A stretch of 64,000 nucleotides of DNA from an uncultured virus (IMG/VR IMGVR_UViG_3300021387_003972) (Duplodnaviria > Heunggongvirae > Uroviricota > Caudoviricetes): the IMG/VR virus record IMGVR_UViG_3300021387_003972; one strand, given 5' to 3'. Under the pieces are notes generated by a model. The model had not been told where the DNA came from, made no database searches, and worked only from the letters and a program-made list of their open reading frames with translations. Position numbers and translations under genes: made by a program. Shown piece by piece: positions 1-64,000 of the stretch. Within the stretch, counting starts at the first letter, position 1, and each line of letters starts with the position of its first letter.

Positions 1-2
1 AG

Positions 3-52
3 CAAAAAAGGCGCTTACCTCTCATTCGCACTGAATTCATCGGTAAGCGCCT
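3..52 (-). terminator. Probable intrinsic terminator belonging to the neighbouring element
   Basis: Inverted repeat aggcgcttacc / ggtaagcgcct followed on the minus strand by a T-run. Confidence 0.5.
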
Positions 53-182
53 GCCTTCACTAAGATATATTCTGTTGTTTGTCGCATCGAAAAGCTCTTT
101 TCCTTATATTGATAAAACGTTGATAAAAGTCCTGCCCCGGTGGCCTGAACCCCGCATAAATACTGGGTTTTTGACCATTTAG

Positions 183-221
183 TCAGATGCTTCCATGGCA
201 AATAAAAAGCACTTTAATCAT
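183..221 (-). pseudogene. 5' fragment of a low-molecular-weight protein-tyrosine-phosphatase gene at the att junction (MIKVLFICHGSI*)
   Basis: ATG ATT AAA GTG CTT TTT ATT TGC CAT GGA AGC ATC TGA with an upstream AGGAAGG RBS; matches the LMW-PTP N-terminus VLFICHGN(ICRS) but diverges right after CHG. Confidence 0.8.
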
Positions 222-245
222 ATTGGTTTTCCTTCCTGTAAGGGC

Positions 246-400
246 ACGATTTGCCGCGATATGCCGCACTTTGCGGAGTCGGTTTTCAGGCACATACTAT
301 CCAAAATTATAGGCCGAAATGGCAAATCGTGGCAAAACGAGGCAAATCGAGGACGTCAAACGTAGTAAAATCGTAGTAGAAATCGGGGTGTTTTACTACC
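246..400. repeat. Element-end protein-binding repeats (probable Int arm-type and Xis sites)
   Basis: Three 10-bp tandem repeats ggcaaa(t/a)cg at 321-350 and three degenerate inverted copies at 246-275; cgtagtaaaa/cgtagtagaa at 361-383 and inverted ttttactacc at 391-400 resemble Tn916 DR2 (AGTAGTAAATT). Confidence 0.6.
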
Positions 401-481
401 GGTGCCCTTTCGTGACTTTAGGTGACCTGGAGTGTATAGGGTTCTTCTCTCGCAAAAACACTTACATTTTTTCATTATTCA

Positions 482-2986
482 TCAGAAATAATTATCCAGA
501 ATATCCTTTGCCTTTTTCCCCAGTTCGTTAAGGTAATCATCATTACTTTTCACCCCTATTTTCACAACGCGTTCAAACATTGTCTTTGCCTTTTCCAGCA
601 TTTGTTTGTCAGCATACTTGAAAAAAATAAAACTCTTGCGAGCGCTATTGTTGAAGTAATATGCACCCATATTAAATAAAGTAATCGATAAATCTTTATA
701 TGCCTGTAGCGTCCCCATCTTCTCCGCGAGCTCCTCTGCGATGGCAAGGCTTTTCTCATAATAACTCTGCGCTCCACTCAGGTCTCCCTGTGCCTTCGCT
801 GTATCTCCGAGCTTATCACAGCTGATGGAAAGTTCCCTCCTCGACTCGACTGTCCCCGTCTTCTCCGCGAGCTCCTCTCTGATGGCAAGGCTTTTCTCAT
901 AATATCCCTGCGCTCTACTCAGGTCCCCCAGTGCTCTCGCTGTATCTCCGAGCTTTTCATAGCTGATAGACAGGTCCCTCCTCGACCCGATCGTTCCCGT
1001 CTTCTCAGCAATCTCCTCAAAAATAGCAAAGCTTTTCTCATAATATCTCTTCGCTCCACTCAGGTCCCCCAGTGCTCTCGCTGTATCTCCGAGCCTTCCA
1101 TAGCTGACGGACAGGTCCCTCATCGACCCGACCGTCCCCGCCTTCTCCGCGAGCTCCTCTGCGATGACAAGGCTTTTCTCATGATACCTCCGCGCTCCAC
1201 TCAGGTCTCCCTGTGCTGCCGCTGTATCTCCGAGCTTTACATAACTGACGTACAGGCCCCTCCTCGACTCGACTGTCCCCGTCTTCTCCGCGAGCTCCTC
1301 TGCGATGGCAAGGCTTTTCTCATAATAACTCTGCGCTCCACTCAGGTCTCCCTGTGCTGCCGCTGTATCTCCGAGCTTTTCATAGCTGATAGACAGGTCC
1401 CTCCTCGACCAGATCGTTCCCGCCTTCTCCGCGAGCTCCTCAAAAATGGCAAGTCCTTTCTCATAATATCTCTGTGCTCCACTCAGGTCCCCCAGTGTTC
1501 TCGCTGTATCTCCGAGCTTTCCATAGCTGACGGACAGGTCCCTCATCGACCCGACTGTCCCCGTCTTTTCCGCGAGCTCCTCTGCGATGACAAGGCTTTT
1601 CTCATGATACCTCTGCGCTCCACTCAGGTCTCCCTGTGCTGCCGCTGTATCTCCAAGATTGTTACAGCTGACGGACAGATACCGCCGGTATCTGTTCTCT
1701 CCTGATCCTGCACACTGTTCTGCCAGAGTATACATCTCGGCATAAGCCGCCTTCGCAGCTTCTAGTATCCCAAGCGCATACTGCGCATCTCCCAGGTTCC
1801 ACAGGCTGCTGATTAGTCTGGCCGCTCTGTCCCCTGTCGGATCCGCCTCATATGCTTTTCTCAGATATCCCACATGCTTTTCACGCCATCTGACCCCCTC
1901 AAAATAATCTCGCCCGACACCTTTTCCAGTCTCATACATCGTAACGAGCTGTTCCATTGCCTCAGGGACTCCCGCTTCTGCCGCGCCTTTGATCAGCTGC
2001 ACTGCCCGCTCAACATCGACTTCCACATCGATCCCGTCCAAATAGGCAAGGCCAATCAGGAAATTATGCTCCGGGTCCTCATCGTTGGCTTCAACTGCCA
2101 TTGTCCGGATCTTCTCCAGAAGCACCGCGCGAAAAGTCTCACTCTCTTTCCCCGACACGCAGGGCGGAAGCGCTTCGTAATGTTCCTCCAACAGGCTGCG
2201 GTCCGTCTCCTCCATCTCTACAGGCAGTACCGGCTTTCCCTGCTTTCTTGCTGCCGGGTATTCCGTGGTCATGACATAATTGATCTCATTTACCAGGTTC
2301 GGCGTCACGACCAGGGCAAACAGGTCGCTCTTTTGCAGCATCTTTCCGATCGCTTGATTGAAATCCTCGCCCGGGGTCAGGAACTCGTCATACCAGATCG
2401 CAATGTCGCGGCATAACGGATTGCGGTGGATCAGCCTCATTAACTCCTGGGCCTTTCTCCTGTCCTTTTTGCGATAACTCAGGAAAATATAGGCGTCAAA
2501 AGCCGCCCGGACCTTTTCAGCCAGCTCACTGCTGACAAGAACCGACTTGATGTAAGTCTCCAGCACCTCGTCAAAACTCCGCCGCGTCTCATCCGTATCA
2601 TTTGGATCCAGGTACTGCAGATCGCCGAATCGTTCCGAGTACATGTCCTCCACCCCGCGCTCCATCATGATGGGAAGTACCGGGATATGTCTCTCTTTTG
2701 CCAGCGGAAACTCAAAATCCATCGCGCGGTTTGCCGTCGTAAGGAGCTTTGTAGTGATCGGCATTACAAAGAGCTGCATCTGCGACAGGTTCAGCTCCAG
2801 GTCCTCCCTGTCATAGTCAGCTTCCGGCTCAGCTTCATACCAGATGGCGCAGTCCTGGATCCTGAGGACCCTGGCGGCATATTCTTCAAAATACTTCCCG
2901 AAGTCAGCCGGATAGCAGGCAAAATAAACCTTCGGCTTTCCCTGGGGTCTTTCATCGGCAATGGTCCTGTACTGTAATCTGGACAT
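482..2986 (-). CDS. Tandem TIR-domain protein with Sel1-like and TPR repeats (candidate defence/signalling moron)
   Basis: TIR-like 1 (KVYFACY..AIWYE..LFVMPIT..DFEFPLA..IPVLPI), TIR 2 (YIFLSYRKKD..IWYDEFLTPGEDF..LFALVVTP..TTEYPAA..PVLPV), Sel1 motifs (GLAYLDGIDVEVD..AAEAG; MYETGKGVGRD), then 7 x 47-aa TPR-like repeats. Confidence 0.88.
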   Translation of the reverse strand: MSRLQYRTIADERPQGKPKVYFACYPADFGKYFEEYAARVLRIQDCAIWYEAEPEADYDREDLELNLSQMQLFVMPITTKLLTTANRAMDFEFPLAKERHIPVLPIMMERGVEDMYSERFGDLQYLDPNDTDETRRSFDEVLETYIKSVLVSSELAEKVRAAFDAYIFLSYRKKDRRKAQELMRLIHRNPLCRDIAIWYDEFLTPGEDFNQAIGKMLQKSDLFALVVTPNLVNEINYVMTTEYPAARKQGKPVLPVEMEETDRSLLEEHYEALPPCVSGKESETFRAVLLEKIRTMAVEANDEDPEHNFLIGLAYLDGIDVEVDVERAVQLIKGAAEAGVPEAMEQLVTMYETGKGVGRDYFEGVRWREKHVGYLRKAYEADPTGDRAARLISSLWNLGDAQYALGILEAAKAAYAEMYTLAEQCAGSGENRYRRYLSVSCNNLGDTAAAQGDLSGAQRYHEKSLVIAEELAEKTGTVGSMRDLSVSYGKLGDTARTLGDLSGAQRYYEKGLAIFEELAEKAGTIWSRRDLSISYEKLGDTAAAQGDLSGAQSYYEKSLAIAEELAEKTGTVESRRGLYVSYVKLGDTAAAQGDLSGARRYHEKSLVIAEELAEKAGTVGSMRDLSVSYGRLGDTARALGDLSGAKRYYEKSFAIFEEIAEKTGTIGSRRDLSISYEKLGDTARALGDLSRAQGYYEKSLAIREELAEKTGTVESRRELSISCDKLGDTAKAQGDLSGAQSYYEKSLAIAEELAEKMGTLQAYKDLSITLFNMGAYYFNNSARKSFIFFKYADKQMLEKAKTMFERVVKIGVKSNDDYLNELGKKAKDILDNYF
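701..1687 (-). repeat. Seven tandem 141-bp (47-aa) TPR-coding repeats
   Basis: gctgtatctcc recurs every 141 bp; unit consensus RRDLSxSYxKLGDTAxAxGDLSGAxxYYEKSLAIxEELAEKTGTxxS. Confidence 0.95.
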
Positions 2987-3189
2987 ATACTCCTCCTTTG
3001 GATCAATTTCCTATTATCTATACAAAGTCCATTATAAACTGAGCGGCGTTTGATTCTGTTATGATCATTGGATCCGGAATCTCAGTTCGGATTTCCCTTT
3101 CAGACAAATCGTTATTTACTGCCGTACTCTATTTTAACATAACTAAAATAAGCCCTCCACACGAAGGTGAAGGGCCACTAATCCTCCAT

Positions 3190-4479
3190 TCATACCACTC
3201 TGAACATCTTCTTGCTCAGCTTTTCCTTCCCTTCCTTTACTCCATTCAGCTTCTCCTGCTCTCTCCGGGCTGACTCGACTTCCTCCATCCTGGCCATCTC
3301 TGCTGCCGCGTCCTCCATCCCCAGATGTGTGTAAACGTTCATCGTGACGCCGATGTCACTGTGACCCATCAGGTACTGCAGCGTTTTGGGGTTCATTCCC
3401 GCCTTCGCCTGGTTGCTACAATAGGTATGGCGGCAAATGTGAGGTGTAATATTCGGCAGCTGTTCCCGGTAGATCTCGTTGTAGCGGCTCACCGCATGGT
3501 TGAACCGATGCTCCCAGTGCATCGCCACTTCCGGCATGCCGTTCTTGTCCAGGTACAGAAATCCGGTATAGCCGCCAACCATCTTCTCTACCCGAGGTGC
3601 TTCTCGGTCCTCCAGAATTGCTTGAAAGCAGCGGAACACTTCCTCAGTCATGGGGAGCTTCCTTGTTCCTGCATTCGTCTTGGTAGACTCGATCATGTAC
3701 TCCATTTTGGTGGTCCGCTGCAACTGCTTGTTGATGTCGATGATCCTCTTCTCCATGTCGAGATCGTGGATGGTCAATCCGCAGAACTCCGAGATGCGCA
3801 TTCCCGTATGGAACAAAATATAGAATGCCTCGTAGTATCTGCAGTAGTTGTTATCGTCGTGCACAAACTTCAGGAACTTGCGCATTTGGTCTTTGGTGAT
3901 TGCCTCCCTTGTCACGCTGTCGTTGATCACCACCCCGGCAAGCTGGAATCCGAATGGATTTTTCTGCAGGTAGTCGTCGTCGACTGCCATCTGGAAGGCA
4001 GGACGGAGCACACCTCTCACTGTTTTGACACTGCTGTATCCTTTACCATCAGCCTGCATCTTGATCAGGAAGAGCTTCGCGTCTGATGTCTTTACATCCC
4101 CGATCCGTTTCCCGCTGAAATCCTCCTTCTCCAGAAGATTCAACACGAATCTGTAGTTTGTAAGCGTGCTGGGCTTTGCTCCGGTCCTGGTATCCAGGTA
4201 TCTCCTCACCAGCTCCATCACCGTCATGTTCTTCATCGAGGGATCCATCTGTGAGTCGAGGTCGTATCCGATCTTCTTCTCCATTTCCCTCAGCGAGAGG
4301 CAGGGCTTTTTCCCTTGCGGCAGCTTATCCGTCGGCTCCAATCGCCAGCTGTAGATGAATTTCGCCTTGCCGTTCACGTGGTACTTGAACTGATACAGGC
4401 CATCTTCCCTGACTGACTCGCCGACCCGCAGAACTCTATGTTTTGAATCTCTTCTTTTAGGAAACGCGCGCTTTGCCAT
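3190..4479 (-). CDS. int: Tn916-family tyrosine integrase
   Basis: N-terminal RRDSKHRVLRVGESVREDG arm-binding domain; catalytic TGMRISE, HICRHTY, LMGHSDIGVTMNVYTH. Confidence 0.95.
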   Translation of the reverse strand: MAKRAFPKRRDSKHRVLRVGESVREDGLYQFKYHVNGKAKFIYSWRLEPTDKLPQGKKPCLSLREMEKKIGYDLDSQMDPSMKNMTVMELVRRYLDTRTGAKPSTLTNYRFVLNLLEKEDFSGKRIGDVKTSDAKLFLIKMQADGKGYSSVKTVRGVLRPAFQMAVDDDYLQKNPFGFQLAGVVINDSVTREAITKDQMRKFLKFVHDDNNYCRYYEAFYILFHTGMRISEFCGLTIHDLDMEKRIIDINKQLQRTTKMEYMIESTKTNAGTRKLPMTEEVFRCFQAILEDREAPRVEKMVGGYTGFLYLDKNGMPEVAMHWEHRFNHAVSRYNEIYREQLPNITPHICRHTYCSNQAKAGMNPKTLQYLMGHSDIGVTMNVYTHLGMEDAAAEMARMEEVESARREQEKLNGVKEGKEKLSKKMFRVV

Positions 4480-4906
4480 TCTTTAATTCCTCCATAATCT
4501 CCGGGTGATCCTCCATGTACTCCTCAAACTCATCGCGGATGATGATCTTCCGCGTTTTGAAGAATGCCACGAAGGGAAGCTCCTCTTCACCCTCAAGCAG
4601 CTTCTTGAACTTCCTGCGGCTGAGGTCGTAGAAAACGATCGCTTCTTCCGGGTTAAATATGCTCTTGTCTTCCAATTGTGCTCTTTTCAATTCTTCTCCT
4701 TTGGTACCCGGCATGATCGGGTTTTTCTTCAGATATGCCTCAAACTCAGCTCGAATGATCAGGTAGCGGTTGCCGTTGTAAGCTGAGAATGTACCAAGGT
4801 GGTCTTCCGCAAGCCTTCTCATCCTCTTGATACCGATGCCGAAATAATCGGCTGCTTCCTTGATGGTCAGCGTGTATTTTTCACTTGTTGCTAATTTCTG
4901 GTTCAT
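4457..4906 (-). CDS. xis: Excisionase with two tandem Tn916-Xis-like domains
   Basis: EKYTLTIKEAADYFGIGIKRMRRLA..NGNRYLIIRAEFE, then a degenerate second copy (IFNPEEAIVFYDLSRRKFKKL..RKIIIRDEFEEY); overlaps the int start. Confidence 0.85.
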   Translation of the reverse strand: MNQKLATSEKYTLTIKEAADYFGIGIKRMRRLAEDHLGTFSAYNGNRYLIIRAEFEAYLKKNPIMPGTKGEELKRAQLEDKSIFNPEEAIVFYDLSRRKFKKLLEGEEELPFVAFFKTRKIIIRDEFEEYMEDHPEIMEELKNGKARVS

Positions 4907-4990
4907 AGCGATGCCTCCTTTTATTTTGGTATGCTATACATCACTCTGAACCGTACTAATATCAACAACTATTTGGCAGACGAACGATAA

Positions 4991-5191
4991 TTATATCGCT
5001 GATGCCTGCTGCAAAAACGCCTCAAACCTATCGCGGATGATGAGGTACCGGTTGCCGTTATAAACTGCGAAGTCTCCAAGGTTGTCCTCCGCGAGTCTGC
5101 GCATCTTCTTAGTGCCGATGCTGAAATAATCAGCTGCTTCTTTGATAGTGAGCGAGTACTTCTCGCTTAAAGGTACTTTGTTCTCATTCAT
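4991..5191 (-). CDS. xis: Tn916-type excisionase
   Basis: KVPLSEKYSLTIKEAADYFSIGTKKMRRLAE..NGNRYLIIRDRFE. Confidence 0.9.
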   Translation of the reverse strand: MNENKVPLSEKYSLTIKEAADYFSIGTKKMRRLAEDNLGDFAVYNGNRYLIIRDRFEAFLQQASAI

Positions 5192-5260
5192 GACTTAATC
5201 CTCCTTCTACTATTACTCCCCCACCTAGGACGATTTTTTCCGGAACTTTTCTAACCTTTA

Positions 5261-5288
5261 TCCGACAAAAATGAGGTCAGATTCCAAA
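5261..5288 (-). promoter_or_regulatory. Copy 1 of 28-bp motif TTTGGAATC-N8-TTTTTGTCGGA, upstream of xis-xis-int
   Basis: Identical conserved blocks and spacing to the copies at 48323-48350 and 48435-48462. Confidence 0.7.
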
Positions 5289-5333
5289 TTGAAGGTAAAA
5301 AAAATAACGGCCTGCATATTGCAGACCGCTGTG

Positions 5334-5597
5334 TCAATGTTTTGCCTCAACCCATTTCTCATGGTGATTTATATAGCGAATAGCTTCCTCCAATGATTTG
5401 TAATTCCCGTGCTGCCGGTGAAACGGATCCTTCTTGGAGTGCCGATGGAGTATGTAACAGTCCGGACTTTGATAGTTTGAAACGATGATCCAATCGTGCC
5501 CGGTGGCGCGACTGTGGATTGTGGCGTCGTGGTGGTTCAACTGGAGAATGTCATATGAAGACTGTCTGAGCAGACTCATTTCTGCTTCATCAAACAT
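5334..5597 (-). CDS. Hypothetical protein (His-rich)
   Basis: 87-aa ORF overlapping the stop of the upstream ORF; RBS present. Confidence 0.6.
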   Translation of the reverse strand: MFDEAEMSLLRQSSYDILQLNHHDATIHSRATGHDWIIVSNYQSPDCYILHRHSKKDPFHRQHGNYKSLEEAIRYINHHEKWVEAKH

Positions 5598-5814
5598 CCT
5601 TCTCCTCCTTCAGTTCTTCACTTATGGATTCGATGCCTTCTTCCATATCTGAAATAATAGATTCCAAGGATCGCAATACCACGGCGAGCATTTCCCTCTC
5701 ATATTGCCAGTCCTTCTGGTCCTCCACCACCTGAACTACCGACTTCAGTGCCTTTAAATCTTCACAAGCGAATTGTAACAGGTTTCTGCTGTCAGCAATA
5801 CTAATCCTGTTCAT
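5590..5814 (-). CDS. Hypothetical coiled-coil protein
   Basis: 74-aa ORF with a GGGAGG RBS. Confidence 0.6.
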   Translation of the reverse strand: MNRISIADSRNLLQFACEDLKALKSVVQVVEDQKDWQYEREMLAVVLRSLESIISDMEEGIESISEELKEEKDV

Positions 5815-6024
5815 ACCCCTGTCCTCCCTTTATTTATGAATCTACACTGTTATTGTAATATCGAGCGAGCATATGCGTTCTCACCGTTACAGTGTGATAC
5901 TCGCCCCTTTCTTATACTGGTGCGATATTAACACTTGGGAGACGCAGATAAAATAGGTTGAGGAACCGAAAATCCGAAAGTGGCCATTTTTGTGATTTTC
6001 GCATAAACGCAAAAAGCGGTGATC

Positions 6025-6279
6025 TTACCGAATCACCGCCATACCATTATCCCAGATTTCTTCACTCGCTACGTCGAGCTCATCTGTCCATACAACTCCG
6101 TATCCACCGCTTTCAATCCTCGGGTGCAGGAAAATCTCTGGATCTTGTTCCATCGCCCGAAATGCCGGATACCTTTCTATGAGCGCCCTGCAGTCATAAT
6201 GGCGTATCTCGCCCCCAGTGAATACTGCTTCAAGAATGAATCCTTCCAAGGTCCTCACTTCCTCTATTACCCCGGTCAT
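6025..6279 (-). CDS. DUF2442-like protein
   Basis: LEAVFTGGEIRHYD..YPAF..GGYGVVWTDELDVASEEIWDNG pattern. Confidence 0.7.
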   Translation of the reverse strand: MTGVIEEVRTLEGFILEAVFTGGEIRHYDCRALIERYPAFRAMEQDPEIFLHPRIESGGYGVVWTDELDVASEEIWDNGMAVIR

Positions 6280-6317
6280 ATATACCTCGTTTCAAATTAA
6301 TACAGACTATGGCCTTT

Positions 6318-6569
6318 TCATTTGATCTCAATGTTCATCCTTTTACAATAATCCCCTATTGTTTCCAGGACTTCCCCCTTCTGACAAATAATGAAGTCAG
6401 CAAAACCATCTGTACCTCTCTCTGCGTAATCTCTCACGAACTTCTCAAGTCCTTCTTCCGTTACGCCTTGCCAATACGGAATAAGATTGTCTCCATCTTT
6501 GCAATATACAATTTTCCCATCGAACATCAGTCTTCCAAACTCGTTACACTCCATTGCCGTCTCCTTCAT
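6318..6569 (-). CDS. Hypothetical protein
   Basis: 83-aa ORF in the same orientation as its neighbours. Confidence 0.5.
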   Translation of the reverse strand: MKETAMECNEFGRLMFDGKIVYCKDGDNLIPYWQGVTEEGLEKFVRDYAERGTDGFADFIICQKGEVLETIGDYCKRMNIEIK

Positions 6570-6736
6570 TAGTCTTGATCATGAGTTTTAAGTTTCATCT
6601 TCTGTTATTATATCACCGCTCCCTCTATTTATATGTCTCAAAAAACGCCCTCCAACTGAGCTGGTCTATTTTACGCCCAATAAAATAAAGCCTGTGAGCC
6701 ATATCATATCGATACAGCCCACAGGCGTATTCATCG

Positions 6737-6898
6737 TCAAATCTTCTCCGTTTTATTAAGCTGGATCCATCCGGCTCCACTCTTGAACCTTCCCCAGTCA
6801 CCCTTTACCTCAACGATGGTAAAAATCCCGGCAGGGCACTTCCGCTCTGCCCTTCCATAACCGGTTCCAGGGCCTTTCCGAATATGTAAAAAGGGAAC
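6737..6898 (-). pseudogene. Start-less relic of the 3' end of the MBL/lysin cell-wall-binding domain
   Basis: Translates VPFLHIRKGPGTGYGRAERKCPAGIFTIVEVKGDWGRFKSGAGWIQLNKTEKI*, versus VPFL..KGPGTSYGKTERKCPVGIFTIVQVKGDWGRLKSGAGWIMLSKTEKV at the end of 7812-9044. Confidence 0.85.
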
Positions 6899-6931
6899 TC
6901 GTCAAAAGCACAACAGCATCTTTATTCTTTG

Positions 6932-7594
6932 TCATCCTAAAACAGGAGTTTCAATAACAATATTTAAATCAAGATTATCCATAATTTTTTGGGGGTCTAT
7001 TTTTTCTTGTGCTCCATTTTCGAACTTTTCGAATGCGTGTTTTTGTGAGCCTGATTTATCTATTGAATACTGCTTTCCAATAGTTATAAGCTCCGTTGTT
7101 TGTAATAACTGGAAAGCTTCATCTGTTTGACATATCCATTGTTTGCTATTTTCATTATACTCTGGTGTGGTCATTAAATAATAATAAGTCCGTTCTTCTG
7201 ATCCTCCTTGTGAGTTATCAGATTTATAAACAAGTTTAACAGCCACACCCTCATCAACCGTACTTACTGCTGCGTCTAATATTTCCATCGAAGATGGATT
7301 CTCTAACCGTTCCCTCTCCTTTTTAGCTACTCCTATCACTGCTGCTTCGTTTGGAGAGATCGAATCTAATCCTTCTATAAGTTCGTCGTACCCTGTAATT
7401 AATGCCTGTTCAGACTCTAAGAGCTCGTTATACATTGCTTCTATCTCCTTGAGCTCTGAATAAGAAGCACCCGCTTCGGTAGCTTTATCTATCTTGTGTT
7501 GCAATTCTTGGACATTTTCTGGAATTTTTTTACCGCAACCAGTAAAGCTTGCAACTATTAATATGAATACAATTAATGAAACAACTCTTTTCAT
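6932..7594 (-). CDS. Putative lipoprotein moron
   Basis: Signal peptide plus lipobox (MKRVVSLIVFILIVASFTG-C); AT-rich; own promoter. Confidence 0.8.
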   Translation of the reverse strand: MKRVVSLIVFILIVASFTGCGKKIPENVQELQHKIDKATEAGASYSELKEIEAMYNELLESEQALITGYDELIEGLDSISPNEAAVIGVAKKERERLENPSSMEILDAAVSTVDEGVAVKLVYKSDNSQGGSEERTYYYLMTTPEYNENSKQWICQTDEAFQLLQTTELITIGKQYSIDKSGSQKHAFEKFENGAQEKIDPQKIMDNLDLNIVIETPVLG

Positions 7595-7729
7595 AACTCT
7601 GCCTCCTTTAAAATAATGCTTTGAGTGTATATTTTAATTAAATATTAATTGTACATTGTTAAATTGCTGATTTGGTGGGCTGTCAGCCCACTCCTGTTAC
7701 ATATACATAATGCATAAAGCTTTAAATAA

Positions 7730-7758
7730 AATATATACATATATTTATATATTGTCAA
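7730..7758 (-). promoter_or_regulatory. SigA-type promoter of the lipoprotein moron
   Basis: TTGACA-17 nt-TATATT on the minus strand. Confidence 0.65.
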
Positions 7759-7811
7759 CAAAAGCATATGGGCCGTATCACTCCTGATACAACCCACAGG
7801 CATTTCTCAGC

Positions 7812-9044
7812 TCATACTTTCTCCGTCTTACTCAGCATGATCCATCCAGCTCCGCTCTTAAGCCTTCCCCAGTCTCCCTTTACCTGAACTATGGTAAAGA
7901 TCCCGACAGGGCACTTTCTCTCAGTCTTGCCGTAACTGGTACCGGGTCCTTTCAGGATATCCATCGTCTTTGTCACTCGGACGAGGAAAGGTACTTTCAC
8001 GCCGGATGCCCGGTAAACTTCCTTTCCGTTCCAGTCGAACACTCCATAGGCACTGCCGGCTTTATCTGCTGCCGCCTTTGCGTTGGCCAGAATGCTGTAT
8101 GCCCCGATCTGGGAGTTCACGTTGCCCCAGATCTTCCTGACGCGGTAGAGCTGAGCAGGCTTTCCGTCATATGGGACATCGAAAGTCCAGGTGCTTCCGC
8201 CCTGTCTTACGGTGAGCTTTCCGCCGGAAGCTGTCATGATGATATCCGCATTCTGCATCAGGACCTTCACCCCCTGCTCGATCAGGCGCCTTGCTCCGTA
8301 CGCCGTAAAGCCGGTCGTGCCAGGGCCTTTGGACTCGATGTTAGTCTCATAGGCGATGACACATCCGGCCTTTCTAGCCGCCTGAGCATTACTCATGGAA
8401 CAGCTGTTGCCGTGATGAGGGACCTTCAGGATGAGGATCTTCTCGCCGAAGTATGCGATCGCTTCTTTCAGAGCATTCGGACCATCCCCAGTCGTGAGGA
8501 ACCTCAGCTTCGGAAAATAACAGCACAGAGAGCCATCGTTGGTGAAGGCCCAGGCATTCCCGTCATCGTACTCCGTAAAGTGTGTCGGCTGCTTTCTCCA
8601 CACTTTGAACTCGATGTCTCCAAGCGTGACGTTCCTGCCTTTTGCAAGGTAGTCGATCTTGGCGCCTCTCCCCCGAGCCTGACTGATGCAGGTATTCAGG
8701 TTATTGAAGTCGTCCTTCACAGACCTTCCGTTGGCACTGCTTCCGATCCCGTGCTTGATCGTGTCCGGATCATAGCAGAAAAAAGTCCGGATATTAAAAT
8801 AGCTGTCCGCCATGATCACTCTCAGGCCTTTGTAATGGTCGTAGTGAGGATGGGACAGCATCAGATGCAGGTCCTTGTATTTATGCTTCTTCAGGTAACT
8901 TACGAGAGCCGTTGTCGGCGCCCCGCCGTCAAATCCATCGATGACGAGCGTCTGTCCGGTATCGCTGTGGATCACACAGCCGTCCCCATGTCTCTCATCG
9001 CTTCTGTTCGTTTTGAACCCAGGTACAAAAATTGTGATAGCCAT
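7812..9044 (-). CDS. Metallo-beta-lactamase-fold (ComEC/Pce-like) hydrolase with C-terminal cell-wall-binding domains
   Basis: GDGCVI..LVIDG, HPHYDH (HxHxDH), NDGSL, TTGDG, KVPHHG; C-terminal YRVRK..QIGAYS..NAK and CPVGIFTIV..WGRLKSGAGWI, the latter shared with the endolysin. Confidence 0.85.
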   Translation of the reverse strand: MAITIFVPGFKTNRSDERHGDGCVIHSDTGQTLVIDGFDGGAPTTALVSYLKKHKYKDLHLMLSHPHYDHYKGLRVIMADSYFNIRTFFCYDPDTIKHGIGSSANGRSVKDDFNNLNTCISQARGRGAKIDYLAKGRNVTLGDIEFKVWRKQPTHFTEYDDGNAWAFTNDGSLCCYFPKLRFLTTGDGPNALKEAIAYFGEKILILKVPHHGNSCSMSNAQAARKAGCVIAYETNIESKGPGTTGFTAYGARRLIEQGVKVLMQNADIIMTASGGKLTVRQGGSTWTFDVPYDGKPAQLYRVRKIWGNVNSQIGAYSILANAKAAADKAGSAYGVFDWNGKEVYRASGVKVPFLVRVTKTMDILKGPGTSYGKTERKCPVGIFTIVQVKGDWGRLKSGAGWIMLSKTEKV

Positions 9045-9055
9045 ACTCTCCCCCT

Positions 9056-10591
9056 TTAAATCTTCTTGACATCAGAGAGCTTCACCCAGCCGGCGCCGCT
9101 CTTTAGTTTTCCGTAGCCGCCACGCTCCTCTACGATCGTGTAGATCCCCACAGGACATTTACGTACCGTAGCAGAAGTAGCTGCCGCACTCTTCTTGATA
9201 TCGATCCGCTTACTCACCCGTACCAGGTACGGCAGCTTGTTGACCGGCTCCGTCTCCTGCTTCTCCTCCGCGGGCATGGATCCGGCATCGTACTGTGTAA
9301 GATGCCACTCTTCGATGATGGAGCAGAGCTTATCAACATAAGTCGTGCTGGTGGCGTACCCGCCGTTCCCCACGATCTGCGCGGCTTTCCGGTAGTCCGT
9401 ACAGCCTTTCAGGCCTTCATACCGAAGAGCACTCCCTTTCCTGGCACCTGTCAGGTAAGCAGAGTGGTCCGCAATGGAATCCTCAATACACGGGTACTTC
9501 CGAAACTCCGCCGTGACCTTTTCCACGCCCCAGCTTCTCTGCTCCCTGGTACTCTTCGTGTAGATGCTCTTTCCATCCCAAACAGATCCCGGCCAGCTAT
9601 TACCGGAAAGCGACTTCTTCATCCCGAAGCAGTTGTTGGCCTTCTGAGAAAGCTCGCTCTTGCCATAGCCGGACTCCAGGATAAATTGAGCGAGAGATAC
9701 CGATGCCAGCACTCCGCTCTTCTTCTGATCCGCCGTAAAGAGCGCCCCGACCTTCCTCATCACTTCTGCGTTAGAGAGGTCCTTCAGCTCGGAAGCCTGC
9801 GTTCTTGTTCCGGAACTTTTCTTCTCCCCATATGCCGCTTTGAGTGCCTTCTCTGTGGCAGTGTCGAAGACTCCGTTATTCTCCAGTCCGGCGTCCTTCT
9901 TAAACGCCTGAAGCGCCGCCAGCGTGTCATTTCCAAAACTCCCGTCCACGCCGCAGTTACCGCAAGAATATCCGCAGACGATGAGCATCCGCTGCAGCTC
10001 CTCCACACCGGATCCGCGGTCGCCGATTGTAAGTCCGGACACTGCAGTCCCGCCAAGCTCTGCCGTTACCTTCTTCGCAAGGTCTCCCAGGCGGGAATAC
10101 AGCCAGTCGCCCGGACAGCTTTTATTGGCAAACCACCTATGGACGGTAATGACCATCTCATCAGACTTCGGAGAATAACTCAGCGTCTTATTCTTGTCGC
10201 CAAACCAGAGCAGCTTTTTCTTGCCATTCCTCCGGCAGATGTCCACACAGAGCCTGATGAGCGTCTGATAGACGGCATCATTCATCCAGTAAGGGCTGTA
10301 GGTATCCGATGCGCACTCAATCGTCACCGCTCTCTGGTCGTTAGCATTGGAGGATGTACACCAGGAGCGATTCTTCTCTTCCACATACATTCCGACCCTG
10401 CCGTCTCGGTCGATGCCATAGTTGCTGGATGCCTTGTAGGAACTCTTTGCAAAGATATTTCCCAAGCTCTCCGCAGAAACCTGCCCCACCACGCAGTGGG
10501 GCGAGATCCTGTCGATACTGTGTGTCCGCTGTCCGGAGTGGTTCGGGCTGAGCTTGGTGCAGACCACCATCTTGCTGTTCGTATAAGCCAT
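9056..10591 (-). CDS. Endolysin: amidase_2, PG-binding domain, GH73 glucosaminidase and SH3-like tail
   Basis: SPNHSG..PHCVVG..ASSNYGI..TIECAS..VHRWFANKSCPG; GDRGSGVEELQRML..VDGSFGNDT; AQFILESGYGKS..NNCFGMK..FRKY..GGYATS. Confidence 0.92.
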   Translation of the reverse strand: MAYTNSKMVVCTKLSPNHSGQRTHSIDRISPHCVVGQVSAESLGNIFAKSSYKASSNYGIDRDGRVGMYVEEKNRSWCTSSNANDQRAVTIECASDTYSPYWMNDAVYQTLIRLCVDICRRNGKKKLLWFGDKNKTLSYSPKSDEMVITVHRWFANKSCPGDWLYSRLGDLAKKVTAELGGTAVSGLTIGDRGSGVEELQRMLIVCGYSCGNCGVDGSFGNDTLAALQAFKKDAGLENNGVFDTATEKALKAAYGEKKSSGTRTQASELKDLSNAEVMRKVGALFTADQKKSGVLASVSLAQFILESGYGKSELSQKANNCFGMKKSLSGNSWPGSVWDGKSIYTKSTREQRSWGVEKVTAEFRKYPCIEDSIADHSAYLTGARKGSALRYEGLKGCTDYRKAAQIVGNGGYATSTTYVDKLCSIIEEWHLTQYDAGSMPAEEKQETEPVNKLPYLVRVSKRIDIKKSAAATSATVRKCPVGIYTIVEERGGYGKLKSGAGWVKLSDVKKI

Positions 10592-11004
10592 TACTCTCCC
10601 TCCTTCTCAGCCCTGTCATGGAGCTGCTCCAATACATCCTTGAGTTTCTCCGGGATAGGGAGCCCCAGATGTCCCGCGTTCTCCAGAAGGCTTACTCCTT
10701 CATTGGAGAGGTAGAAAAAGATGATGGCTGTTCTGAGCACGCTCCCTGTGCCGATCACATTGACGTCCAGGATGTGTCCGATTCCGACCAGTATGAAGAT
10801 GATCACTTTCCGGCAAATGCCTCGGAATCCCACCTCGCTGGAGAGCTTATGGTCGTTAATCGCACACATGACGCCGGTGACGTAATCCGTTACTGCGAAC
10901 ACCACAAGAGCTACTAGCAGACCGTCGCATCCGCCCAGGAAGTACCCCAGCCATCCTCCGAGAGCCGTAAAGATCAGTTGAATAAGGTTCCAGAATTCTT
11001 TCAT
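10591..11004 (-). CDS. Holin (phage_holin_4_1 / toxin-secretion type)
   Basis: GGWLGYFLGGCDGLL..DYVTGVMCA..LSSEVGFRGICRK..FYLSNEGVSLLENAGHLGLPIPEKLKDVLEQL; start reassigned to MKEFW after the RBS. Confidence 0.93.
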   Translation of the reverse strand: MKEFWNLIQLIFTALGGWLGYFLGGCDGLLVALVVFAVTDYVTGVMCAINDHKLSSEVGFRGICRKVIIFILVGIGHILDVNVIGTGSVLRTAIIFFYLSNEGVSLLENAGHLGLPIPEKLKDVLEQLHDRAEKEGE

Positions 11005-11060
11005 GTCGTTCCTCCTTTGCATGAAAAAAGGCACCCCGGAGGATGCCTGTGATTACTATA

Positions 11061-13040
11061 TTATGAGAACTTGATATTAAAAGATGAAGACATCACGATC
11101 GGCGTACAGTTAGTGATCGCCGTGCCCCCACTCGTAACCCACTTTGTGGAGTTCGTCAGTTTTATCCTGATCATCCCGATCTCCTTTGTAATTGAGATCT
11201 CGGGACTGTACGAAGCCATGTTTATATTGGCAAAAACTCCTCCGGATGCCGACGCTTTATTATACACGAACCCCTGTGTCGATCTTACGGTCATGACTCC
11301 GCTCACCAGCGTTGCAGATGAAGCGGTTATAGGTCTTCCGAGCGAATAAATAAGATACATCTCTGTTGAGGCTGTCATTATCGTGCCGAACCCCCATATA
11401 CCAACAGTCATCGTATCACCTGCCTTGATCACAGCGTCTGTAAGACTGGACAACGATATGGTCTTGCTGCCAACTTTTCCGTTGTTCGCATACAGGAACT
11501 GGCCGTTTGTGAGAGATGTCGGCGTATCCGTGCTGATTGACGGGACCTGCCCGATGAGCTTTCCGTCTTTGGCGCAGAGGAACAATCCGTTCCCGAAACT
11601 GGTCAGAGTCTGCGCCCCAATTGTAATGATATCCCTGATGTTGACCTGAACACCGTTCCCAGTCATAAAGAAGGCGTCATCCCTGAACAGCGCTTTGAAG
11701 GCACAGTCCAGATAGTTTTCCATAGTCGCCTTCTGACCGAACGCGACTCCTTTTCCTCCATGAAGGAAATGCATCAGATAAACTGCTGTCGAGATATAGT
11801 CTGTAAAAGAGACCGTACAGAACTGATCCGTGACCTCGTACATCACATCATAGGAGAACTCCGTATCGAGGTCATTATTCCCGCAGGTATTCACTCCGGG
11901 CTCGATCGCAGCTTCGGTCCCATAAACAACCGCGTCTGTCTTCTTGTACTTCACCGTCATGGTAATGGCGTTCTTTCCGTTGCAGGTCGAGAAGCTCACT
12001 GCGGTCGTACTCTTAAAATACGTTCCGTCATTGTCGACTGTCCCATCTGCCAGGCACCTCTCACTCACACAGGCCGTAAACTTGGGAGCCGCATAGGGGA
12101 CAAAGGTCACAGTCGCTGCCTTTGAAGCTGTCCTGCCTCTGCTGTCTGTCACTGTCACCGTACAGGCCAATGATCCGCTCTGTGTGATCACATCGATCAT
12201 AGGAAGACTCGATGCCGAGTAGGCATGTGAAACGGACTGCGTCCCCACCTGCAGCTTTATCTGCGAGATGGTAGAACTGTACGCTCCTGCTGTCGTGATA
12301 GCGGATACCCTCACGCCGCTCTTGTGCTGGATGAACATGTTCCAGGCAGACGGCACCGGCGTATCCGTTTTGTCTGCCAGCGTAATGCTCGTGAGCGTCG
12401 GAACTACACTCGACGGCACTGAAACCGTCAGCTTAACCGTAAAGCTCGAATATACCAGTCCTCCGTAAAGGACCTGGCATGTCACATTCGCCTGCGCGGT
12501 CACCGCGTTCGGAACAGCGTTGCACCAGGCGATCGGGATCGCGTACTCGAGCGTCTTTGTGGTGGAGGTCGCGCTTCCTGTATAGGACCCCAGTGTAAAT
12601 GTGGCCTTGTAGGTCGCGTCCGTACCGGAGGTGGTGAATACCACCCTCGATTTCGTGCTCCCATCCATCACACCACCTGAGGTCGTTGCTGCTGTCGGAG
12701 CTTTCTCGATCTCATAGAAGGAAAACTCCTGATTTAAGAGTTCCCTACCGTCATAGGAATCTGTCAGTTTCAGAGTAAAAAACGGCTTGCTTATCGTCAG
12801 CTGCTGACTGGTCATCTTTATCTTGTAGGTCGTCCCCATCATTGTTGACGTCTTGTTTGTCGTCCAGCTGCAGGACTGCTTCGTGCCATTCACATAGACA
12901 TTTATCGTTCCCTGAACACCCCAGTATGAATTACTCGCCGTATACACCATCGTCAGCTTAGTCGTGGCTCCCGAGACTGACCCTGTTGCCACAAGGATAT
13001 TATCCAATACATCTTTGATCGTCCTCTTCGTAAGGCTCAT
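11061..13040 (-). CDS. Minor tail / receptor-binding protein (DUF859-like)
   Basis: Position before the holin; Thr/Ser-rich beta repeats, TVTDSRGRTAS, ERCLADGT, GKGVAFG motifs. Confidence 0.7.
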   Translation of the reverse strand: MSLTKRTIKDVLDNILVATGSVSGATTKLTMVYTASNSYWGVQGTINVYVNGTKQSCSWTTNKTSTMMGTTYKIKMTSQQLTISKPFFTLKLTDSYDGRELLNQEFSFYEIEKAPTAATTSGGVMDGSTKSRVVFTTSGTDATYKATFTLGSYTGSATSTTKTLEYAIPIAWCNAVPNAVTAQANVTCQVLYGGLVYSSFTVKLTVSVPSSVVPTLTSITLADKTDTPVPSAWNMFIQHKSGVRVSAITTAGAYSSTISQIKLQVGTQSVSHAYSASSLPMIDVITQSGSLACTVTVTDSRGRTASKAATVTFVPYAAPKFTACVSERCLADGTVDNDGTYFKSTTAVSFSTCNGKNAITMTVKYKKTDAVVYGTEAAIEPGVNTCGNNDLDTEFSYDVMYEVTDQFCTVSFTDYISTAVYLMHFLHGGKGVAFGQKATMENYLDCAFKALFRDDAFFMTGNGVQVNIRDIITIGAQTLTSFGNGLFLCAKDGKLIGQVPSISTDTPTSLTNGQFLYANNGKVGSKTISLSSLTDAVIKAGDTMTVGIWGFGTIMTASTEMYLIYSLGRPITASSATLVSGVMTVRSTQGFVYNKASASGGVFANINMASYSPEISITKEIGMIRIKLTNSTKWVTSGGTAITNCTPIVMSSSFNIKFS

Positions 13041-15262
13041 TCCTTCTCACCTCCAAAGTCCACTTTGAAAACTCCGTCCTCATCCTCTACCGGGATGTAC
13101 TCCGAAGCTCGCCTTGCCATCAGCTTCATCCCCGCTCTCATCGCATTCATAGTGACACCATTCGACTGCTGCACAGCTCTCCACTTCACACCCATGCCGT
13201 ACTCGGTCGAGATGAAATCGAAGTATCCGCCATCTGCCGCAGCACCAACAGAGAGCCTGTCCATCGCTTCGATCGCGTTGATGTGCATCTTGTTGTACTG
13301 GACATAGGCGATCTCCGATCCGTTCTGCAAGAAGGCCATCTTCTCGTTGTCGAGGTTGATGGAGTAGGGAGACTCATCGCCGTCCTGCTGCTTGCCGATG
13401 TTGAGACCATCCTCATTGAAGCGGAAATACGTGCTGGTCTCGTGCTTGTAGTCGAGAAGGGCGTCCTCCTGATCAGAGACTCTCTGGTTAAGCTCTACGA
13501 CAGAATCGCTGAGCGCTTCATCCGTCTGGGCAATGCTCTCCTGACAGTCCTGGATGCCGGCAGCCAGCGTCCCAGTGACCGTGCTGATGGAGATCTCGAT
13601 CTCGTCAGCCTTCTGGGATACCGCGCTCTCCGCGTAGGTCCTTACCCTCTCCTCCGCATCTACAACCTCCTCCCTTGCTTTCTCAGCAAGTTTCCGGGAG
13701 GCATTGTCGAGCGGCTGGAATGCTCCATCCACAAAGGCATAAAGCCTGTCAGACGATGTGAAATATCCGACAGTCGCACTGCTCATCACGCCGAGCGAGA
13801 TATAATACATACCATCCTCTTCTGTCGGGACCACTGTCGTCATCCAGTTCGATGCTGCGATCGTGAAGTGGTTATCCTCCACTTCTCCCTTCAGCCACAG
13901 TATCTTGGCAGCGGTGCCGGATTCGATCGTTCCCGTGGTTGAGAAGTTTACATCCGGCATGGCCTCATAGGTGGTTTTTGCCGTAGCGTTCGCGGCGATC
14001 GCCGCCGAGGCATAGAGGATCGGATAGGCAAGGTCGAACATAAGAGACGCCGCCAGGTTCTTATACCCGTCTGCATTTCCGGCGATCAAGTGTGCCTTCG
14101 TGACAGCGGCTACTGCCTTGATCGCCGTGTTGTGAAGGACCCTGTCATAGGTATTGGAGTTCGGTATAGATGCCGCCCTCCAGTTCGTTCCGTCATAGGT
14201 CATGTTGATAACACACCCGGCTCCGAAGTGGGTCGTCACCCGCGTCGTATTCAGATAGACCGGTATGGCGGCTGTCGCAGATCCGTCAGCCAGCGTCAGG
14301 GTAAGAGACGCATTTCCGCTTCCGGCATACGGCAGCTTATAGGCGATCGTTTTCCCCGCATAAAGAGCGATATCCGTCGATACACCTTTCCATGATCCGG
14401 TGGCGGCTGTCTGCGTCCCCACGATATACTCCACACTTCTGGAAATCGCGGTATCAGCCTTCGCATCAACTGCGGCTACGGACGCATTCACATCCTCCGG
14501 TGCCGGCGTCCAGTCAGTCGCTTTATTACCGATCTCCAGTTTTGCCTTTGAAACGATAACAGTTCCCGAACTAATACCCTGAATATAGATTCCGATATTA
14601 TGCTCTGCCGCTATGTCTGTCTCTACAGTCCATATAAAGCTGATCCGATCATGAAAGGAATTTCCTGTAATAGAAGCAGCCGCTCCTGTTCCTGTATCCC
14701 CGGATCTGTAAGCCCAGCATCCCAGATACTGTGTTCCGCTGGTCGCCTTTGGATTTGCTATTTCCATACCGATCCTGTGATAGGTATGTGTGCCCCAGAC
14801 AATTTCATCAGCATCGATCCGTATCGACAGCGTTAAAGTGGTGCCTGCCGGAATGAGTTCTGAACTTTTTAATGTAAGAGTTGAAGAAGTCCCTGATCTT
14901 TCCAGTATCTGGCTGGATCTGAGAATATAGTTTCTCCCTCCGACTGTAAGGTTCTCGATATTCTCCTGCGCCGCCACTGCCTTGTTGTAGGCAGCCTTGG
15001 CTGCTTCATAGGAACTGGAAAGAGACACGTCGCTGTAGGAAAACGTAGCGTCCGTGAACACCGTAAGGTCCGTAAAATACAGGCTGTTGGTGCTCCCGGA
15101 CGTATAGGAGGGCTCTGTCTTTACCCAGCTCCCTCCCGGCGGATTCGCAGTAGGCTTTGAAGGCATGGAGGAAGTAGAGCTCTGCAGGAGATAATATCTT
15201 GTAACGCTCTGAACGTCCCTGATAGTCGCGAGCGTGATCTCTGCTTTTGCTTTTACTGCCAT
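13037..15262 (-). CDS. Tail fibre / baseplate protein with an internal carbohydrate-binding-like insert
   Basis: SSSYEAAKAAYNKA, VGGRNYI..KLEIGNKATDWTPAPED, C-terminal YFRFNEDGLNIG..MAFLQNGSEIAY. Confidence 0.75.
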   Translation of the reverse strand: MAVKAKAEITLATIRDVQSVTRYYLLQSSTSSMPSKPTANPPGGSWVKTEPSYTSGSTNSLYFTDLTVFTDATFSYSDVSLSSSYEAAKAAYNKAVAAQENIENLTVGGRNYILRSSQILERSGTSSTLTLKSSELIPAGTTLTLSIRIDADEIVWGTHTYHRIGMEIANPKATSGTQYLGCWAYRSGDTGTGAAASITGNSFHDRISFIWTVETDIAAEHNIGIYIQGISSGTVIVSKAKLEIGNKATDWTPAPEDVNASVAAVDAKADTAISRSVEYIVGTQTAATGSWKGVSTDIALYAGKTIAYKLPYAGSGNASLTLTLADGSATAAIPVYLNTTRVTTHFGAGCVINMTYDGTNWRAASIPNSNTYDRVLHNTAIKAVAAVTKAHLIAGNADGYKNLAASLMFDLAYPILYASAAIAANATAKTTYEAMPDVNFSTTGTIESGTAAKILWLKGEVEDNHFTIAASNWMTTVVPTEEDGMYYISLGVMSSATVGYFTSSDRLYAFVDGAFQPLDNASRKLAEKAREEVVDAEERVRTYAESAVSQKADEIEISISTVTGTLAAGIQDCQESIAQTDEALSDSVVELNQRVSDQEDALLDYKHETSTYFRFNEDGLNIGKQQDGDESPYSINLDNEKMAFLQNGSEIAYVQYNKMHINAIEAMDRLSVGAAADGGYFDFISTEYGMGVKWRAVQQSNGVTMNAMRAGMKLMARRASEYIPVEDEDGVFKVDFGGEKE

Positions 15263-15264
15263 TT

Positions 15265-16335
15265 TTATCCCTCCAGCTGCGCGATGTAGGTTGCCTTATT
15301 TGTTACGTCTCCGGAACTGATGTTGAGCGTGGGACCTGTGGTGGAAAGAGCTGTTGTGGATCCGTCCTTATACCACTTGATCGTTCCCAGCGCCGCGATC
15401 TGCGTAGCATTCAGCTCTGTTCCGGCCTTATACACATGAGCAGTCAGAGTCGTGACAACAGCCGTGTTTTTGAAGATAGTGCCGTTGGAGCTCGTCACCG
15501 TCATGGTGATGGCGTCCGCTCCCGGATCTCCCGGATCTCCTTTTCCGCCCTTGATGTTATTGACATACACCCACTTAGCCGCGCTCGCCGCCCCGGCAAC
15601 AGTGCAGCGGTAAGTATTGTAGGTGCTGGTGTTCAGGTACATATCACCGACTTTCGCCGCCGTGATGCCAGAGCCCGAGAAGACCGTCGCAGTAGTCGAA
15701 GTGCCTGTGATCTTGGTACCCGTGTACCAGATAGCCCCCGGTCCGATATCTCCGGTCTGTCCCTTGATATTTCCGACATAGACCCACTTCGCAGCAGACG
15801 CCGCTCCTCCTACCGTACAGCGGTAGGTATTCATGGTATCGGTGTTGAGATACATGTCTCCGACCTGAGCATTTGTGATGCCGGAGCCCGAAAATGCCGT
15901 AGCGGTCGTACTTGTACCCGTGATCTTGTTGCCGGAATACCACTGGGCGCTGCTGCCGGCCGCGCCTGTCTGCCCCTTAAAGGAAATCTGGAAGGTGAAC
16001 AGCTTGTGGATCACAATGTTTCCACCATCAAGAGATACCGGGATATCCACCGTTCCGCCTTGCGTTACAGAAGTCGATACGCTGATCGTGATGGTCGGCT
16101 GCGTGGCGTCTGTATCCACAGAAGTCGTTACACCTGACGGCGCTACGATAGCGGAGTTGTCGACAGTCGCCGGAACCTGGCCGCTGCCGCACATGGCGAC
16201 GACAGTCGTGGTCGTACTCCCCGCCAGCGCCGCGTCAGTACTTCCGGCAAAGGTAAATGAATCGTTCGTCAGTATGACGGAATAGCCGTCTGTAAGGTCG
16301 ACGATACTGATCTGGTCTGAACTTTTAATAGCCAT
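15265..16335 (-). CDS. Tail-associated protein with short collagen-like linkers and a duplicated 71-aa module
   Basis: IVDLTDGYSVILTND N-terminus; GxxGxxG linkers; SSNGTIFKN..TLTAHVYKAG C-terminus. Confidence 0.7.
   Translation of the reverse strand: MAIKSSDQISIVDLTDGYSVILTNDSFTFAGSTDAALAGSTTTTVVAMCGSGQVPATVDNSAIVAPSGVTTSVDTDATQPTITISVSTSVTQGGTVDIPVSLDGGNIVIHKLFTFQISFKGQTGAAGSSAQWYSGNKITGTSTTATAFSGSGITNAQVGDMYLNTDTMNTYRCTVGGAASAAKWVYVGNIKGQTGDIGPGAIWYTGTKITGTSTTATVFSGSGITAAKVGDMYLNTSTYNTYRCTVAGAASAAKWVYVNNIKGGKGDPGDPGADAITMTVTSSNGTIFKNTAVVTTLTAHVYKAGTELNATQIAALGTIKWYKDGSTTALSTTGPTLNISSGDVTNKATYIAQLEG
15545..15942 (-). repeat. Two-copy 213-bp tandem duplication (WYxGxKITGTSTTAT..GDMYLNT..KWVYVxNIKG)
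   Basis: Matching Trp codons at 15940-15942 and 15727-15729 are 213 bp apart; the two protein copies are clearly similar. Confidence 0.85.
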
Positions 16336-16348
16336 TTGAATTCTCCTT

Positions 16349-19069
16349 TTAATCAATGATCATGCTGCAGCGGAAAGTGACCTTCACATCCACGTCCTCC
16401 GCACTGAGCGCAAAAACAAATCCGCCATCAGACAGTCTCCTGTCATCAGCGGATATAACACCGTACCGGTCCTCGTCCATCCTAAGCCACTCCCACTCGA
16501 GCCGGGCAGTATTTCCGAATACAGCCTTCAGCTGCTCTCCTGTCGTGATCCTCTGGCTGCCGTAGTAGATCGTCACGGTAAGTACCGTTGCTACTCCCGT
16601 GTTCTTGAACACAGTACCTTTACTGGAATCAATGCGGAGCAGGACCGCAGCTTCCCCATCCGCGCCGACAGCGCCGGTAAGGCATGTGGGTGAAGACGTC
16701 TTTTTATTTCCGCTAGCATAGGTCGTGACGGTCTTCTGCCACATATACATCCCGTCCACCCACTCCGGAGCTTCCAGGCTCCATCCCGGATCATCGTCAG
16801 CAGGCGGGACTGTCTCTGAGTTATTGAGCACATAAAAAACAGCCACATCGGTCACCGTTCCTCTGACCTCGGTCTTGATATCCGAGATCGTTCGGGTGAA
16901 ACCTTCGGCTGTCTCCTCTACTGTATTAACCCTTGCCGTGAGCGCCTGTACGGTCGATCCGTCCGCCTTGCTCTCAAGGGATGTCTGCACATCCCCGATC
17001 TCTGTTGTGATGCCTTCGATCGTCTGCTGCTGAGTGCTGTACTGATCAGAGAGCTGTGAGATACTGCTCCCGAGGGGCGTCACTGCCTCCGTGATATCAG
17101 ACTTCCATACCTTCGACTCGATCTGGCCTTGTACCTCTTTGAACTCCGTCTGCAGGGTCTCCGTAGCCTGCGCGTTTTCACTGATCTGCGTGGTCATGGT
17201 CTGATAGTTCGCTTCGAGCGTGGTATCATCCATCACGACATGGGAGGCGTCCACAGAGAGCGTCCCGTCATCTGTGAGCTCTTTGGCGACAGACTTGATG
17301 TTGAGCTTACTGCCATCAATGGCGGCGTCCTGTGCTACCATGCTGTCCACGATCAGCCCGTCCGGTACGCCGTCAGCCGTGATGCCGTCCGGAGACCAGA
17401 TGAGCTTTCCTGAAGCGTCCCACAGGTAGTAATTAAAGTTCCCCTGTCCGTCCTTACCGATCTGGACCCTGGGCGTCCCGTTTGTGTCCTTGATAAGGAT
17501 CGTAGCTCCGTCGATGGAAAGCGCTCCGTCCTTCGATGCTACTTTCACGAAATCCGTAAAGATCGTCGCTGCCGTGACATTTCCCGCCATGAGGTCATCC
17601 ATGACCGCCTGTGCGATCGTGGCATCCTCGATCACGATGTTATCGCCGGTCAGGTGGATCGCCTGAAGCGTTCCGACTCCCGCGTTACCAGCCAGCAGGC
17701 TCTCGATATTTCCGGTCGCCGCCTGCAGGGCTGAGACATTCGCGTTCGTGGCATTAAGGTCCGTGATCGCCGCCTTCTCCGCCACCATATGCTCAATCTC
17801 GGCGTCAGCTGCCTGCAGGGCCGCCACGTTGGCGTTTGTGGCATTCAAATCGACAACATCAGCTTTCTGGGCAAGGAGCGTATCGATCTCACCGACCTGG
17901 GCATGCAACGCGCCGATATCCGCGTTCGTTGCCTGGAGCTTATCCGTCACCACGTGCTTAAAAGCGGTGAAGTTCTCCGACAGGGAAGTAAGGGCCGCTG
18001 CCGTTCCCCTGCTCATGGAAGAAGCCAAGGTCAGAAGTGTCGCTCCAAGTGTCAGCCTGGAGTTCTCCGGGTGAAGAAGGTCCAGATAGATCTTCCGGAT
18101 CACCATGTAATCATCAAGGCCATGGGGCTCCGATACCACCCGGATGCTGTCCCCCACTTTGCAGCGTTCGATCTCCACATCCAGAAGATGCAGATCGACC
18201 GCTGTGATCGTGATCGTTGTCAAAAGGATCCTCTGCCGGTTCAATACCTCGATGCCTTTCCGGAGCAGATTTTCCGGAAGCTCCACGTCATCGTACTCCA
18301 CGACCTTGACGATCCTTCCGTAGATGGCGATGGCGTCCGGATCTTCGATGTAGTCTTTTCCGTCATTGACAGAAGCAATAGTGAGGCGCTCATCCGTCTC
18401 CTCATCACGCTTACCGAGAGGAACGATTACTGTGGCAAGGCTGTCACAGTCACCTTCCCTCGTCAGATCGAGAATGTTCTCCCCGAACCGGATCACCTGA
18501 GAGTTGGTGTGACCGAAGTCCTCGATGTAGTCAATAAACCTCTGATCATTCTCATGACGAATACGGATGTATCCTCCAAGTCGCTTGATCAGACGGTCCT
18601 CGATGGTTTTCCAGGTATTCTCATAAGTACTGTAGCGGTACAGGCTGTCATTGCTGTCCGTGACAGTCACCTGTCCTACTGCAAACCGCTTTCTCTCATC
18701 CACATCAGTGTTGTGCTTAGTGATAAGATCTGTAAAGTAATCCTTCACGCTAATGTCATGGTACTCGTGATAGCGCTGAATGCTGTCGAGAAGGTAAGAA
18801 AGCTCCCCTTCACACTCAATCGTCCGGTTTCCGTAAAAGTCGAATCCATCAGAGAGGACCCTGCCAGTGTACAGCCACTCCTCATCCTGATAAACAGACA
18901 GCTCTGAATACATCTTCCGGAGTTCATCAATCTTCGGATGCGCCACAGGGATGGTGAACTTGAGTGTCCCGGTCTTGTTGACTTCCAGGTCCAGGGTCAT
19001 GTCTGTAAGGCCCAACTCCTGGATACGGGGATCATAAAAGAGCTCCCCGTCAAGATAGATCAGATACAT
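16349..19069 (-). CDS. Tail hub / Tal-like protein (prophage tail endopeptidase family) with coiled-coil extension
   Basis: Follows Dit; LEVNKTGTLKF..GRVL..IECEGELSYLLDS; QVIRFGENILDL; RVQIGKDGQGNFNY. Confidence 0.8.
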   Translation of the reverse strand: MYLIYLDGELFYDPRIQELGLTDMTLDLEVNKTGTLKFTIPVAHPKIDELRKMYSELSVYQDEEWLYTGRVLSDGFDFYGNRTIECEGELSYLLDSIQRYHEYHDISVKDYFTDLITKHNTDVDERKRFAVGQVTVTDSNDSLYRYSTYENTWKTIEDRLIKRLGGYIRIRHENDQRFIDYIEDFGHTNSQVIRFGENILDLTREGDCDSLATVIVPLGKRDEETDERLTIASVNDGKDYIEDPDAIAIYGRIVKVVEYDDVELPENLLRKGIEVLNRQRILLTTITITAVDLHLLDVEIERCKVGDSIRVVSEPHGLDDYMVIRKIYLDLLHPENSRLTLGATLLTLASSMSRGTAAALTSLSENFTAFKHVVTDKLQATNADIGALHAQVGEIDTLLAQKADVVDLNATNANVAALQAADAEIEHMVAEKAAITDLNATNANVSALQAATGNIESLLAGNAGVGTLQAIHLTGDNIVIEDATIAQAVMDDLMAGNVTAATIFTDFVKVASKDGALSIDGATILIKDTNGTPRVQIGKDGQGNFNYYLWDASGKLIWSPDGITADGVPDGLIVDSMVAQDAAIDGSKLNIKSVAKELTDDGTLSVDASHVVMDDTTLEANYQTMTTQISENAQATETLQTEFKEVQGQIESKVWKSDITEAVTPLGSSISQLSDQYSTQQQTIEGITTEIGDVQTSLESKADGSTVQALTARVNTVEETAEGFTRTISDIKTEVRGTVTDVAVFYVLNNSETVPPADDDPGWSLEAPEWVDGMYMWQKTVTTYASGNKKTSSPTCLTGAVGADGEAAVLLRIDSSKGTVFKNTGVATVLTVTIYYGSQRITTGEQLKAVFGNTARLEWEWLRMDEDRYGVISADDRRLSDGGFVFALSAEDVDVKVTFRCSMIID

Positions 19070-19728
19070 TACAGACACCCCCTCCTGAAAGTAAACGTGA
19101 TGGAAGAAGCTCCGGTAACACGAACCTCATTCTCGAACGGAGAAAGGACCAGGCCCGGAACTGTCTGCTCTCCCTGGGCAAGGTCATATGCCTTTCCACC
19201 TATGAAAAGCTGACAGGCATTCGGCGCGTTCACTGTCGGCACCACCGGCATCCGCAGGTTCTCGACCGTCCCGGTGAGGTTTGAGCCTCCACCCTGCAGA
19301 GTCACCTCATACACTTCAGACTCATACCGGTAAGGCTCCGCGTCTATAGTAACTTTCATAGTTCCAGCCGTTGCCAGACGCTTCGGATCTGTGATAGAGC
19401 ATCTCCCTATGTAGTAATGGCCGGGATCCTCGTCGAAGGTGACATGGACGACCCGGCCGTGAAACTTATTGAATATATGAAAGCAGGTCTCCACCCACTT
19501 CTCCCTGTTTGTCTGTGCGGCAAGCTCCAGCTTAATCTCCCTGTTTCCGTAAGTTACATCCCCAGTCAGGACTTCCGACAGGTCAAGCCTGCCGCTCCTT
19601 CCCGGGACCTCCAGAATCACCGTATTCGGCTCCGGCATCCCTATGCAGTCGCTGTTCGTGATAATGGCGCCCCAGTCGCGGAGGGTGTGCTCATCACCAA
19701 TCAATGCGCCTGTAAATATGCTCTTCAT
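19069..19728 (-). CDS. Distal tail (Dit) protein
   Basis: Directly after the tape measure gene; EVPGRSGRLDLSEVLTGDVTYGNR..DEDPGHYYIGR..AEPYRY. Confidence 0.8.
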   Translation of the reverse strand: MKSIFTGALIGDEHTLRDWGAIITNSDCIGMPEPNTVILEVPGRSGRLDLSEVLTGDVTYGNREIKLELAAQTNREKWVETCFHIFNKFHGRVVHVTFDEDPGHYYIGRCSITDPKRLATAGTMKVTIDAEPYRYESEVYEVTLQGGGSNLTGTVENLRMPVVPTVNAPNACQLFIGGKAYDLAQGEQTVPGLVLSPFENEVRVTGASSITFTFRRGCL

Positions 19729-22700
19729 CGATTCCCACGCCCTCCTCTCATGGAATATTTGGCAAGCCCGGCATCAATCGCCGGAAGAAGGTGCCCCACA
19801 AGGGTTCCGTCCTCCAGGTAAATCCCGCGGCTTGAATTATCAGCAATAATAGCCAGATACTTCTCGATCCAGGCCACGTTCAGCCTCTCGTCGAGCATGG
19901 CGGAGAGCTGGTCATAGAATCCCTTCAGAGGAAGGATCGCCTCTGCACCAGCTTCGCCACCTGCCATGATGGAGGATCCATTGATCCCGAACATGGTGGG
20001 CTTTGTCATGATACCGCCTTCCCTATACCAGCTTACTGAAAAGTGCGGCGTCGACGGCGGCATAAGGGAGAAATGCCCCCAGATGCTTACGTGCGGGAGC
20101 TTTAAGTGTGGCAGCGACCAGGAGAAGTTGAAGAAGGACCTCATCTTGTCGATGGCGGCTTTCACCATGTCCCTTGCCTTCTGCACCGGATTTACGATCG
20201 CGGTTTTAATCGCATTCCAGGTAGACGTCGCTTTACTCTTGATCCCATTAAACACGTTTGCTGTTGTGGACTTGATCGCATTCCATACATTACTGATCGT
20301 ACTCTTGATCGCATTAATGATGGTCGTGATCGTAGTCTTGATGCTGTTCCATACGTTGCTAGCGGTATTTTTGATACTGCTCAGTGTAGAGCTTATAAAC
20401 TCCTTAATGGCATTCCACACGTTTGTGATGGTGGTCCTGATCGCCGTGATCACAGACGAGACTGTCGCCTTGATGGTATTCCAGATGTTCGTGAAGGTCT
20501 GGCTGATCGTGGTAAGGACCGTGCTTACCGTAGCTTTGATCCCTTCCATCACGCCGGTAAAGAACAGGACCAGCGCCTCCCAGAGTCCTGTGAAGAACTC
20601 CTTAATGGCCGTCCACGCCTCATTCCAGGTGGTGCCAAACCACGACAAGATCACCTCCGCGATGCCCTTGATCGTATTAAGAGCGATCTCGAACATTCCC
20701 TTCATACCTTCCCAGATGGAAGAAAAGATCTCGCTTACGCCCTGCCATACCAGCGTCCAGTTGCCGGTAAACAGGCCACTGAAGATGTCAAAGATCCCCG
20801 TGATCACACCAAGGATCATCTGCAACTGCGTCGCGATAGCGTTAAAGGCGCCAATGAACACAAGACCAAGGAACTGGCAGAGGCCGTCCCAGACGGTCCG
20901 GATAAAGGCCGCAATGTCGGAAAAGCTAAAGCCCAACGCACTGAGGCGCTCATTTATCCCCTCCACAAATGTGGAAATGGTGGATTTGATCTTCTCCCAG
21001 GTGGAGGTGACCGCTTCCCGAAATCCCTCGTTAGTTCTCCATAAATGTAAAAAAGCAGCCACAAGGACTGCTATCACTGCTACGACTGCGAGTACCGGCG
21101 CGGATACGCCTCCGAGTGCTGCTCCTATTTTTCCGAGTACGCCGTGAGCGCTTCCCACAGCTACTTTGAGTTTTCCAAAGACTCCGGCCAGCTTTACAAA
21201 GCCCTGCATGGCCACGCCGACCTTGGAGATACAAGTCCCCAGTATCACAAGGAATGGTCCGAGGGCTGCTACGAACAGACCAATGCGAAGGATCGCATTT
21301 CGCTGCCCCTCACTCATGCCGTTCAACCTGTCAATGAATCCCTGGACTCCCGTCACGATCTTCCGGATCGCCGGCATAAGGGCGTCACCGAATGAGATCG
21401 CGAGCTCCTCGATCTGGGACTTCAAAATGGTGAGCTGGCCGTTCAGGTTGTCCTGCATGACCGCCGCCATCCTCTCGGCCGCTCCGCTGTACCCATCTAC
21501 TTCATCAGAGCATGTGGAGATCGCCGTTTCCAGCTTCTCGATGTCTCCCGGAGCCGCGTTCATGAGAGCCAGGAATCCGGACATGGCGTTCTTACCAACC
21601 AGTGTTTCCGCTGCCGCTGCCTTCTCGGATTCCGTCATCTTGGAAAAGGCTCCGCGACAGTCCGCGATGATATCGGAGAAATCCCTCATGGATCCGTCCG
21701 CGTTCGTGGTCTGGATCGTAACGTCACCTAGGGCTTTACCGGACAGCTTCAGTTCTCCCTGCAGCTGTGTCATGATGGTCCGAAGGGACGTGCCTGCCTG
21801 GCTCCCCTTAATACCGCTGTTAGCCATAAGGCCAATTGCCTCAGCTGTATCCTCAGCGGAATACCCCAGCGCTCCCGCGATCGGCGCGCAGTACTTAAAG
21901 GTCTCGCCCATCATAGACACGTTGGTATTGGCGTTGGAAGAAGCCGCTGCGAGAAGATCCGCAAAGTGACCGCTATCACCGGCTGTCAACCCGAATGCCG
22001 TCAAAGCGTCCGTGACGATATCCGATGTGGTCGCCAGGTCCTCTCCGGATGCCGCAGCAAGGTTCATGATGCCGTCGATACCGGAGAGCATGTCCTCTGT
22101 CTTCCAGCCTGCCATGGCCATGTAGTTCATGGCTTCCGCAGCCTCCGAAGCGGAGAACTTTGTCTTCGATCCCATCTCGCGGGCCTTATCCCGGAGGGCG
22201 TCAAAGTCAGATCCAGTTGCTCCGGATACAGCAGCCACCTGGCTCATGGCGGAATCGAAATCCGCCGAGGTCTTCACTGCGGCAGCGCCAAGACCTGCCA
22301 CCGCTCCAGAGACCGGCATCACTGCCCGTCCGGCACCAGCAATCGTGTCTCCTACCTTCTCGAACTTCTTTCCTGCTTCATCGATCTTAGAAAGTACGGA
22401 GCTTGTCGTTTCCGCCTCCTGCTGCAGGCGCCGCAGCTCCTCTTCCGTTTCGATGATCTCCCTCTGCAGGGCATCGTACTTATCCTGGCCGAGCGTACCA
22501 TTCTCCAGCTGCTGCTTTGCCTGCTCCTGGGCAGTCTTAAGTGCCTCCAGTTTTTCCTTTGTCGCATTGACTGCGTCCTTCAGGAGTTTCTGTTTCTGGG
22601 TGACGAGGTTGGTGTTGGTAGGGTCCAGCTTCAGGAGCTTGTTGACATCCTTCAGAGAAGACTGGGTCGTTTTGATCGTCGAATTGACGCCTTTCAGGGC

Positions 22701-22763
22701 TTTATCAAGACCTGTAGTATCACCACCAATCTCGACGGTGATCCCCTTTATCCTGTTTGCCAT
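19725..22763 (-). CDS. Tape measure protein (TP901 family)
   Basis: MANRIKGITVEIGGDTT; FDSAMSQVAAVSGA..TKFSASEAAEAMNYMAMAGW; Trp-spaced 11/22-aa repeats; GGEAGAEAILPL. Confidence 0.95.
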   Translation of the reverse strand: MANRIKGITVEIGGDTTGLDKALKGVNSTIKTTQSSLKDVNKLLKLDPTNTNLVTQKQKLLKDAVNATKEKLEALKTAQEQAKQQLENGTLGQDKYDALQREIIETEEELRRLQQEAETTSSVLSKIDEAGKKFEKVGDTIAGAGRAVMPVSGAVAGLGAAAVKTSADFDSAMSQVAAVSGATGSDFDALRDKAREMGSKTKFSASEAAEAMNYMAMAGWKTEDMLSGIDGIMNLAAASGEDLATTSDIVTDALTAFGLTAGDSGHFADLLAAASSNANTNVSMMGETFKYCAPIAGALGYSAEDTAEAIGLMANSGIKGSQAGTSLRTIMTQLQGELKLSGKALGDVTIQTTNADGSMRDFSDIIADCRGAFSKMTESEKAAAAETLVGKNAMSGFLALMNAAPGDIEKLETAISTCSDEVDGYSGAAERMAAVMQDNLNGQLTILKSQIEELAISFGDALMPAIRKIVTGVQGFIDRLNGMSEGQRNAILRIGLFVAALGPFLVILGTCISKVGVAMQGFVKLAGVFGKLKVAVGSAHGVLGKIGAALGGVSAPVLAVVAVIAVLVAAFLHLWRTNEGFREAVTSTWEKIKSTISTFVEGINERLSALGFSFSDIAAFIRTVWDGLCQFLGLVFIGAFNAIATQLQMILGVITGIFDIFSGLFTGNWTLVWQGVSEIFSSIWEGMKGMFEIALNTIKGIAEVILSWFGTTWNEAWTAIKEFFTGLWEALVLFFTGVMEGIKATVSTVLTTISQTFTNIWNTIKATVSSVITAIRTTITNVWNAIKEFISSTLSSIKNTASNVWNSIKTTITTIINAIKSTISNVWNAIKSTTANVFNGIKSKATSTWNAIKTAIVNPVQKARDMVKAAIDKMRSFFNFSWSLPHLKLPHVSIWGHFSLMPPSTPHFSVSWYREGGIMTKPTMFGINGSSIMAGGEAGAEAILPLKGFYDQLSAMLDERLNVAWIEKYLAIIADNSSRGIYLEDGTLVGHLLPAIDAGLAKYSMRGGRGNR

Positions 22764-22791
22764 ACCTCATCACCTCCTTTCTGGGCATAAT

Positions 22792-22823
22792 AAAAGCACC
22801 AGTCATTTCTGGCTGATGCTTTT
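22792..22823 (-). terminator. Terminator after the zinc-ribbon moron
   Basis: aaaagcaccagtca / tggctgatgctttt hairpin flanked by A/T runs. Confidence 0.55.
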
Positions 22824-22851
22824 ACAGTTTATACTTAATTCAAGTACTCTA

Positions 22852-23412
22852 TCAGTTATCCCACTCGTCGTATGAATGCTCCCCCTGTTTGCTCTTCCAA
22901 TTATTGAAGTCTTTCACAGCATTATACTCCTCTTCTGTCATTTTTTCCCCGTTATAATACTTCTCTTGCCCACTCTCAAGAGTTCGGCGATATTCTTCCT
23001 GATCCCTACGTCTACTTTCATTGAACCATGAACCACATGATACTAAGAGAATTACTACAATGATAATAGATACTAAGCCAAGAATGACTGAATAACTATT
23101 TGTAGAAGAATTATTTGTAGTACCTGTATTTGAGACTACACGCCTTGGTTTCTCATCTGCCTTCGTTTTTTGTTCAGCCTGCCTTTGAGCCAATATTTTT
23201 TCTCTTTTTTCCTGATGCTTTTTTATGTCATCTTCAAGCTCCTGAACTGCTGATTGCGCATGTTCCTTACTCTTTTTCGCTTTTTCAGCTAATTGCTGCT
23301 GTTCGTTTCTATGCGCATAATATTCCCTAATACCAAATCCACATTCAGGACAAGCGACTGCAGAATCTGAGACCTTTTCCCTACCGCATTCCGGACATGT
23401 CACTAACGCCAT
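22852..23412 (-). CDS. Zinc-ribbon membrane protein (moron)
   Basis: MALVTCPECGREKVSDSAVACPECG, coiled coil, one TM segment (VILGLVSIIIVVILLVSCG); AT-rich, inserted between tail chaperone and TMP. Confidence 0.8.
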   Translation of the reverse strand: MALVTCPECGREKVSDSAVACPECGFGIREYYAHRNEQQQLAEKAKKSKEHAQSAVQELEDDIKKHQEKREKILAQRQAEQKTKADEKPRRVVSNTGTTNNSSTNSYSVILGLVSIIIVVILLVSCGSWFNESRRRDQEEYRRTLESGQEKYYNGEKMTEEEYNAVKDFNNWKSKQGEHSYDEWDN

Positions 23413-23542
23413 ATAATTATACCTCCTAATAGTAAATACATAGATGTCTTTCGAAGAATAATTATAAACCGATCAGATTCAATTGAAAGTCCTTATTTTA
23501 TGCGTTCTGCTTCCTGGTCAAAAAGGCGACCATACAAGCAAC

Positions 23543-23707
23543 CTAAAACTTATCGAAATCAGCCTGCTCAGCAAGTCTCCTATACTTCACGCCGTCATTG
23601 GACTTCTCAGTCCAGATATCGAGCACGAGCCCGATAGTAACAAGGTCGAGATCCCGGATGGAGATCCCGACCTCACAGCATCGCAGAAGGAACAGTGGCG
23701 TGGTCAT
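23543..23707 (-). CDS. Tail assembly chaperone, frameshift extension (GT-like)
   Basis: MTTPLFLLRCCEVGISIRDLDLVTIGLVLDIWTEKSNDGVKYRRLAEQADFDKF*; lies in the -1 frame of the upstream chaperone; absent from the ORF track. Confidence 0.8.
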   Translation of the reverse strand: MTTPLFLLRCCEVGISIRDLDLVTIGLVLDIWTEKSNDGVKYRRLAEQADFDKF

Positions 23708-24078
23708 TTCCCGCTCACTTCTGCCAGTCCTTTTTTTGCCTGCACATCCGTCATCAAATTATCGCCCCACAGCTCCAGGATCTGCGGCAGCACCTGGTAG
23801 ATCGAGAACATCTCGAACTGATCAAGCCACTCGTCGATGGTCTTTGGGATGGACGGATCCGCATGATAGGCCATGATATAGGCCACGTTCTCAAAGATCT
23901 CCAGGTCATCGATCTGCAGTTCCTCTTCGCCTTTCTTCCTCTTACTGTAGGACTTCTCGAGCTTCGAGAGGTCCTTGAAAATGTCCCTCTTGAACTTTGC
24001 CCGGTAAAGCCTCGGCACTGTCGCCGAGGAGCGGAACACTACATCCTTGCCGGAAATATTGATCGTGCGCTCTATCAT
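23704..24078 (-). CDS. Tail assembly chaperone (G-like)
   Basis: Between the major tail gene and TMP; VFRSSATVPRLYRAKFKRDIFKDL..FENVAYIMA..WLDQFEMFSIYQVLPQILELWG; A7 slippery run at 23731-23737. Confidence 0.85.
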   Translation of the reverse strand: MIERTINISGKDVVFRSSATVPRLYRAKFKRDIFKDLSKLEKSYSKRKKGEEELQIDDLEIFENVAYIMAYHADPSIPKTIDEWLDQFEMFSIYQVLPQILELWGDNLMTDVQAKKGLAEVSGK

Positions 24079-24677
24079 CCTTCACCTCCGCCGCTTACGG
24101 CTTCCTCTTCAATGTCCGGTACATAGACAGATTTGTACCAGTTCGCGTATGTCGCTGCATCCGTAGACTCACCGGTCTTGGACTTGACCAGTCCATCTGC
24201 TCTCGGATCGGCCGCGATCGTCAGTTTCTCTGTACCAGGCTCGATGGTGTCTTCCTTTGTCTCCGACTCGATAGACGGACGGGAAGACGTGCAGTTGTAC
24301 ATGACGTGACGGATGCAGTTCACATCGCCGTCAAATTCAAAGAGCAGGGCAAACTTCACACTCTCCTTGGTCGTGATCTTCTCGACCAGTACACCCTTCT
24401 TGTCCAGCACCTCCTGCAGAATTTCCGTCCTGAACCAGTCAGGGATCAGTGCCATCTCCAGGTCGCCGGAATAGCCGTTGTTGGTCACAGAGCGGAAATA
24501 CACAATGCCGTCAGCATAGAACGGTGTGGATTCACCTTCCGCGTCCAGCGAGAGGCTGACCGCACCAGGGATGGCCTTGGGCGTCGCGTAGTTGTAAGAA
24601 CGCACGCCGTCCACTTCCGTCTCCGTGAGCTTTGCGACATGAACGTTCTTCAGATTATATTTGACCTTGTTTCCCAT
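24075..24677 (-). CDS. Major tail protein (phi13 family)
   Basis: KVKYNLKNVH..IPGAVSLSLDAEGE..FYADGIVY..NNGYSGDLEMALIP..FALLFEFDGD. Confidence 0.92.
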   Translation of the reverse strand: MGNKVKYNLKNVHVAKLTETEVDGVRSYNYATPKAIPGAVSLSLDAEGESTPFYADGIVYFRSVTNNGYSGDLEMALIPDWFRTEILQEVLDKKGVLVEKITTKESVKFALLFEFDGDVNCIRHVMYNCTSSRPSIESETKEDTIEPGTEKLTIAADPRADGLVKSKTGESTDAATYANWYKSVYVPDIEEEAVSGGGEG

Positions 24678-24680
24678 GTC

Positions 24681-24998
24681 TTAACCCTCCATTTGGAATG
24701 AATACAGGACCTCATATAGCTTTTCGGTGTCGATCCACACCTCTGTCTTGTCATAAAAAATACCGTGCTCATCCAGCACGGCTTCGACACGATTCTCCAC
24801 CTCCGGGTCCTTGGCGTCGGTGTAGAGCTCGATATGAACATCATTGATCTTATAGTAGACCTTCCCGTCTGCTGAGAAGTTATCGCTTCCCGGCAACAGG
24901 TAGGTAATAAAGGGAGGATCGGCGGCTTCCCCTTCCGCGAAATGATCGTAGGCAGAAGGAATGTCGATCTCCCCCATAATGGCGAGTAGTTCATCCAT
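24681..24998 (-). CDS. Tail terminator / head-tail protein
   Basis: AYDHFAEGE..PPFITYL..NFSADGKVY..IELYTD; position. Confidence 0.8.
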   Translation of the reverse strand: MDELLAIMGEIDIPSAYDHFAEGEAADPPFITYLLPGSDNFSADGKVYYKINDVHIELYTDAKDPEVENRVEAVLDEHGIFYDKTEVWIDTEKLYEVLYSFQMEG

Positions 24999-25377
24999 TT
25001 GAAAGCCCCCTTATGATATCTCTTTCCAGCTGTTCGATGCCCTTTTCTTCTGCTGGTGCTATGTGCACCTGAGCTCTGGTCCTGCCACCATTTCTTTTGG
25101 CGTGTCCATGCTCCAGAAGATGGGCAAGCTGATATCTGTTTCTTGAATACACAGTTACCTTAAGTGCATGAGAGTTCATCTTGGTGTTCTTGACCGACCA
25201 GCTCTTTGCATACTTTCCGCTCTTTACGGGTGCCCCTTCTTTGATGGCATTTCTCACAGTCTTGCCGGCATCCGTCACTGCCTTCCGCATAGTCTCATCT
25301 GCCATGTTCGAATATTCCTCGAGCATATCACTGATTGTAACCGCAAGCTGATCGACGCTGATCCTCGTCCCAGACAT
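24991..25377 (-). CDS. HK97 gp10-like tail completion protein
   Basis: APVKSGKYAKSW..YQLAHLLEHGHAKRNGGR..HIAPAE. Confidence 0.88.
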   Translation of the reverse strand: MSGTRISVDQLAVTISDMLEEYSNMADETMRKAVTDAGKTVRNAIKEGAPVKSGKYAKSWSVKNTKMNSHALKVTVYSRNRYQLAHLLEHGHAKRNGGRTRAQVHIAPAEEKGIEQLERDIIRGLSNG

Positions 25378-25378
25378 A

Positions 25379-25711
25379 TCATCTTCTCACTTTCCGGCAG
25401 CGTAACTTGATCCCTCGCCTCTTGAAATTCAAATGATCAACTGCAAGGATGTCGTAAATCTCATCACGAAAGAGGATCCTGTGCGTAGTAGATCTGACTG
25501 CAGAAGTCTCTGTGCAGTACCTGACTGTAACGTTCATATCTGTTGCCTCTACTGTCTCTCCCACGACGGCCTGTTCCTTGCCATTCTCGCCGCTGATTGT
25601 TGCATAACAGGAGAAGAAATCCTCCCAGGTGTTCTTGTGGTTTCCGTACTTATCTGTGATGACAGCATTTACCTGTATCATCACCCTCTCATTCAATGCT
25701 GCGATATCCAT
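25379..25711 (-). CDS. Head closure protein (SPP1 gp16-like)
   Basis: LNERVMIQ..DKYGNHKNTW..TVRYC..RILFRDEIYDI. Confidence 0.85.
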   Translation of the reverse strand: MDIAALNERVMIQVNAVITDKYGNHKNTWEDFFSCYATISGENGKEQAVVGETVEATDMNVTVRYCTETSAVRSTTHRILFRDEIYDILAVDHLNFKRRGIKLRCRKVRR

Positions 25712-25998
25712 CAGAAGTACTCTCCTTCCCGTATGCCGAATAGAAGTGCTCGGAGCGTGAGTAGCATCTGATTGTGATCAGCTTCCTCGCGATGCTCGTA
25801 CTGGTAGGCAACCGCATACATGACAGCGATCTTTGCGTTCTCTTTCTGCTCAAAGGACTTAGCATCCTCTATTCGTGCCACATCCATACAAGTCCGCTGC
25901 GAGGAAGAGATGAGGCCCTCTATCAATGCATCATCATCCGAATGATCTACCCGCAGATAATTCTTCATTTCTTCCAGTGTTACGATCATCTCTTTCAC
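25711..25998 (-). CDS. Head-tail connector (HK97 gp6-like)
   Basis: VTLEEMKNYLRVDHSDDDALI..YQYEHRE..LRALLFG. Confidence 0.9.
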   Translation of the reverse strand: MKEMIVTLEEMKNYLRVDHSDDDALIEGLISSSQRTCMDVARIEDAKSFEQKENAKIAVMYAVAYQYEHREEADHNQMLLTLRALLFGIREGEYF

Positions 25999-26060
25999 CC
26001 ATAAAAACAGGTGCGATGCCCATCACGGGCGCCGCACCATATCAGTTACATTATGCCAAA

Positions 26061-27269
26061 TTAGGAGGACGCCTTCTGCTGCAGAACCTTTACTGCCTCC
26101 GGAAGGATCAGCTTGGCATCCACGCGCTTGCTGGCAAGGAATCCAACCTGGCCATAATCAGCGTATCTCTCATTCAGACGCTTGAAGGTGATTCCCTTTC
26201 TGTCGCCAATCCAGTAGTAGGAAAGGTCGCCAAACAGGATAGTCTTGGCACCTGCCGCAAGAGTGGGCATATACGCGGATGTAAACAGGGGCTTACCCAG
26301 AAGCATGTCCGGCTCACCCTCTCTCAGCCCCGGCTGCCACAGGTACTGGCCGGAAAGATCCTTCAGCTTGCGGATCGCTCTGATGCTGCTGTCATTGAGA
26401 ACCCAGATCGCATTCTTGCGGTAGGGAGACTTCAGACTGTAGTAAAGATCGATCAGCTCGTCTGCTGTGATCGCTGCAGCACCTGCCGCTGTTACACCAA
26501 CCTGGGCACCGGCTGTCGCATGCAGAATACCGGTAGGCTTCTTGCTACCATCGCCAATGAGGAAGGCCTCCTCTTCTTTTGCACCTATGCGACGGGTGAA
26601 CTCTTTGGAAATGTAGGACTGGAGATCGAATGCGGAATCATCCAGAAGTTCCTCAGATACCTTGATGAGCGTACCGACCTTATGCGCATCGATCTGCTCC
26701 TGTGCAAACACATCATCGCTCTCGCCATAGGCCTGTCCTTCATCGATCCAGTTGGCGACACCCTTAGTGGCGACCACAGGGATCTTGTGTACACCGTTGG
26801 AAGTCGTAAAGACATGTGCGTGGGCACGAATCACGTTGTCCTCCTCCAGTGCCTGTACCAGAGTTCTCTCGAACTCATCCGGTACAAGATAGCCACCTTC
26901 GCTGTCAACACCCTCAGACAGAGCATTGCGAATCTCATAGGAGAGTCCGTTCCTGGATCTGACCTGATTCCAGAAAGCATCTCTGTATGCATCGGATGCT
27001 GTTCCGATCTTTTCATCCTTCTTCTTAGCCTCCGGCTTTGTGGTAAGCGGCGCCATCAGAGGAGCTTCCATCTCACGGCCCATAGCATCCAGCTTCTCCT
27101 GACGCTCGATCTCACGGCCGAGATCAACGATCTCCTGCTCCATCCTCTCGTAGACTTCTGTATCTTCTGCAGAGAGAATTCCCTTCTCGCTGCGATGTGA
27201 GTCCAGAAATGCCTTTGCCTGCTCCCATACCTTTGCTCTCTTTGTACGAAGTTCATTTACCTTGCTCAT
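26061..27269 (-). CDS. Major capsid protein (HK97 family)
   Basis: N-terminal delta domain; EGGYLVPDEF, IKVSEELLDDS, GDGSKKPTGI, GQYLWQP, FGDLSYYWIGDR. Confidence 0.95.
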   Translation of the reverse strand: MSKVNELRTKRAKVWEQAKAFLDSHRSEKGILSAEDTEVYERMEQEIVDLGREIERQEKLDAMGREMEAPLMAPLTTKPEAKKKDEKIGTASDAYRDAFWNQVRSRNGLSYEIRNALSEGVDSEGGYLVPDEFERTLVQALEEDNVIRAHAHVFTTSNGVHKIPVVATKGVANWIDEGQAYGESDDVFAQEQIDAHKVGTLIKVSEELLDDSAFDLQSYISKEFTRRIGAKEEEAFLIGDGSKKPTGILHATAGAQVGVTAAGAAAITADELIDLYYSLKSPYRKNAIWVLNDSSIRAIRKLKDLSGQYLWQPGLREGEPDMLLGKPLFTSAYMPTLAAGAKTILFGDLSYYWIGDRKGITFKRLNERYADYGQVGFLASKRVDAKLILPEAVKVLQQKASS

Positions 27270-27282
27270 AATCGTTTCCTCC

Positions 27283-28068
27283 TTAGGGTTTAATAAGGCC
27301 GAGTCTCTTCTCGAGCTCGGCGATCGGTGTTCCGCTCTTTTGCGGAGTTTCTACTTCTTTGGCTGCCGGTATTGCGGCCGCCTGTGCAGGTGTAACCTGA
27401 GGCCCCACTTCCGCTGGCTTGTAGCGAGAGAGCATCAGGTTCATCAGATGCGTCTCAGTCTCTTTTCCGGAAAAAGAGTAGGCCGGCATTTCTGCTTCCA
27501 TCCTCTTTTCATCCTTCAAGAGATCATCCGCAAATCCAAGCTCAATGGCCCGATTTGCATTCATCCATGTCTCCGAGTCCATCAGGTGAGACAGCTTTGC
27601 CCGGGACAAACTCGTTTTGATCTCATAGGCATTGACGATGCTCTCCTTTACCTCATCGAGCATGGCGATCGCCTTCTCCATATCCTCATGGTTGCCATAG
27701 GCAAGTGTCATAGGGTTATGGATCATCATGAGCGCTGTGGGTGCCATCAGGACCTTAGTGCCTGCCATAGCGATGACAGAGGCAGCGCTGGCTGCAATGC
27801 CATCGATCTTGACGGTGATATCGTCCTTGTAGTCCATCAGCATGCTGTAGATCTGGCTTGCTGCAATGCAGTCTCCTCCGGGAGAGTTCAGCCAGATCGT
27901 CACAGGACCAGTTCCTGCAAAGAGCTCGTCATGAAACATCTTCGGTGTCACGTCATCATCAAACCACGACGTTTCCGCGATGGTTCCATAGAGCTCAAGG
28001 ACTCGTTCCTGTTCTCCTTCTGTTTCGGCCTGGTTCTTCCATTCCCAGAACCTCTTCTGTGTCCTCAT
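27283..28068 (-). CDS. ClpP-like prohead protease
   Basis: LNSPGGD, IDGIAASAASVIAMAG, MMIHNP, ETWMNA..GFAD; start reassigned to MRTQKRFW. Confidence 0.93.
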   Translation of the reverse strand: MRTQKRFWEWKNQAETEGEQERVLELYGTIAETSWFDDDVTPKMFHDELFAGTGPVTIWLNSPGGDCIAASQIYSMLMDYKDDITVKIDGIAASAASVIAMAGTKVLMAPTALMMIHNPMTLAYGNHEDMEKAIAMLDEVKESIVNAYEIKTSLSRAKLSHLMDSETWMNANRAIELGFADDLLKDEKRMEAEMPAYSFSGKETETHLMNLMLSRYKPAEVGPQVTPAQAAAIPAAKEVETPQKSGTPIAELEKRLGLIKP

Positions 28069-29326
28069 CAGGATCAACCTCCTTTTCTGTATCGTTATCC
28101 TTTCTATAAGCAGCACCGGCATCAGTGAGCGGTACCATGTTCCCGTTTACGAGATATAGATTTCCGCCAAGCTCTTCTGGGATCAGATCCAGGTCTTCGA
28201 GCTGCCTTATGTCATTGGCGCTCATCCAGCCGTTCTGCCTGGCAGTGGCATAGCCATTCATGCGGCTTTCATAGTCCCCACGTAAGAGCCCCTCGACGTT
28301 AAACTTGAAGAAGTACTCCTTCTTCTCATCCTCTGACAGAAGCGCCCGATGCATGGACTGCTCCCAGCGAATCACCCAAGGGTCCAGCGTGTACTTCACA
28401 AACTCCAGAGACTGCTGCTCAATATTAGAAAAGCTCGACTTTTCCAGGTCTCCTACCATATGGGGAGGGACTCGGAAAATTCGAGCTATTTCGTTGATCT
28501 GAAATTTTCTGGTTTCCAAAAATTGTGCCTGCTCAGGAGAAATGGAAATCGGCGTGTACTTCATTCCCTCTTCCAAAACGGCAATCTTATTACTGTTGTG
28601 GGATCCGCCAAAGGTCTGCTGCCAGCTTTCCCTGACACGGCTAGGGTCCTTGATGGTGCCAGGATGCTCCAGTACGCCGCTTGGCGCTGCGCCGTTCGCA
28701 AAGAACTTACTACCATACTCTTCCGTTGCAATCGCAAGTCCGATGGCATTCTTTGCCATGGCGATCGGTGAGTATCCGACCAGCCCATCAAAACCAAGCC
28801 CTGGGATATGCAGCACGTCGCTCGGAGATAGCCTCACCTTTGAGTCCTTGTTGATCGGCGCGTCATCGCTGCTCACAGTGTACTCGTAATAAAGCTGTCC
28901 CCATTCGTCGCGATCAACTGCCATACGATCTGGCATCAGCGGATACAGCGCAATGACCTCTCCTTTCCCGTTCCGGATAATCTGCGCGTAGGCGTTCCCC
29001 CAGAGCAGCAGGTGCGTCATCAGTGTTTCCCGGAATACGAAAGATGTCATCTCCGGATTGGGTTCGTCATGTACAAGCGTATAAATGGTATGATCCACTG
29101 CCTTTTCCGTACCAGTTTTTGTGTACCGGTACACATGGAGCGGCAAGCTTGCCACCGCCTCTGACAGGATTCTCACACATGAGTACACAGCTGTCATCTG
29201 CATGGACGACCTCTCATTAACCCTTTTCCCGGAGCTGCTGCTTCCCATGAAAAAGCTATAGACACTTCCTGCTGTACTATTTTGGGGTTTATCCCTGGAC
29301 CGGAATAAGCCGCTAAAGATTCCCAT
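27995..29326 (-). CDS. Portal protein (HK97 family)
   Basis: AVYSCVRILSEAVASLPL, EPNPEMTSF, LLWGNAY, ARIFRVPPHMVGDLEKSSFSNIEQQ. Confidence 0.96.
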   Translation of the reverse strand: MGIFSGLFRSRDKPQNSTAGSVYSFFMGSSSSGKRVNERSSMQMTAVYSCVRILSEAVASLPLHVYRYTKTGTEKAVDHTIYTLVHDEPNPEMTSFVFRETLMTHLLLWGNAYAQIIRNGKGEVIALYPLMPDRMAVDRDEWGQLYYEYTVSSDDAPINKDSKVRLSPSDVLHIPGLGFDGLVGYSPIAMAKNAIGLAIATEEYGSKFFANGAAPSGVLEHPGTIKDPSRVRESWQQTFGGSHNSNKIAVLEEGMKYTPISISPEQAQFLETRKFQINEIARIFRVPPHMVGDLEKSSFSNIEQQSLEFVKYTLDPWVIRWEQSMHRALLSEDEKKEYFFKFNVEGLLRGDYESRMNGYATARQNGWMSANDIRQLEDLDLIPEELGGNLYLVNGNMVPLTDAGAAYRKDNDTEKEVDPDEDTEEVLGMEEPGRNRRRTGTSP

Positions 29327-29345
29327 ATAAGATCACCATCCTTTC

Positions 29346-30947
29346 TTAAAATACAAGAAGCCCACGTGTATCGTAGACACTCTCACTGGTGTCGTTTCCG
29401 CAGCGGATCGCGCGGTCCAAGGCCATGATACAGGCAATCGCTCCGTCGATCTTCTCTGTACTCTTTGCCTTGTCCGCCTTGATATTCCCTGCCGGATCTG
29501 TGCGAATAAAGATGTTATCCATGTTCCAGCGAAGGACCGGATGCCCGCCATGAGCGATTCGCTTTTCCAGAGTCAGCTTCATCAGTTCCTTTGTCGGCGG
29601 CGACATTGAAGCAAAACCCTGTCCCATGGGAACGACTGTGAATCCCATTCCCTCCAGGTTCTGTACCATCTGAACAGCACCCCACCGGTCAAACGCAATC
29701 TCCCTGATGTTATAGAGCTCTCCGAGATGTTCGATAAATTTCTCAATAAACCCATAGTGCACGACGTTTCCTTCTGTCGTCTGAATGTATCCCTGCCGCT
29801 CCCACACATCATAGGGAACATGATCACGGTTCACTCTAAGCGGCAGTGTTTCCTCTGGAAGCCAGAAGTATGAAAGGACGTAGTATCGGTCCTCCTCATT
29901 TTCTGGCGGAAATACAAGACAAAAGGATGTCAGATCGGTTGTACTGGAAAGATCTAAGCCTCCGTAGCAGACACGGCCCTCCAGCTCTTCCGGATTAACA
30001 GGAAACGCACAGGCATCCCATTTTTCCATTGGCATCCATCGCACTGCTTGTTTTACCCACTGGTTCAGCCTCAGCTGCCGGAAGGCATTCTCCTCGCCCG
30101 GATTCTGCCTTGCCGAGTCACAAGCAGCTTTTACCTTATCCATACCGATCGTCTCACCAAGAGAGGGATTAGCCTTTTTCCAGGTCTTGGGATCTGTCCA
30201 GTCCTCATCATTTCCTGCGCCATAGATTACTGGATAAAACGTGCTATCCTTCTTTCTCCCCTCAATGATGTCCAGCGCCTTTTGATGGGTCTCATAGCAG
30301 ATGCTGTTCGTATCCGTTCCCGCTGTTGTAATGAGGAAGTACAGCGGCTGCATTCTCGCATCGCCAGATCCCTTTGTCATGACATCAAAGAGTTTCCGGT
30401 TCGGTTGTGTATGCAGCTCATCAAAGACAACGCCATGTATGTTGAAACCATGCTTGGAGTAAGCCTCGGCGGACAGCACCTGATAAAAGGAGTTCGTAGG
30501 CAGATACAGGATCCTTTTCTGTGAGGCCAGGATCTTACAGCGTTTTTCCAGTGCCGGACACATCCGCACCATATCTGCAGCAACGTCAAAAACGATGGTT
30601 GCCTGGCCCCTATCTGCAGCACAGCCATAAATCTCAGCACGCTGCTCACCATCTCCGCAGCAAAGTAAAAGAGCGATCGCCGCAGCGAGTTCGCTCTTCC
30701 CATTCTTCTTCGGTATTTCCACGTAAGCTGTATTGAACTGTCGGTAGCCGTTTGGCTTAATGATTCCGAACAAATCTCGAATAATCTGTTCCTGCCAGTC
30801 CAGTAGTTTAAACGGCTTTCCTGCCCAGGTTCCTTTTGTATGACAAAGGCACTCAATAAAGTTCACCGCGTAATCCGCCAGCTCCTTGTCATAAACCGAA
30901 TCCTTCGCTTTAAACCGTGTCGGTTTGTATTTCCTTAGTTTCTTCAT
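29346..30947 (-). CDS. terL: Terminase large subunit
   Basis: Walker A PKKNGKSE, Walker B VVFDELH, ITTAG, GGLDLSSTTD, KIDGAIA. Confidence 0.96.
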   Translation of the reverse strand: MKKLRKYKPTRFKAKDSVYDKELADYAVNFIECLCHTKGTWAGKPFKLLDWQEQIIRDLFGIIKPNGYRQFNTAYVEIPKKNGKSELAAAIALLLCCGDGEQRAEIYGCAADRGQATIVFDVAADMVRMCPALEKRCKILASQKRILYLPTNSFYQVLSAEAYSKHGFNIHGVVFDELHTQPNRKLFDVMTKGSGDARMQPLYFLITTAGTDTNSICYETHQKALDIIEGRKKDSTFYPVIYGAGNDEDWTDPKTWKKANPSLGETIGMDKVKAACDSARQNPGEENAFRQLRLNQWVKQAVRWMPMEKWDACAFPVNPEELEGRVCYGGLDLSSTTDLTSFCLVFPPENEEDRYYVLSYFWLPEETLPLRVNRDHVPYDVWERQGYIQTTEGNVVHYGFIEKFIEHLGELYNIREIAFDRWGAVQMVQNLEGMGFTVVPMGQGFASMSPPTKELMKLTLEKRIAHGGHPVLRWNMDNIFIRTDPAGNIKADKAKSTEKIDGAIACIMALDRAIRCGNDTSESVYDTRGLLVF

Positions 30948-31046
30948 AATCCATGCCTCAAAAATAGCACTAAAAAAAGGCCCTTCGGCCCTTCGCTACG
31001 AGATACAGCCCGCTATGGGCTGAGTCTCCGGTGTCCCTCTTCTTTT

Positions 31047-31325
31047 TTATTTCTGCTGCATCGCCCAGAGGATCGCGTGGCCGTCATCCTCGAATTCGAC
31101 TTCGCTCGCTGCTCTCAGCCCGATGGCGCCTTCGCAGCTTATGTCATCGGTGAGAAACTCGTAGGTGGCGCCGAAGTAGCTGGGCTTTCCTTTCCCATTG
31201 TAGTAGTGTCCTGCGACCAGGATCTTGTCTCCGAAGGTAAGGACCTTGCTCCAGCGGCTTTCGAGGTCCTCGGGTGTGGTGGGATTCGGCAGTCTGTAGG
31301 TTCTCATTGCTTTTTCGATCGTCAT
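31047..31325 (-). CDS. Hypothetical protein (accessory array)
   Basis: 92-aa ORF with an AGGAGG RBS. Confidence 0.7.
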   Translation of the reverse strand: MTIEKAMRTYRLPNPTTPEDLESRWSKVLTFGDKILVAGHYYNGKGKPSYFGATYEFLTDDISCEGAIGLRAASEVEFEDDGHAILWAMQQK

Positions 31326-31338
31326 CTCTTTGTCCTCC

Positions 31339-31509
31339 TTATCTTACCTTGCCGGTTCTGAATACTCTGAGTTTGTAAACTTCTTCGAATGTGGCGCCCT
31401 TGAGGCTGATCCCGAAGGTAAGCTCGATCTGGTCCTGGGCTTCAAATCTGTTGTTTGCTTTTGCGCTATAGGCTTTTCCGTTCTTCTTGAATGTGTAGGT
31501 TGTATGCAT
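31339..31509 (-). CDS. Small hypothetical protein (accessory array)
   Basis: MHTTYTFKKNGKAYSAKANNRFEAQDQIELTFGISLKGATFEEVYKLRVFRTGKVR*, GGAGG RBS, directly downstream of a repeat element; not in the ORF track. Confidence 0.7.
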   Translation of the reverse strand: MHTTYTFKKNGKAYSAKANNRFEAQDQIELTFGISLKGATFEEVYKLRVFRTGKVR

Positions 31510-31685
31510 GTCTGTTTCCTCCGTTTGTGCTTTGTTTTCCCTTTCGGTATGTGTAGATTAACTCTAAGGCACATACATATCCACTCAATTCGGAGGCATA
31601 AATCCGACAAAGATCGCTCCATGTAACTGTGTATATTTACACGAGCAAAAGGCCCTTCCCTGGGCCTCCTGTTCGGGTTCCTTCC

Positions 31686-31922
31686 TCATTCATTCAGCAG
31701 GTACCGGTAGGTTCCTTTCGGATTCTGCGTGGTCTGTTCATCGTCCAGGAGCCGGAGGGTGGCGTCAAACCGGCGCTTCAGTTCCCGCTTGATACTGCGC
31801 TGGGCGATCTCCCGGTCCTTCTGGTTGATCCGCTTTGCCTCCCAGGCGTAAGCCTCGATCAGCTCCTCCGTTGTCCAAAGTCTGTAATCGCAAATTCCCT
31901 CAAGTCTTGCTCTGCTTGCCAT
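31686..31922 (-). CDS. Hypothetical protein (accessory array)
   Basis: MASRARLEG.., AGGAGG RBS. Confidence 0.65.
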   Translation of the reverse strand: MASRARLEGICDYRLWTTEELIEAYAWEAKRINQKDREIAQRSIKRELKRRFDATLRLLDDEQTTQNPKGTYRYLLNE

Positions 31923-31935
31923 GTGCTTGTCCTCC

Positions 31936-32256
31936 TTATGCTCTCTCAACATCTACCAGCCAGCCGGCTTCGGGGTGCTTCTCTCCGGTTGCCTTCTCTG
32001 TGATCTGCCTCTCTTCATCGATGTAGTGAAGGCCCTTGCCTACCTTGATCAGCTTCACCTCTTCGAATCCCGGAAGGTTTGTGCGGTAAACCTTCGCGTT
32101 TCTGCTCTCGCCATCGTAGCTCTTGCCATCCCATCCGTTAAAGGTAAAGCGGATGCTCTCGCGGGTCTTTGTGAAGTGTGCTTCGAACTCTGCTCTTGTG
32201 ATCGTGGTGTTGTAGTTTCTAAGTTCCAGGCTGTTTCTCATTGCGTATGCGTTCAT
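31936..32256 (-). CDS. Hypothetical protein (accessory array)
   Basis: 106-aa ORF, AGGAG RBS, directly after a repeat element. Confidence 0.75.
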   Translation of the reverse strand: MNAYAMRNSLELRNYNTTITRAEFEAHFTKTRESIRFTFNGWDGKSYDGESRNAKVYRTNLPGFEEVKLIKVGKGLHYIDEERQITEKATGEKHPEAGWLVDVERA

Positions 32257-32378
32257 GGGGTTCCTCCTTTGTGGCTTCCGTGTTTTTTGTTAGTGTATTA
32301 ATCACTCTAAAGCACATATTTATCCACTCATTTCGGAGGTATAAATCCGACAAAAATCGGCGGCAGAAACTGTGTATT

Positions 32379-32582
32379 TTATATCCGCTCGATCTGGCAG
32401 GTCATGCCGTCGACCTCGACAATCCGCCAGTCAGATCCGCGCCACCGGACCTCCAGGATCCGGACGCCCGTATAGGCGTTGCTCCTCTGCCGGTCGGAGA
32501 GCACGTTTCCGTGCTTCTCCATCCACTCTGCAAGGTTCCCCTTGAGCCTTGCTTCCTGCTCCATCTTTTCCGCGATGTTCAT
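32379..32582 (-). CDS. Hypothetical protein (accessory array)
   Basis: 67-aa ORF with an AGGAGG RBS. Confidence 0.65.
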   Translation of the reverse strand: MNIAEKMEQEARLKGNLAEWMEKHGNVLSDRQRSNAYTGVRILEVRWRGSDWRIVEVDGMTCQIERI

Positions 32583-32595
32583 TCCGGACCTCCTT

Positions 32596-33039
32596 TCACT
32601 GAAGGCGGAAAAGGTAGCCGTGAACCTTTTCCCTTTCGCCGGTGGTCCAGTCCCTGTTCAGGCCGTAAAGTTCGACCAGGCCCTCAAGTTTGCAGCCGTT
32701 TTGCTGGAAGATCCAGGCGCTCTCTACTGCGCTGCTCCAGCCGGAGGAAAAGGTGAAGTGCTCGACTCCGTATTTTCTAAGGGTCTGCAGAACTCCCACC
32801 TCGTCGTGGATCGAAAAGCTCAGGTCGATGTACTCGTTTCCGCATTCCTTCATCTGCTTGTAAAGCCGGTAGGTGAATCCGAAGTCATCATCCTCTGTCC
32901 TGAGGATCTCGTCTTCCATCTTGTGGTAGGCGTCTCTCGCCTCTTTCATCCCGGTATCGTTCTCTGCTGCCCTGGCTGCGTCAAATGCTGCTTTAAGCTC
33001 CTGCTCTCTTTCGTAAACCTGCTCTAATGTGTGCTTCAT
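32596..33039 (-). CDS. Conserved prophage hypothetical protein (DUF7698-like)
   Basis: GNEYIDL..GVEHFTFSSGWSSAVESAWIFQQNGCKLEGLVEL. Confidence 0.65.
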   Translation of the reverse strand: MKHTLEQVYEREQELKAAFDAARAAENDTGMKEARDAYHKMEDEILRTEDDDFGFTYRLYKQMKECGNEYIDLSFSIHDEVGVLQTLRKYGVEHFTFSSGWSSAVESAWIFQQNGCKLEGLVELYGLNRDWTTGEREKVHGYLFRLQ

Positions 33040-33162
33040 GGTGATCTCCTTTCTGGGTGGGTGTTTTCTTTTCGTAGTGTATTAATCACTCTAAAGCACA
33101 TTTATATCCAGTTAATTCGGAGCATAATCTGCACAAGATTGGAGGAAATATATGCAGCAAAT

Positions 33163-33726
33163 TTACAAGCCATATGCAGCAGCATTGAATGGTGTTCTTC
33201 TGGGAAGCGCATGGTATCCGGCAGCAGCGCAGATCTTCTCGACCTCTTCATCGGAGAGTACCCTCAGCACCCGGATACTTCCGGCGATGATCCACTTGCC
33301 GAGCATCTGCGGGCTGGTCTTGTAGCGGTAGAAGCCCTGCTTTGGTACCCTTGTCAGCATTGCCTTTCGCTCATCAAAGCGGCCGTCCTTCCAGCCATTC
33401 TGATTCGCCTCCTCCTGGTAGTCGAAGCAGTCAACATACACACACTCGCACCAGACCTCGTCATCATGCATGTACTTGATCTGCCCGTTCTCTTTGATCC
33501 CGATATGAATCGCCAGCGGGATATCCGACAGATGCCAGCCAGGCCGGAAGGCGAGCGGCCCTATTTTGGACTTCACTTTCCCCTCCGGCGTCCGAGGGCC
33601 TTCCGCGGCATCGATCCAGATTCCCATCGGCACTGGCTTGTCTGAAAGAACATACAATGGGAACAGTTCTCCCGGCCTGTTCTTTTTTACCCTGAATAAC
33701 TTGTATCCGATCATGATATCGCTCAC
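33163..33726 (-). CDS. Hypothetical protein with conserved GYKLF..LFPLYV..LAFRPGWH motifs
   Basis: 187-aa ORF; motif pattern suggests a folded enzyme-like domain, function not assigned. Confidence 0.65.
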   Translation of the reverse strand: MSDIMIGYKLFRVKKNRPGELFPLYVLSDKPVPMGIWIDAAEGPRTPEGKVKSKIGPLAFRPGWHLSDIPLAIHIGIKENGQIKYMHDDEVWCECVYVDCFDYQEEANQNGWKDGRFDERKAMLTRVPKQGFYRYKTSPQMLGKWIIAGSIRVLRVLSDEEVEKICAAAGYHALPRRTPFNAAAYGL

Positions 33727-33765
33727 GAAAAAAGGAGCCTTTCGGCTCCCTTTTTCCTTCCTTTC

Positions 33766-34137
33766 TCAAAGGTGGTATTTCTGTCCGGTGATAATGTTCA
33801 CCACTGTTTTGCCTTTTCCGAAGGCTGCTCTCATCTCGTCAAGTTCTTCCTCTGTGGCGGGCCTGGCGTTTTTCCGGTACTCTTCGAGGGCTTTTGCGGT
33901 TTCCTCTTCTCTTGCCTTCGTCGTTGCCTCTGCGTCGACCGCGTCGGTGATGTAGGTGAGCTTCTCGAGCATGTCGCTCATCAGAACTCTTCCGATCCGG
34001 TTTCTGGCTACTCCGCTCTCGTCGATGATGATGAGGCCCTGCTCCAGTTCTTCCCTGACTTTCTCCAGTTCCTTTTCTGCGCTCTGTTTCCAGTATGCTC
34101 CAAGGGCTCCGCTCAGTTCCTTCTCAAATCTCGTCAT
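33766..34137 (-). CDS. Hypothetical protein (accessory array)
   Basis: MTRFEKEL..EMRAAFGKGKTVVNIITG; AGGAGG RBS after a repeat element. Confidence 0.7.
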   Translation of the reverse strand: MTRFEKELSGALGAYWKQSAEKELEKVREELEQGLIIIDESGVARNRIGRVLMSDMLEKLTYITDAVDAEATTKAREEETAKALEEYRKNARPATEEELDEMRAAFGKGKTVVNIITGQKYHL

Positions 34138-34256
34138 GGTCTTGTCCTCCTTCATGGCTTCTGTGTTTTTTGTTAGTGTATTAATCACTCTAAAGCACAT
34201 TTATATCCACTCATTTCGGAGTCATATCTTGCACAAGGATTCTGGCGGATGTTTGT

Positions 34257-34652
34257 CTACATTATTTCCCCGGTCATGATGAAATGCGCGTACTCTTTCC
34301 GGTGGTCGATCAGGAAGAGGACCAGCTCATAGTACCCGAGCCGGTTTGCGATCTGCTGGACCTTGGGCACATCAAACATGTTGGTCTCTCCGGTCTCTCT
34401 CACCGCCAGGATCTGCCGGCGGACGGTGTCGGTAAACTCCCCAACAAGGACCCGGCACTGATCTTCTCCGTAGGCGATCCCAAGGCTACTACCGTTATCC
34501 CATTTTACGTGGATCGTTCCGATGTCATCAACACCGGTCACCGTTCCCTTGGTCCCGACCGGCGGCGCTTGAGGATCCTCCATACGGATCAGCTCCACTC
34601 TGGTTCCCTTCGGGTACTGTTCTTTCAATCTCTCAATCTGCTTCCTATCCAT
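34257..34652 (-). CDS. DUF4314-DUF5049 fusion protein
   Basis: YPKGTRVELIRMEDP..GTKGTVTGVDDIGTIHVKWDNGSSLG plus QILAVRETGETNMFD..GYYELV..YAHFIMTG. Confidence 0.85.
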   Translation of the reverse strand: MDRKQIERLKEQYPKGTRVELIRMEDPQAPPVGTKGTVTGVDDIGTIHVKWDNGSSLGIAYGEDQCRVLVGEFTDTVRRQILAVRETGETNMFDVPKVQQIANRLGYYELVLFLIDHRKEYAHFIMTGEIM

Positions 34653-34738
34653 CCCTATCTCCTTTCCGAAGGCTCTACCCTTCTACCACCTTAAGCCCGC
34701 CGGTGGCGGGTAAGGCTGCAGGAGGCTGGCTCCTTCGT

Positions 34739-35689
34739 TTATGCGGTGCGGCCGTTTCTGAAGGCCGCGTCCCCGGGAAGGTTCCTGGTCAAGATCTCCC
34801 TGGCGGTCTCGAACTCTTCTCCGACAAATCCGAGTCGGATCAGCCAGGTTCTCATCGCGAACTTGGGATTGTCGACCTGGGGCTCTTTGGGGCTCGCGCT
34901 CTTTGCTGCCTTCGCCTGTGCGGAAAGCCCCAGGCAAAGCTGAATGTAGCTTTTGAGCTCTCCGGCGTGAAGGCCGTTTCTCTTGTTCCCATCGGGATTC
35001 GCGAACTGGAAAAGCCTGAACTCGATGGTCCCCTTTGTGAAGGTTGCGTGGAGGTTAAGCATGTGGTAGCGGCTGTCGTTGTAGTGCTGGTCGCGTCCGT
35101 AATTCGCGTTGTTCATTGTGTACCAGATGTCTGCGAGTCCCTGCATGGTCTGGGGCTTTTTGCGGTTAAGCTCTGTGAGGAAGTCTCTGTTTACTGTTTT
35201 GCAGTAGCGGCTGATCCTGCTCTGGTCAATTCGGATCGCGCTGGTAAGGAGCCCCTCGTGGCTGGCCATCAGGTTTGCGAGGTTCCTCAGGCTCTTTGCG
35301 TTGTGGCCGGCTGCGCCAATGTGGATGTGCACTCCGCACATGTGATCCGGGTCGCTCTTGGCGCCCTTTCGGCGGAGGGTCCGGACCAGCTCCTGCAGGC
35401 TTTCGATGTCGCTGTAGGTGAGGATCGGCGTTACCATCTCGCATTTTTCTTCGTCGGTGCGGGCCCGGATGCTGGAGTCTCTCTGGAACTTCCATTCTCT
35501 TCCCTGGGTGTCGTAAGCGCTCCAGGTCTGGTAGCCGTTTCTTCTTGCTGTGTATTCGTATCTTCCGGTTCCGAAGAAGTCGGCGGCGGCTTTTGCTGCG
35601 TTCTGTCTCGTGATGCTGTGCATCTCGATCTCAACTCCGATGGTCTGTGCTTTCATGGCCTCGATCTGTGCTCTGGTGGTTTCCTTCAT
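34739..35689 (-). CDS. Amidoligase (COOH-NH2 ligase, Amidoligase_2 family)
   Basis: TIGVEIEM, WKFQRDSSI, CEMVTPIL, CGVHIHIG, RYHMLNLH, GTIEFRLF. Confidence 0.9.
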   Translation of the reverse strand: MKETTRAQIEAMKAQTIGVEIEMHSITRQNAAKAAADFFGTGRYEYTARRNGYQTWSAYDTQGREWKFQRDSSIRARTDEEKCEMVTPILTYSDIESLQELVRTLRRKGAKSDPDHMCGVHIHIGAAGHNAKSLRNLANLMASHEGLLTSAIRIDQSRISRYCKTVNRDFLTELNRKKPQTMQGLADIWYTMNNANYGRDQHYNDSRYHMLNLHATFTKGTIEFRLFQFANPDGNKRNGLHAGELKSYIQLCLGLSAQAKAAKSASPKEPQVDNPKFAMRTWLIRLGFVGEEFETAREILTRNLPGDAAFRNGRTA

Positions 35690-35816
35690 GGTATGTGCTC
35701 CTTTCCTGGCTGGGTGTGTTTTCTTTTGGTAGTGTATTAATCACTCTTTTCCACACTTATATCCAGTTAATTCGGAGCATAACCTGCACAAAGATCGCTG
35801 CCGCTGGCTGTGTATT

Positions 35817-36482
35817 TTATACCTCTTCATGGCCCTTCTTGCCGTCCCTGAAAGCGGCGGATCCGGAAAGGTTCTGCAAGAGGATCTTGCGGTCCTTCTT
35901 GTACTCGGCGCCGATAAAACCAAGCCTAAGGAGGAAGCATCGGAAGGCGTATTTCTCGTTTTCCACTTCCTTCGCGGTTGCCGTCACACGCTTGACCTCC
36001 TTGCTCATCCGGCAAAGGGCTGCGATGAAGTTCGTGTAGGCCATTGCGCTTTCCGGTTCGACCTCGGTGAACCAGGGGAATGCCACCCTGTCCTCTTTCA
36101 TCTCGATCCGGATGTCGCTTATGCCGAGCGCCTTCTTGATCAGATCTCCTTTGGCGTCCAGGAGCTTCATGAGGTTTCCGACGTTCACCTTGTCGAAGGG
36201 AATCTCTACCGTAAGGCCGATCGGCTCCGGCTCGCTCTCTGCGGTAAACTCCTCTGTCGGGGCCTCGAAGTTCTCGATGAAACCTTCGTCTGCCAGGATC
36301 CTGAGCGGCTGCAGGTCTGCGCCTTCTTTGATCGTTATGGTGCCGTCCTTCTCAAGTGTGTAAGCGCCAACTTCATAAGCGCATCTGGGTACTCTTGTGT
36401 AGCGGGCCTCTGCTCCGGTGAGCTCGGCGAGTCTTGCTGCTGCGACTTTTCTGTTTTCAGTTGCAAGTTTAATGTTCATCAT
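35817..36482 (-). CDS. Conserved prophage protein often annotated 'virulence-related protein'
   Basis: LIKKALGI..FPWF..NEKYAFRCFLLRLGFIGAEYKKDRKILLQNLSGSAAFR; C-terminus resembles that of the adjacent amidoligase. Confidence 0.75.
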   Translation of the reverse strand: MMNIKLATENRKVAAARLAELTGAEARYTRVPRCAYEVGAYTLEKDGTITIKEGADLQPLRILADEGFIENFEAPTEEFTAESEPEPIGLTVEIPFDKVNVGNLMKLLDAKGDLIKKALGISDIRIEMKEDRVAFPWFTEVEPESAMAYTNFIAALCRMSKEVKRVTATAKEVENEKYAFRCFLLRLGFIGAEYKKDRKILLQNLSGSAAFRDGKKGHEEV

Positions 36483-36602
36483 GGTGTTTTCCTCCGTATT
36501 TGTGATCCGAGGGCCTATTCCCTCCGGGTAGTGTATTAATCACTCTACCCGGAAGAATTAGCAACACACACATCTGACAAATATGTGAATGGAAAATAGC
36601 AG

Positions 36603-37238
36603 TTATGCACAAGCCTCATCCTTCGCCTCTTTCTCCATAAAAAAAGAGCGGTATGTCTGTGTGTCCACATACCACCCATATTTTGAGATATAACGATTGG
36701 CTCTTTCGAATACCTGTCTTTGTTCAGACAGTGACAGTTCCTCGATACCCGGGTTTTCACATCGGTAGCGACCAAAAAAGATACGGGACGCAAAATTGTA
36801 AACTGCTGCTGCCTTCTCCTCGTCCTTATAGGTTCCCAGTTCAACATGCCTGTCGTTAAACTTAATACGAGCCGTCCAGCAATTCTTGTTTTTCCTTTGA
36901 AAAACACCTTTATAACGTGATGTACATTTCATAATCGGTTTGGATCTATTAAATGCATTCTTTTGTACACTCGCGTACCTTAGATTTTCCTTTCGATTAT
37001 CAAGGCTGTTTCGATTCAGATGATCAATTATGGTGCCTTCTGCAGCATGGAGGATTTCTCGATGCATTTGAACTGTTCGTGGTTCTCCTCTCCGCTTGCT
37101 GCCTTTTCGGACTGCGTAACCCATCCCGCTTTTTGAATTGGTAGGAGGCATCCACGCCCAGCTGTGCTGCATCAATCGCTCATAATCCTCATCGTCAACG
37201 ATCGTATACTTTCCACGAGTAAGAGGTATTACTTTCAT
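36603..37238 (-). CDS. HNH endonuclease with AP2 DNA-binding domain
   Basis: MHREIL..IDHLNRNSLDNRKENLR; SRYKGV..WTARIKFNDRHVELGTYKDEEKAAAVYN. Confidence 0.9.
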   Translation of the reverse strand: MKVIPLTRGKYTIVDDEDYERLMQHSWAWMPPTNSKSGMGYAVRKGSKRRGEPRTVQMHREILHAAEGTIIDHLNRNSLDNRKENLRYASVQKNAFNRSKPIMKCTSRYKGVFQRKNKNCWTARIKFNDRHVELGTYKDEEKAAAVYNFASRIFFGRYRCENPGIEELSLSEQRQVFERANRYISKYGWYVDTQTYRSFFMEKEAKDEACA

Positions 37239-38533
37239 TTCGCGCCTTTCTGGTTTACCTTATCATCCTTAAAGGCGAGATCCTCTTCTGTAGGAATATA
37301 GACCTCTTCGCATAAAAGCTCCTTCCCTCCGCGGATTACCTTGATATCATCTGTTCCCTGCTTAGCAGCTACATATCTTCGCACGATGGCAGAGGCGTAC
37401 CTGGGATCCAGTTCCATCAGAAATGCTGTTCTATTTAACTGATCGGCCGCCATAAGCGTGGAACCTGAACCGCCAAACAAATCCAGTACTATACTGTTTT
37501 CCAGTGAAGACATGCGAATCGGATAAGCGACGAGCGGAATCGTTTTGCTGGTAGGATGGAGCTTCGACTTCGTCGGCCTGTCAAACTCCCAGACCGTTGT
37601 CTGCTTTCGGTCCCCATAGAATTTGTGCTTGGCAGTATCCTTGAATGCGTATATCACAGGTTCATGCCGCATCTGATAGTCCATGCGTCCCAGTACCAAA
37701 GAGTTCTTTACCCAGATGCAAGTCGTGGAATAGTGGAAGCCGGCATCTACCGTTGCATTGAAGAAATTGACCTTCTCAGCATCAGAGTGAAAGCAATAAA
37801 ACGCACCACCGTCAGCCAGGTTGTCATATATATTCTTGAATGCATCCAGCAGAAAATGATAAAACTTCTGCGCATCAGTCCATTTGTCGTTCATGATCGT
37901 CATTCCCGTGCCGCCCTGGTAGGCGCAGTTATATGGCGGATCCGTCACACACATATTTGCCTTTTTGCCATCCATAAGACGAGCGACATCATCTGCCTTG
38001 GTGGAATCGCCGCACAATAGCCTGTGTCTTCCAATCAGCCACAGATCCCCCGGCTCTACAAAGGGCTCTTTTTCAAGAGCCTCATCCTCGTTAAAATCAT
38101 CCTCTTTCACATCGGTGTCATCCGCGAAAAGATCCGCCAGCTCCTTCTCATCAAAGCCGGTCAGTCCTACGTCAAAAGCCTCGGCCTGCAGCGCTTCAAT
38201 CTCAATGCGGAGAAGCTCTTCATCCCAGCCGGCATCCATCGCCATCCGGTTGTCAGCCAGGATATAGGCTTTCTTTTGTGCCTCGGTAAGATGATCGACC
38301 AGCACGCAGGGGACCTGGTCGAACCCTTCCGCCTTTGCTGCTTCGAGTCTGCCGTGACCCGCGATCACGCCATAATTCTTATCAATGATCACCGGATTGA
38401 TAAAGCCAAATTCCCGTAAAGAAGCCCGGAGCTTTGTGATCTGCTCCGGGCTGTGTGTTCTTGCATTATTGATATATGGCACCAGCTTGTCGATAGGCAC
38501 CATTTTCATTTGTGATGTCGTCTTCATAGCCAT
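37235..38533 (-). CDS. ParB-N domain plus N6-adenine/N4-cytosine DNA methyltransferase
   Basis: PYINNARTH..EFGFINPV..IAGHGRL..LADNR; motif IV TDPPY and motif I DLFGGSGST. Confidence 0.92.
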   Translation of the reverse strand: MAMKTTSQMKMVPIDKLVPYINNARTHSPEQITKLRASLREFGFINPVIIDKNYGVIAGHGRLEAAKAEGFDQVPCVLVDHLTEAQKKAYILADNRMAMDAGWDEELLRIEIEALQAEAFDVGLTGFDEKELADLFADDTDVKEDDFNEDEALEKEPFVEPGDLWLIGRHRLLCGDSTKADDVARLMDGKKANMCVTDPPYNCAYQGGTGMTIMNDKWTDAQKFYHFLLDAFKNIYDNLADGGAFYCFHSDAEKVNFFNATVDAGFHYSTTCIWVKNSLVLGRMDYQMRHEPVIYAFKDTAKHKFYGDRKQTTVWEFDRPTKSKLHPTSKTIPLVAYPIRMSSLENSIVLDLFGGSGSTLMAADQLNRTAFLMELDPRYASAIVRRYVAAKQGTDDIKVIRGGKELLCEEVYIPTEEDLAFKDDKVNQKGAK

Positions 38534-38543
38534 GCTCTCCTCC

Positions 38544-39329
38544 TTAGTAGAGTCCCCACTCAGCGAACTTTTCAAATCCGCCAAGGCCCTCAATATACTC
38601 CCTGGCTTCCTCCACGATATCCTCATAGGGAATGCCATCAACCGTCTCATCTCCAATCGCGCAGCAGAGCTCCACGGCCTTGCCGGTTCTCTGTGCCTTC
38701 AGGAAAGCATGGATATTTACAGAAACGTCCGCCTTGGACAAGTCCTTCCCATGAAGACCGCCGCCTGTCACAGAGTCTGCCATGTCACTTCCAAGCTTTC
38801 TGTTCGTGGCTCCAGTATCTACATCTGTGCCGCCAGTCCAATCGCCCAGCGGATTTACATCTGCCACCGGATACATTTTCTGTAGATCTACACTTTTCAC
38901 ATGGCTCTGGCAGATGATCATACGATGCGGAGCAAGAATGTACTTTCCGTCATAGGGATACTTCTCATAGATCCTTCTTGCGATCCGTGAGAGAAGTGAC
39001 TGCTCCTGGGTAAGCGGTACACCTTTAAAGATGCCGTTGTCACCGCAGCGGATCTTTCCCTCCTGGTTCCTTGCAAGATGATCGTCCTGCTTCACCTCGT
39101 GGTAATCCAGCGTGATTCCTTCCCCCGCGATCCGGTGCACCACCTTCTCGATATCCTCTGCGGCGATATTCACCGATGTCTCTGTAATCACATGGCAAGT
39201 CCCGTGACCGATCAGTATCTCTACTGCGATCCGCGGATTCCTCTCTTTCTTATATGCCAAGTCCACAATCGCTCCTGCAATCCGATCTGCAATCTTATCA
39301 GGATGCGACGGGTTTACTTTTTCTATCAT
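38544..39329 (-). CDS. metK: Phage-type short S-adenosylmethionine synthetase
   Basis: HPDKIADRI, GDNGIFKG, DTGATNRK, GGGLHGKDLSKADVS align to MetK signature motifs. Confidence 0.85.
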   Translation of the reverse strand: MIEKVNPSHPDKIADRIAGAIVDLAYKKERNPRIAVEILIGHGTCHVITETSVNIAAEDIEKVVHRIAGEGITLDYHEVKQDDHLARNQEGKIRCGDNGIFKGVPLTQEQSLLSRIARRIYEKYPYDGKYILAPHRMIICQSHVKSVDLQKMYPVADVNPLGDWTGGTDVDTGATNRKLGSDMADSVTGGGLHGKDLSKADVSVNIHAFLKAQRTGKAVELCCAIGDETVDGIPYEDIVEEAREYIEGLGGFEKFAEWGLY

Positions 39330-39880
39330 GCCATCCCCTTTCTGCTCCGTAGGAGCCTCTCCATCACATCATCCTGCGGCGTATTGCCGGAGAATTCTGA
39401 CGAGCAGTTTTCCTTCACGATCTGGAAGATCTGATACCAGATCTGATTGACCTGCTTCATGAACTGCTGGCTCATCGCCACATAGGGTGATGCGCACGCA
39501 GCGCCGGTTGTCGGGTGCTTACTGAGGAACCCGTACTCGGAGATTGCCTCCTCACACTGGATCCAGCGCGATACGCTCATGGCATACTGCTCGAGCAGCT
39601 GCTTACTCACCAGTCTCTCACAGCCACGCTCCTTGAGCCAAAGCCATGTCTCTCTATATATTTTCTCTGCCTCAAGCGCTCCACCGTTCCTCTGTCGTGC
39701 CTTCAAATATTCACCCGGCTCCGGCATCTCTTCGCCGTCCAGCTGCGTTCCTTCCGGAAGATCCATTACTAGCATCGGTCTGTGGCCCGGATTTCCTGCA
39801 GCCAGTTTTTCTGCGAGCGCTTTCGGTTTTCTTCCCTGGCCCACTCGCGGGCCTCCTCTGGCTGTTCCATCCTTCGCCAT
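39326..39880 (-). CDS. terS: Terminase small subunit (P27 family)
   Basis: MAKDGTARGG..RWIQCEEAISEYGFLSKHPTTG..SPYV..WYQIFQIVKENC. Confidence 0.9.
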   Translation of the reverse strand: MAKDGTARGGPRVGQGRKPKALAEKLAAGNPGHRPMLVMDLPEGTQLDGEEMPEPGEYLKARQRNGGALEAEKIYRETWLWLKERGCERLVSKQLLEQYAMSVSRWIQCEEAISEYGFLSKHPTTGAACASPYVAMSQQFMKQVNQIWYQIFQIVKENCSSEFSGNTPQDDVMERLLRSRKGMA

Positions 39881-39899
39881 TTGTCACCTCTTCATTACT

Positions 39900-39997
39900 C
39901 TGGGGCTATACCCCGTTTGTTTTCGCGATTTTTGCGCGTTTGACCCCGGCGCCGTTCCCCGGAGACTTTAGCGTAGAGAAGTGACCCGCCCCTGGAG
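39900..39997 (-). other. Probable cos/packaging-initiation region
   Basis: GC-rich non-coding stretch between HNH and terS, the usual position of 3'-cos sites in HNH plus P27 phages; exact cut site not determinable. Confidence 0.5.
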
Positions 39998-40393
39998 TCA
40001 CTTCCGATCTCTGTTTCCATAGCCATATTCTTTTCCGTCATGCCACCGGTCACCTCTCTTTGCATGAATTCTGCTGTGACAGCTCTTGCAAAGGGAGATC
40101 AGGTTGTCCTTGTCATTGGTTCCGCCTTCAGCGAGCGGAAGTATGTGATGGACTTCCTCCACCGGTACCAGGATCCCTTTTTGAAAGCAGAGCTCGCAGA
40201 AGGGGTGCTTCTTCACATAGGTATCCCGGATAATCTTCCAGTTCTTTCCGTACCGGCGTTTTGTTGTCACACGATCACGACCGTACTTCTCGTACTGTGC
40301 GTTCCTTTCCTTCTGGTGCTTCTCACAGTACCGGCCGTAAGTCAGCCGCGGACACCCGGGATACGCACAGGGTTTCTTCGGTTTGTGTGGCAT
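39998..40393 (-). CDS. Terminase-associated HNH endonuclease
   Basis: PCAYPGCP..YCEKH; HPFCELC..EVHHILPLAEGGTNDKDNLISLCKSCHSRIH. Confidence 0.92.
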   Translation of the reverse strand: MPHKPKKPCAYPGCPRLTYGRYCEKHQKERNAQYEKYGRDRVTTKRRYGKNWKIIRDTYVKKHPFCELCFQKGILVPVEEVHHILPLAEGGTNDKDNLISLCKSCHSRIHAKRGDRWHDGKEYGYGNRDRK

Positions 40394-40468
40394 GGTTGCC
40401 TCCTTTCAGGCATAATAAAAGCCCCGGAAGGTAAACTCCTTCCGAGGCTCATTAAGCTTTTTGTCTTT

Positions 40469-41203
40469 TTATTTATTAACTATATGCAGTGTTCCCTCTG
40501 CTCTGGTGATCTGAATATCAACAGGTACGAAAACATAACCTTCATAATCATCCGGCGTAATCTCATAATACTGTCTCCATCTGTCTTCGTCTTTTTTCCA
40601 GCGCGCACCACTAACCTTTGGCGTATTATTAAATGATAATTCCATTGACCCTTCGCAAGATACGGATAAAGTCGTTGAGTCTTCGTCCGTCCATCCTTTG
40701 GCAGATTCAATGATCTCATCTTTGTATTCATCAAAGGCGTCCTCTCCAAGCGTAATTTCTCCTGTTTGAAAATCAACTTCTTCGATCTTCTTTAAGTCAT
40801 AATCACCTGTCACACCAATAACTATCTTATTGTCTTTATCGGGATCAAGCGAGTATTTATCTTTTAGTATAAATCTAAAATTATTATCCCATTTTTTGAT
40901 CTCGGTGATTTTTCCATCTGAATCGCGTTCGATATTGTTCTCATCGTAAACAATATCATAATAATCAAAGAAATTATCTGCCGTGATTTCCACTTCTTGA
41001 ACAGTTGGAGCAGGTTTCATGGCTTGTATCTCTTCGATCGCGCCATCATAGTTTTCTCCTTCCAACTTGTCTATGATCGACTTGTACTTCTCATACATTT
41101 GATCGCCGACGGACGGCTCCGGTTCTTTATTGTTACTGCCACCACAGCTGATAACTGATACAGCCATAATGATCGTGATCAAGAATGCTATGTACTTTTT
41201 CAT
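40469..41203 (-). CDS. Putative lipoprotein moron (acidic)
   Basis: MKKYIAFLITIIMAVSVIS-C lipobox; AT-rich; TATAAT upstream at 41281-41286. Confidence 0.8.
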   Translation of the reverse strand: MKKYIAFLITIIMAVSVISCGGSNNKEPEPSVGDQMYEKYKSIIDKLEGENYDGAIEEIQAMKPAPTVQEVEITADNFFDYYDIVYDENNIERDSDGKITEIKKWDNNFRFILKDKYSLDPDKDNKIVIGVTGDYDLKKIEEVDFQTGEITLGEDAFDEYKDEIIESAKGWTDEDSTTLSVSCEGSMELSFNNTPKVSGARWKKDEDRWRQYYEITPDDYEGYVFVPVDIQITRAEGTLHIVNK

Positions 41204-41391
41204 TTTTCTATCCTTTCTATGTTCAAAGCAACACGATCAGTGAGCTTTAGCCAGTGAAACCGCATTGATCAACATACATAATTATAGCCTGTTCCTCTGC
41301 AGAATCGGTGGGCTCTCAGCTCACTGTATCAAGTTATAAAGATAGAAAAATTATATCACATAAATGTAGCAACACGCTTTTACCGTATAGC

Positions 41392-41597
41392 AAAAGCCCC
41401 GGAAGGATTGCTCCTCCGAGGCGGATTTTCATGCTCTTACTATATCACATTTCACAAGGGAGATTTTATCAACATTTTATCACCCTGCTGCTCTATGCCT
41501 ACACAAACGCCCCGGAATAATCACTCCTTTCGAGGCAGCTTTTCATGTTCTTACTATAACACTTTTCGCAAGAGAGATTTTATCAACATTTTATCAC
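41392..41597 (-). promoter_or_regulatory. Tandemly duplicated putative late promoter plus hairpin (114-bp offset)
   Basis: Identical 24-mer gagattttatcaacattttatcac at 41460-41483 and 41574-41597; each is followed on the minus strand by TATAGT and a gcctcg..ccggggc hairpin; a third hairpin copy at 40417-40448. Confidence 0.7.
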
Positions 41598-41619
41598 TTC
41601 ACGACTCCGGCCTTCATCA

Positions 41620-42081
41620 TCATATCTTCCCAAACAGAAGTACCGTCAATCGATCCAGTGCCCGATTCCTTCGTCTGTAGGCAGTAGCCTGCTCAACACC
41701 AAGGTATTCTGCTATGTAATCCGCAGTATTACTTCCATAGCGTCCTTCGTCACCATAAAAGGACTGCAGGACATATCGGTCCTCCTCTGTGAGCTGCTCC
41801 CAGGCAGGCTTGAACCAGCTCATATACTCGACAGCCTGGCGGTATCGTTCCTTCAGGATGTCGATCTCGTCGATGCCGTTCACGATCCGATCCTCTGCCG
41901 CCACAGGATTATGCGCGTGGGGCATGCCGTCCATGTTGGGGCTTCCTGCTCCCACCATCTTATCTCGCTCTGATACGATCTCACTGTCTGTATTGCGGAT
42001 GATGAACTGCATATTATCGTAGTCCTTGATGGCGGCAATCGCTGCAGCTCTCTTATCCAAATAGTTATACATGATGCTCAT
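41620..42081 (-). CDS. Late transcriptional activator (RinA/ArpU-like, sigma region-4 HTH)
   Basis: Position just before HNH/terS; PNMDGMPH; AWEQLTEEDRYVLQSFY..IAEYLGVEQATAYRRRNRAL. Confidence 0.75.
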   Translation of the reverse strand: MSIMYNYLDKRAAAIAAIKDYDNMQFIIRNTDSEIVSERDKMVGAGSPNMDGMPHAHNPVAAEDRIVNGIDEIDILKERYRQAVEYMSWFKPAWEQLTEEDRYVLQSFYGDEGRYGSNTADYIAEYLGVEQATAYRRRNRALDRLTVLLFGKI

Positions 42082-42083
42082 AA

Positions 42084-43465
42084 TTACCTCCCTACTGCCG
42101 CTTTGACTGCGGCGATCAGTTTCTGTTGTGTAGTATCCTTTTCTTCCAGCGCTTTTAGGACATCCTCGTCCACGGTGTCTTTGCAAACAATATGGTGCGC
42201 TGTGACCACGTGGCTTTGTCCCTGCCGCCAGAGGCGTGCATTTGTCTGCTGATACATTTCCAGCGACCAGACAAGTGAAAACCAGATCAAGATGTGACCG
42301 CCCTTCTGGATGTTAAGCCCATGTCCTGCGCTGGCCGGTGAGATCAGCCCGATCTGGATTTTTCCTTCGTTCCAGTCCGTGATATCTGTATCCGTCTTGA
42401 TGTCTCGCGGTACATACCCTTTTCCGGTCAAGTACTTCATGATCCGCTCGTGATCATGCTTAAACCAATAGGCCACCAGAACGCTATGCCCATTTGCCTG
42501 CTCGATCAGATCTTCCAAGACCAGCAGCTTCTGGTCATGGATTTCTAAGGCCCTTTCGTCTTCCCCGTAAACGGCTCCGTTTGCCATCTGCAGGAGCTTT
42601 CCGGAAAGTGCTGCCGCATTCGCGGCATCGATCTCTTCTCCTTCGACAGTAACAAGAAGCTCTTTTCTCATCTCGTCATATATTTTTCTCTCGCGCCTGT
42701 TCATTTCGACAGTGTGCGTTACCGGAATGAAGTCTGGCATATTCAGATAATCCAATGCCTTCATGGAGACCGCGATGTCGGAGATCCGTCCGTAGATCTT
42801 CTCCTCAGCTCCAGGAAGCGGATCATAGCCAAACACAACTCCTGTGTAAGGGTTCATTCCTGACGGCTTGAAAAATGCTTCTCTGTATCTTCCAATGAAT
42901 CTTCCCAGGCGCTTCCCACCATCAATCAGATAGACCTCCGCCCACAGATCCATAAGACCATTGCTGGCCGGTGTACCTGTAAGACCCACCATGCGCTTGA
43001 TCTTCGGTCTGACCTTCCGCAGTGCCTTCCATCGCTGGGACTGATGGTTCTTGAAGCTCGACAGCTCATCGATTACTACCATGTCATAGGGCCATGGGAT
43101 CTTCCGCTTCTCCAGATAGTCAACAAGCCATTTCACGTTCTCACGGTTTATGACATAGACATCGGCGGAGTCGTAAAGTGCCATCTCCCGCTGCTTACTA
43201 CTGCCAACCATCACGCTCATCTGCAGGAAATCCAGACCGTCCCACTTGAGTCGTTCCTGCGGCCAGACGGAGGAACAAACTCTCAGCGGTCCGATGACCA
43301 GAACCTTACTCACTTCAAACTGGTCAAACATCAGATCCATAATCGCTGATAAGGATATTATGGTCTTGCTGGGCCGAGGCCCATATCAAGCAGCATCATA
43401 GATTCTTCATGCTCCTCAATAAACTGAATCGCGAATTTCTGATAGCTGTGCGGTATGAACTTCAT
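42084..43465 (-). pseudogene. SNF2-family phage helicase interrupted by a 5-nt insertion in Walker A
   Basis: Upstream frame MKFIPHSYQ..LLDMGLG, extra CCAGC (43368-43372), then KTIISLSAIMDLMFD continuing in the 42084-43340 frame with DELS, LTGTP, HGLNIQ, QTNARLWRQGQ. Confidence 0.85.
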
Positions 43466-43698
43466 GTGGCGTCACCCCCTTCCATTTTCTCTATGATCTT
43501 CTTTAATAGCCTCGGCCCATCCAGATCTGACAGTATCTGAAAGTACTGCGAACAAAAGAACCTCGTGATCTCCCGAATGTCCTTGTTGGCCTTATTGTCT
43601 TCCGGAAACCTCAGCTTCCGCTTATAGGCTGCTCTGAAATCCTTCACTGCCTGCATGATGATGGCGTTTGCAAGGGCCTTATAGTTTTCTTCCATCAA
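43462..43698 (-). CDS. Conserved prophage hypothetical protein
   Basis: YKALANAIIMQAVKDFR..RFFCSQYF..LSDLDG; ATGA overlaps with neighbours. Confidence 0.75.
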   Translation of the reverse strand: MMEENYKALANAIIMQAVKDFRAAYKRKLRFPEDNKANKDIREITRFFCSQYFQILSDLDGPRLLKKIIEKMEGGDAT

Positions 43699-44030
43699 AG
43701 TGCCCTCCAGGTAATTGTTCCGATCCTGCCGGCACAGCGAGAAATGGCACTGCGATCTAGTCGCTGCGCCCGGATCAGGTCCGAGAGCTGTTTTGACTCT
43801 TCATGGATTTCTGAGATCACCTTGTGGTAATGCTCGCGGATCCCATCCAGTTCCTTCCTGTGCTCCTCTTCGATCACTGCCCACTCAGACTCTTTTGCGT
43901 AAGTCTCAGAAAGCATCTCCTGAAGCGCCGTCCGGAACTCCATGCTCATATGATCCTCGATCAGTTCCATCATGTCTCGAAGGCAAAAGACTGTTTTTAC
44001 CTCTCCGTTTATTTCTATCGTGTAGGCCAC
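43695..44030 (-). CDS. Hypothetical protein
   Basis: 111-aa ORF overlapping its neighbours. Confidence 0.6.
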   Translation of the reverse strand: MAYTIEINGEVKTVFCLRDMMELIEDHMSMEFRTALQEMLSETYAKESEWAVIEEEHRKELDGIREHYHKVISEIHEESKQLSDLIRAQRLDRSAISRCAGRIGTITWRAL

Positions 44031-44305
44031 TTTTCTACCTCCTCTATAATCCCAGGGATCTGCTTCGGATCGTCCAGAATAAAAACCGGAAAGCCAAGCC
44101 GCCTTATCTGCGCGTGTCGCTTTACCTGCAGCGGTCTGGGCTTCTTCCCTGGCGCCTTCACCTCCACAAAGCCGAGCCGGTAGCCTGGCATCAGAATCAT
44201 CCGATCCGGCATTCCATCGGTCCCAGGCGACACGAGCTTTGGACAGATCCCGCCAACACTTTTCACTGCTCTCATGAGTTGTTGCTCAATGTACTTCTCC
44301 CTCAT
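44015..44305 (-). CDS. VRR-NUC domain nuclease
   Basis: REKYIEQQL..KLVSPGTDGMPDR..FVEVKAPGKKPRPLQ. Confidence 0.92.
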   Translation of the reverse strand: MREKYIEQQLMRAVKSVGGICPKLVSPGTDGMPDRMILMPGYRLGFVEVKAPGKKPRPLQVKRHAQIRRLGFPVFILDDPKQIPGIIEEVEKWPTR

Positions 44306-44844
44306 AAGATGTCCTCCTTGGGATCAGCGAGATCGAAGGCTGCATAAATGGCAGAATAAAAGTCCCGGATAGGTTTTCCCTTATAGGATCGCTTTGTCTT
44401 GCTTGGGGTGAACACAGTGTACACATTTCCCGTTTTCATGATATGCAGTTCAATGCCTCGATAAGAACGCTCCCACAGGTTAGGCCTTGTCTGTTTCCAT
44501 TCACGCTTTATAAAGTTCTTCCTGCGTCTTGCCCGATTCCGCATCAGCCTCTCGCGCTCCTGGGCTTTCAGAATGTCACCTTCCATGACTCCCGCGCAGA
44601 TGCAGCCTACTCTGACCTCCTCGAAGTAGAGATCGTGATCCATGACATGTACGAAGCGAACATTGCTGCAACCGCAGAGCTCACACTCAAACAGATCTGC
44701 TTCTGGATCATCCTCCCGGACATCCTCCACACCAATGCAGCGCCAGCCGTCTAATGGCGCACCCCATTTTTTCAATTCGTTGATACAGCGGGCATAATAT
44801 GCTTTGTCACGCCTGTCCACATCAGTTTTAACCATTCTGTCCAT
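44302..44844 (-). CDS. Hypothetical Zn-binding protein
   Basis: CELCG..RFVHVMDH..VGCICAGVM. Confidence 0.65.
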   Translation of the reverse strand: MDRMVKTDVDRRDKAYYARCINELKKWGAPLDGWRCIGVEDVREDDPEADLFECELCGCSNVRFVHVMDHDLYFEEVRVGCICAGVMEGDILKAQERERLMRNRARRRKNFIKREWKQTRPNLWERSYRGIELHIMKTGNVYTVFTPSKTKRSYKGKPIRDFYSAIYAAFDLADPKEDIL

Positions 44845-44873
44845 CTGAAACCTCCCTGTTTATGGGCCTTTTT

Positions 44874-44995
44874 GACATTTGTCACGTTGTCCGGCCCCCT
44901 ATAGATATATAAATGGCTAGACATATTTTTCTATAAAGAAAGAAATAATCTATTTTGCCTATATATAAGGGGCATGTGACAACGTGACAAATGTC
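44874..44995. other. Probable phage replication origin
   Basis: Perfect 18-bp inverted repeat gacatttgtcacgttgtc (44874-44891) / gacaacgtgacaaatgtc (44978-44995) around an AT-rich core, directly downstream of the primase gene. Confidence 0.6.
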
Positions 44996-45055
44996 TGGAG
45001 CCCCGTGTTTATGCTGCGTTTTTTGTTGCCGCATCATGAAATGTTACCGGGACAG

Positions 45056-47536
45056 TTAGGACAAAACCGATGGATTGACCACATACTTTGGAAGTGGTGG
45101 TCTTCCCGTAGAATAGGTCTTTTCCTGACGCCTCGTTATATAGTCGTAATCTTCCAGAAAATCCAGAACAGGCTGTATCTCCGCTACTGTTTTAAAGGTC
45201 CTGCAGCAACGCATAGCCTCTCTGCGGTCAAATTCTGTCATCCCTTTTTCTTTTATCATCTTCAGGATCCTACTTGCCTGCTTGTACATAGCGTCCTCCG
45301 GGATCACGTCATATACCGTCAGTGCATGGCTGAGATAATATCGGCCAAGCCGTATGGCGTTTGTCATTGTCGCTCCGTCGACTACCAGCGGTTCTCTGAC
45401 CGTCAGAAAATCCGGGGCACGATACAAGCCACCTCGGCAAAGAAGGCCCGAGATCCGCAGTGTGTTGCCTATAAGTTTTCCCACCCAATCGGCAATTTCT
45501 GCATACTCCGTCTTCATCTTTGATTCCGTTTCCTCTGCAAAAGCAGTCAGAAGCTCCGCCGCTTCTTCCGAAAGAGTAATGATCTCAGGCCTTGGTGGAT
45601 ATTCATCATCCAGGAGGTTGGTTATCTTCTGCTCATATCTTCTATGGACTTCTTCCGGTATTGGTTCACTCTGAAATTTGCGACTCCCCACCGTAGACTT
45701 TGGAAAGCAGTAAAGGAAACGAGCTGTGAGTCCTCTTCCACGGAAAGTTGCATTTCCCAGGACATCAGAGATCACCTTCGGCTGTGTCATCAGAAGGACC
45801 GTGAGCTGCGGATTCATAATGCTCTCGCTTTCTCTCCCGATTCGATCGACACGAATGGTGTCGCCTGAGTATCCTTTCAGAAAGACATCGATGTTCACTG
45901 TTTTGGTGTAGATCCCGGCGAGGGTATCAAAGATTCCGCCCTCACTGGAGACCAGGGCTGCGCGACCTTTGTTCGCAGACATGACCGATGCCAGCTTCTC
46001 TGTAGTGATGTCATCGACATACAGATGTAGAGGCTTTTCTTCCTGGTACTCGGCGATCTCCTGTGCGATCTTCTCCATGTCTCCTGGCTCTGCTGTCCCC
46101 TTTGCCACCTTGTCCTCAATGGCTTTCTGCCGACGTTCCAGTATTCGTTTCTGCATCTTGCTGCTCTCCACACGCGCTGCATTTCTCTGGTTATACTGAA
46201 GCTCATAGTTATCTAAGGGGCCTGCCATCGCACGAAGAACAGCTGACTTTCTCTCAGATGGACTTGCAATGATATTGGAGAAGGTATTGAGCGGTTCGGT
46301 CCAATCATCCTTTCCCTGTATGTCATACTTTCCCTGGAGGCAAACAGACAAAAGAGCGAGTGCTACTGTTCCCGCCATATCGACAGGCGTCTGTGTGCTT
46401 TCCGCCACAGCCTCAGCATAAGCGCCAATATCAGGCGGAAGCGCATCCACCGGGAAATCTTCCGTCTCGTATCTTCCAAACGGAATAGGCTCATTCCACG
46501 AAGATTGGATTTCTTCAAATTCCTGCTTTGCTTCTTCCAGCTTCATCTTTTCCAGCTCTTCCTTCACTAATGGATCTTCCTGCGCGAATTCCGCCATCTT
46601 AAGGAACGATGCCTTTTCATCATCGTCACCGAAGCGGTGCACCCTTACCAAATCGAATGCGTTCAAGGTCCTTTCTCCAGCAGGATCTGTCGCATGGTGA
46701 CTGTAGGAAAAAACTCCGTTATATGTCACAACACCGCAGGATCCCTCACCAGGAATGTAGTCGTACCGACCTTCTGTAGCACTGGGTGCATATACATCGG
46801 AGAGGAACTTGCTGATCGCATCCTCAATGCTGTATACCCTGCAGAATGCTCCGACAATTCCATTCTTTTTGAGGGGGTCTTCCTGCATCTTTCCATCATG
46901 TTTTCTTTGCTTTTTCTCTCGGCTGGACACAGGCAGCTTGGAGTAGTCTTCCCACCCTGGATGCTCGTCCAGATATGCGTTGGCATCGAAAAATGGCCCC
47001 TCTATGACCGTGCAGAGATACTCACCATCTTTGGGAGTTGAAGGCCAGTGCATCAGCTGGTTGGCCACAAACGATACAGGATCAAACTGTTCGATTCCAA
47101 GCTCTGCTGCCAGATATCTGGAGACAGCCTCATATCGATCAGGAGGAATATCTTCCAAAAGAGCGATTACAACGCGGTACCGCGGCCTCCCCGGACTGTG
47201 GCTATGAGTCGTATAGATAACAGCGGCGTAGCCAAGCTTATTCACAAGCCTCTTATAAAAATCAAAATCCGGTGTATCCACGTCGAAGGTAATGAAAGAT
47301 CTGAACTTAACGTTTACTATCTTCCGTCTACCACCGATCAGGTATCCTCCTACAAACCCGCCTCTGTCCTTGGCATCGCTCTGGTCGTCCTTGCACATAG
47401 CCTGGTACTCTTCTTCGGTCTCGGACGTATAGATCGTTTTTCTCAACTTTTCACAGAGGGCTTCCCATGTAACCTTCTTGTTCTTCCAATAGGCAGCCTT
47501 TCGGCTGCCTGCGACTGCTATAGTGAATTCACGCAT
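45056..47536 (-). CDS. Primase-like N-terminal domain fused to DUF3987 (YfjI-like) P-loop domain
   Basis: KDRGGFVGG..TFDVD..YTTHSH..PRYRVVI; GIVGAFCR; SHHATDP; then FPVDALP..IIASPSERKSA..DDITTEKL..SSEGG..RGLTARFL. Confidence 0.8.
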   Translation of the reverse strand: MREFTIAVAGSRKAAYWKNKKVTWEALCEKLRKTIYTSETEEEYQAMCKDDQSDAKDRGGFVGGYLIGGRRKIVNVKFRSFITFDVDTPDFDFYKRLVNKLGYAAVIYTTHSHSPGRPRYRVVIALLEDIPPDRYEAVSRYLAAELGIEQFDPVSFVANQLMHWPSTPKDGEYLCTVIEGPFFDANAYLDEHPGWEDYSKLPVSSREKKQRKHDGKMQEDPLKKNGIVGAFCRVYSIEDAISKFLSDVYAPSATEGRYDYIPGEGSCGVVTYNGVFSYSHHATDPAGERTLNAFDLVRVHRFGDDDEKASFLKMAEFAQEDPLVKEELEKMKLEEAKQEFEEIQSSWNEPIPFGRYETEDFPVDALPPDIGAYAEAVAESTQTPVDMAGTVALALLSVCLQGKYDIQGKDDWTEPLNTFSNIIASPSERKSAVLRAMAGPLDNYELQYNQRNAARVESSKMQKRILERRQKAIEDKVAKGTAEPGDMEKIAQEIAEYQEEKPLHLYVDDITTEKLASVMSANKGRAALVSSEGGIFDTLAGIYTKTVNIDVFLKGYSGDTIRVDRIGRESESIMNPQLTVLLMTQPKVISDVLGNATFRGRGLTARFLYCFPKSTVGSRKFQSEPIPEEVHRRYEQKITNLLDDEYPPRPEIITLSEEAAELLTAFAEETESKMKTEYAEIADWVGKLIGNTLRISGLLCRGGLYRAPDFLTVREPLVVDGATMTNAIRLGRYYLSHALTVYDVIPEDAMYKQASRILKMIKEKGMTEFDRREAMRCCRTFKTVAEIQPVLDFLEDYDYITRRQEKTYSTGRPPLPKYVVNPSVLS

Positions 47537-47562
47537 AGTATCCTCCCCTTGTACTTTCCTCC

Positions 47563-47895
47563 TTACCTGTCAAGCTCGAACCGCTCTTCATCGATAACCT
47601 GCTTGGCAAATCCGAGTGCCTTCGCGATCGCTTCCAGCGAATCGTCTCCGCAAGAGGCGATCTCGATACCAATAACTCTCCCGTCGTCGTCCCTGATGGG
47701 ATTGAAATACATATCTCCGCAGAAGCATTCGATCTTCAAATAAGTTCTGCCTCCTGCTTCTCTTCTGTTGCTTCCTCTGTAGCCGCTTGTCCCTGCAACT
47801 ACATGGAGGGCTGTATCCTTCTCCAACACCGCTCTTTCGTATGTTTCGATTATGTGATCATTGATTTTGATTCTTCCTTCACTCACTGCGTACAT
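47563..47895 (-). CDS. Conserved prophage hypothetical protein
   Basis: VAGTSGYRG..GGRTYLKI..GDDSLEAIAKALGFA. Confidence 0.65.
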   Translation of the reverse strand: MYAVSEGRIKINDHIIETYERAVLEKDTALHVVAGTSGYRGSNRREAGGRTYLKIECFCGDMYFNPIRDDDGRVIGIEIASCGDDSLEAIAKALGFAKQVIDEERFELDR

Positions 47896-48275
47896 GCCAT
47901 TTTCTCCTCGCTGATAAATCTGATGTACTTCTCTTTCTGAGCTGCATAAGCAATCTCCGCGTTCATGCCCTCGCTCCTTTCATTTCCAAACACCCACACC
48001 TCTGCGCACTTGGTCATGAGTACCTTTCCCATAAAAATCGCCAGGTCTCTCTCTGTCTCCTCGTCCACAAACTGCGGCAGGAGAAGATGCGGCGCTATGG
48101 GAATGTATCCTTGCTCCACTGCATACCGGCTATAGAGCTGAGCATTTCTGGTATTGATCTCCACATCGCCTTTGTACTTCGAGCAGATGTAGACGAGCGG
48201 TCTATATCCAAAGCTCAGTGCTGCGCCTGCAGTGGGATCCGGATAGCCTTCACTGTTTTTGTAATCCTGATCCAT
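47883..48275 (-). CDS. DUF4406/NDT-like protein
   Basis: NSEGYPDPTA..PLVYICS..IPIAPHLLLPQF..KCAEVWVFG..SEGMNAEI; start reassigned after AGGAGG. Confidence 0.8.
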   Translation of the reverse strand: MDQDYKNSEGYPDPTAGAALSFGYRPLVYICSKYKGDVEINTRNAQLYSRYAVEQGYIPIAPHLLLPQFVDEETERDLAIFMGKVLMTKCAEVWVFGNERSEGMNAEIAYAAQKEKYIRFISEEKMACTQ

Positions 48276-48322
48276 CTCGGACCTCCTTTCTCTTAAGTAG
48301 GACTCTCGTCCTCTACATGTCC

Positions 48323-48462
48323 TCCGACAAAAAAGAGCCCGGATTCCAAACGGTCTGAGGATTTTTTTAATCGATGTGTTTCTTCCGAATAATAGCGACC
48401 GCAAGAAAAATCTTTTGAGATTTTTTATCCCGCTTTTGGAATCTGACCACGTTTTTGTCGGA
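48323..48462. promoter_or_regulatory. Back-to-back copies 2 and 3 of the TTTGGAATC-N8-TTTTTGTCGGA motif heading the divergent replication operons
   Basis: Minus-strand copy at 48323-48350 and plus-strand copy at 48435-48462. Confidence 0.75.
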
Positions 48463-48578
48463 GTAAGGGCAGAAGGGAGATAGAGACAATGCATGACAAG
48501 TATTACCGGGCCCGCGACGCCCCCAGTGAAGAAGACCGCCAATCAGATAACAAACGTCCACATATGGAGGAGACCTAT

Positions 48579-48911
48579 ATGAAGAAAAATGAGATGGCGA
48601 TCCTGATTGAAGGATTGCGCAAGTTAAGCGCTGATGTGCTGCAGATCGCTGACGCGCTGGAAGAGAAACCGGAAGAAGCACCGGTTGCGGCGAAAGAAGC
48701 TGCGCCTACAGAAGACACTGCTAAAGAAGAAACTAAGACCTACTCATTAGAGGAGGTAAGAAGGATCCTGGCCGACAAGGCACGATCCGGATACCGGGCA
48801 GAGGTAAAGGCACTGCTCACAGCACATGGCGCCTCTCGACTGTCTGACATCACTGATCCGGCTGCTCTCTCAGCTCTTGCGTTAGAGGCGGAGGTGATCG
48901 GCAATGGCTAA
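48579..48911 (+). CDS. Conserved prophage protein preceding DUF2800
   Basis: YSLEEVRRILADKARSGYRAEVKALLTAHGASRLSDI; GGAGG RBS. Confidence 0.75.
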   Translation: MKKNEMAILIEGLRKLSADVLQIADALEEKPEEAPVAAKEAAPTEDTAKEETKTYSLEEVRRILADKARSGYRAEVKALLTAHGASRLSDITDPAALSALALEAEVIGNG

Positions 48912-50037
48912 GCATGCCTACCTCTCCGCATCGGCCAGCCACCGCTGGCTTGCCTGCCCGCCGAGCGCGAAACTCTGTGCTCAGGTGGAGGATCAGGGAA
49001 GTCCCTTTGCACAGCAGGGAACCGATGCCCACGAGCTGTGTCAGTATCTTGTGGAGAAGGCTCTCGGATATAAGGTGCGGGATCCCACTGAAGATCTCAC
49101 CTGGTATGACGCCGAGATGCAGGAGGCTGCGGAGGGCTACTGTGCCTTCGTCATGGAGCAGATAGCAGAAGCCAAAAAGCTCTGTGCTGACCCGCTGGTC
49201 TGCATCGAGCAGACACTGGATTTTTCCAAATGGGTCGAGCACGGATTTGGCACCGGCGACTGCGTGATCGTGGCAGACGACCTGCTGCATGTCATTGATT
49301 TCAAGTATGGCGTCGGAGTCCTGGTCGAAGCCACTGACAATAGTCAGCTCAAATGCTACGCCCTGGGCGCGCTCGATACCTTTGGTGATCTCTACAACAT
49401 AAATCGCATTCGTATCACGATCTTTCAGCCAAGGCGCGACAACGTGGACTCCTTCGACCTCACCAAGGACGATCTTCTGCGATGGGCAGATGATATTTTG
49501 GCACCGACCGCCAAGTTGGCCTATGAGGGCATGGGAGAATTCCACGCTGGCGCCCACTGCCAGTTTTGCAAGATCAAGGCCACCTGCAGGGAGCGCGCCT
49601 CCTACAGTATGGAGCTTGCAAAGTATGACTTTGCCGCAGCACCAACACTTGATACGCAGGAAATTGCAAAGATTCTGCCACAGGTCGATGCCCTAGTATC
49701 GTGGGCGGATGACATTAAGACCTTCGCTCTCTCCCAGGCTCTTTCCGGAGAACACTACCCTGGCTACAAGCTAGTTGAGGGAAGAAGCAACAGAAAATAC
49801 AGCGATGAGTCCGCTGTAGCAAGGATTGTAGAGGATGCTGGATATGATCCATTTGAAAAGAAGCTCCTTGGCATCACAGCAATGCAGAGGCAGCTCGGCA
49901 AGAAACGTTTTAATGAACTGTTATCGGGGCTCATTATAAAGCCCCAGGGAAAGCCCGTACTGGTTCCCAATAGCGACAAACGCCCGGAACTGAACACGGC
50001 AGCAAATGATTTTATGGAGGAAAATGAAAATGAGTAA
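48904..50037 (+). CDS. DUF2800 PD-(D/E)XK (Cas4-like) nuclease
   Basis: HAYLSASASHRWLACPPS, GTDAHEL, GFGTGDC..IDFKYG..QLKCYALGA, HCQFCK..CRER, KLVEGRSNR. Confidence 0.9.
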   Translation: MAKHAYLSASASHRWLACPPSAKLCAQVEDQGSPFAQQGTDAHELCQYLVEKALGYKVRDPTEDLTWYDAEMQEAAEGYCAFVMEQIAEAKKLCADPLVCIEQTLDFSKWVEHGFGTGDCVIVADDLLHVIDFKYGVGVLVEATDNSQLKCYALGALDTFGDLYNINRIRITIFQPRRDNVDSFDLTKDDLLRWADDILAPTAKLAYEGMGEFHAGAHCQFCKIKATCRERASYSMELAKYDFAAAPTLDTQEIAKILPQVDALVSWADDIKTFALSQALSGEHYPGYKLVEGRSNRKYSDESAVARIVEDAGYDPFEKKLLGITAMQRQLGKKRFNELLSGLIIKPQGKPVLVPNSDKRPELNTAANDFMEENENE

Positions 50038-50608
50038 AACTGTTATGAATCCCACAAAAGTTGTAACCGGAAAGCACACTGTGTTTTCTTATCTGAACGT
50101 CAACGAGCCGAAGACACCCATTGGCGGAGGCACTCCCAAGTACAGCGTCTCGCTGATCATCCCCAAGAGCGACACTGCAACAATCGCCAAGATCAAAGCG
50201 GCCATCAAGGCTGCCTATGACGAGGGCCAGTCCAAGCTCAAGGGAAACAGCAAGTTTGTACCGGCGCTCGAGGACATCAAGACTCCTCTGCGTGACGGTG
50301 ACAGGGAGCGCAAGGGCGACGATGCCTACAAGGATTCCTACTTTGTAAATGCCAACTCTACCACCAAACCCGGCGTGGTTGACGCAGACCGCCAGCCGAT
50401 CCTGGAGACATCGGAGCTCTATTCCGGCATCATCGGCAGAGCAAGCATCAACTTTTACGCTTACAACACCAACGGCAATCGCGGTATCGCCTGCGGACTG
50501 AACAACCTGCAGAAGCTCTCTGACGGTACTCCGCTTGGCGGCCACTCCAGAGCAGAGGATGACTTCGCGGATCTGGATGACGAGGACGACGAGGATTTCC
50601 TGGCTTGA
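50030..50608 (+). CDS. DUF2815 single-stranded DNA-binding protein
   Basis: KYSVSLIIPK, PLRDGD, YFVNANS, YSG..RASINFYAYN..GIACGLNNLQK..GTPLGG; acidic tail. Confidence 0.92.
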   Translation: MSKTVMNPTKVVTGKHTVFSYLNVNEPKTPIGGGTPKYSVSLIIPKSDTATIAKIKAAIKAAYDEGQSKLKGNSKFVPALEDIKTPLRDGDRERKGDDAYKDSYFVNANSTTKPGVVDADRQPILETSELYSGIIGRASINFYAYNTNGNRGIACGLNNLQKLSDGTPLGGHSRAEDDFADLDDEDDEDFLA

Positions 50609-50664
50609 TGCCAGACATGAGGGGGTGGGCTCTTTGCCCACTTCCTTTTTGGAGGGATGCTATA

Positions 50665-50817
50665 ATGGAAAACACAGAATACTACTGTGACACATGTGAG
50701 GAAGGAAAGAAAAACAGCTGTCCACATGCGCAGGGCAGGCACTATGACGTCTGCGGAGAAGAGATCAGCCCTCCCGACTACTGCCCCAACCAGCCGGCAG
50801 ATGACCTTCCGTTTTAG
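50665..50817 (+). CDS. Small Cys-rich protein ending in DDLPF
   Basis: GGAGG RBS; MENTEYYCDTCEEGKKNSCPHAQGRHYDVCGEEISPPDYCPNQPADDLPF*. Confidence 0.6.
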   Translation: MENTEYYCDTCEEGKKNSCPHAQGRHYDVCGEEISPPDYCPNQPADDLPF

Positions 50818-50832
50818 AGAGATATAAACGAT

Positions 50833-52797
50833 ATGAATGAAATAAAAACACTATCTATTGATCTGGAAACCAAGAGCAGCGTCGATATCTCAAAGGCTGG
50901 TGTGTACAAATATGCCCAGTCTCCGGATTTCGATATACTGCTCTTTGGTGTGTCCGTTAACAGCGGACCGGTAACCGTTTATGATCTGGCCTGTGGTGAT
51001 GCTCTTCCTGATGAGATCCTTGCCGCTTTGACCGATCTCGATGTCACCAAGTGGAGCTACAATGCGACGTTCGAGAGAATCTGTATCTCCGAATGGCTCC
51101 GAAGAAACTATCCGCAGTACTGCGATAGGAAATATCTCCCTCCGTCCTCATGGAAATGCTCTATGGTATTGGCTGCTTATAACGGACTTCCGCTCGGGCT
51201 TGAGAAGGTAGGCACCGCCCTGGGCCTCGAGCAGCAGAAGCTCAAAGAAGGCAAGGATCTGATCCGATACTTCTGTAATCCCTGTAAACCGACTAAGACG
51301 AATGGCGGAAGGACCTGGAATCTTCCCGAGCATGCGCCGGACAAGTGGGACCTGTTCAAGAAATATAATCGGCGCGATGTGGAAGTAGAGATGCAGATAC
51401 ATGAGCGGCTGCAGAACTATTCGGTTCCCGACTTTGTTTGGGATGAATACCATCTCGACCAGGAGATCAATGATCGCGGCATCATGGTTGATCGTGAGCT
51501 TGTAGAGCATGCGATTCGGATTGATGAGATTTCTTATACAGACCTGACCGCACAGATGCAAGAGCTGACGGACCTGGAGAATCCAAACTCCGTGGCTCAG
51601 TTGAAAAGATTCCTTGTTGAAAAGGGTATCGAAGCCGAGTCTCTCGGAAAGAAAGACATAGCAGAAATGATAAAGACAGCTCCGCCGGAACTAGCCCAGG
51701 TACTGGAGCTCCGGCTGCAGCTTGCAAAGAGCAGTGTGAAGAAATATCAAGCCATGCAGAATGCTGCCTGCAGTGATGACCGCTGCCGAGGAATGTTTCA
51801 ATTTTACGGAGCCAGCCGCAGCGGACGCTGGGCCGGCAGGCTGATTCAGTTGCAGAATCTCCCGCAAAACCATCTACCCGATCTCGAGCAGGCGAGGGCT
51901 CTCGTAAAGTCTGGTGACTATGAGATGGTGAAAATGCTGTACGGAAACGTACCGCAAATCCTCTCCGAGCTGATCCGCACTGCTTTCATTCCAGCTCCCG
52001 GACATAAATTTATTGTTAGCGACTTTTCCGCTATCGAGGCTAGGGTCCTCTCCCACCTCGCTGGTGAGACCTGGCGATCTGATGTCTTTAAAAACAACGG
52101 TGACATTTATTGCGCATCGGCGTCACAGATGTTCGGCGTCCCTGTTGAGAAGCACGGCGTAAACGGGCACCTGCGGCAGAAAGGTAAAATTGCAGAATTG
52201 GCTCTCGGTTATGGCGGCAGCGTCGGCGCTCTGAAGGCAATGGGCGCCTTGGACATGGGCCTTTCCGAAGAAGAGCTTCAGCCCCTGGTCTCAATGTGGC
52301 GAGAGTCCAACCCTCGCATCGTGCAATACTGGTGGAAGGTCGATAACGCTGTCAAGAAGGCAATCAAGGAGCACGTAACCACTGAGGTTGGCGATGTCAA
52401 GTTCTTCTGGAAATCCGGCATGTTGTTTATTGAGCTTCCGTCCGGAAGGCGCCTGGCGTATGTGAAACCTAAGATCGGCGTAAATCAGTTCGGTGGCGAA
52501 TCCGTCACCTATATGGGAACCGACGCTCAGAAGAAATGGAGCCGGATCGAGAGTTACGGCCCCAAGTTCACCGAGAACATTGTGCAGGCCATCAGCCGTG
52601 ACATCCTGGCCTATGCCATGAACACGCTTCGGAACTATCGGATCGTCGGACACGTACACGACGAGGTTATTATCGAGGTACCTCCGAAAGTATCTTTAAA
52701 TATTATCTGCGAGCTGATGGGGCAAACACCTCCGTGGATCCCTGGGCTCCTCTTGCGAGCTGATGGTTATGAATGTGAGTTTTACAGAAAGGACTGA
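50833..52797 (+). CDS. Phage family-A DNA polymerase
   Basis: ExoI IDLET, NATFER; SGRWAGRLIQLQNLP; motif A SDFSAIEARV; motif B RQKGKIAELALGYG; motif C HVHDE. Confidence 0.95.
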   Translation: MNEIKTLSIDLETKSSVDISKAGVYKYAQSPDFDILLFGVSVNSGPVTVYDLACGDALPDEILAALTDLDVTKWSYNATFERICISEWLRRNYPQYCDRKYLPPSSWKCSMVLAAYNGLPLGLEKVGTALGLEQQKLKEGKDLIRYFCNPCKPTKTNGGRTWNLPEHAPDKWDLFKKYNRRDVEVEMQIHERLQNYSVPDFVWDEYHLDQEINDRGIMVDRELVEHAIRIDEISYTDLTAQMQELTDLENPNSVAQLKRFLVEKGIEAESLGKKDIAEMIKTAPPELAQVLELRLQLAKSSVKKYQAMQNAACSDDRCRGMFQFYGASRSGRWAGRLIQLQNLPQNHLPDLEQARALVKSGDYEMVKMLYGNVPQILSELIRTAFIPAPGHKFIVSDFSAIEARVLSHLAGETWRSDVFKNNGDIYCASASQMFGVPVEKHGVNGHLRQKGKIAELALGYGGSVGALKAMGALDMGLSEEELQPLVSMWRESNPRIVQYWWKVDNAVKKAIKEHVTTEVGDVKFFWKSGMLFIELPSGRRLAYVKPKIGVNQFGGESVTYMGTDAQKKWSRIESYGPKFTENIVQAISRDILAYAMNTLRNYRIVGHVHDEVIIEVPPKVSLNIICELMGQTPPWIPGLLLRADGYECEFYRKD

Positions 52798-52901
52798 TAT
52801 CTATAATAAAACAAATTATCATCATATTATTTGTATACTATCACTATATATGAGACAATAGTTATGCAATAGCGGATCCGATTCATTAAGGAGGTACTAT
52901 C

Positions 52902-53372
52902 ATGGCAAGATGTGAGTGGTGCGGAAAAGAATTTGACATTGATGAGGCACGTGATATCTTTGACGATGAATGTGGAAGAATTTGGTCCTACGACAATTTC
53001 AGCAAGTGTCTATGTGGCGAATGCGCAGTCGAGGCTATTCAGGATGAAGCAGACGGCGTCTACTTTGAAACCTGCGAATGCTGTGGCAAGCATTTTGATT
53101 ATGGTGAAGAATGCAGAATCTTTTATGATAATGCAAATGCTTCCTTCGGCCTTGCTGACTGCTGGAGCAATAGAATTCTCTGTGCCTCATGCGCAATAGA
53201 TGAAATTGATGAAGAAAACGCTATGTATGGTGACAATAGCAATAGTGACGATGATGGCGACGAAGGAATCGACGTTTATACAGCTGCTGATATTTGGCTG
53301 TCCCACGGAAAAGATGAAGACTACATGTTCGGTTATTCTGAGGATGAGCTTGAAGATGCTCTAAATGAATAA
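52902..53372 (+). CDS. Acidic protein with duplicated Zn-finger modules (moron)
   Basis: Two CxxCGKxFD..LCxxCA units and a very D/E-rich tail; AT-rich upstream region and GGAGG RBS. Confidence 0.75.
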   Translation: MARCEWCGKEFDIDEARDIFDDECGRIWSYDNFSKCLCGECAVEAIQDEADGVYFETCECCGKHFDYGEECRIFYDNANASFGLADCWSNRILCASCAIDEIDEENAMYGDNSNSDDDGDEGIDVYTAADIWLSHGKDEDYMFGYSEDELEDALNE

Positions 53373-53431
53373 TTCCACTCTAAGTGGCGGATAGGCGGCA
53401 CCCGATATTATAACGGATGCCGCCTTTATAA

Positions 53432-54103
53432 TCAGCCTCTATAATATTTCTCCCAGCGGTCACGAATACGCTTCCACTGATAATAATACCAACTCTTTTC
53501 TGACTTCTTCCTGTTGAGTTTAGCCAGGATTTCATCGCAGCTAAGCCCATACTCGTCCCCCTCGATGATGTCTGCGAGAAGAGGATCCTCCTCACGGAGG
53601 ACTTTTTTGAAACGGCTCCATACAACGTTGCTAATTGCTTCATCTGCGGTAGGGTCTAAAGCGCAGACACTGGACTTTACCGTTTCCGCCATATCCTCCA
53701 GGGAAGCGTCTCTGTCTGTCTTTACTTCCAGTCCCATTTTCATAGGGCACTCATCGCTGTAACAACTGATACTCTCAGGGCAGCGAATCTCCCTTCCTGT
53801 TCTAGGACTGCGAATCGTGCACCGGTTCTTTCTTTCGTACTCCTTGTACTCCGTATTCTTCGCAGTAAGATAAGCTTTTGTTCCTGCATTCTCTTCGTCG
53901 TCAATAAGCTCCATCACGACCAGCACTGGAGTGGCACTGAATCTGTGCATTGTCACAAATCTTCTGTCGATTCCCCTGAGCTTGATATCCTCTTCATCTG
54001 TTGGAATCGGCACGAACTTCTTTCCCTTCGGGGGATTCGTAAAATCAACCTTGCCATTGTCTTTAATCGTGAAGCCTAAGTTTTCCAGTTCTTTGCGTGC
54101 CAT
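53432..54103 (-). CDS. Divergent phage sigma-factor-like / region-4 HTH regulator
   Basis: Position next to the repressor; ERKNRC..IRCP..SC..CP cysteine cluster, ASLED, C-terminal GLSCDEILAKL helix-turn-helix-like segment; AGGAGG RBS. Confidence 0.55.
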   Translation of the reverse strand: MARKELENLGFTIKDNGKVDFTNPPKGKKFVPIPTDEEDIKLRGIDRRFVTMHRFSATPVLVVMELIDDEENAGTKAYLTAKNTEYKEYERKNRCTIRSPRTGREIRCPESISCYSDECPMKMGLEVKTDRDASLEDMAETVKSSVCALDPTADEAISNVVWSRFKKVLREEDPLLADIIEGDEYGLSCDEILAKLNRKKSEKSWYYYQWKRIRDRWEKYYRG

Positions 54104-54109
54104 GATAAA

Positions 54110-54400
54110 GGCCCTCCTTTTCGCGTTTTGTCTTGTTGCGAAACGGAGAGCCGTCATGGCCGTCAGTAGAAAAAGGGTGCACGAATTAATCCGAACCCGA
54201 GAGAGCCATTTCTGGTCTCTCCGTTTCAGTTTCGTGCCTCCCCTGCTCACTGGTTTGGCATTCGTATTCAGTTGTGTACCTCACTGCAGTGGTGAGCAGT
54301 AGTCGACTTTTTCACTGCGGCTCTGGCATATAATTTGAGCGTCTTGAGCGCTCAGCTGGATCTGCACTATGTGCCGGCCCAGCTCAGGGCTCTAAGCATT
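54110..54400 (-). promoter_or_regulatory. Structured leader with alternative terminator / RBS-sequestering folds
   Basis: Hairpin 54110-54152 buries AGGAGG; an 11-nt competitor at 54217-54227 is perfectly complementary to 54140-54150; stem 54174-54185/54231-54242 followed by a U-run; stem 54243-54299. Confidence 0.6.
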
Positions 54401-54660
54401 CACAATAGATATATAAGAATTCCTCCGGAAAGGTGCTCAAAAGAGTCCCCTCCCCATCCATTGGAGATAAGAACAGTCCTTTGACGAATCCCTTCAACTT
54501 TCCATGCCTGCATAGCGGCAGATTTTATAATCGAATTCCCAAGAAACAGGATTGCCTAGCCCATCACCTCTTAATTGGCAGCCGTGGCAGCTTCCTTAAT
54601 CTGACGCTTCTGTCCTCTGGTCCCTCCCCTACTCCTTAGCCCAAAGATCAACCCTCTGAG

Positions 54661-54718
54661 AAAACAAAAAGCCGGAGTCATCACCACACCGTTTTCAGGT
54701 GTGATAACAACTCCGGCA
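54661..54718 (-). terminator. Intrinsic terminator after the first early gene
   Basis: gccggagt..actccggc stem followed by TTTTTGTTTT on the minus strand. Confidence 0.7.
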
Positions 54719-54766
54719 ATTTGGTATCTCGGTAGCTCGTTTTCGGATCCGTGGCTCGGTAATTGG

Positions 54767-54946
54767 CTAATGTTTCGTTTCAATCTCTTTAATCTGGAAG
54801 AGGATGTCGTCCCAGGGAATGGTCCTTGTTCCGTCTTTTCCCTTAAGCTCCACCTCCATCTTTCCATCATCACGAAGGATGAGATCAAATAATCTCGGCT
54901 TGATTTTATTCCTGCTCCTAATATCTCTGATCGGAATTCTTCTCAA
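54767..54946 (-). CDS. Small early protein (first gene of the leftward operon)
   Basis: GGAGGTG RBS then a TTG start: MRRIPIRDIRSRNKIKPRLFDL..; basic N-terminus. Confidence 0.55.
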   Translation of the reverse strand: MRRIPIRDIRSRNKIKPRLFDLILRDDGKMEVELKGKDGTRTIPWDDILFQIKEIETKH

Positions 54947-55073
54947 AAGTCTCACCTCCTGGCTTGCTGTCCGTTTTTTTGTACAGGTCAACTGCTATGC
55001 TTATGTTACAATACCAAATACGCTAAACCTGTTATTAATTTGCGCAATTTGCGCACTTTTTCAAATCACAAGG

Positions 55074-55185
55074 TTGACATCTTTCATATTTAGATGTACT
55101 ATCTTTCTATAAGTTGCATGTTTTACGAACTTAGTATACGAATGTTACAGACTAATGTCAATACGAAAGTTGCGTGAAATATGCA
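55074..55185. promoter_or_regulatory. Face-to-face SigA promoters and candidate operators (genetic switch)
   Basis: Plus: TTGACA(55074-79)-17-TACTAT(55097-102); minus: TTGACA(55161-56)-17-TATACT(55138-33); related aagttgc(a/g)tg sites near 55111 and 55167. Confidence 0.7.
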
Positions 55186-55269
55186 AGGTCCCGAGAGGGA
55201 ATACGAGATACATCCGGAAGGTCCCACTTACCTACCGGAGAAACCGCTTCCATTAGAAAGGACAGTACC

Positions 55270-55692
55270 ATGAACCTTAGTGAGAAACTCAGAAACGCAA
55301 GAGCTGCCAAGCACATGTCTCAGACAGAACTTGCAAACAAGACAGGGATGTCCCTGCGGACCATCCAGAACTACGAGATGGGCACCAGGCTTCCTAAAAG
55401 CAGGAGCACCTATGACAAGCTTGCCGAAGCGCTGGAAATGGACGTCGACATCCTTCTGGATGAAAACGCAGAATTTGTGCTGCGCGCTAGCGAAAGCTAT
55501 GGCGGCCGTGGCGCAAAGCAGGCCATGGATATGGTTGCTGACATCAAGGCGCTCTGGGCCGGCGGCGAGATGGAAGAAGAAGACATGGATGAGATCATGC
55601 AGGCGTTGCAGGAGGCGTATTGGGAGGCAAAAAAGAACAACCGTAAGTACGTGAACAAGCGCTACAGGAAGGAGGACTCTCCTTCCGAATAA
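55270..55692 (+). CDS. XRE-family repressor (ImmR/CI-like)
   Basis: LRNARAAKHMSQTELANKTGMSLRTIQNYEMGTRLP HTH. Confidence 0.9.
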   Translation: MNLSEKLRNARAAKHMSQTELANKTGMSLRTIQNYEMGTRLPKSRSTYDKLAEALEMDVDILLDENAEFVLRASESYGGRGAKQAMDMVADIKALWAGGEMEEEDMDEIMQALQEAYWEAKKNNRKYVNKRYRKEDSPSE

Positions 55693-55710
55693 TGCACGGG
55701 GGTACCACGA

Positions 55711-56244
55711 ATGGATGACAGAATCCTGAAAAAGTCTCAATACCTGATCGAGAAATTCGGAACCAGGGATCCCTTTGAGATTGCAGAAAGATTGGGATAC
55801 TATGTCAAACTGATCAACACCAAAAAGCAGAAAGGCTTTTGCAAGATCCTGCTTAACAACTATTTCATCTTCATCAACGCGAACTTGAGCCCGCAGATGC
55901 AGCGAATGACCTGTGCCCATGAGCTCGGCCATCTCCTGCTGCACCGGGATGCGCTAAGGAGCCAGATTTTCCTCGCTGAGATGGAGCTTTTCAACATCAC
56001 TGATCGTCGGGAACTGGAAGCAAATCAGTTTGCTGCATCTCTTCTTATCGACGACGGGGAACTTCTGCAGATACTGCAGGAAGGGAATGACGTCGTGACC
56101 GCTGCCAGCATGATGGACGTAAACGTCAATATGCTGATGGTCAAACTCCTTACTATGAACCAGAACGGTCACAAATTTGATCTGCCTTATTACCCCAAGG
56201 CAGAGTTTATGGGGACAATTGGCGACAGCGCAGATTCGATCTGA
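55711..56244 (+). CDS. ImmA/IrrE-family metallopeptidase (anti-repressor)
   Basis: GTRDPFEIA, IFINANL, CAHELGHLLLH (HExxH), ELEANQFAASLL. Confidence 0.92.
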   Translation: MDDRILKKSQYLIEKFGTRDPFEIAERLGYYVKLINTKKQKGFCKILLNNYFIFINANLSPQMQRMTCAHELGHLLLHRDALRSQIFLAEMELFNITDRRELEANQFAASLLIDDGELLQILQEGNDVVTAASMMDVNVNMLMVKLLTMNQNGHKFDLPYYPKAEFMGTIGDSADSI

Positions 56245-56257
56245 GAAGGGAGGCCTT

Positions 56258-57655
56258 ATGGATAGGACTTATATTTGCATTGATCTTAAGTCCTATTATG
56301 CCTCCGTGGAATGCGTCGCCAGGGGAATGGATCCCCTGAAGGCCAACCTCCTGGTCGCAGACGACAGCCGCACGGACAAGACCATCGTCCTTGCCGTATC
56401 TCCGGCCCTCAAGGCGATCGGCGTCCCCGGTAGGCCACGCCTATTTGAAGCCAAACAGAAGATTCGGGATTATGAAGCGGCGCACCACACACGGATCGAA
56501 TATGTCACTGCCCCACCCCGCATGGCGGAGTACATCCGCGTCTCGTCAAAGATTTATGAGATCTACCGGAAATATGTCTGCAAAGACGACATCCACGTCT
56601 ACAGCATCGATGAGTGCTTTATCGATGTGACGGGATATCTGCACTTTTATGAAAAGGACGCTGAGGCAGCCGGCGTGTCTCCTGCACACCAGATGGCCAT
56701 CACCATGATCCGTGATGTTCTCGCAGAGACAGGTATCACAGCTACAGTCGGCATTGGCACCAACCTGTATCTCGCCAAGGTCGGCATGGACATCGTTGCC
56801 AAAAAAGCAAAGCCAGACAAGGACGGCGTCCGGATCGCAGAGCTGAATGAAGACTCCTACAAAATTCTCTTATGGGACCACAAACCGCTGACCGACTTCT
56901 GGATGATCGGCCCCGGCACGGCAAGAAAGCTGCAGAAACGCGGCATGTACACTCTCGGCGATGTTGCCACCATGGCGCTCTATGACGAGGGAATGTTCTA
57001 CAAGATGTTCGGCATCAACGCAGAGATCCTTCTCGACCACGTCTGGGGGATCGAGCCCTGCCTTATGAGCGACATCAAGAACTACAAAGTGGTCTCCCAC
57101 TCCATCAACGTTGGCCAAGTGCTCTCAAGGCCCTACGCCTACGGGGAAGCAAAGCTGGTCTTTATGGAGATGGCGGACAAACTGGCTACAGAACTTCTTT
57201 CCAAAAGTCTGACCGCACGCAGTCTCTCCTTTTGGGTATCCTTTGATCCCAAAAGCCTGGACGAGAACCCCTACTATATGGGGCCAGTATCTGTAGACTT
57301 TTATGGCAGGCTCCATCCGCGCCATGTCGGCGGCAGCATTAAACTCAGAAACCGTACCAACAGCAACAAGGAGATACTGTCCGCGCTGGTAGGCTCCTTT
57401 GAGAAAAAGGTGGATAGATCTCTCCTCATCCGAAGACTCGGTGTCACAGCAGGTGACACGAGCAAAGAAACAGGAATGTACCAATTAGATTTATTTACGG
57501 ACTATGATGCACTCGACAAGGAACGCCGTCTGCAGCGTGCCCTTATTGAAGTACGCCAAAAATATGGTCCCAACTCGCTCCTTCGCGGATTCAACTATCT
57601 GGAAGGTGGTACAGCCAGACAACGCAATCTCCAGATCGGCGGTCATAAAGCATAG
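56258..57655 (+). CDS. Y-family (UmuC/ImpB-like) translesion DNA polymerase
   Basis: CIDLKSYYASVEC, PPRMAEY, YSIDECFID, GIGTNLYLAK, FWMIGPG, QLDLF clamp-binding motif, RNLQIGGHKA. Confidence 0.93.
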   Translation: MDRTYICIDLKSYYASVECVARGMDPLKANLLVADDSRTDKTIVLAVSPALKAIGVPGRPRLFEAKQKIRDYEAAHHTRIEYVTAPPRMAEYIRVSSKIYEIYRKYVCKDDIHVYSIDECFIDVTGYLHFYEKDAEAAGVSPAHQMAITMIRDVLAETGITATVGIGTNLYLAKVGMDIVAKKAKPDKDGVRIAELNEDSYKILLWDHKPLTDFWMIGPGTARKLQKRGMYTLGDVATMALYDEGMFYKMFGINAEILLDHVWGIEPCLMSDIKNYKVVSHSINVGQVLSRPYAYGEAKLVFMEMADKLATELLSKSLTARSLSFWVSFDPKSLDENPYYMGPVSVDFYGRLHPRHVGGSIKLRNRTNSNKEILSALVGSFEKKVDRSLLIRRLGVTAGDTSKETGMYQLDLFTDYDALDKERRLQRALIEVRQKYGPNSLLRGFNYLEGGTARQRNLQIGGHKA

Positions 57656-57690
57656 TGCTTCTCTCCTGCCGATCAGAAAGGCAGGACGCC

Positions 57691-58212
57691 ATGGCAGCGA
57701 TCACTTTACCCGCTGGTTTCAAATACAGGGCTGCATTTATAGCCGGCCGCCCCCGTCACCAGGATGACCACTTTGCTTTTCTTCATCCCAAGATGGATCG
57801 CGGAAGACGAGCCAAGCTCTTTGCTCCCTTCGACGCGCTGGATGGATACTCTGAAAGTATCGACAGTAAAAATACTGAGTATGTTGAGCGAATTGATCTC
57901 GAAGAAGACGATCGCAGAGAGCTGGACCGCCGGATACGTATCTTGCACGGACTCACTTACAACGGCAGGATGGCGCGCACCAATCGCGTGCAGATCAGTG
58001 TCCGATACTATGTTCCCTGCACGGATGAGAACAATTTTGCCTTCCAGCTTCGCGGCCAATATAGAATCGTATCCGGGATCTGTCGTAAAGTAGATAGCGA
58101 TGTGACAAATTCGATCACAATAGACGAAGCGGTCATCCCGCTCACAGACGTAATCGAGATAACCGCTGCCGATGAAAACATATTCAAGAAAGATGAGTGG
58201 GTGGCGTGCTGA
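57691..58212 (+). CDS. YolD-like accessory protein of the Y-family polymerase
   Basis: HPKMDRGRRAKLFAPFDALDGY; directly after the polymerase. Confidence 0.8.
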   Translation: MAAITLPAGFKYRAAFIAGRPRHQDDHFAFLHPKMDRGRRAKLFAPFDALDGYSESIDSKNTEYVERIDLEEDDRRELDRRIRILHGLTYNGRMARTNRVQISVRYYVPCTDENNFAFQLRGQYRIVSGICRKVDSDVTNSITIDEAVIPLTDVIEITAADENIFKKDEWVAC

Positions 58213-58288
58213 GCCTTGTTATACAGGGCATTTCTCAGCACGATGCTTTTATAATAACCTCTGCAGCAACGCCGGAAAGGAGGATGCC

Positions 58289-59161
58289 ATGATACAGCAG
58301 TTATCGTTATTTCCTGATAATCCCCCGGCTGATCCGCGTCCGCCTGTCACCATCACATGGAATGGAATTCACGGATGTACAAAAGTATCTTACGGCTGCC
58401 AGCACTGCTACATGTTCCGCAGGGACGAGTCCGTGGGGAAGGATCCGACTGTCGTTAGAAAGACGCAGAGCTTTAACCTTCCTGTCCGCCGGCTCCGTAC
58501 TGGAAAATATAAAGGGCACTATAAAATTCCTTCCGGCTCCCACATTTTCACCTGCTTTTCCTCTGACTTCTTCCACAAGGATGCGGATGCATGGAGAGAC
58601 GAGATGTGGGACATGATCCGGGAGCGCACCGACTGCACTTTCTTTATGATCACCAAGAGGCCAGAAAGGATCTTGGATCATCTTCCGGCAGATTGGGATG
58701 GCGGATGGGGTCACGTGACCATTGCCGTCACAACCGAGAACCAGTGGGCTGCAGACAGGCGCCTTCCTGTCTACCTGTCCGTTCCCATGAAGCACTACTC
58801 TGTCATGATCGAGCCGATGCTGAGCACAGTTAATCTGCGCAGATACTTCACCGCATATACCCGGACTGATTCCCGAGGACATGCGGCGCCACTCATAGAG
58901 ACTGTGTCTGTCGGCGGAGAGTCTGGTCCGGATGCGCGGATCTGCGACTACGCCTGGGTGCTCGATGTCCACATGCAGTGTGTTGAATACTCTGTCCCCT
59001 TCTCTTTCCACCAGACCGGCGCCAGGTTAAAGAAGGGAGATAAGATCTATGAGATCCCCCGTGAACATCAGCACGAGCAGGCCTGGAAAGCACGCCTTGA
59101 CTTTGACGGCGCTCGGTTCCCTGCATGGGATGCTGACTTCGAAACAGATACAATAGAGTAG
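58289..59161 (+). CDS. DUF5131 / phage Gp37-Gp68 family (three-Cys, radical-SAM-like) protein
   Basis: WNGIHGCTKVSYGCQHCY, FTCFSSDFFH, ITKRPER, VTTENQ, EPML, VGGESG. Confidence 0.9.
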   Translation: MIQQLSLFPDNPPADPRPPVTITWNGIHGCTKVSYGCQHCYMFRRDESVGKDPTVVRKTQSFNLPVRRLRTGKYKGHYKIPSGSHIFTCFSSDFFHKDADAWRDEMWDMIRERTDCTFFMITKRPERILDHLPADWDGGWGHVTIAVTTENQWAADRRLPVYLSVPMKHYSVMIEPMLSTVNLRRYFTAYTRTDSRGHAAPLIETVSVGGESGPDARICDYAWVLDVHMQCVEYSVPFSFHQTGARLKKGDKIYEIPREHQHEQAWKARLDFDGARFPAWDADFETDTIE

Positions 59162-59164
59162 CCC

Positions 59165-59317
59165 TTACAGCCTGATTTCATCGAGTGCATACCGAATCTC
59201 ATCTTCCACAGTGACATCCGCCGCTAGCCAGGGATGATCTGCCAGCTGGAAGCTGTCCTGTGGAAGATCAAAACCTCTCGTTTCTGTCATTTCCTGTGCG
59301 CTCTCTTTTGTTCCCAT
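59165..59317 (-). CDS. Possible small acidic protein
   Basis: 50-aa ORF (MGTKESAQ..ALDEIRL*) with an AGGGGG RBS, following the minus-strand operon. Confidence 0.35.
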   Translation of the reverse strand: MGTKESAQEMTETRGFDLPQDSFQLADHPWLAADVTVEDEIRYALDEIRL

Positions 59318-59353
59318 TATGTTGTTTCCCCCTATTGTCTTTTCTTCAACTCT

Positions 59354-60028
59354 TTACTGTATGCCCCGCAGAGTTGCTAGTTCACGAATAAACTGAATTG
59401 CTGTCGACAGATCAGGAAATGTCAGTCTACACTCTACATCTGACAAATCATCCCACGGAACTTTATAAGGTGATCTTAACGCGTATGGATACCAATAGCT
59501 CATATCTTTCCCTGCATAGAAGTCAATTCTTCCCTCATCATACCAAAATTGGCTGCGAAGTCGTCTTCTTCTGACATCTCCCAGATTTATGTAAGGGCCG
59601 TCCTTCCTATCAAAACGGATTTCGCTGATGAATCCATACTGGGAAAGATTCTTATTAATCTGATCCAGTGCGTTATTTTGGGGATCCGTAATTTGGTCCT
59701 CAAATTGTTTCATCCCTTGTACTTCCAAATAACGGACCGGTTTTCCAGTCCTTTTCGCATACGCTATCTCTGCCTGCGTACTGGAACCGATATACCTACC
59801 GACGTTGATTACAAATATCTCGTCCGACATATCAATCTTCCGAAGATGCATATCATCAAGCATCTCCTTGGTGCCTTCTGTCCATACCTCTTTGTCACCG
59901 GAGTGACCAAATAGACCAACGCTGATCACGATATTGCCTTCAAGTGTCAGCCGCTTCTGGGCCTGAAGAAATGCATCCTTAAAGCGCGTGCTGCCACAGA
60001 GCGTGATAACCTTGTATTTTCCAACCAT
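59354..60028 (-). CDS. NDT/DUF4406-like Rossmannoid domain plus unknown C-terminal domain
   Basis: ITLCGSTRFK..HLRKIDMSDEIFVINVGRYIGSSTQAEIAYAKRTGKPVRY. Confidence 0.75.
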   Translation of the reverse strand: MVGKYKVITLCGSTRFKDAFLQAQKRLTLEGNIVISVGLFGHSGDKEVWTEGTKEMLDDMHLRKIDMSDEIFVINVGRYIGSSTQAEIAYAKRTGKPVRYLEVQGMKQFEDQITDPQNNALDQINKNLSQYGFISEIRFDRKDGPYINLGDVRRRRLRSQFWYDEGRIDFYAGKDMSYWYPYALRSPYKVPWDDLSDVECRLTFPDLSTAIQFIRELATLRGIQ

Positions 60029-60047
60029 AAATACCTACATTCTTGTT

Positions 60048-61958
60048 CTACTTCAAATAAACTGTTTCTATGTACTGTTGTAATTCATCAATGCTTGTAT
60101 AATACCGATATCCAAACTTGCTTACGGTTGCTTGTGTCACCGCAGTTTCATTAAGCAATAATGCGATCGGCTCACTTAGTCCGCTTTGAATCCCTTGAGG
60201 CCAAGCCAAGTCAATAATGGCGGCAACCTTTCCATTGTCGTCTAATAGTTCAAAATTAGACGTACCTTCATTCAATCCGTGTTCTGCCATCCACGCAGAC
60301 ATATCTTCGATTTCTTCCTCTTCAGAACGGTCATTTTGATAATTCTTTGAAGCAAATGACTGGATAGTCGCTTCCGCAATGGATCCATCATAGAGGGATT
60401 TCAATAGCGTATTGGCGGCTTTGGCCAACAAAATTCGGCGCTGTTCAAGGAATTTTTCATAGTTTTCTATTTTCCAGAGCTCCGGATCTGCCGGAATCCA
60501 ATGCGTCTCCATTGCTCCCGGGCATTTTTCCCTATACTCAGGGAAATAATCTTCTGGATACCTATTGGATATGGCTATGTTAGTATCCTTTGTAAGGAAT
60601 GCATAATTAGCCAGAGCATTTACAATGGATTTACTTTTCCCAGCTTTATATAACACATCTTTGGGGAAAATATGATGTACATCCAAAGTGGAATTCTTTC
60701 CAAGTAGGTTATTGCTCAGTTCTATATTCGTCCCCCAATCTCTTGAGTGGTTTGTTCTTGTCAGCATATAAAGCAGAGGATAGAATCTTGCGCCTGTACT
60801 CCATCCCCAGAAATCTTCAGGACGGATTCTCAGGTCACCACGGGATTGTTTTAGCTGCTTGATCAGCCCGTCGATTCCATCTCCGCGATTAATCGTATTC
60901 AAATCCTGTGCCAGCGCACTTTCGGTAGAACCCGCATAGCGGCCCCAAAGGAATGAATGCACATACCAATAAAGCAGCCGATCCCATTCAGCACTACCAG
61001 AGAGCTTCCATTTCTTAAAACGGAGATAACCAACCATTGTGGCAATAGCAAATACACCACCAAGGACCCTCGCATGGTCAAGTCCAAGCCGTGTTCCGAT
61101 ATGATCAAGACACGTTCCAATCATCTTGTCAGTGTTCGGAACAGCCTTTTTAACATCTTCAACGGAAACTGTACTAAGTGCATTGAAGTACGGCTGCCCT
61201 GTCAAATAAACAGTAATGCATCGAAGCAGCCAATCTATAGTGAAGGCATATCCAGCGGTTTTATATTTATCGAGGATCTTTTTTAACTCCTCTCTGGCTT
61301 CCGGCCACTCGCTGCATATTTTTGCCAAGGCCAAATCGCCCTTACTGAGCTTTGTTCCTCCACTATTAACGTTATTGAATATTTCTACCACAACGTCTAT
61401 GGTTTTATCTTCTCCGGAAACAGTCTGTACATGAATATCCATCTTTTTGATGCTGTCTAAACGATTCAGCACGGCCATATGATTCAGCCAAAAAGATACT
61501 TTTTCCGGATTCTCCTGCATTTGTGACTGCATAAATTCAGAAGCGCCTTGCTGCATAAGCTTGGTAACACTGATCCATGATGGATTATTTTTCATTTTCG
61601 CAGCCATATAAAACTCAAATGTTTCATCTTCTACGTTGAAATATAAGCTGGTAAATGAACTTGCATTACCATCGAAAAATTTGGGTGGCTGTCCTTTGAT
61701 AATCCCATATAAAGAAGTCATTCGTTGCTGACCATCGAGAATGAGATTAACATTCCCCGGTGTAAGCGGACCATCACCTTTCGATATTCCTGGATCTGTT
61801 GCGGTATTCCAGACCAGCAATTGTCCAATAGGATATCCTCGATAGAGTGAATTCATCAGTTTTCGGACTTGATCTCTATTCCATACGTAACCACGTTGAA
61901 AAACCGGCATTGCATAGCTGCCTAGATCTATCTGACTTAAAATCGTACTTATTTCCAT
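60048..61958 (-). CDS. DUF262 plus HNH (DUF1524-like) GmrSD-type protein
   Basis: PVFQRGYVW, ILDGQQRMTSL, FNNVNSGGTKL; DVHHIFPK..ALANYAFL..TN. Confidence 0.9.
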   Translation of the reverse strand: MEISTILSQIDLGSYAMPVFQRGYVWNRDQVRKLMNSLYRGYPIGQLLVWNTATDPGISKGDGPLTPGNVNLILDGQQRMTSLYGIIKGQPPKFFDGNASSFTSLYFNVEDETFEFYMAAKMKNNPSWISVTKLMQQGASEFMQSQMQENPEKVSFWLNHMAVLNRLDSIKKMDIHVQTVSGEDKTIDVVVEIFNNVNSGGTKLSKGDLALAKICSEWPEAREELKKILDKYKTAGYAFTIDWLLRCITVYLTGQPYFNALSTVSVEDVKKAVPNTDKMIGTCLDHIGTRLGLDHARVLGGVFAIATMVGYLRFKKWKLSGSAEWDRLLYWYVHSFLWGRYAGSTESALAQDLNTINRGDGIDGLIKQLKQSRGDLRIRPEDFWGWSTGARFYPLLYMLTRTNHSRDWGTNIELSNNLLGKNSTLDVHHIFPKDVLYKAGKSKSIVNALANYAFLTKDTNIAISNRYPEDYFPEYREKCPGAMETHWIPADPELWKIENYEKFLEQRRILLAKAANTLLKSLYDGSIAEATIQSFASKNYQNDRSEEEEIEDMSAWMAEHGLNEGTSNFELLDDNGKVAAIIDLAWPQGIQSGLSEPIALLLNETAVTQATVSKFGYRYYTSIDELQQYIETVYLK

Positions 61959-61987
61959 GTCCTATTCTCCACCCTCTACTATTATAT

Positions 61988-64000
61988 TTAAGCTGGAAGG
62001 AATTCCGATTTCTTACCATAACTTGTGATATACGCACCCTTCTGAGCTCTCGTAAGTGCCACATAAAGCAGGCATTTTTCAGCTGTCAGCGTCTCCATCT
62101 CTGATATCGCATCTGTCCTGTTTATAGCAGAAGGAAGCGGTATAACTCTGTTATTCACAGCAGCGATAAATACGTACTGGAATTCCAGTCCTTTAACCCT
62201 GTGCATAGTTGCGACACGCACTCCGTCCAGGGAACGATCTTCCGTTTTGCTTCTCTTGATCTCATATGCACGGAGCCCGGCACGAGTAATTTGAGCAATA
62301 TAGTCGTCCACAAGCTTTCTCGTTCTTGCCACAAGACAGATGTTGGATAAAGCCACTCCCGCTTCTTTTAACTTCTTGATTTCATTCAGAATAAATGAAA
62401 GTTCTTCTCCAGCGTCACCAAATGCTTTTACAACAGGCTTTAAGCCGTGTGTAAGAGACTGGCACCGGTCTCCAAGATCAGAGCCGTCATCCAGATCATC
62501 AAAGGAAATACCATTCAGTAGCGCAAACGCATATCTCCTGATTTCCTCTGTAGTACGATAGTTGATACGCAGAATGCTGCTGCGGCCTCTTACATTAATG
62601 CCACATTTTGACAGAGCCGGTCGATTCCGATATATCCTTTGGTGAGAGTCGCCAACAATAAATAGATCGTTCTGATGGTCTTCTCCGGCCAAGGCGCGTA
62701 GCAACCTATATGCGTTGTCGCTAAAATCCTGGGCTTCGTCTACAATGATATGCGCGTACCTTGGCCTGCTTCCAGCCGCTTCCAATAGTTTTCTGCTCTC
62801 ATACATGGCCATGTTTATATCACGAATCTGATTCTCCTTCATCAGGTTCTGATAAGCATCAAATACTTTCCAAACAAGTATGCGCTTCTTTCTGTCTAGA
62901 CGAGTTCCTCGGCCATTGCGAGATGCTTTGACATATTTTTCCAATGACATCGCTTCCTGGGATACAACAACTCGGTTCCACTCTTCTTCATAGAATCCCG
63001 TATCAAAAGGCAGATCTACATTTGCCAGAAGCACTGCTTTTTCCCATAAACTGCTGATATTGTCATAATTGATCTGCGCGGAAAAACCGGACTCACGTAA
63101 GAACTGATTTACCCATGCATCCAGGTGAATCACTTCAATCCTGCGCAGTTCTTCCAGCGTACAGATCTTTCTTAGATTCTCGCGTATATCAGATGCAAGA
63201 TTTGCCGTGAATGTCGTGAACAGAATCCTCCCGCTGTCACTCAGTTGTGCCGCCAGGTGCTTAGCTCGATGCATAGCAACGACAGTCTTTCCTGTACCTG
63301 CTCCCCCAAGTACACGTGCAGGACCAGAATAATTCCGATTCACGATTTTTCTCTGCGTCGGATGTAGGAACACACGCCACTTCTCCAACGGTTCCGCCAT
63401 AATCCTACGCAGCTCATCTTCGCCTTCTACTACAACAAATGACTTGAGAGATAGCGGGAGTTCCAATGCTTCAGATAGGTTACCCTTGGCATCCTTGCCG
63501 CCTCGTTCTTCCTTTGCATAATCAAGCACTTCGTTGATCGGAATGCCTTCTACGATCCACGATAAATACTCAAATGCATCCTGCGGCATTGCACCCTTCG
63601 CCGAATAGAACGCTTCTTTGTTTGTAAAGGCATACACAAATCCCAGCTGTTCTTCAGGAACACCAAGTTCCAACAGCTGTTCATTCGTAGTTTCTTTGAA
63701 CAGAGAGGCCTCAGCAGGAACGGATACCTCTTCTTTTACTGTTTGCACATCAAAGATCTGAACAGCGCCTGTTTTGGGGTTGACTTCACAGCGTTTTCGC
63801 GCGGCCCAGTCGTAAGCCTCGTCATGATGGTCCACCCAAAGGAGCAGGTATACACCTGTTTCCTGTTCTCTGACAACAATGCCTCTATAAGTATCATCAA
63901 TGCGGACAGAATAAATCTTCTTGTCTACACCTTTGCTGATCTTCTCATAATTAATCCCGGGCGAAGTAGGATCATTCCGGAATTTATTGATAAACTCCGT
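61988..64000 (-). CDS. UvrD/SF1 helicase with N-terminal RelE-like domain (5' end beyond the window)
   Basis: Frame stays open to 64000 (..PGINYEKI..IYSVRIDDTYRGIV..LLLWVDHHDEAY); GGAGTGKT, DEAQD, GDSHQRIY, INYRT, TMHRVKGLEF, LYVALTRA. Confidence 0.9.
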   Translation of the reverse strand, partial: TEFINKFRNDPTSPGINYEKISKGVDKKIYSVRIDDTYRGIVVREQETGVYLLLWVDHHDEAYDWAARKRCEVNPKTGAVQIFDVQTVKEEVSVPAEASLFKETTNEQLLELGVPEEQLGFVYAFTNKEAFYSAKGAMPQDAFEYLSWIVEGIPINEVLDYAKEERGGKDAKGNLSEALELPLSLKSFVVVEGEDELRRIMAEPLEKWRVFLHPTQRKIVNRNYSGPARVLGGAGTGKTVVAMHRAKHLAAQLSDSGRILFTTFTANLASDIRENLRKICTLEELRRIEVIHLDAWVNQFLRESGFSAQINYDNISSLWEKAVLLANVDLPFDTGFYEEEWNRVVVSQEAMSLEKYVKASRNGRGTRLDRKKRILVWKVFDAYQNLMKENQIRDINMAMYESRKLLEAAGSRPRYAHIIVDEAQDFSDNAYRLLRALAGEDHQNDLFIVGDSHQRIYRNRPALSKCGINVRGRSSILRINYRTTEEIRRYAFALLNGISFDDLDDGSDLGDRCQSLTHGLKPVVKAFGDAGEELSFILNEIKKLKEAGVALSNICLVARTRKLVDDYIAQITRAGLRAYEIKRSKTEDRSLDGVRVATMHRVKGLEFQYVFIAAVNNRVIPLPSAINRTDAISEMETLTAEKCLLYVALTRAQKGAYITSYGKKSEFLPA

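Follow-up and report, generated by a model that had tools for sequence, protein, structure and literature searches.

A phage-borne tandem-TIR protein with Sel1 and TPR repeats as a candidate single-chain anti-phage sensor-effector

A prophage-borne gene in a 64,000-nucleotide stretch of DNA from an uncultured virus (hereafter the window) encodes a protein of 834 amino acids in which two consecutive TIR folds are followed by Sel1-like and TPR repeats. We propose that this protein is a cytoplasmic, single-chain, NAD+-cleaving TIR sensor-effector carried as cargo for phage exclusion, a candidate role to which we give an even chance; a one-protein anti-phage device is a plausible function. The proposal builds on what was observed of the folds and the conserved residues, on the position of the gene as cargo, and on a distribution that is patchy, partner-less and multicopy. 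More tentatively, the asymmetric, pre-linked TIR pair, a conserved pseudo-TIR joined to a catalytic TIR and gated by Sel1/TPR repeats without an NTPase switch, might represent a widespread, undescribed class of single-chain immune receptors in gut Clostridia, of which the window copy would be a phage-captured superinfection-exclusion gene.

The carrier is a temperate siphovirus-type phage of a cattle-gut Clostridia bacterium. Similarity to related proviruses stops at the stop codon of its tyrosine integrase gene (3190..4479, minus strand): two proviruses with integrases 98-99% identical to it (L081 and L082) diverge from the window at 3189/3190, and in L082 the similarity resumes at 187-436. 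The latter stretch is an att-arm module of repeated GGCAAA(T/A)CG motifs (187..436) that is conserved in other proviruses and is also present in many contigs from bovine gut runs; in contigs from these runs, the match to the window breaks off at 436/443 and 3189/3250. The att junction, at the end of the att arm, is marked by a stub of 12 codons, MIKVLFICHGSI*, from a gene for a low-molecular-weight phosphatase (186..221, minus strand); this gene is full-length in L131. Just past the integrase stop lies a terminator-like hairpin of 10 pairs with a T-rich tail (3151..3176, minus strand). Since similarity is lost exactly at the integrase stop and regained at 187-436, the tandem-TIR gene is cargo (a moron) in a variable integrase-att slot. 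The original prediction had the gene parked between integrase and att, and the provirus comparison bears this out: in related proviruses the same slot holds a ThsB_TIR gene (L096), AbiH, a C5 methylase or HsdM. A second att copy was sought and not found. The intervals 1-3300 and 38000-64000 have no direct repeat of at least 13 nt in common, nor is there one among the repeat families of the window; words of 11-13 nt, searched with the flanks extended by 5.4 kb, gave chance-sized matches only; and the 16-mers of 100-260, with at most one mismatch, do not recur at 44000-64000.

The coding sequence occupies 482..2986 on the minus strand and begins with ATG; provirus record G001 contains an identical copy. 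Reading upstream on the same strand, we found a ribosome binding site, AAAGGAGGAG, at 2990-2999 and a lone -10-like TATAAT at 3031-3036. The gene had been credited with its own TATAAT; the hexamer is indeed there, but a promoter scan reported no full promoter at this position. Two RNA runs (X17 and X18) yielded only short contigs of about 90-95% identity, covering 2739-2926 and 2357-2411. These contigs come from relatives and were rejected as evidence of transcription, since they leave most of the gene without cover.

Of the two TIR folds, the second is canonical (domain 2, aa 164-297; 2096..2497, minus strand). Pfam TIR_2 (PF13676) matches aa 167-261 (E 5.4e-13) with a score of 49.9 bits, the cutoff being 28, and in a fold search with aa 164-297 the SARM1 TIR was the best match (Z 14.5), followed by other TIRs, including SpbK (Z 13.2) and ThsB (6lhy, Z 12.6). 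Seven residues, S170, R172, D175, W198, D200, E201 and E242, are invariant in all 332 aligned family members, and a glutamate at E233/234 is near-invariant (330/332). The catalytic motif of TIR domains is W-x-x-x-E, with the Glu on helix C. Its aromatic W is V or I in the tandem-TIR family, and the register of the canonical Glu depends on the alignment used: C. elegans TIR-1 points to E242, AbTir to V238 and neighbouring TIR_2 proteins to E234. In the profile alignment to TIR-1, the invariant E242 stands opposite the Glu of W-V-H-K-E. Domain 2 carries an invariant, catalytic-type residue set, its closest structural counterparts are NADase or signalling TIRs, and an NADase role is predicted for it.

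Domain 1 (aa 15-152; 2531..2944, minus strand) is diverged. No Pfam family matched aa 1-164 alone at E≤10, and its only tie to TIRs at the sequence level runs through domain 2, with which it shares 31 of 112 residues in BLASTP (aa 15-163 versus aa 164-300, E 1e-11). The predicted model of aa 1-160 reached a pLDDT of 90.2; with it, TIRs were all 11 best matches in VIA (Z 10.5-11.6, 122-134 residues aligned) and all 10 best matches in Foldseek. Judged by sequence comparison and predicted model, domain 1 is a diverged duplicate of domain 2 with a TIR fold. Thus the claim of two consecutive TIR-like folds, and the doubt whether the first would prove to be a TIR at all, were settled in favour of two TIRs, domain 2 by its Pfam and fold matches and domain 1 by BLASTP, VIA and Foldseek. 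The further claim that each domain retains a Glu at the catalytic position was not fully borne out. In domain 2, E242 and E233/234 are conserved, but the registers disagree; in domain 1, at the candidate position E92, 258 of the 332 members have Glu and 54 have Asp, T84 is variable, and most of the invariant residues of domain 2 are missing. Domain 1 is probably not a second catalytic TIR. It has conserved residues of its own in the 332-member alignment (C24, H/Y25, D28, C46, W49, Y50, E92, H100 and E109). In a predicted model of both TIRs, the mutual placement of the two domains is uncertain (pTM 0.55). Two-domain GTPases of the Der/EngA type, which ranked top in Foldseek with the two-domain model, were discarded as a generic match to an alpha/beta pair (TM 0.31, rmsd about 14 A).

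The repeats that had been read from the sequence, two Sel1-like motifs and seven TPRs, were both recovered. Two Sel1-like repeats (aa ~297-375; 1862..2098, minus strand) belong to the conserved core of the family; the Pfam Sel1 match is under cutoff (19.3 versus 30.7 bits), and among solved structures, Sel1-repeat proteins cover aa 297-371 with E values down to 4.3e-21. They are followed by an array of 7-8 TPR units of 47 aa (569..1834, minus strand), in which Pfam TPR_12 matches seven stretches (E 1.1e-38), as does TPR_10. At the DNA level, a 141-nt tandem unit occurs in seven copies at 569-1714; counting by the LGD anchor gives eight units, two of which are degenerate end units. A block of three TPR units was duplicated recently; the unit at aa 444 is 95.7% identical in DNA to that at aa 585. 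When the whole protein was compared to solved structures, the matches listed were Sel1 and TPR chains only. One protein (P0001, 646 aa) is 100% identical over aa 1-300; it was ruled out as a clean repeat-number variant because the common prefix extends over only 568 aa.

These features suggest how the protein could act. When a phage or another mobile element enters the cell, the Sel1/TPR array would bind one of its proteins, and binding would cluster or unlock the TIR pair; domain 2 would then cleave NAD+, either exhausting the NAD+ pool or yielding an ADPR-type product, so that infection aborts. Such an abortive outcome would shield the lysogen population together with the resident prophage. 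Since the active sites of TIR NADases form between two TIR domains, as at the BE interface described for SpbK (PMC12847820), the conserved and probably non-catalytic domain 1 may serve domain 2 as a built-in partner or as its lock. Because each active site needs two TIR domains, a protein that naturally holds two TIRs in tandem, one of them probably inactive, also offers a direct test of how the TIR-TIR interface is pre-formed or locked. If the proposal is true, a repeat sensor gates a TIR pair without the ATPase switch of NLR/Avs receptors, and the phage-borne copy provides a defined setting, prophage versus incoming phage, in which to seek the trigger.

The architecture had not been recognisable as a named system, and neither PADLOC nor the literature searched supplied a name for TIR-TIR-Sel1-TPR. 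The nearest counterparts each share part of it. SpbK of the Bacillus subtilis element ICEBs1 is described as a single TIR NADase on a mobile element that acts against phage, its non-TIR domain sensing a phage protein and TIR clustering activating it (PMC12847820). It resembles our protein as a one-protein TIR on a mobile element and, at the level of fold, in domain 2; however, its single TIR is paired with a small sensor at the N terminus, as opposed to two tandem TIR folds and C-terminal Sel1/TPR repeats here. The BcTir/BcTpr system is reported to be anti-phage and to comprise a non-catalytic TIR and a TIR/MilB-like glycosidase-TPR fusion (bioRxiv 10.1101/2023.05.26.542521). Going by the text of that preprint, and by eye, the spacing of its catalytic N82/E86 (N, then E at +4) recurs here as N230-L-V-N-E234, after T228-P229; as there described, the system differs in consisting of two genes with a short TPR protein (415 aa), where ours is one chain with Sel1 and a long TPR array. 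Dictyostelium TirE, whose description gives two diverged tandem TIR domains, missed by Pfam models, and an RCC1 repeat domain (PMC13142454), is alike in its tandem diverged TIR pair and repeat domain; on that description it differs in being eukaryotic and in its repeat type.

SARM1, besides being the best structure match of domain 2, is an NADase that is autoinhibited and has a repeat-domain regulator, and its C. elegans counterpart TIR-1 aligns with domain 2 at the start (F-x-S-Y-R), at the end of strand C (T-P-N) and in the spacing from the Glu to strand D. SARM1 is, however, ARM-SAM-SAM-TIR; it has a single TIR and forms a SAM octamer, whereas the 834-aa protein lacks SAM domains and has its regulator at the C terminus. 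TIR-STAND proteins (Avs or TIR-NLR type) also join a TIR effector and a TPR sensor on one chain; here the NTPase switch is missing, and a second TIR fold and the Sel1 pair stand in its place. In agreement with the original prediction of neither a STAND module nor an adjacent ThsA/Cap-type effector, there is no NTPase domain among the Pfam families matching the 834 aa at E≤1, and no ThsA-, SIR2-, SLOG- or Cap-like gene within the 64-kb window.

This last result bears on a signalling role similar to Thoeris, in which the sensing of infection would lead domain 2 to synthesise a cADPR-type messenger, and an unlinked effector encoded at another site of the host genome would execute the response. 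PADLOC matches the protein weakly to a ThsB model (ThsB1, 8.9e-5), as well as to a SAVED-TIR and a generic TPR model. ThsB shares the TIR fold, and a ThsB-type gene occupies the same slot in L096, but our protein greatly exceeds it in size and carries repeats, and the window offers no ThsA to receive a signal. Among the homologues, a CARF-PD-(D/E)XK nuclease gene lies directly upstream of the family member in two loci (L023 and L034), and Macro, PARG and NUDIX genes each adjoin one homologue, as might be expected of signalling. Against this, no conserved partner gene was found within ±4 genes in 75 loci, and a phage copy reliant on an effector of the host would function in some hosts only. We consider a messenger producer of this kind quite improbable.

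Immediate neighbours of homologues (n=130) are mostly housekeeping genes (CTP synthase, GroES, gyrB, cmk, dnaX and others); one of the 130 is an integrase, two are the CARF nucleases, and five are other TIR proteins, including a TIR-NB-ARC-TPR protein (L024). PADLOC models match 16 of them, mostly generic ATPase or methylase models. Over these 130 genes there is no clear defence-island signal.

The tandem-TIR family itself is large: clustering at 50% identity gives more than 2000 clusters, and their annotation is generic only. The family is very rare on mobile DNA: it is absent from 50,697 GenBank phages and from plasmids, a viral-contig scan with the single protein returned no locus, and IMG/VR holds two records with a member, that of the window and one other contig (L161), in which the homologue lies 3 genes (about 5 kb) downstream of McrBC. 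Homologues that were mostly fixed chromosomal housekeeping genes would have spoken against a defence role. They are overwhelmingly chromosomal, with at least 553 chromosomal loci; yet the gene is patchy (5 of 201 genomes in one sample and 10 of 399 Clostridia genomes, 2.5%, in another), has no conserved partner and is often multicopy, 7 of the 10 positive Clostridia genomes carrying 2-3 copies. Tandem arrays of family genes occur in four loci (L010, L038, L063 and L029), and the C-terminal module is swappable across the family, being TPR, Sel1 only, LRR or FHA.

Rarity on phages and plasmids, housekeeping neighbours and the missing defence-island signal would also suit a non-immune protein with an accessory part in Clostridia physiology, as regulator or scaffold (in the sensing of NAD or nucleotides, in stress, sporulation or kin interaction), that became a phage passenger by chance; the conserved Cys/His/Asp/Glu set of domain 1 likewise suggests ligand or metal binding. 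However, a patchy presence, multicopy arrays and swappable modules are features typical of conflict genes, as is placement in a cargo slot which in other proviruses is filled by Abi, restriction-modification and ThsB genes; this argues against the explanation, and we regard it as unlikely. Even if the protein is not immune, it belongs to a large, unexplained TIR family of gut anaerobes.

The same distribution makes it very improbable that the gene serves the phage as counter-defence, binding or destroying host TIR-derived signals or poisoning host TIR assemblies. Its prophage location would fit, and a TIR that looks non-catalytic, such as domain 1, could cap TIR filaments; but two viral records stand against the hundreds of chromosomal loci, and neither the invariant catalytic-type set of domain 2 nor the large sensor-like repeat array suits such a role.

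TcpB/BtpA-type proteins have been proposed to interfere with TLR/MyD88 signalling, and a TIR mimic directed at the animal host could disturb this pathway in the gut. The folds are similar to the TIRs of MyD88, TIRAP and BtpA, and the habitat, the animal gut, is appropriate. Nevertheless, NADase TIRs are better matches to the same folds, the protein sequence has no N-terminal hydrophobic signal, no secretion genes lie near the gene, and multicopy, diversifying arrays are better suited to intracellular sensing; a mimic therefore seems far-fetched. A single-chain sensor-effector acting inside the bacterium is the reading we prefer. Finally, shorter proteins were scanned for split forms of the tandem-TIR protein; the 398 matches are mostly fragments ending at contig ends.

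The 834-aa ORF on the minus strand at 482-2986 had been predicted to open with two TIR folds. Taken alone, the first (aa 1-164) drew no Pfam match at E≤10, yet a BLASTP comparison of aa 15-163 with aa 164-300 gave E 1e-11, with 31 of 112 residues identical. A phmmer search of 1.84 billion representatives with aa 1-163 returned 2046 proteins at E≤0.001 (917 at E≤1e-30); among the 150 matches listed, two stretches were matched in 143 proteins, three in 5, four in 1 and one in 1, consistent with the query meeting both domains of most proteins. The AlphaFold model of aa 1-160 (pLDDT 90.2, pTM 0.86) had TIRs as all of its 11 best VIA-align matches (Z 10.5-11.6 over 122-134 residues, rmsd 2.8-4.0), and its 10 best Foldseek matches were also all TIRs (RPS4, BtpA, AbTir, SPARTA and a B. 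cereus TIR). These BLASTP, phmmer and fold matches confirm that domain 1 is a TIR despite its lack of Pfam matches.

Domain 2 was found directly by Pfam (TIR_2 on aa 167-261, E 5.4e-13). In a model of both domains (pLDDT 85.8), aa 164-297 best matched the SARM1 TIR (Z 14.5), followed by IL-1RAcPb, MyD88 and the anti-phage protein SpbK (Z 13.2). The relative placement of the two domains in this model is unreliable because its pTM is low (0.55); the two-domain GTPases that Foldseek ranked first on it (TM 0.31) were regarded as uninformative. A rival explanation that touches on these fold matches is that the protein is a TIR mimic directed at the host.

We then considered which residues are conserved in 332 family members, drawn from both family protein searches and from genes called in genome loci, and aligned to a profile of aa 1-300 (rows were kept only with more than 250 aligned positions). 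In domain 2, S170, R172, D175, W198, D200, E201 and E242 were invariant (332/332) and a Glu stood at 233 or 234 in 330. Domain 1 has neither the S-Y-R start nor the D-E-F-L-x-P-G-E loop of domain 2, and has a conserved set of its own: C24 (289/332), H25 (His in 312; Tyr in 12 and in the window protein, codon 2912-2914), D28 (307), C46 (328), Y50 (318), E92 (Glu in 258, Asp in 54), H100 (305) and E109 (318). The Cys-His...Cys...His part of this set might bind a metal or a ligand.

Each TIR was originally said to retain a Glu at the catalytic position. E92 and E242 do align with each other in the BLASTP of domain 1 against domain 2, but whether they occupy the catalytic position depends on the alignment. 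Comparing the family profile with C. elegans TIR-1 placed E242 opposite the Glu of W-V-H-K-E, which we take to be the catalytic Glu of SARM1-type TIRs. MAFFT alignment with five canonical TIR_2 proteins, chance neighbours of family members, put their L-N-E Glu opposite E234, and AbTir alignments set the N-Y-E Glu opposite V238. By eye, the Asn-to-Glu spacing of the published BcTpr catalytic pair N82/E86 equals that of N230/E234 in T-P-N-L-V-N-E234. Domain 2 thus has a conserved Glu under both the TIR-1 and the TIR_2/BcTpr registers, whereas domain 1 has one under the E242 register only, T84, the equivalent of E234, being variable. This difference suggests that domain 2 is likely the enzyme and that domain 1 is a constrained TIR, probably non-catalytic.

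The remainder of the chain also bore out the original reading of two Sel1-like motifs, seven TPRs and no NTPase module. Pfam matched Sel1 at aa 310-339 below threshold, and aa 297-371 matched solved Sel1-repeat proteins with E down to 4.3e-21. TPR_12/TPR_10 matches in seven stretches cover about aa 370-780, a region built as seven tandem copies of a 141-nt (47-aa) repeat, or eight units when two degenerate end units are included. A three-unit block was recently duplicated: the units at aa 444 and aa 585 are 95.7% identical in DNA. No NTPase domain appeared among the Pfam matches to the protein. A strong ribosome-binding site precedes the gene (AAAGGAGGAG, 2990-2999, minus strand). As for a TATAAT of its own, the lone motif is present at 3031-3036 (minus strand), but the promoter scan called no full promoter there. 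Transcription separate from the integrase is plausible, given a terminator-like hairpin of 10 pairs (3176-3151) directly after the integrase gene upstream.

The window is a siphovirus-type prophage. Its minus strand encodes terminase, portal, protease, major head, tape measure and tail proteins, holin, endolysin, two excisionases and a tyrosine integrase (3190-4479), and its plus strand encodes replication genes, an HTH protein and ImmA. The excisionase-like genes lie in tandem at 4457-5191; the first (149 aa) is internally duplicated as 171-nt direct repeats (4727-4897 and 5009-5179, 75% identical). Closest among the records is the IMG/VR provirus G001 (61.7 kb, CheckV 100%), in which the TIR gene is identical.

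Comparison with 80 IMG/VR loci carrying integrase relatives upheld the placement of the gene between integrase and att. In two proviruses with integrases 98-99% identical (L081 and L082), DNA similarity to the window stops exactly at the integrase stop (3189/3190); in L082, which holds a hexapeptide acetyltransferase where the window has the TIR gene, it resumes after 720 bp at window 187-436 (92.8%). Window 221 down to 186 holds no more than the opening 12 codons of a low-molecular-weight phosphatase gene (MIKVLFICHGSI and stop), and L082 has a 16-codon stub of the same gene. A third provirus, L131, carries window 331-401 about 100 nt past its integrase, followed by the complete phosphatase gene. 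These stubs and the complete gene identify 187-436, by sequence comparison, as the phage att arm, with the junction placed near 186-200 and the cargo slot at 437-3189. The arm contains repeated GGCAAA(T/A)CG motifs; it also contains a promoter-like TTGCCA-18-TATAAT (335-306, minus strand, 11/12 matches). By integrating at its usual site, the phage would give the host phosphatase gene a new 5' end. Contigs from independent bovine gut metagenomes agree with these slot limits: they depart from the window sequence at 436/443 and 3189/3250, one is error-free over 1625-3250, and their summed depth at 155-462 is about 8-14 times that of the TIR gene. Left of about 186, directly outside the junction and running past window position 1 (L002 11480-16703 in the G001 provirus), lie genes for DUF5688, an HTH_36 replication-initiator-like protein, an IstB-like ATPase, ParA and ParB. 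Conjugative elements typically carry such a set, and the prophage therefore borders on a second mobile element. Neither the remainder of the phosphatase gene beyond the junction nor a second att copy was found.

To judge from the related proviruses, the content of the slot varies and at times includes defence genes. Of 91 ORFs just 3' of the integrase, chosen by that position and not by prophage boundary, 51 were scanned with Pfam once duplicates contributed by near-identical loci and most of the ORFs below 100 aa had been set aside. Defence-type matches were ThsB_TIR (L096), an HTH protein with a C5 DNA methylase (L088), DUF4268 with AbiH (L106) and HsdM (L134); there was also a weak RelA/SpoT-like match (L121). 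Three phosphatase genes were the host target, and non-defence cargo comprised three GNAT acetyltransferases, transposases, recombinases and ParA/ParB.

Of 5869 candidates from a search with aa 1-300, 3420 proteins reached E≤0.001; every named member bears a generic "TIR domain-containing" or "tetratricopeptide repeat" label and belongs to Firmicutes, Lachnospiraceae or Clostridia MAGs. A TIR-like domain, a TIR and two Sel1 repeats form the conserved core. The C-terminal part differs between members: most have TPRs, and some have Sel1 repeats alone, LRR (P0090, P0092) or FHA (P0075). At least 553 of 617 candidate stretches from species-representative genomes encode a relative. The best 80 loci came from Clostridia, plus small numbers from Treponema/Spirochaete, Muribaculaceae and Erysipelotrichaceae MAGs; the gene was callable in 75 of 77 loci, and four held tandem arrays of 2-3 paralogues. 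In genome samples, 5 of 201 from one family had the gene, as did 10 of the 399 scored from the class (E≤1e-30); seven of these ten had 2-3 matches each. Besides G001, IMG/VR gave one further contig, L161, whose copy is 47% identical and lies about 5 kb, or 3 genes, downstream of McrBC; there was no homologue among 50,697 GenBank phages or 72,556 plasmids. The gene is thus patchy among genomes and rare on mobile elements. One of the rival explanations is that it serves the phage in counter-defence.

Clustering 448 proteins within ±4 genes revealed no neighbour family in more than 8 loci, and in another rival explanation, a messenger-producing TIR, the effector would be unlinked. The 130 immediate neighbours were mostly housekeeping genes, which would fit a further rival, a physiological, non-immune role; they included one integrase, five other TIR proteins (among them TIR-NB-ARC-TPR and TIR-methyltransferase) and one each of Macro, PARG and NUDIX. 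PADLOC matched 16 of the 130, mostly with generic models, two being CARF-PD-(D/E)XK nucleases. In two genomes (L023 8565-9806, L034 8566-9807) such a Card1/Csx1-like nuclease, a possible receptor for a TIR-made nucleotide, stands directly upstream of a TIR-TIR-TPR homologue and is encoded on the opposite strand.

The overall pattern points to a conflict gene and away from a housekeeping one: an enzyme-type TIR with an invariant pocket is fused to a constrained second TIR, the repeat sensor is modular and recently duplicating, the distribution is patchy, multicopy and partner-less, and the gene was captured into a phage cargo slot. Precedents exist: according to the SpbK work, the NADase site of TIRs is built between two such domains, and SpbK becomes active when a phage protein clusters it (PMC12847820); a preprint reports a TIR and glycosidase-TPR gene pair as anti-phage (10.1101/2023.05.26.542521). 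From this pattern and these precedents we favour, at about an even chance, a single-chain sensor-effector whose repeat region would be the sensor, whose NAD+ cleavage would here exclude other phages, and in which domain 1 would be a built-in partner or lock. Confidence is moderate because the defence-island signal is weak, the family is nearly absent from phages and the register of the catalytic Glu is alignment-dependent. Searches of main texts in the open literature found no description of a bacterial tandem-TIR-Sel1/TPR protein, in line with the original view that the architecture is not a named system; the nearest descriptions are of the BcTir/Tpr pair and of a Dictyostelium protein whose two TIRs, in tandem, have diverged (PMC13142454). 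The proposed TIR sensor-effector would belong to a known kind, and its family is large, tractable and uncharacterised.

Elsewhere in the window, a defence-like cluster at the far end (59354-63835, minus strand) encodes a member of the GmrSD family (HEC-05 model, E 2e-47) and a helicase resembling UvrD/GajB (E 2e-40); before them comes a 224-aa ORF that belongs to no known family. Within 34739-39329 the prophage encodes an Amidoligase_2 protein, a DNA methylase fused to ParB-N (type II MTase model, E 1e-145) and a protein of 261 aa in which SAM synthetase is represented by its N-terminal domain only. Finally, an element of about 80 nt, with the core GTAGTGTATTAATCACTCTA and a conserved leader, recurs in 4-5 copies (66-100% alike) over 31561-36547, directly upstream of at least 4-5 consecutive minus-strand early genes, and looks like a reiterated promoter or operator.
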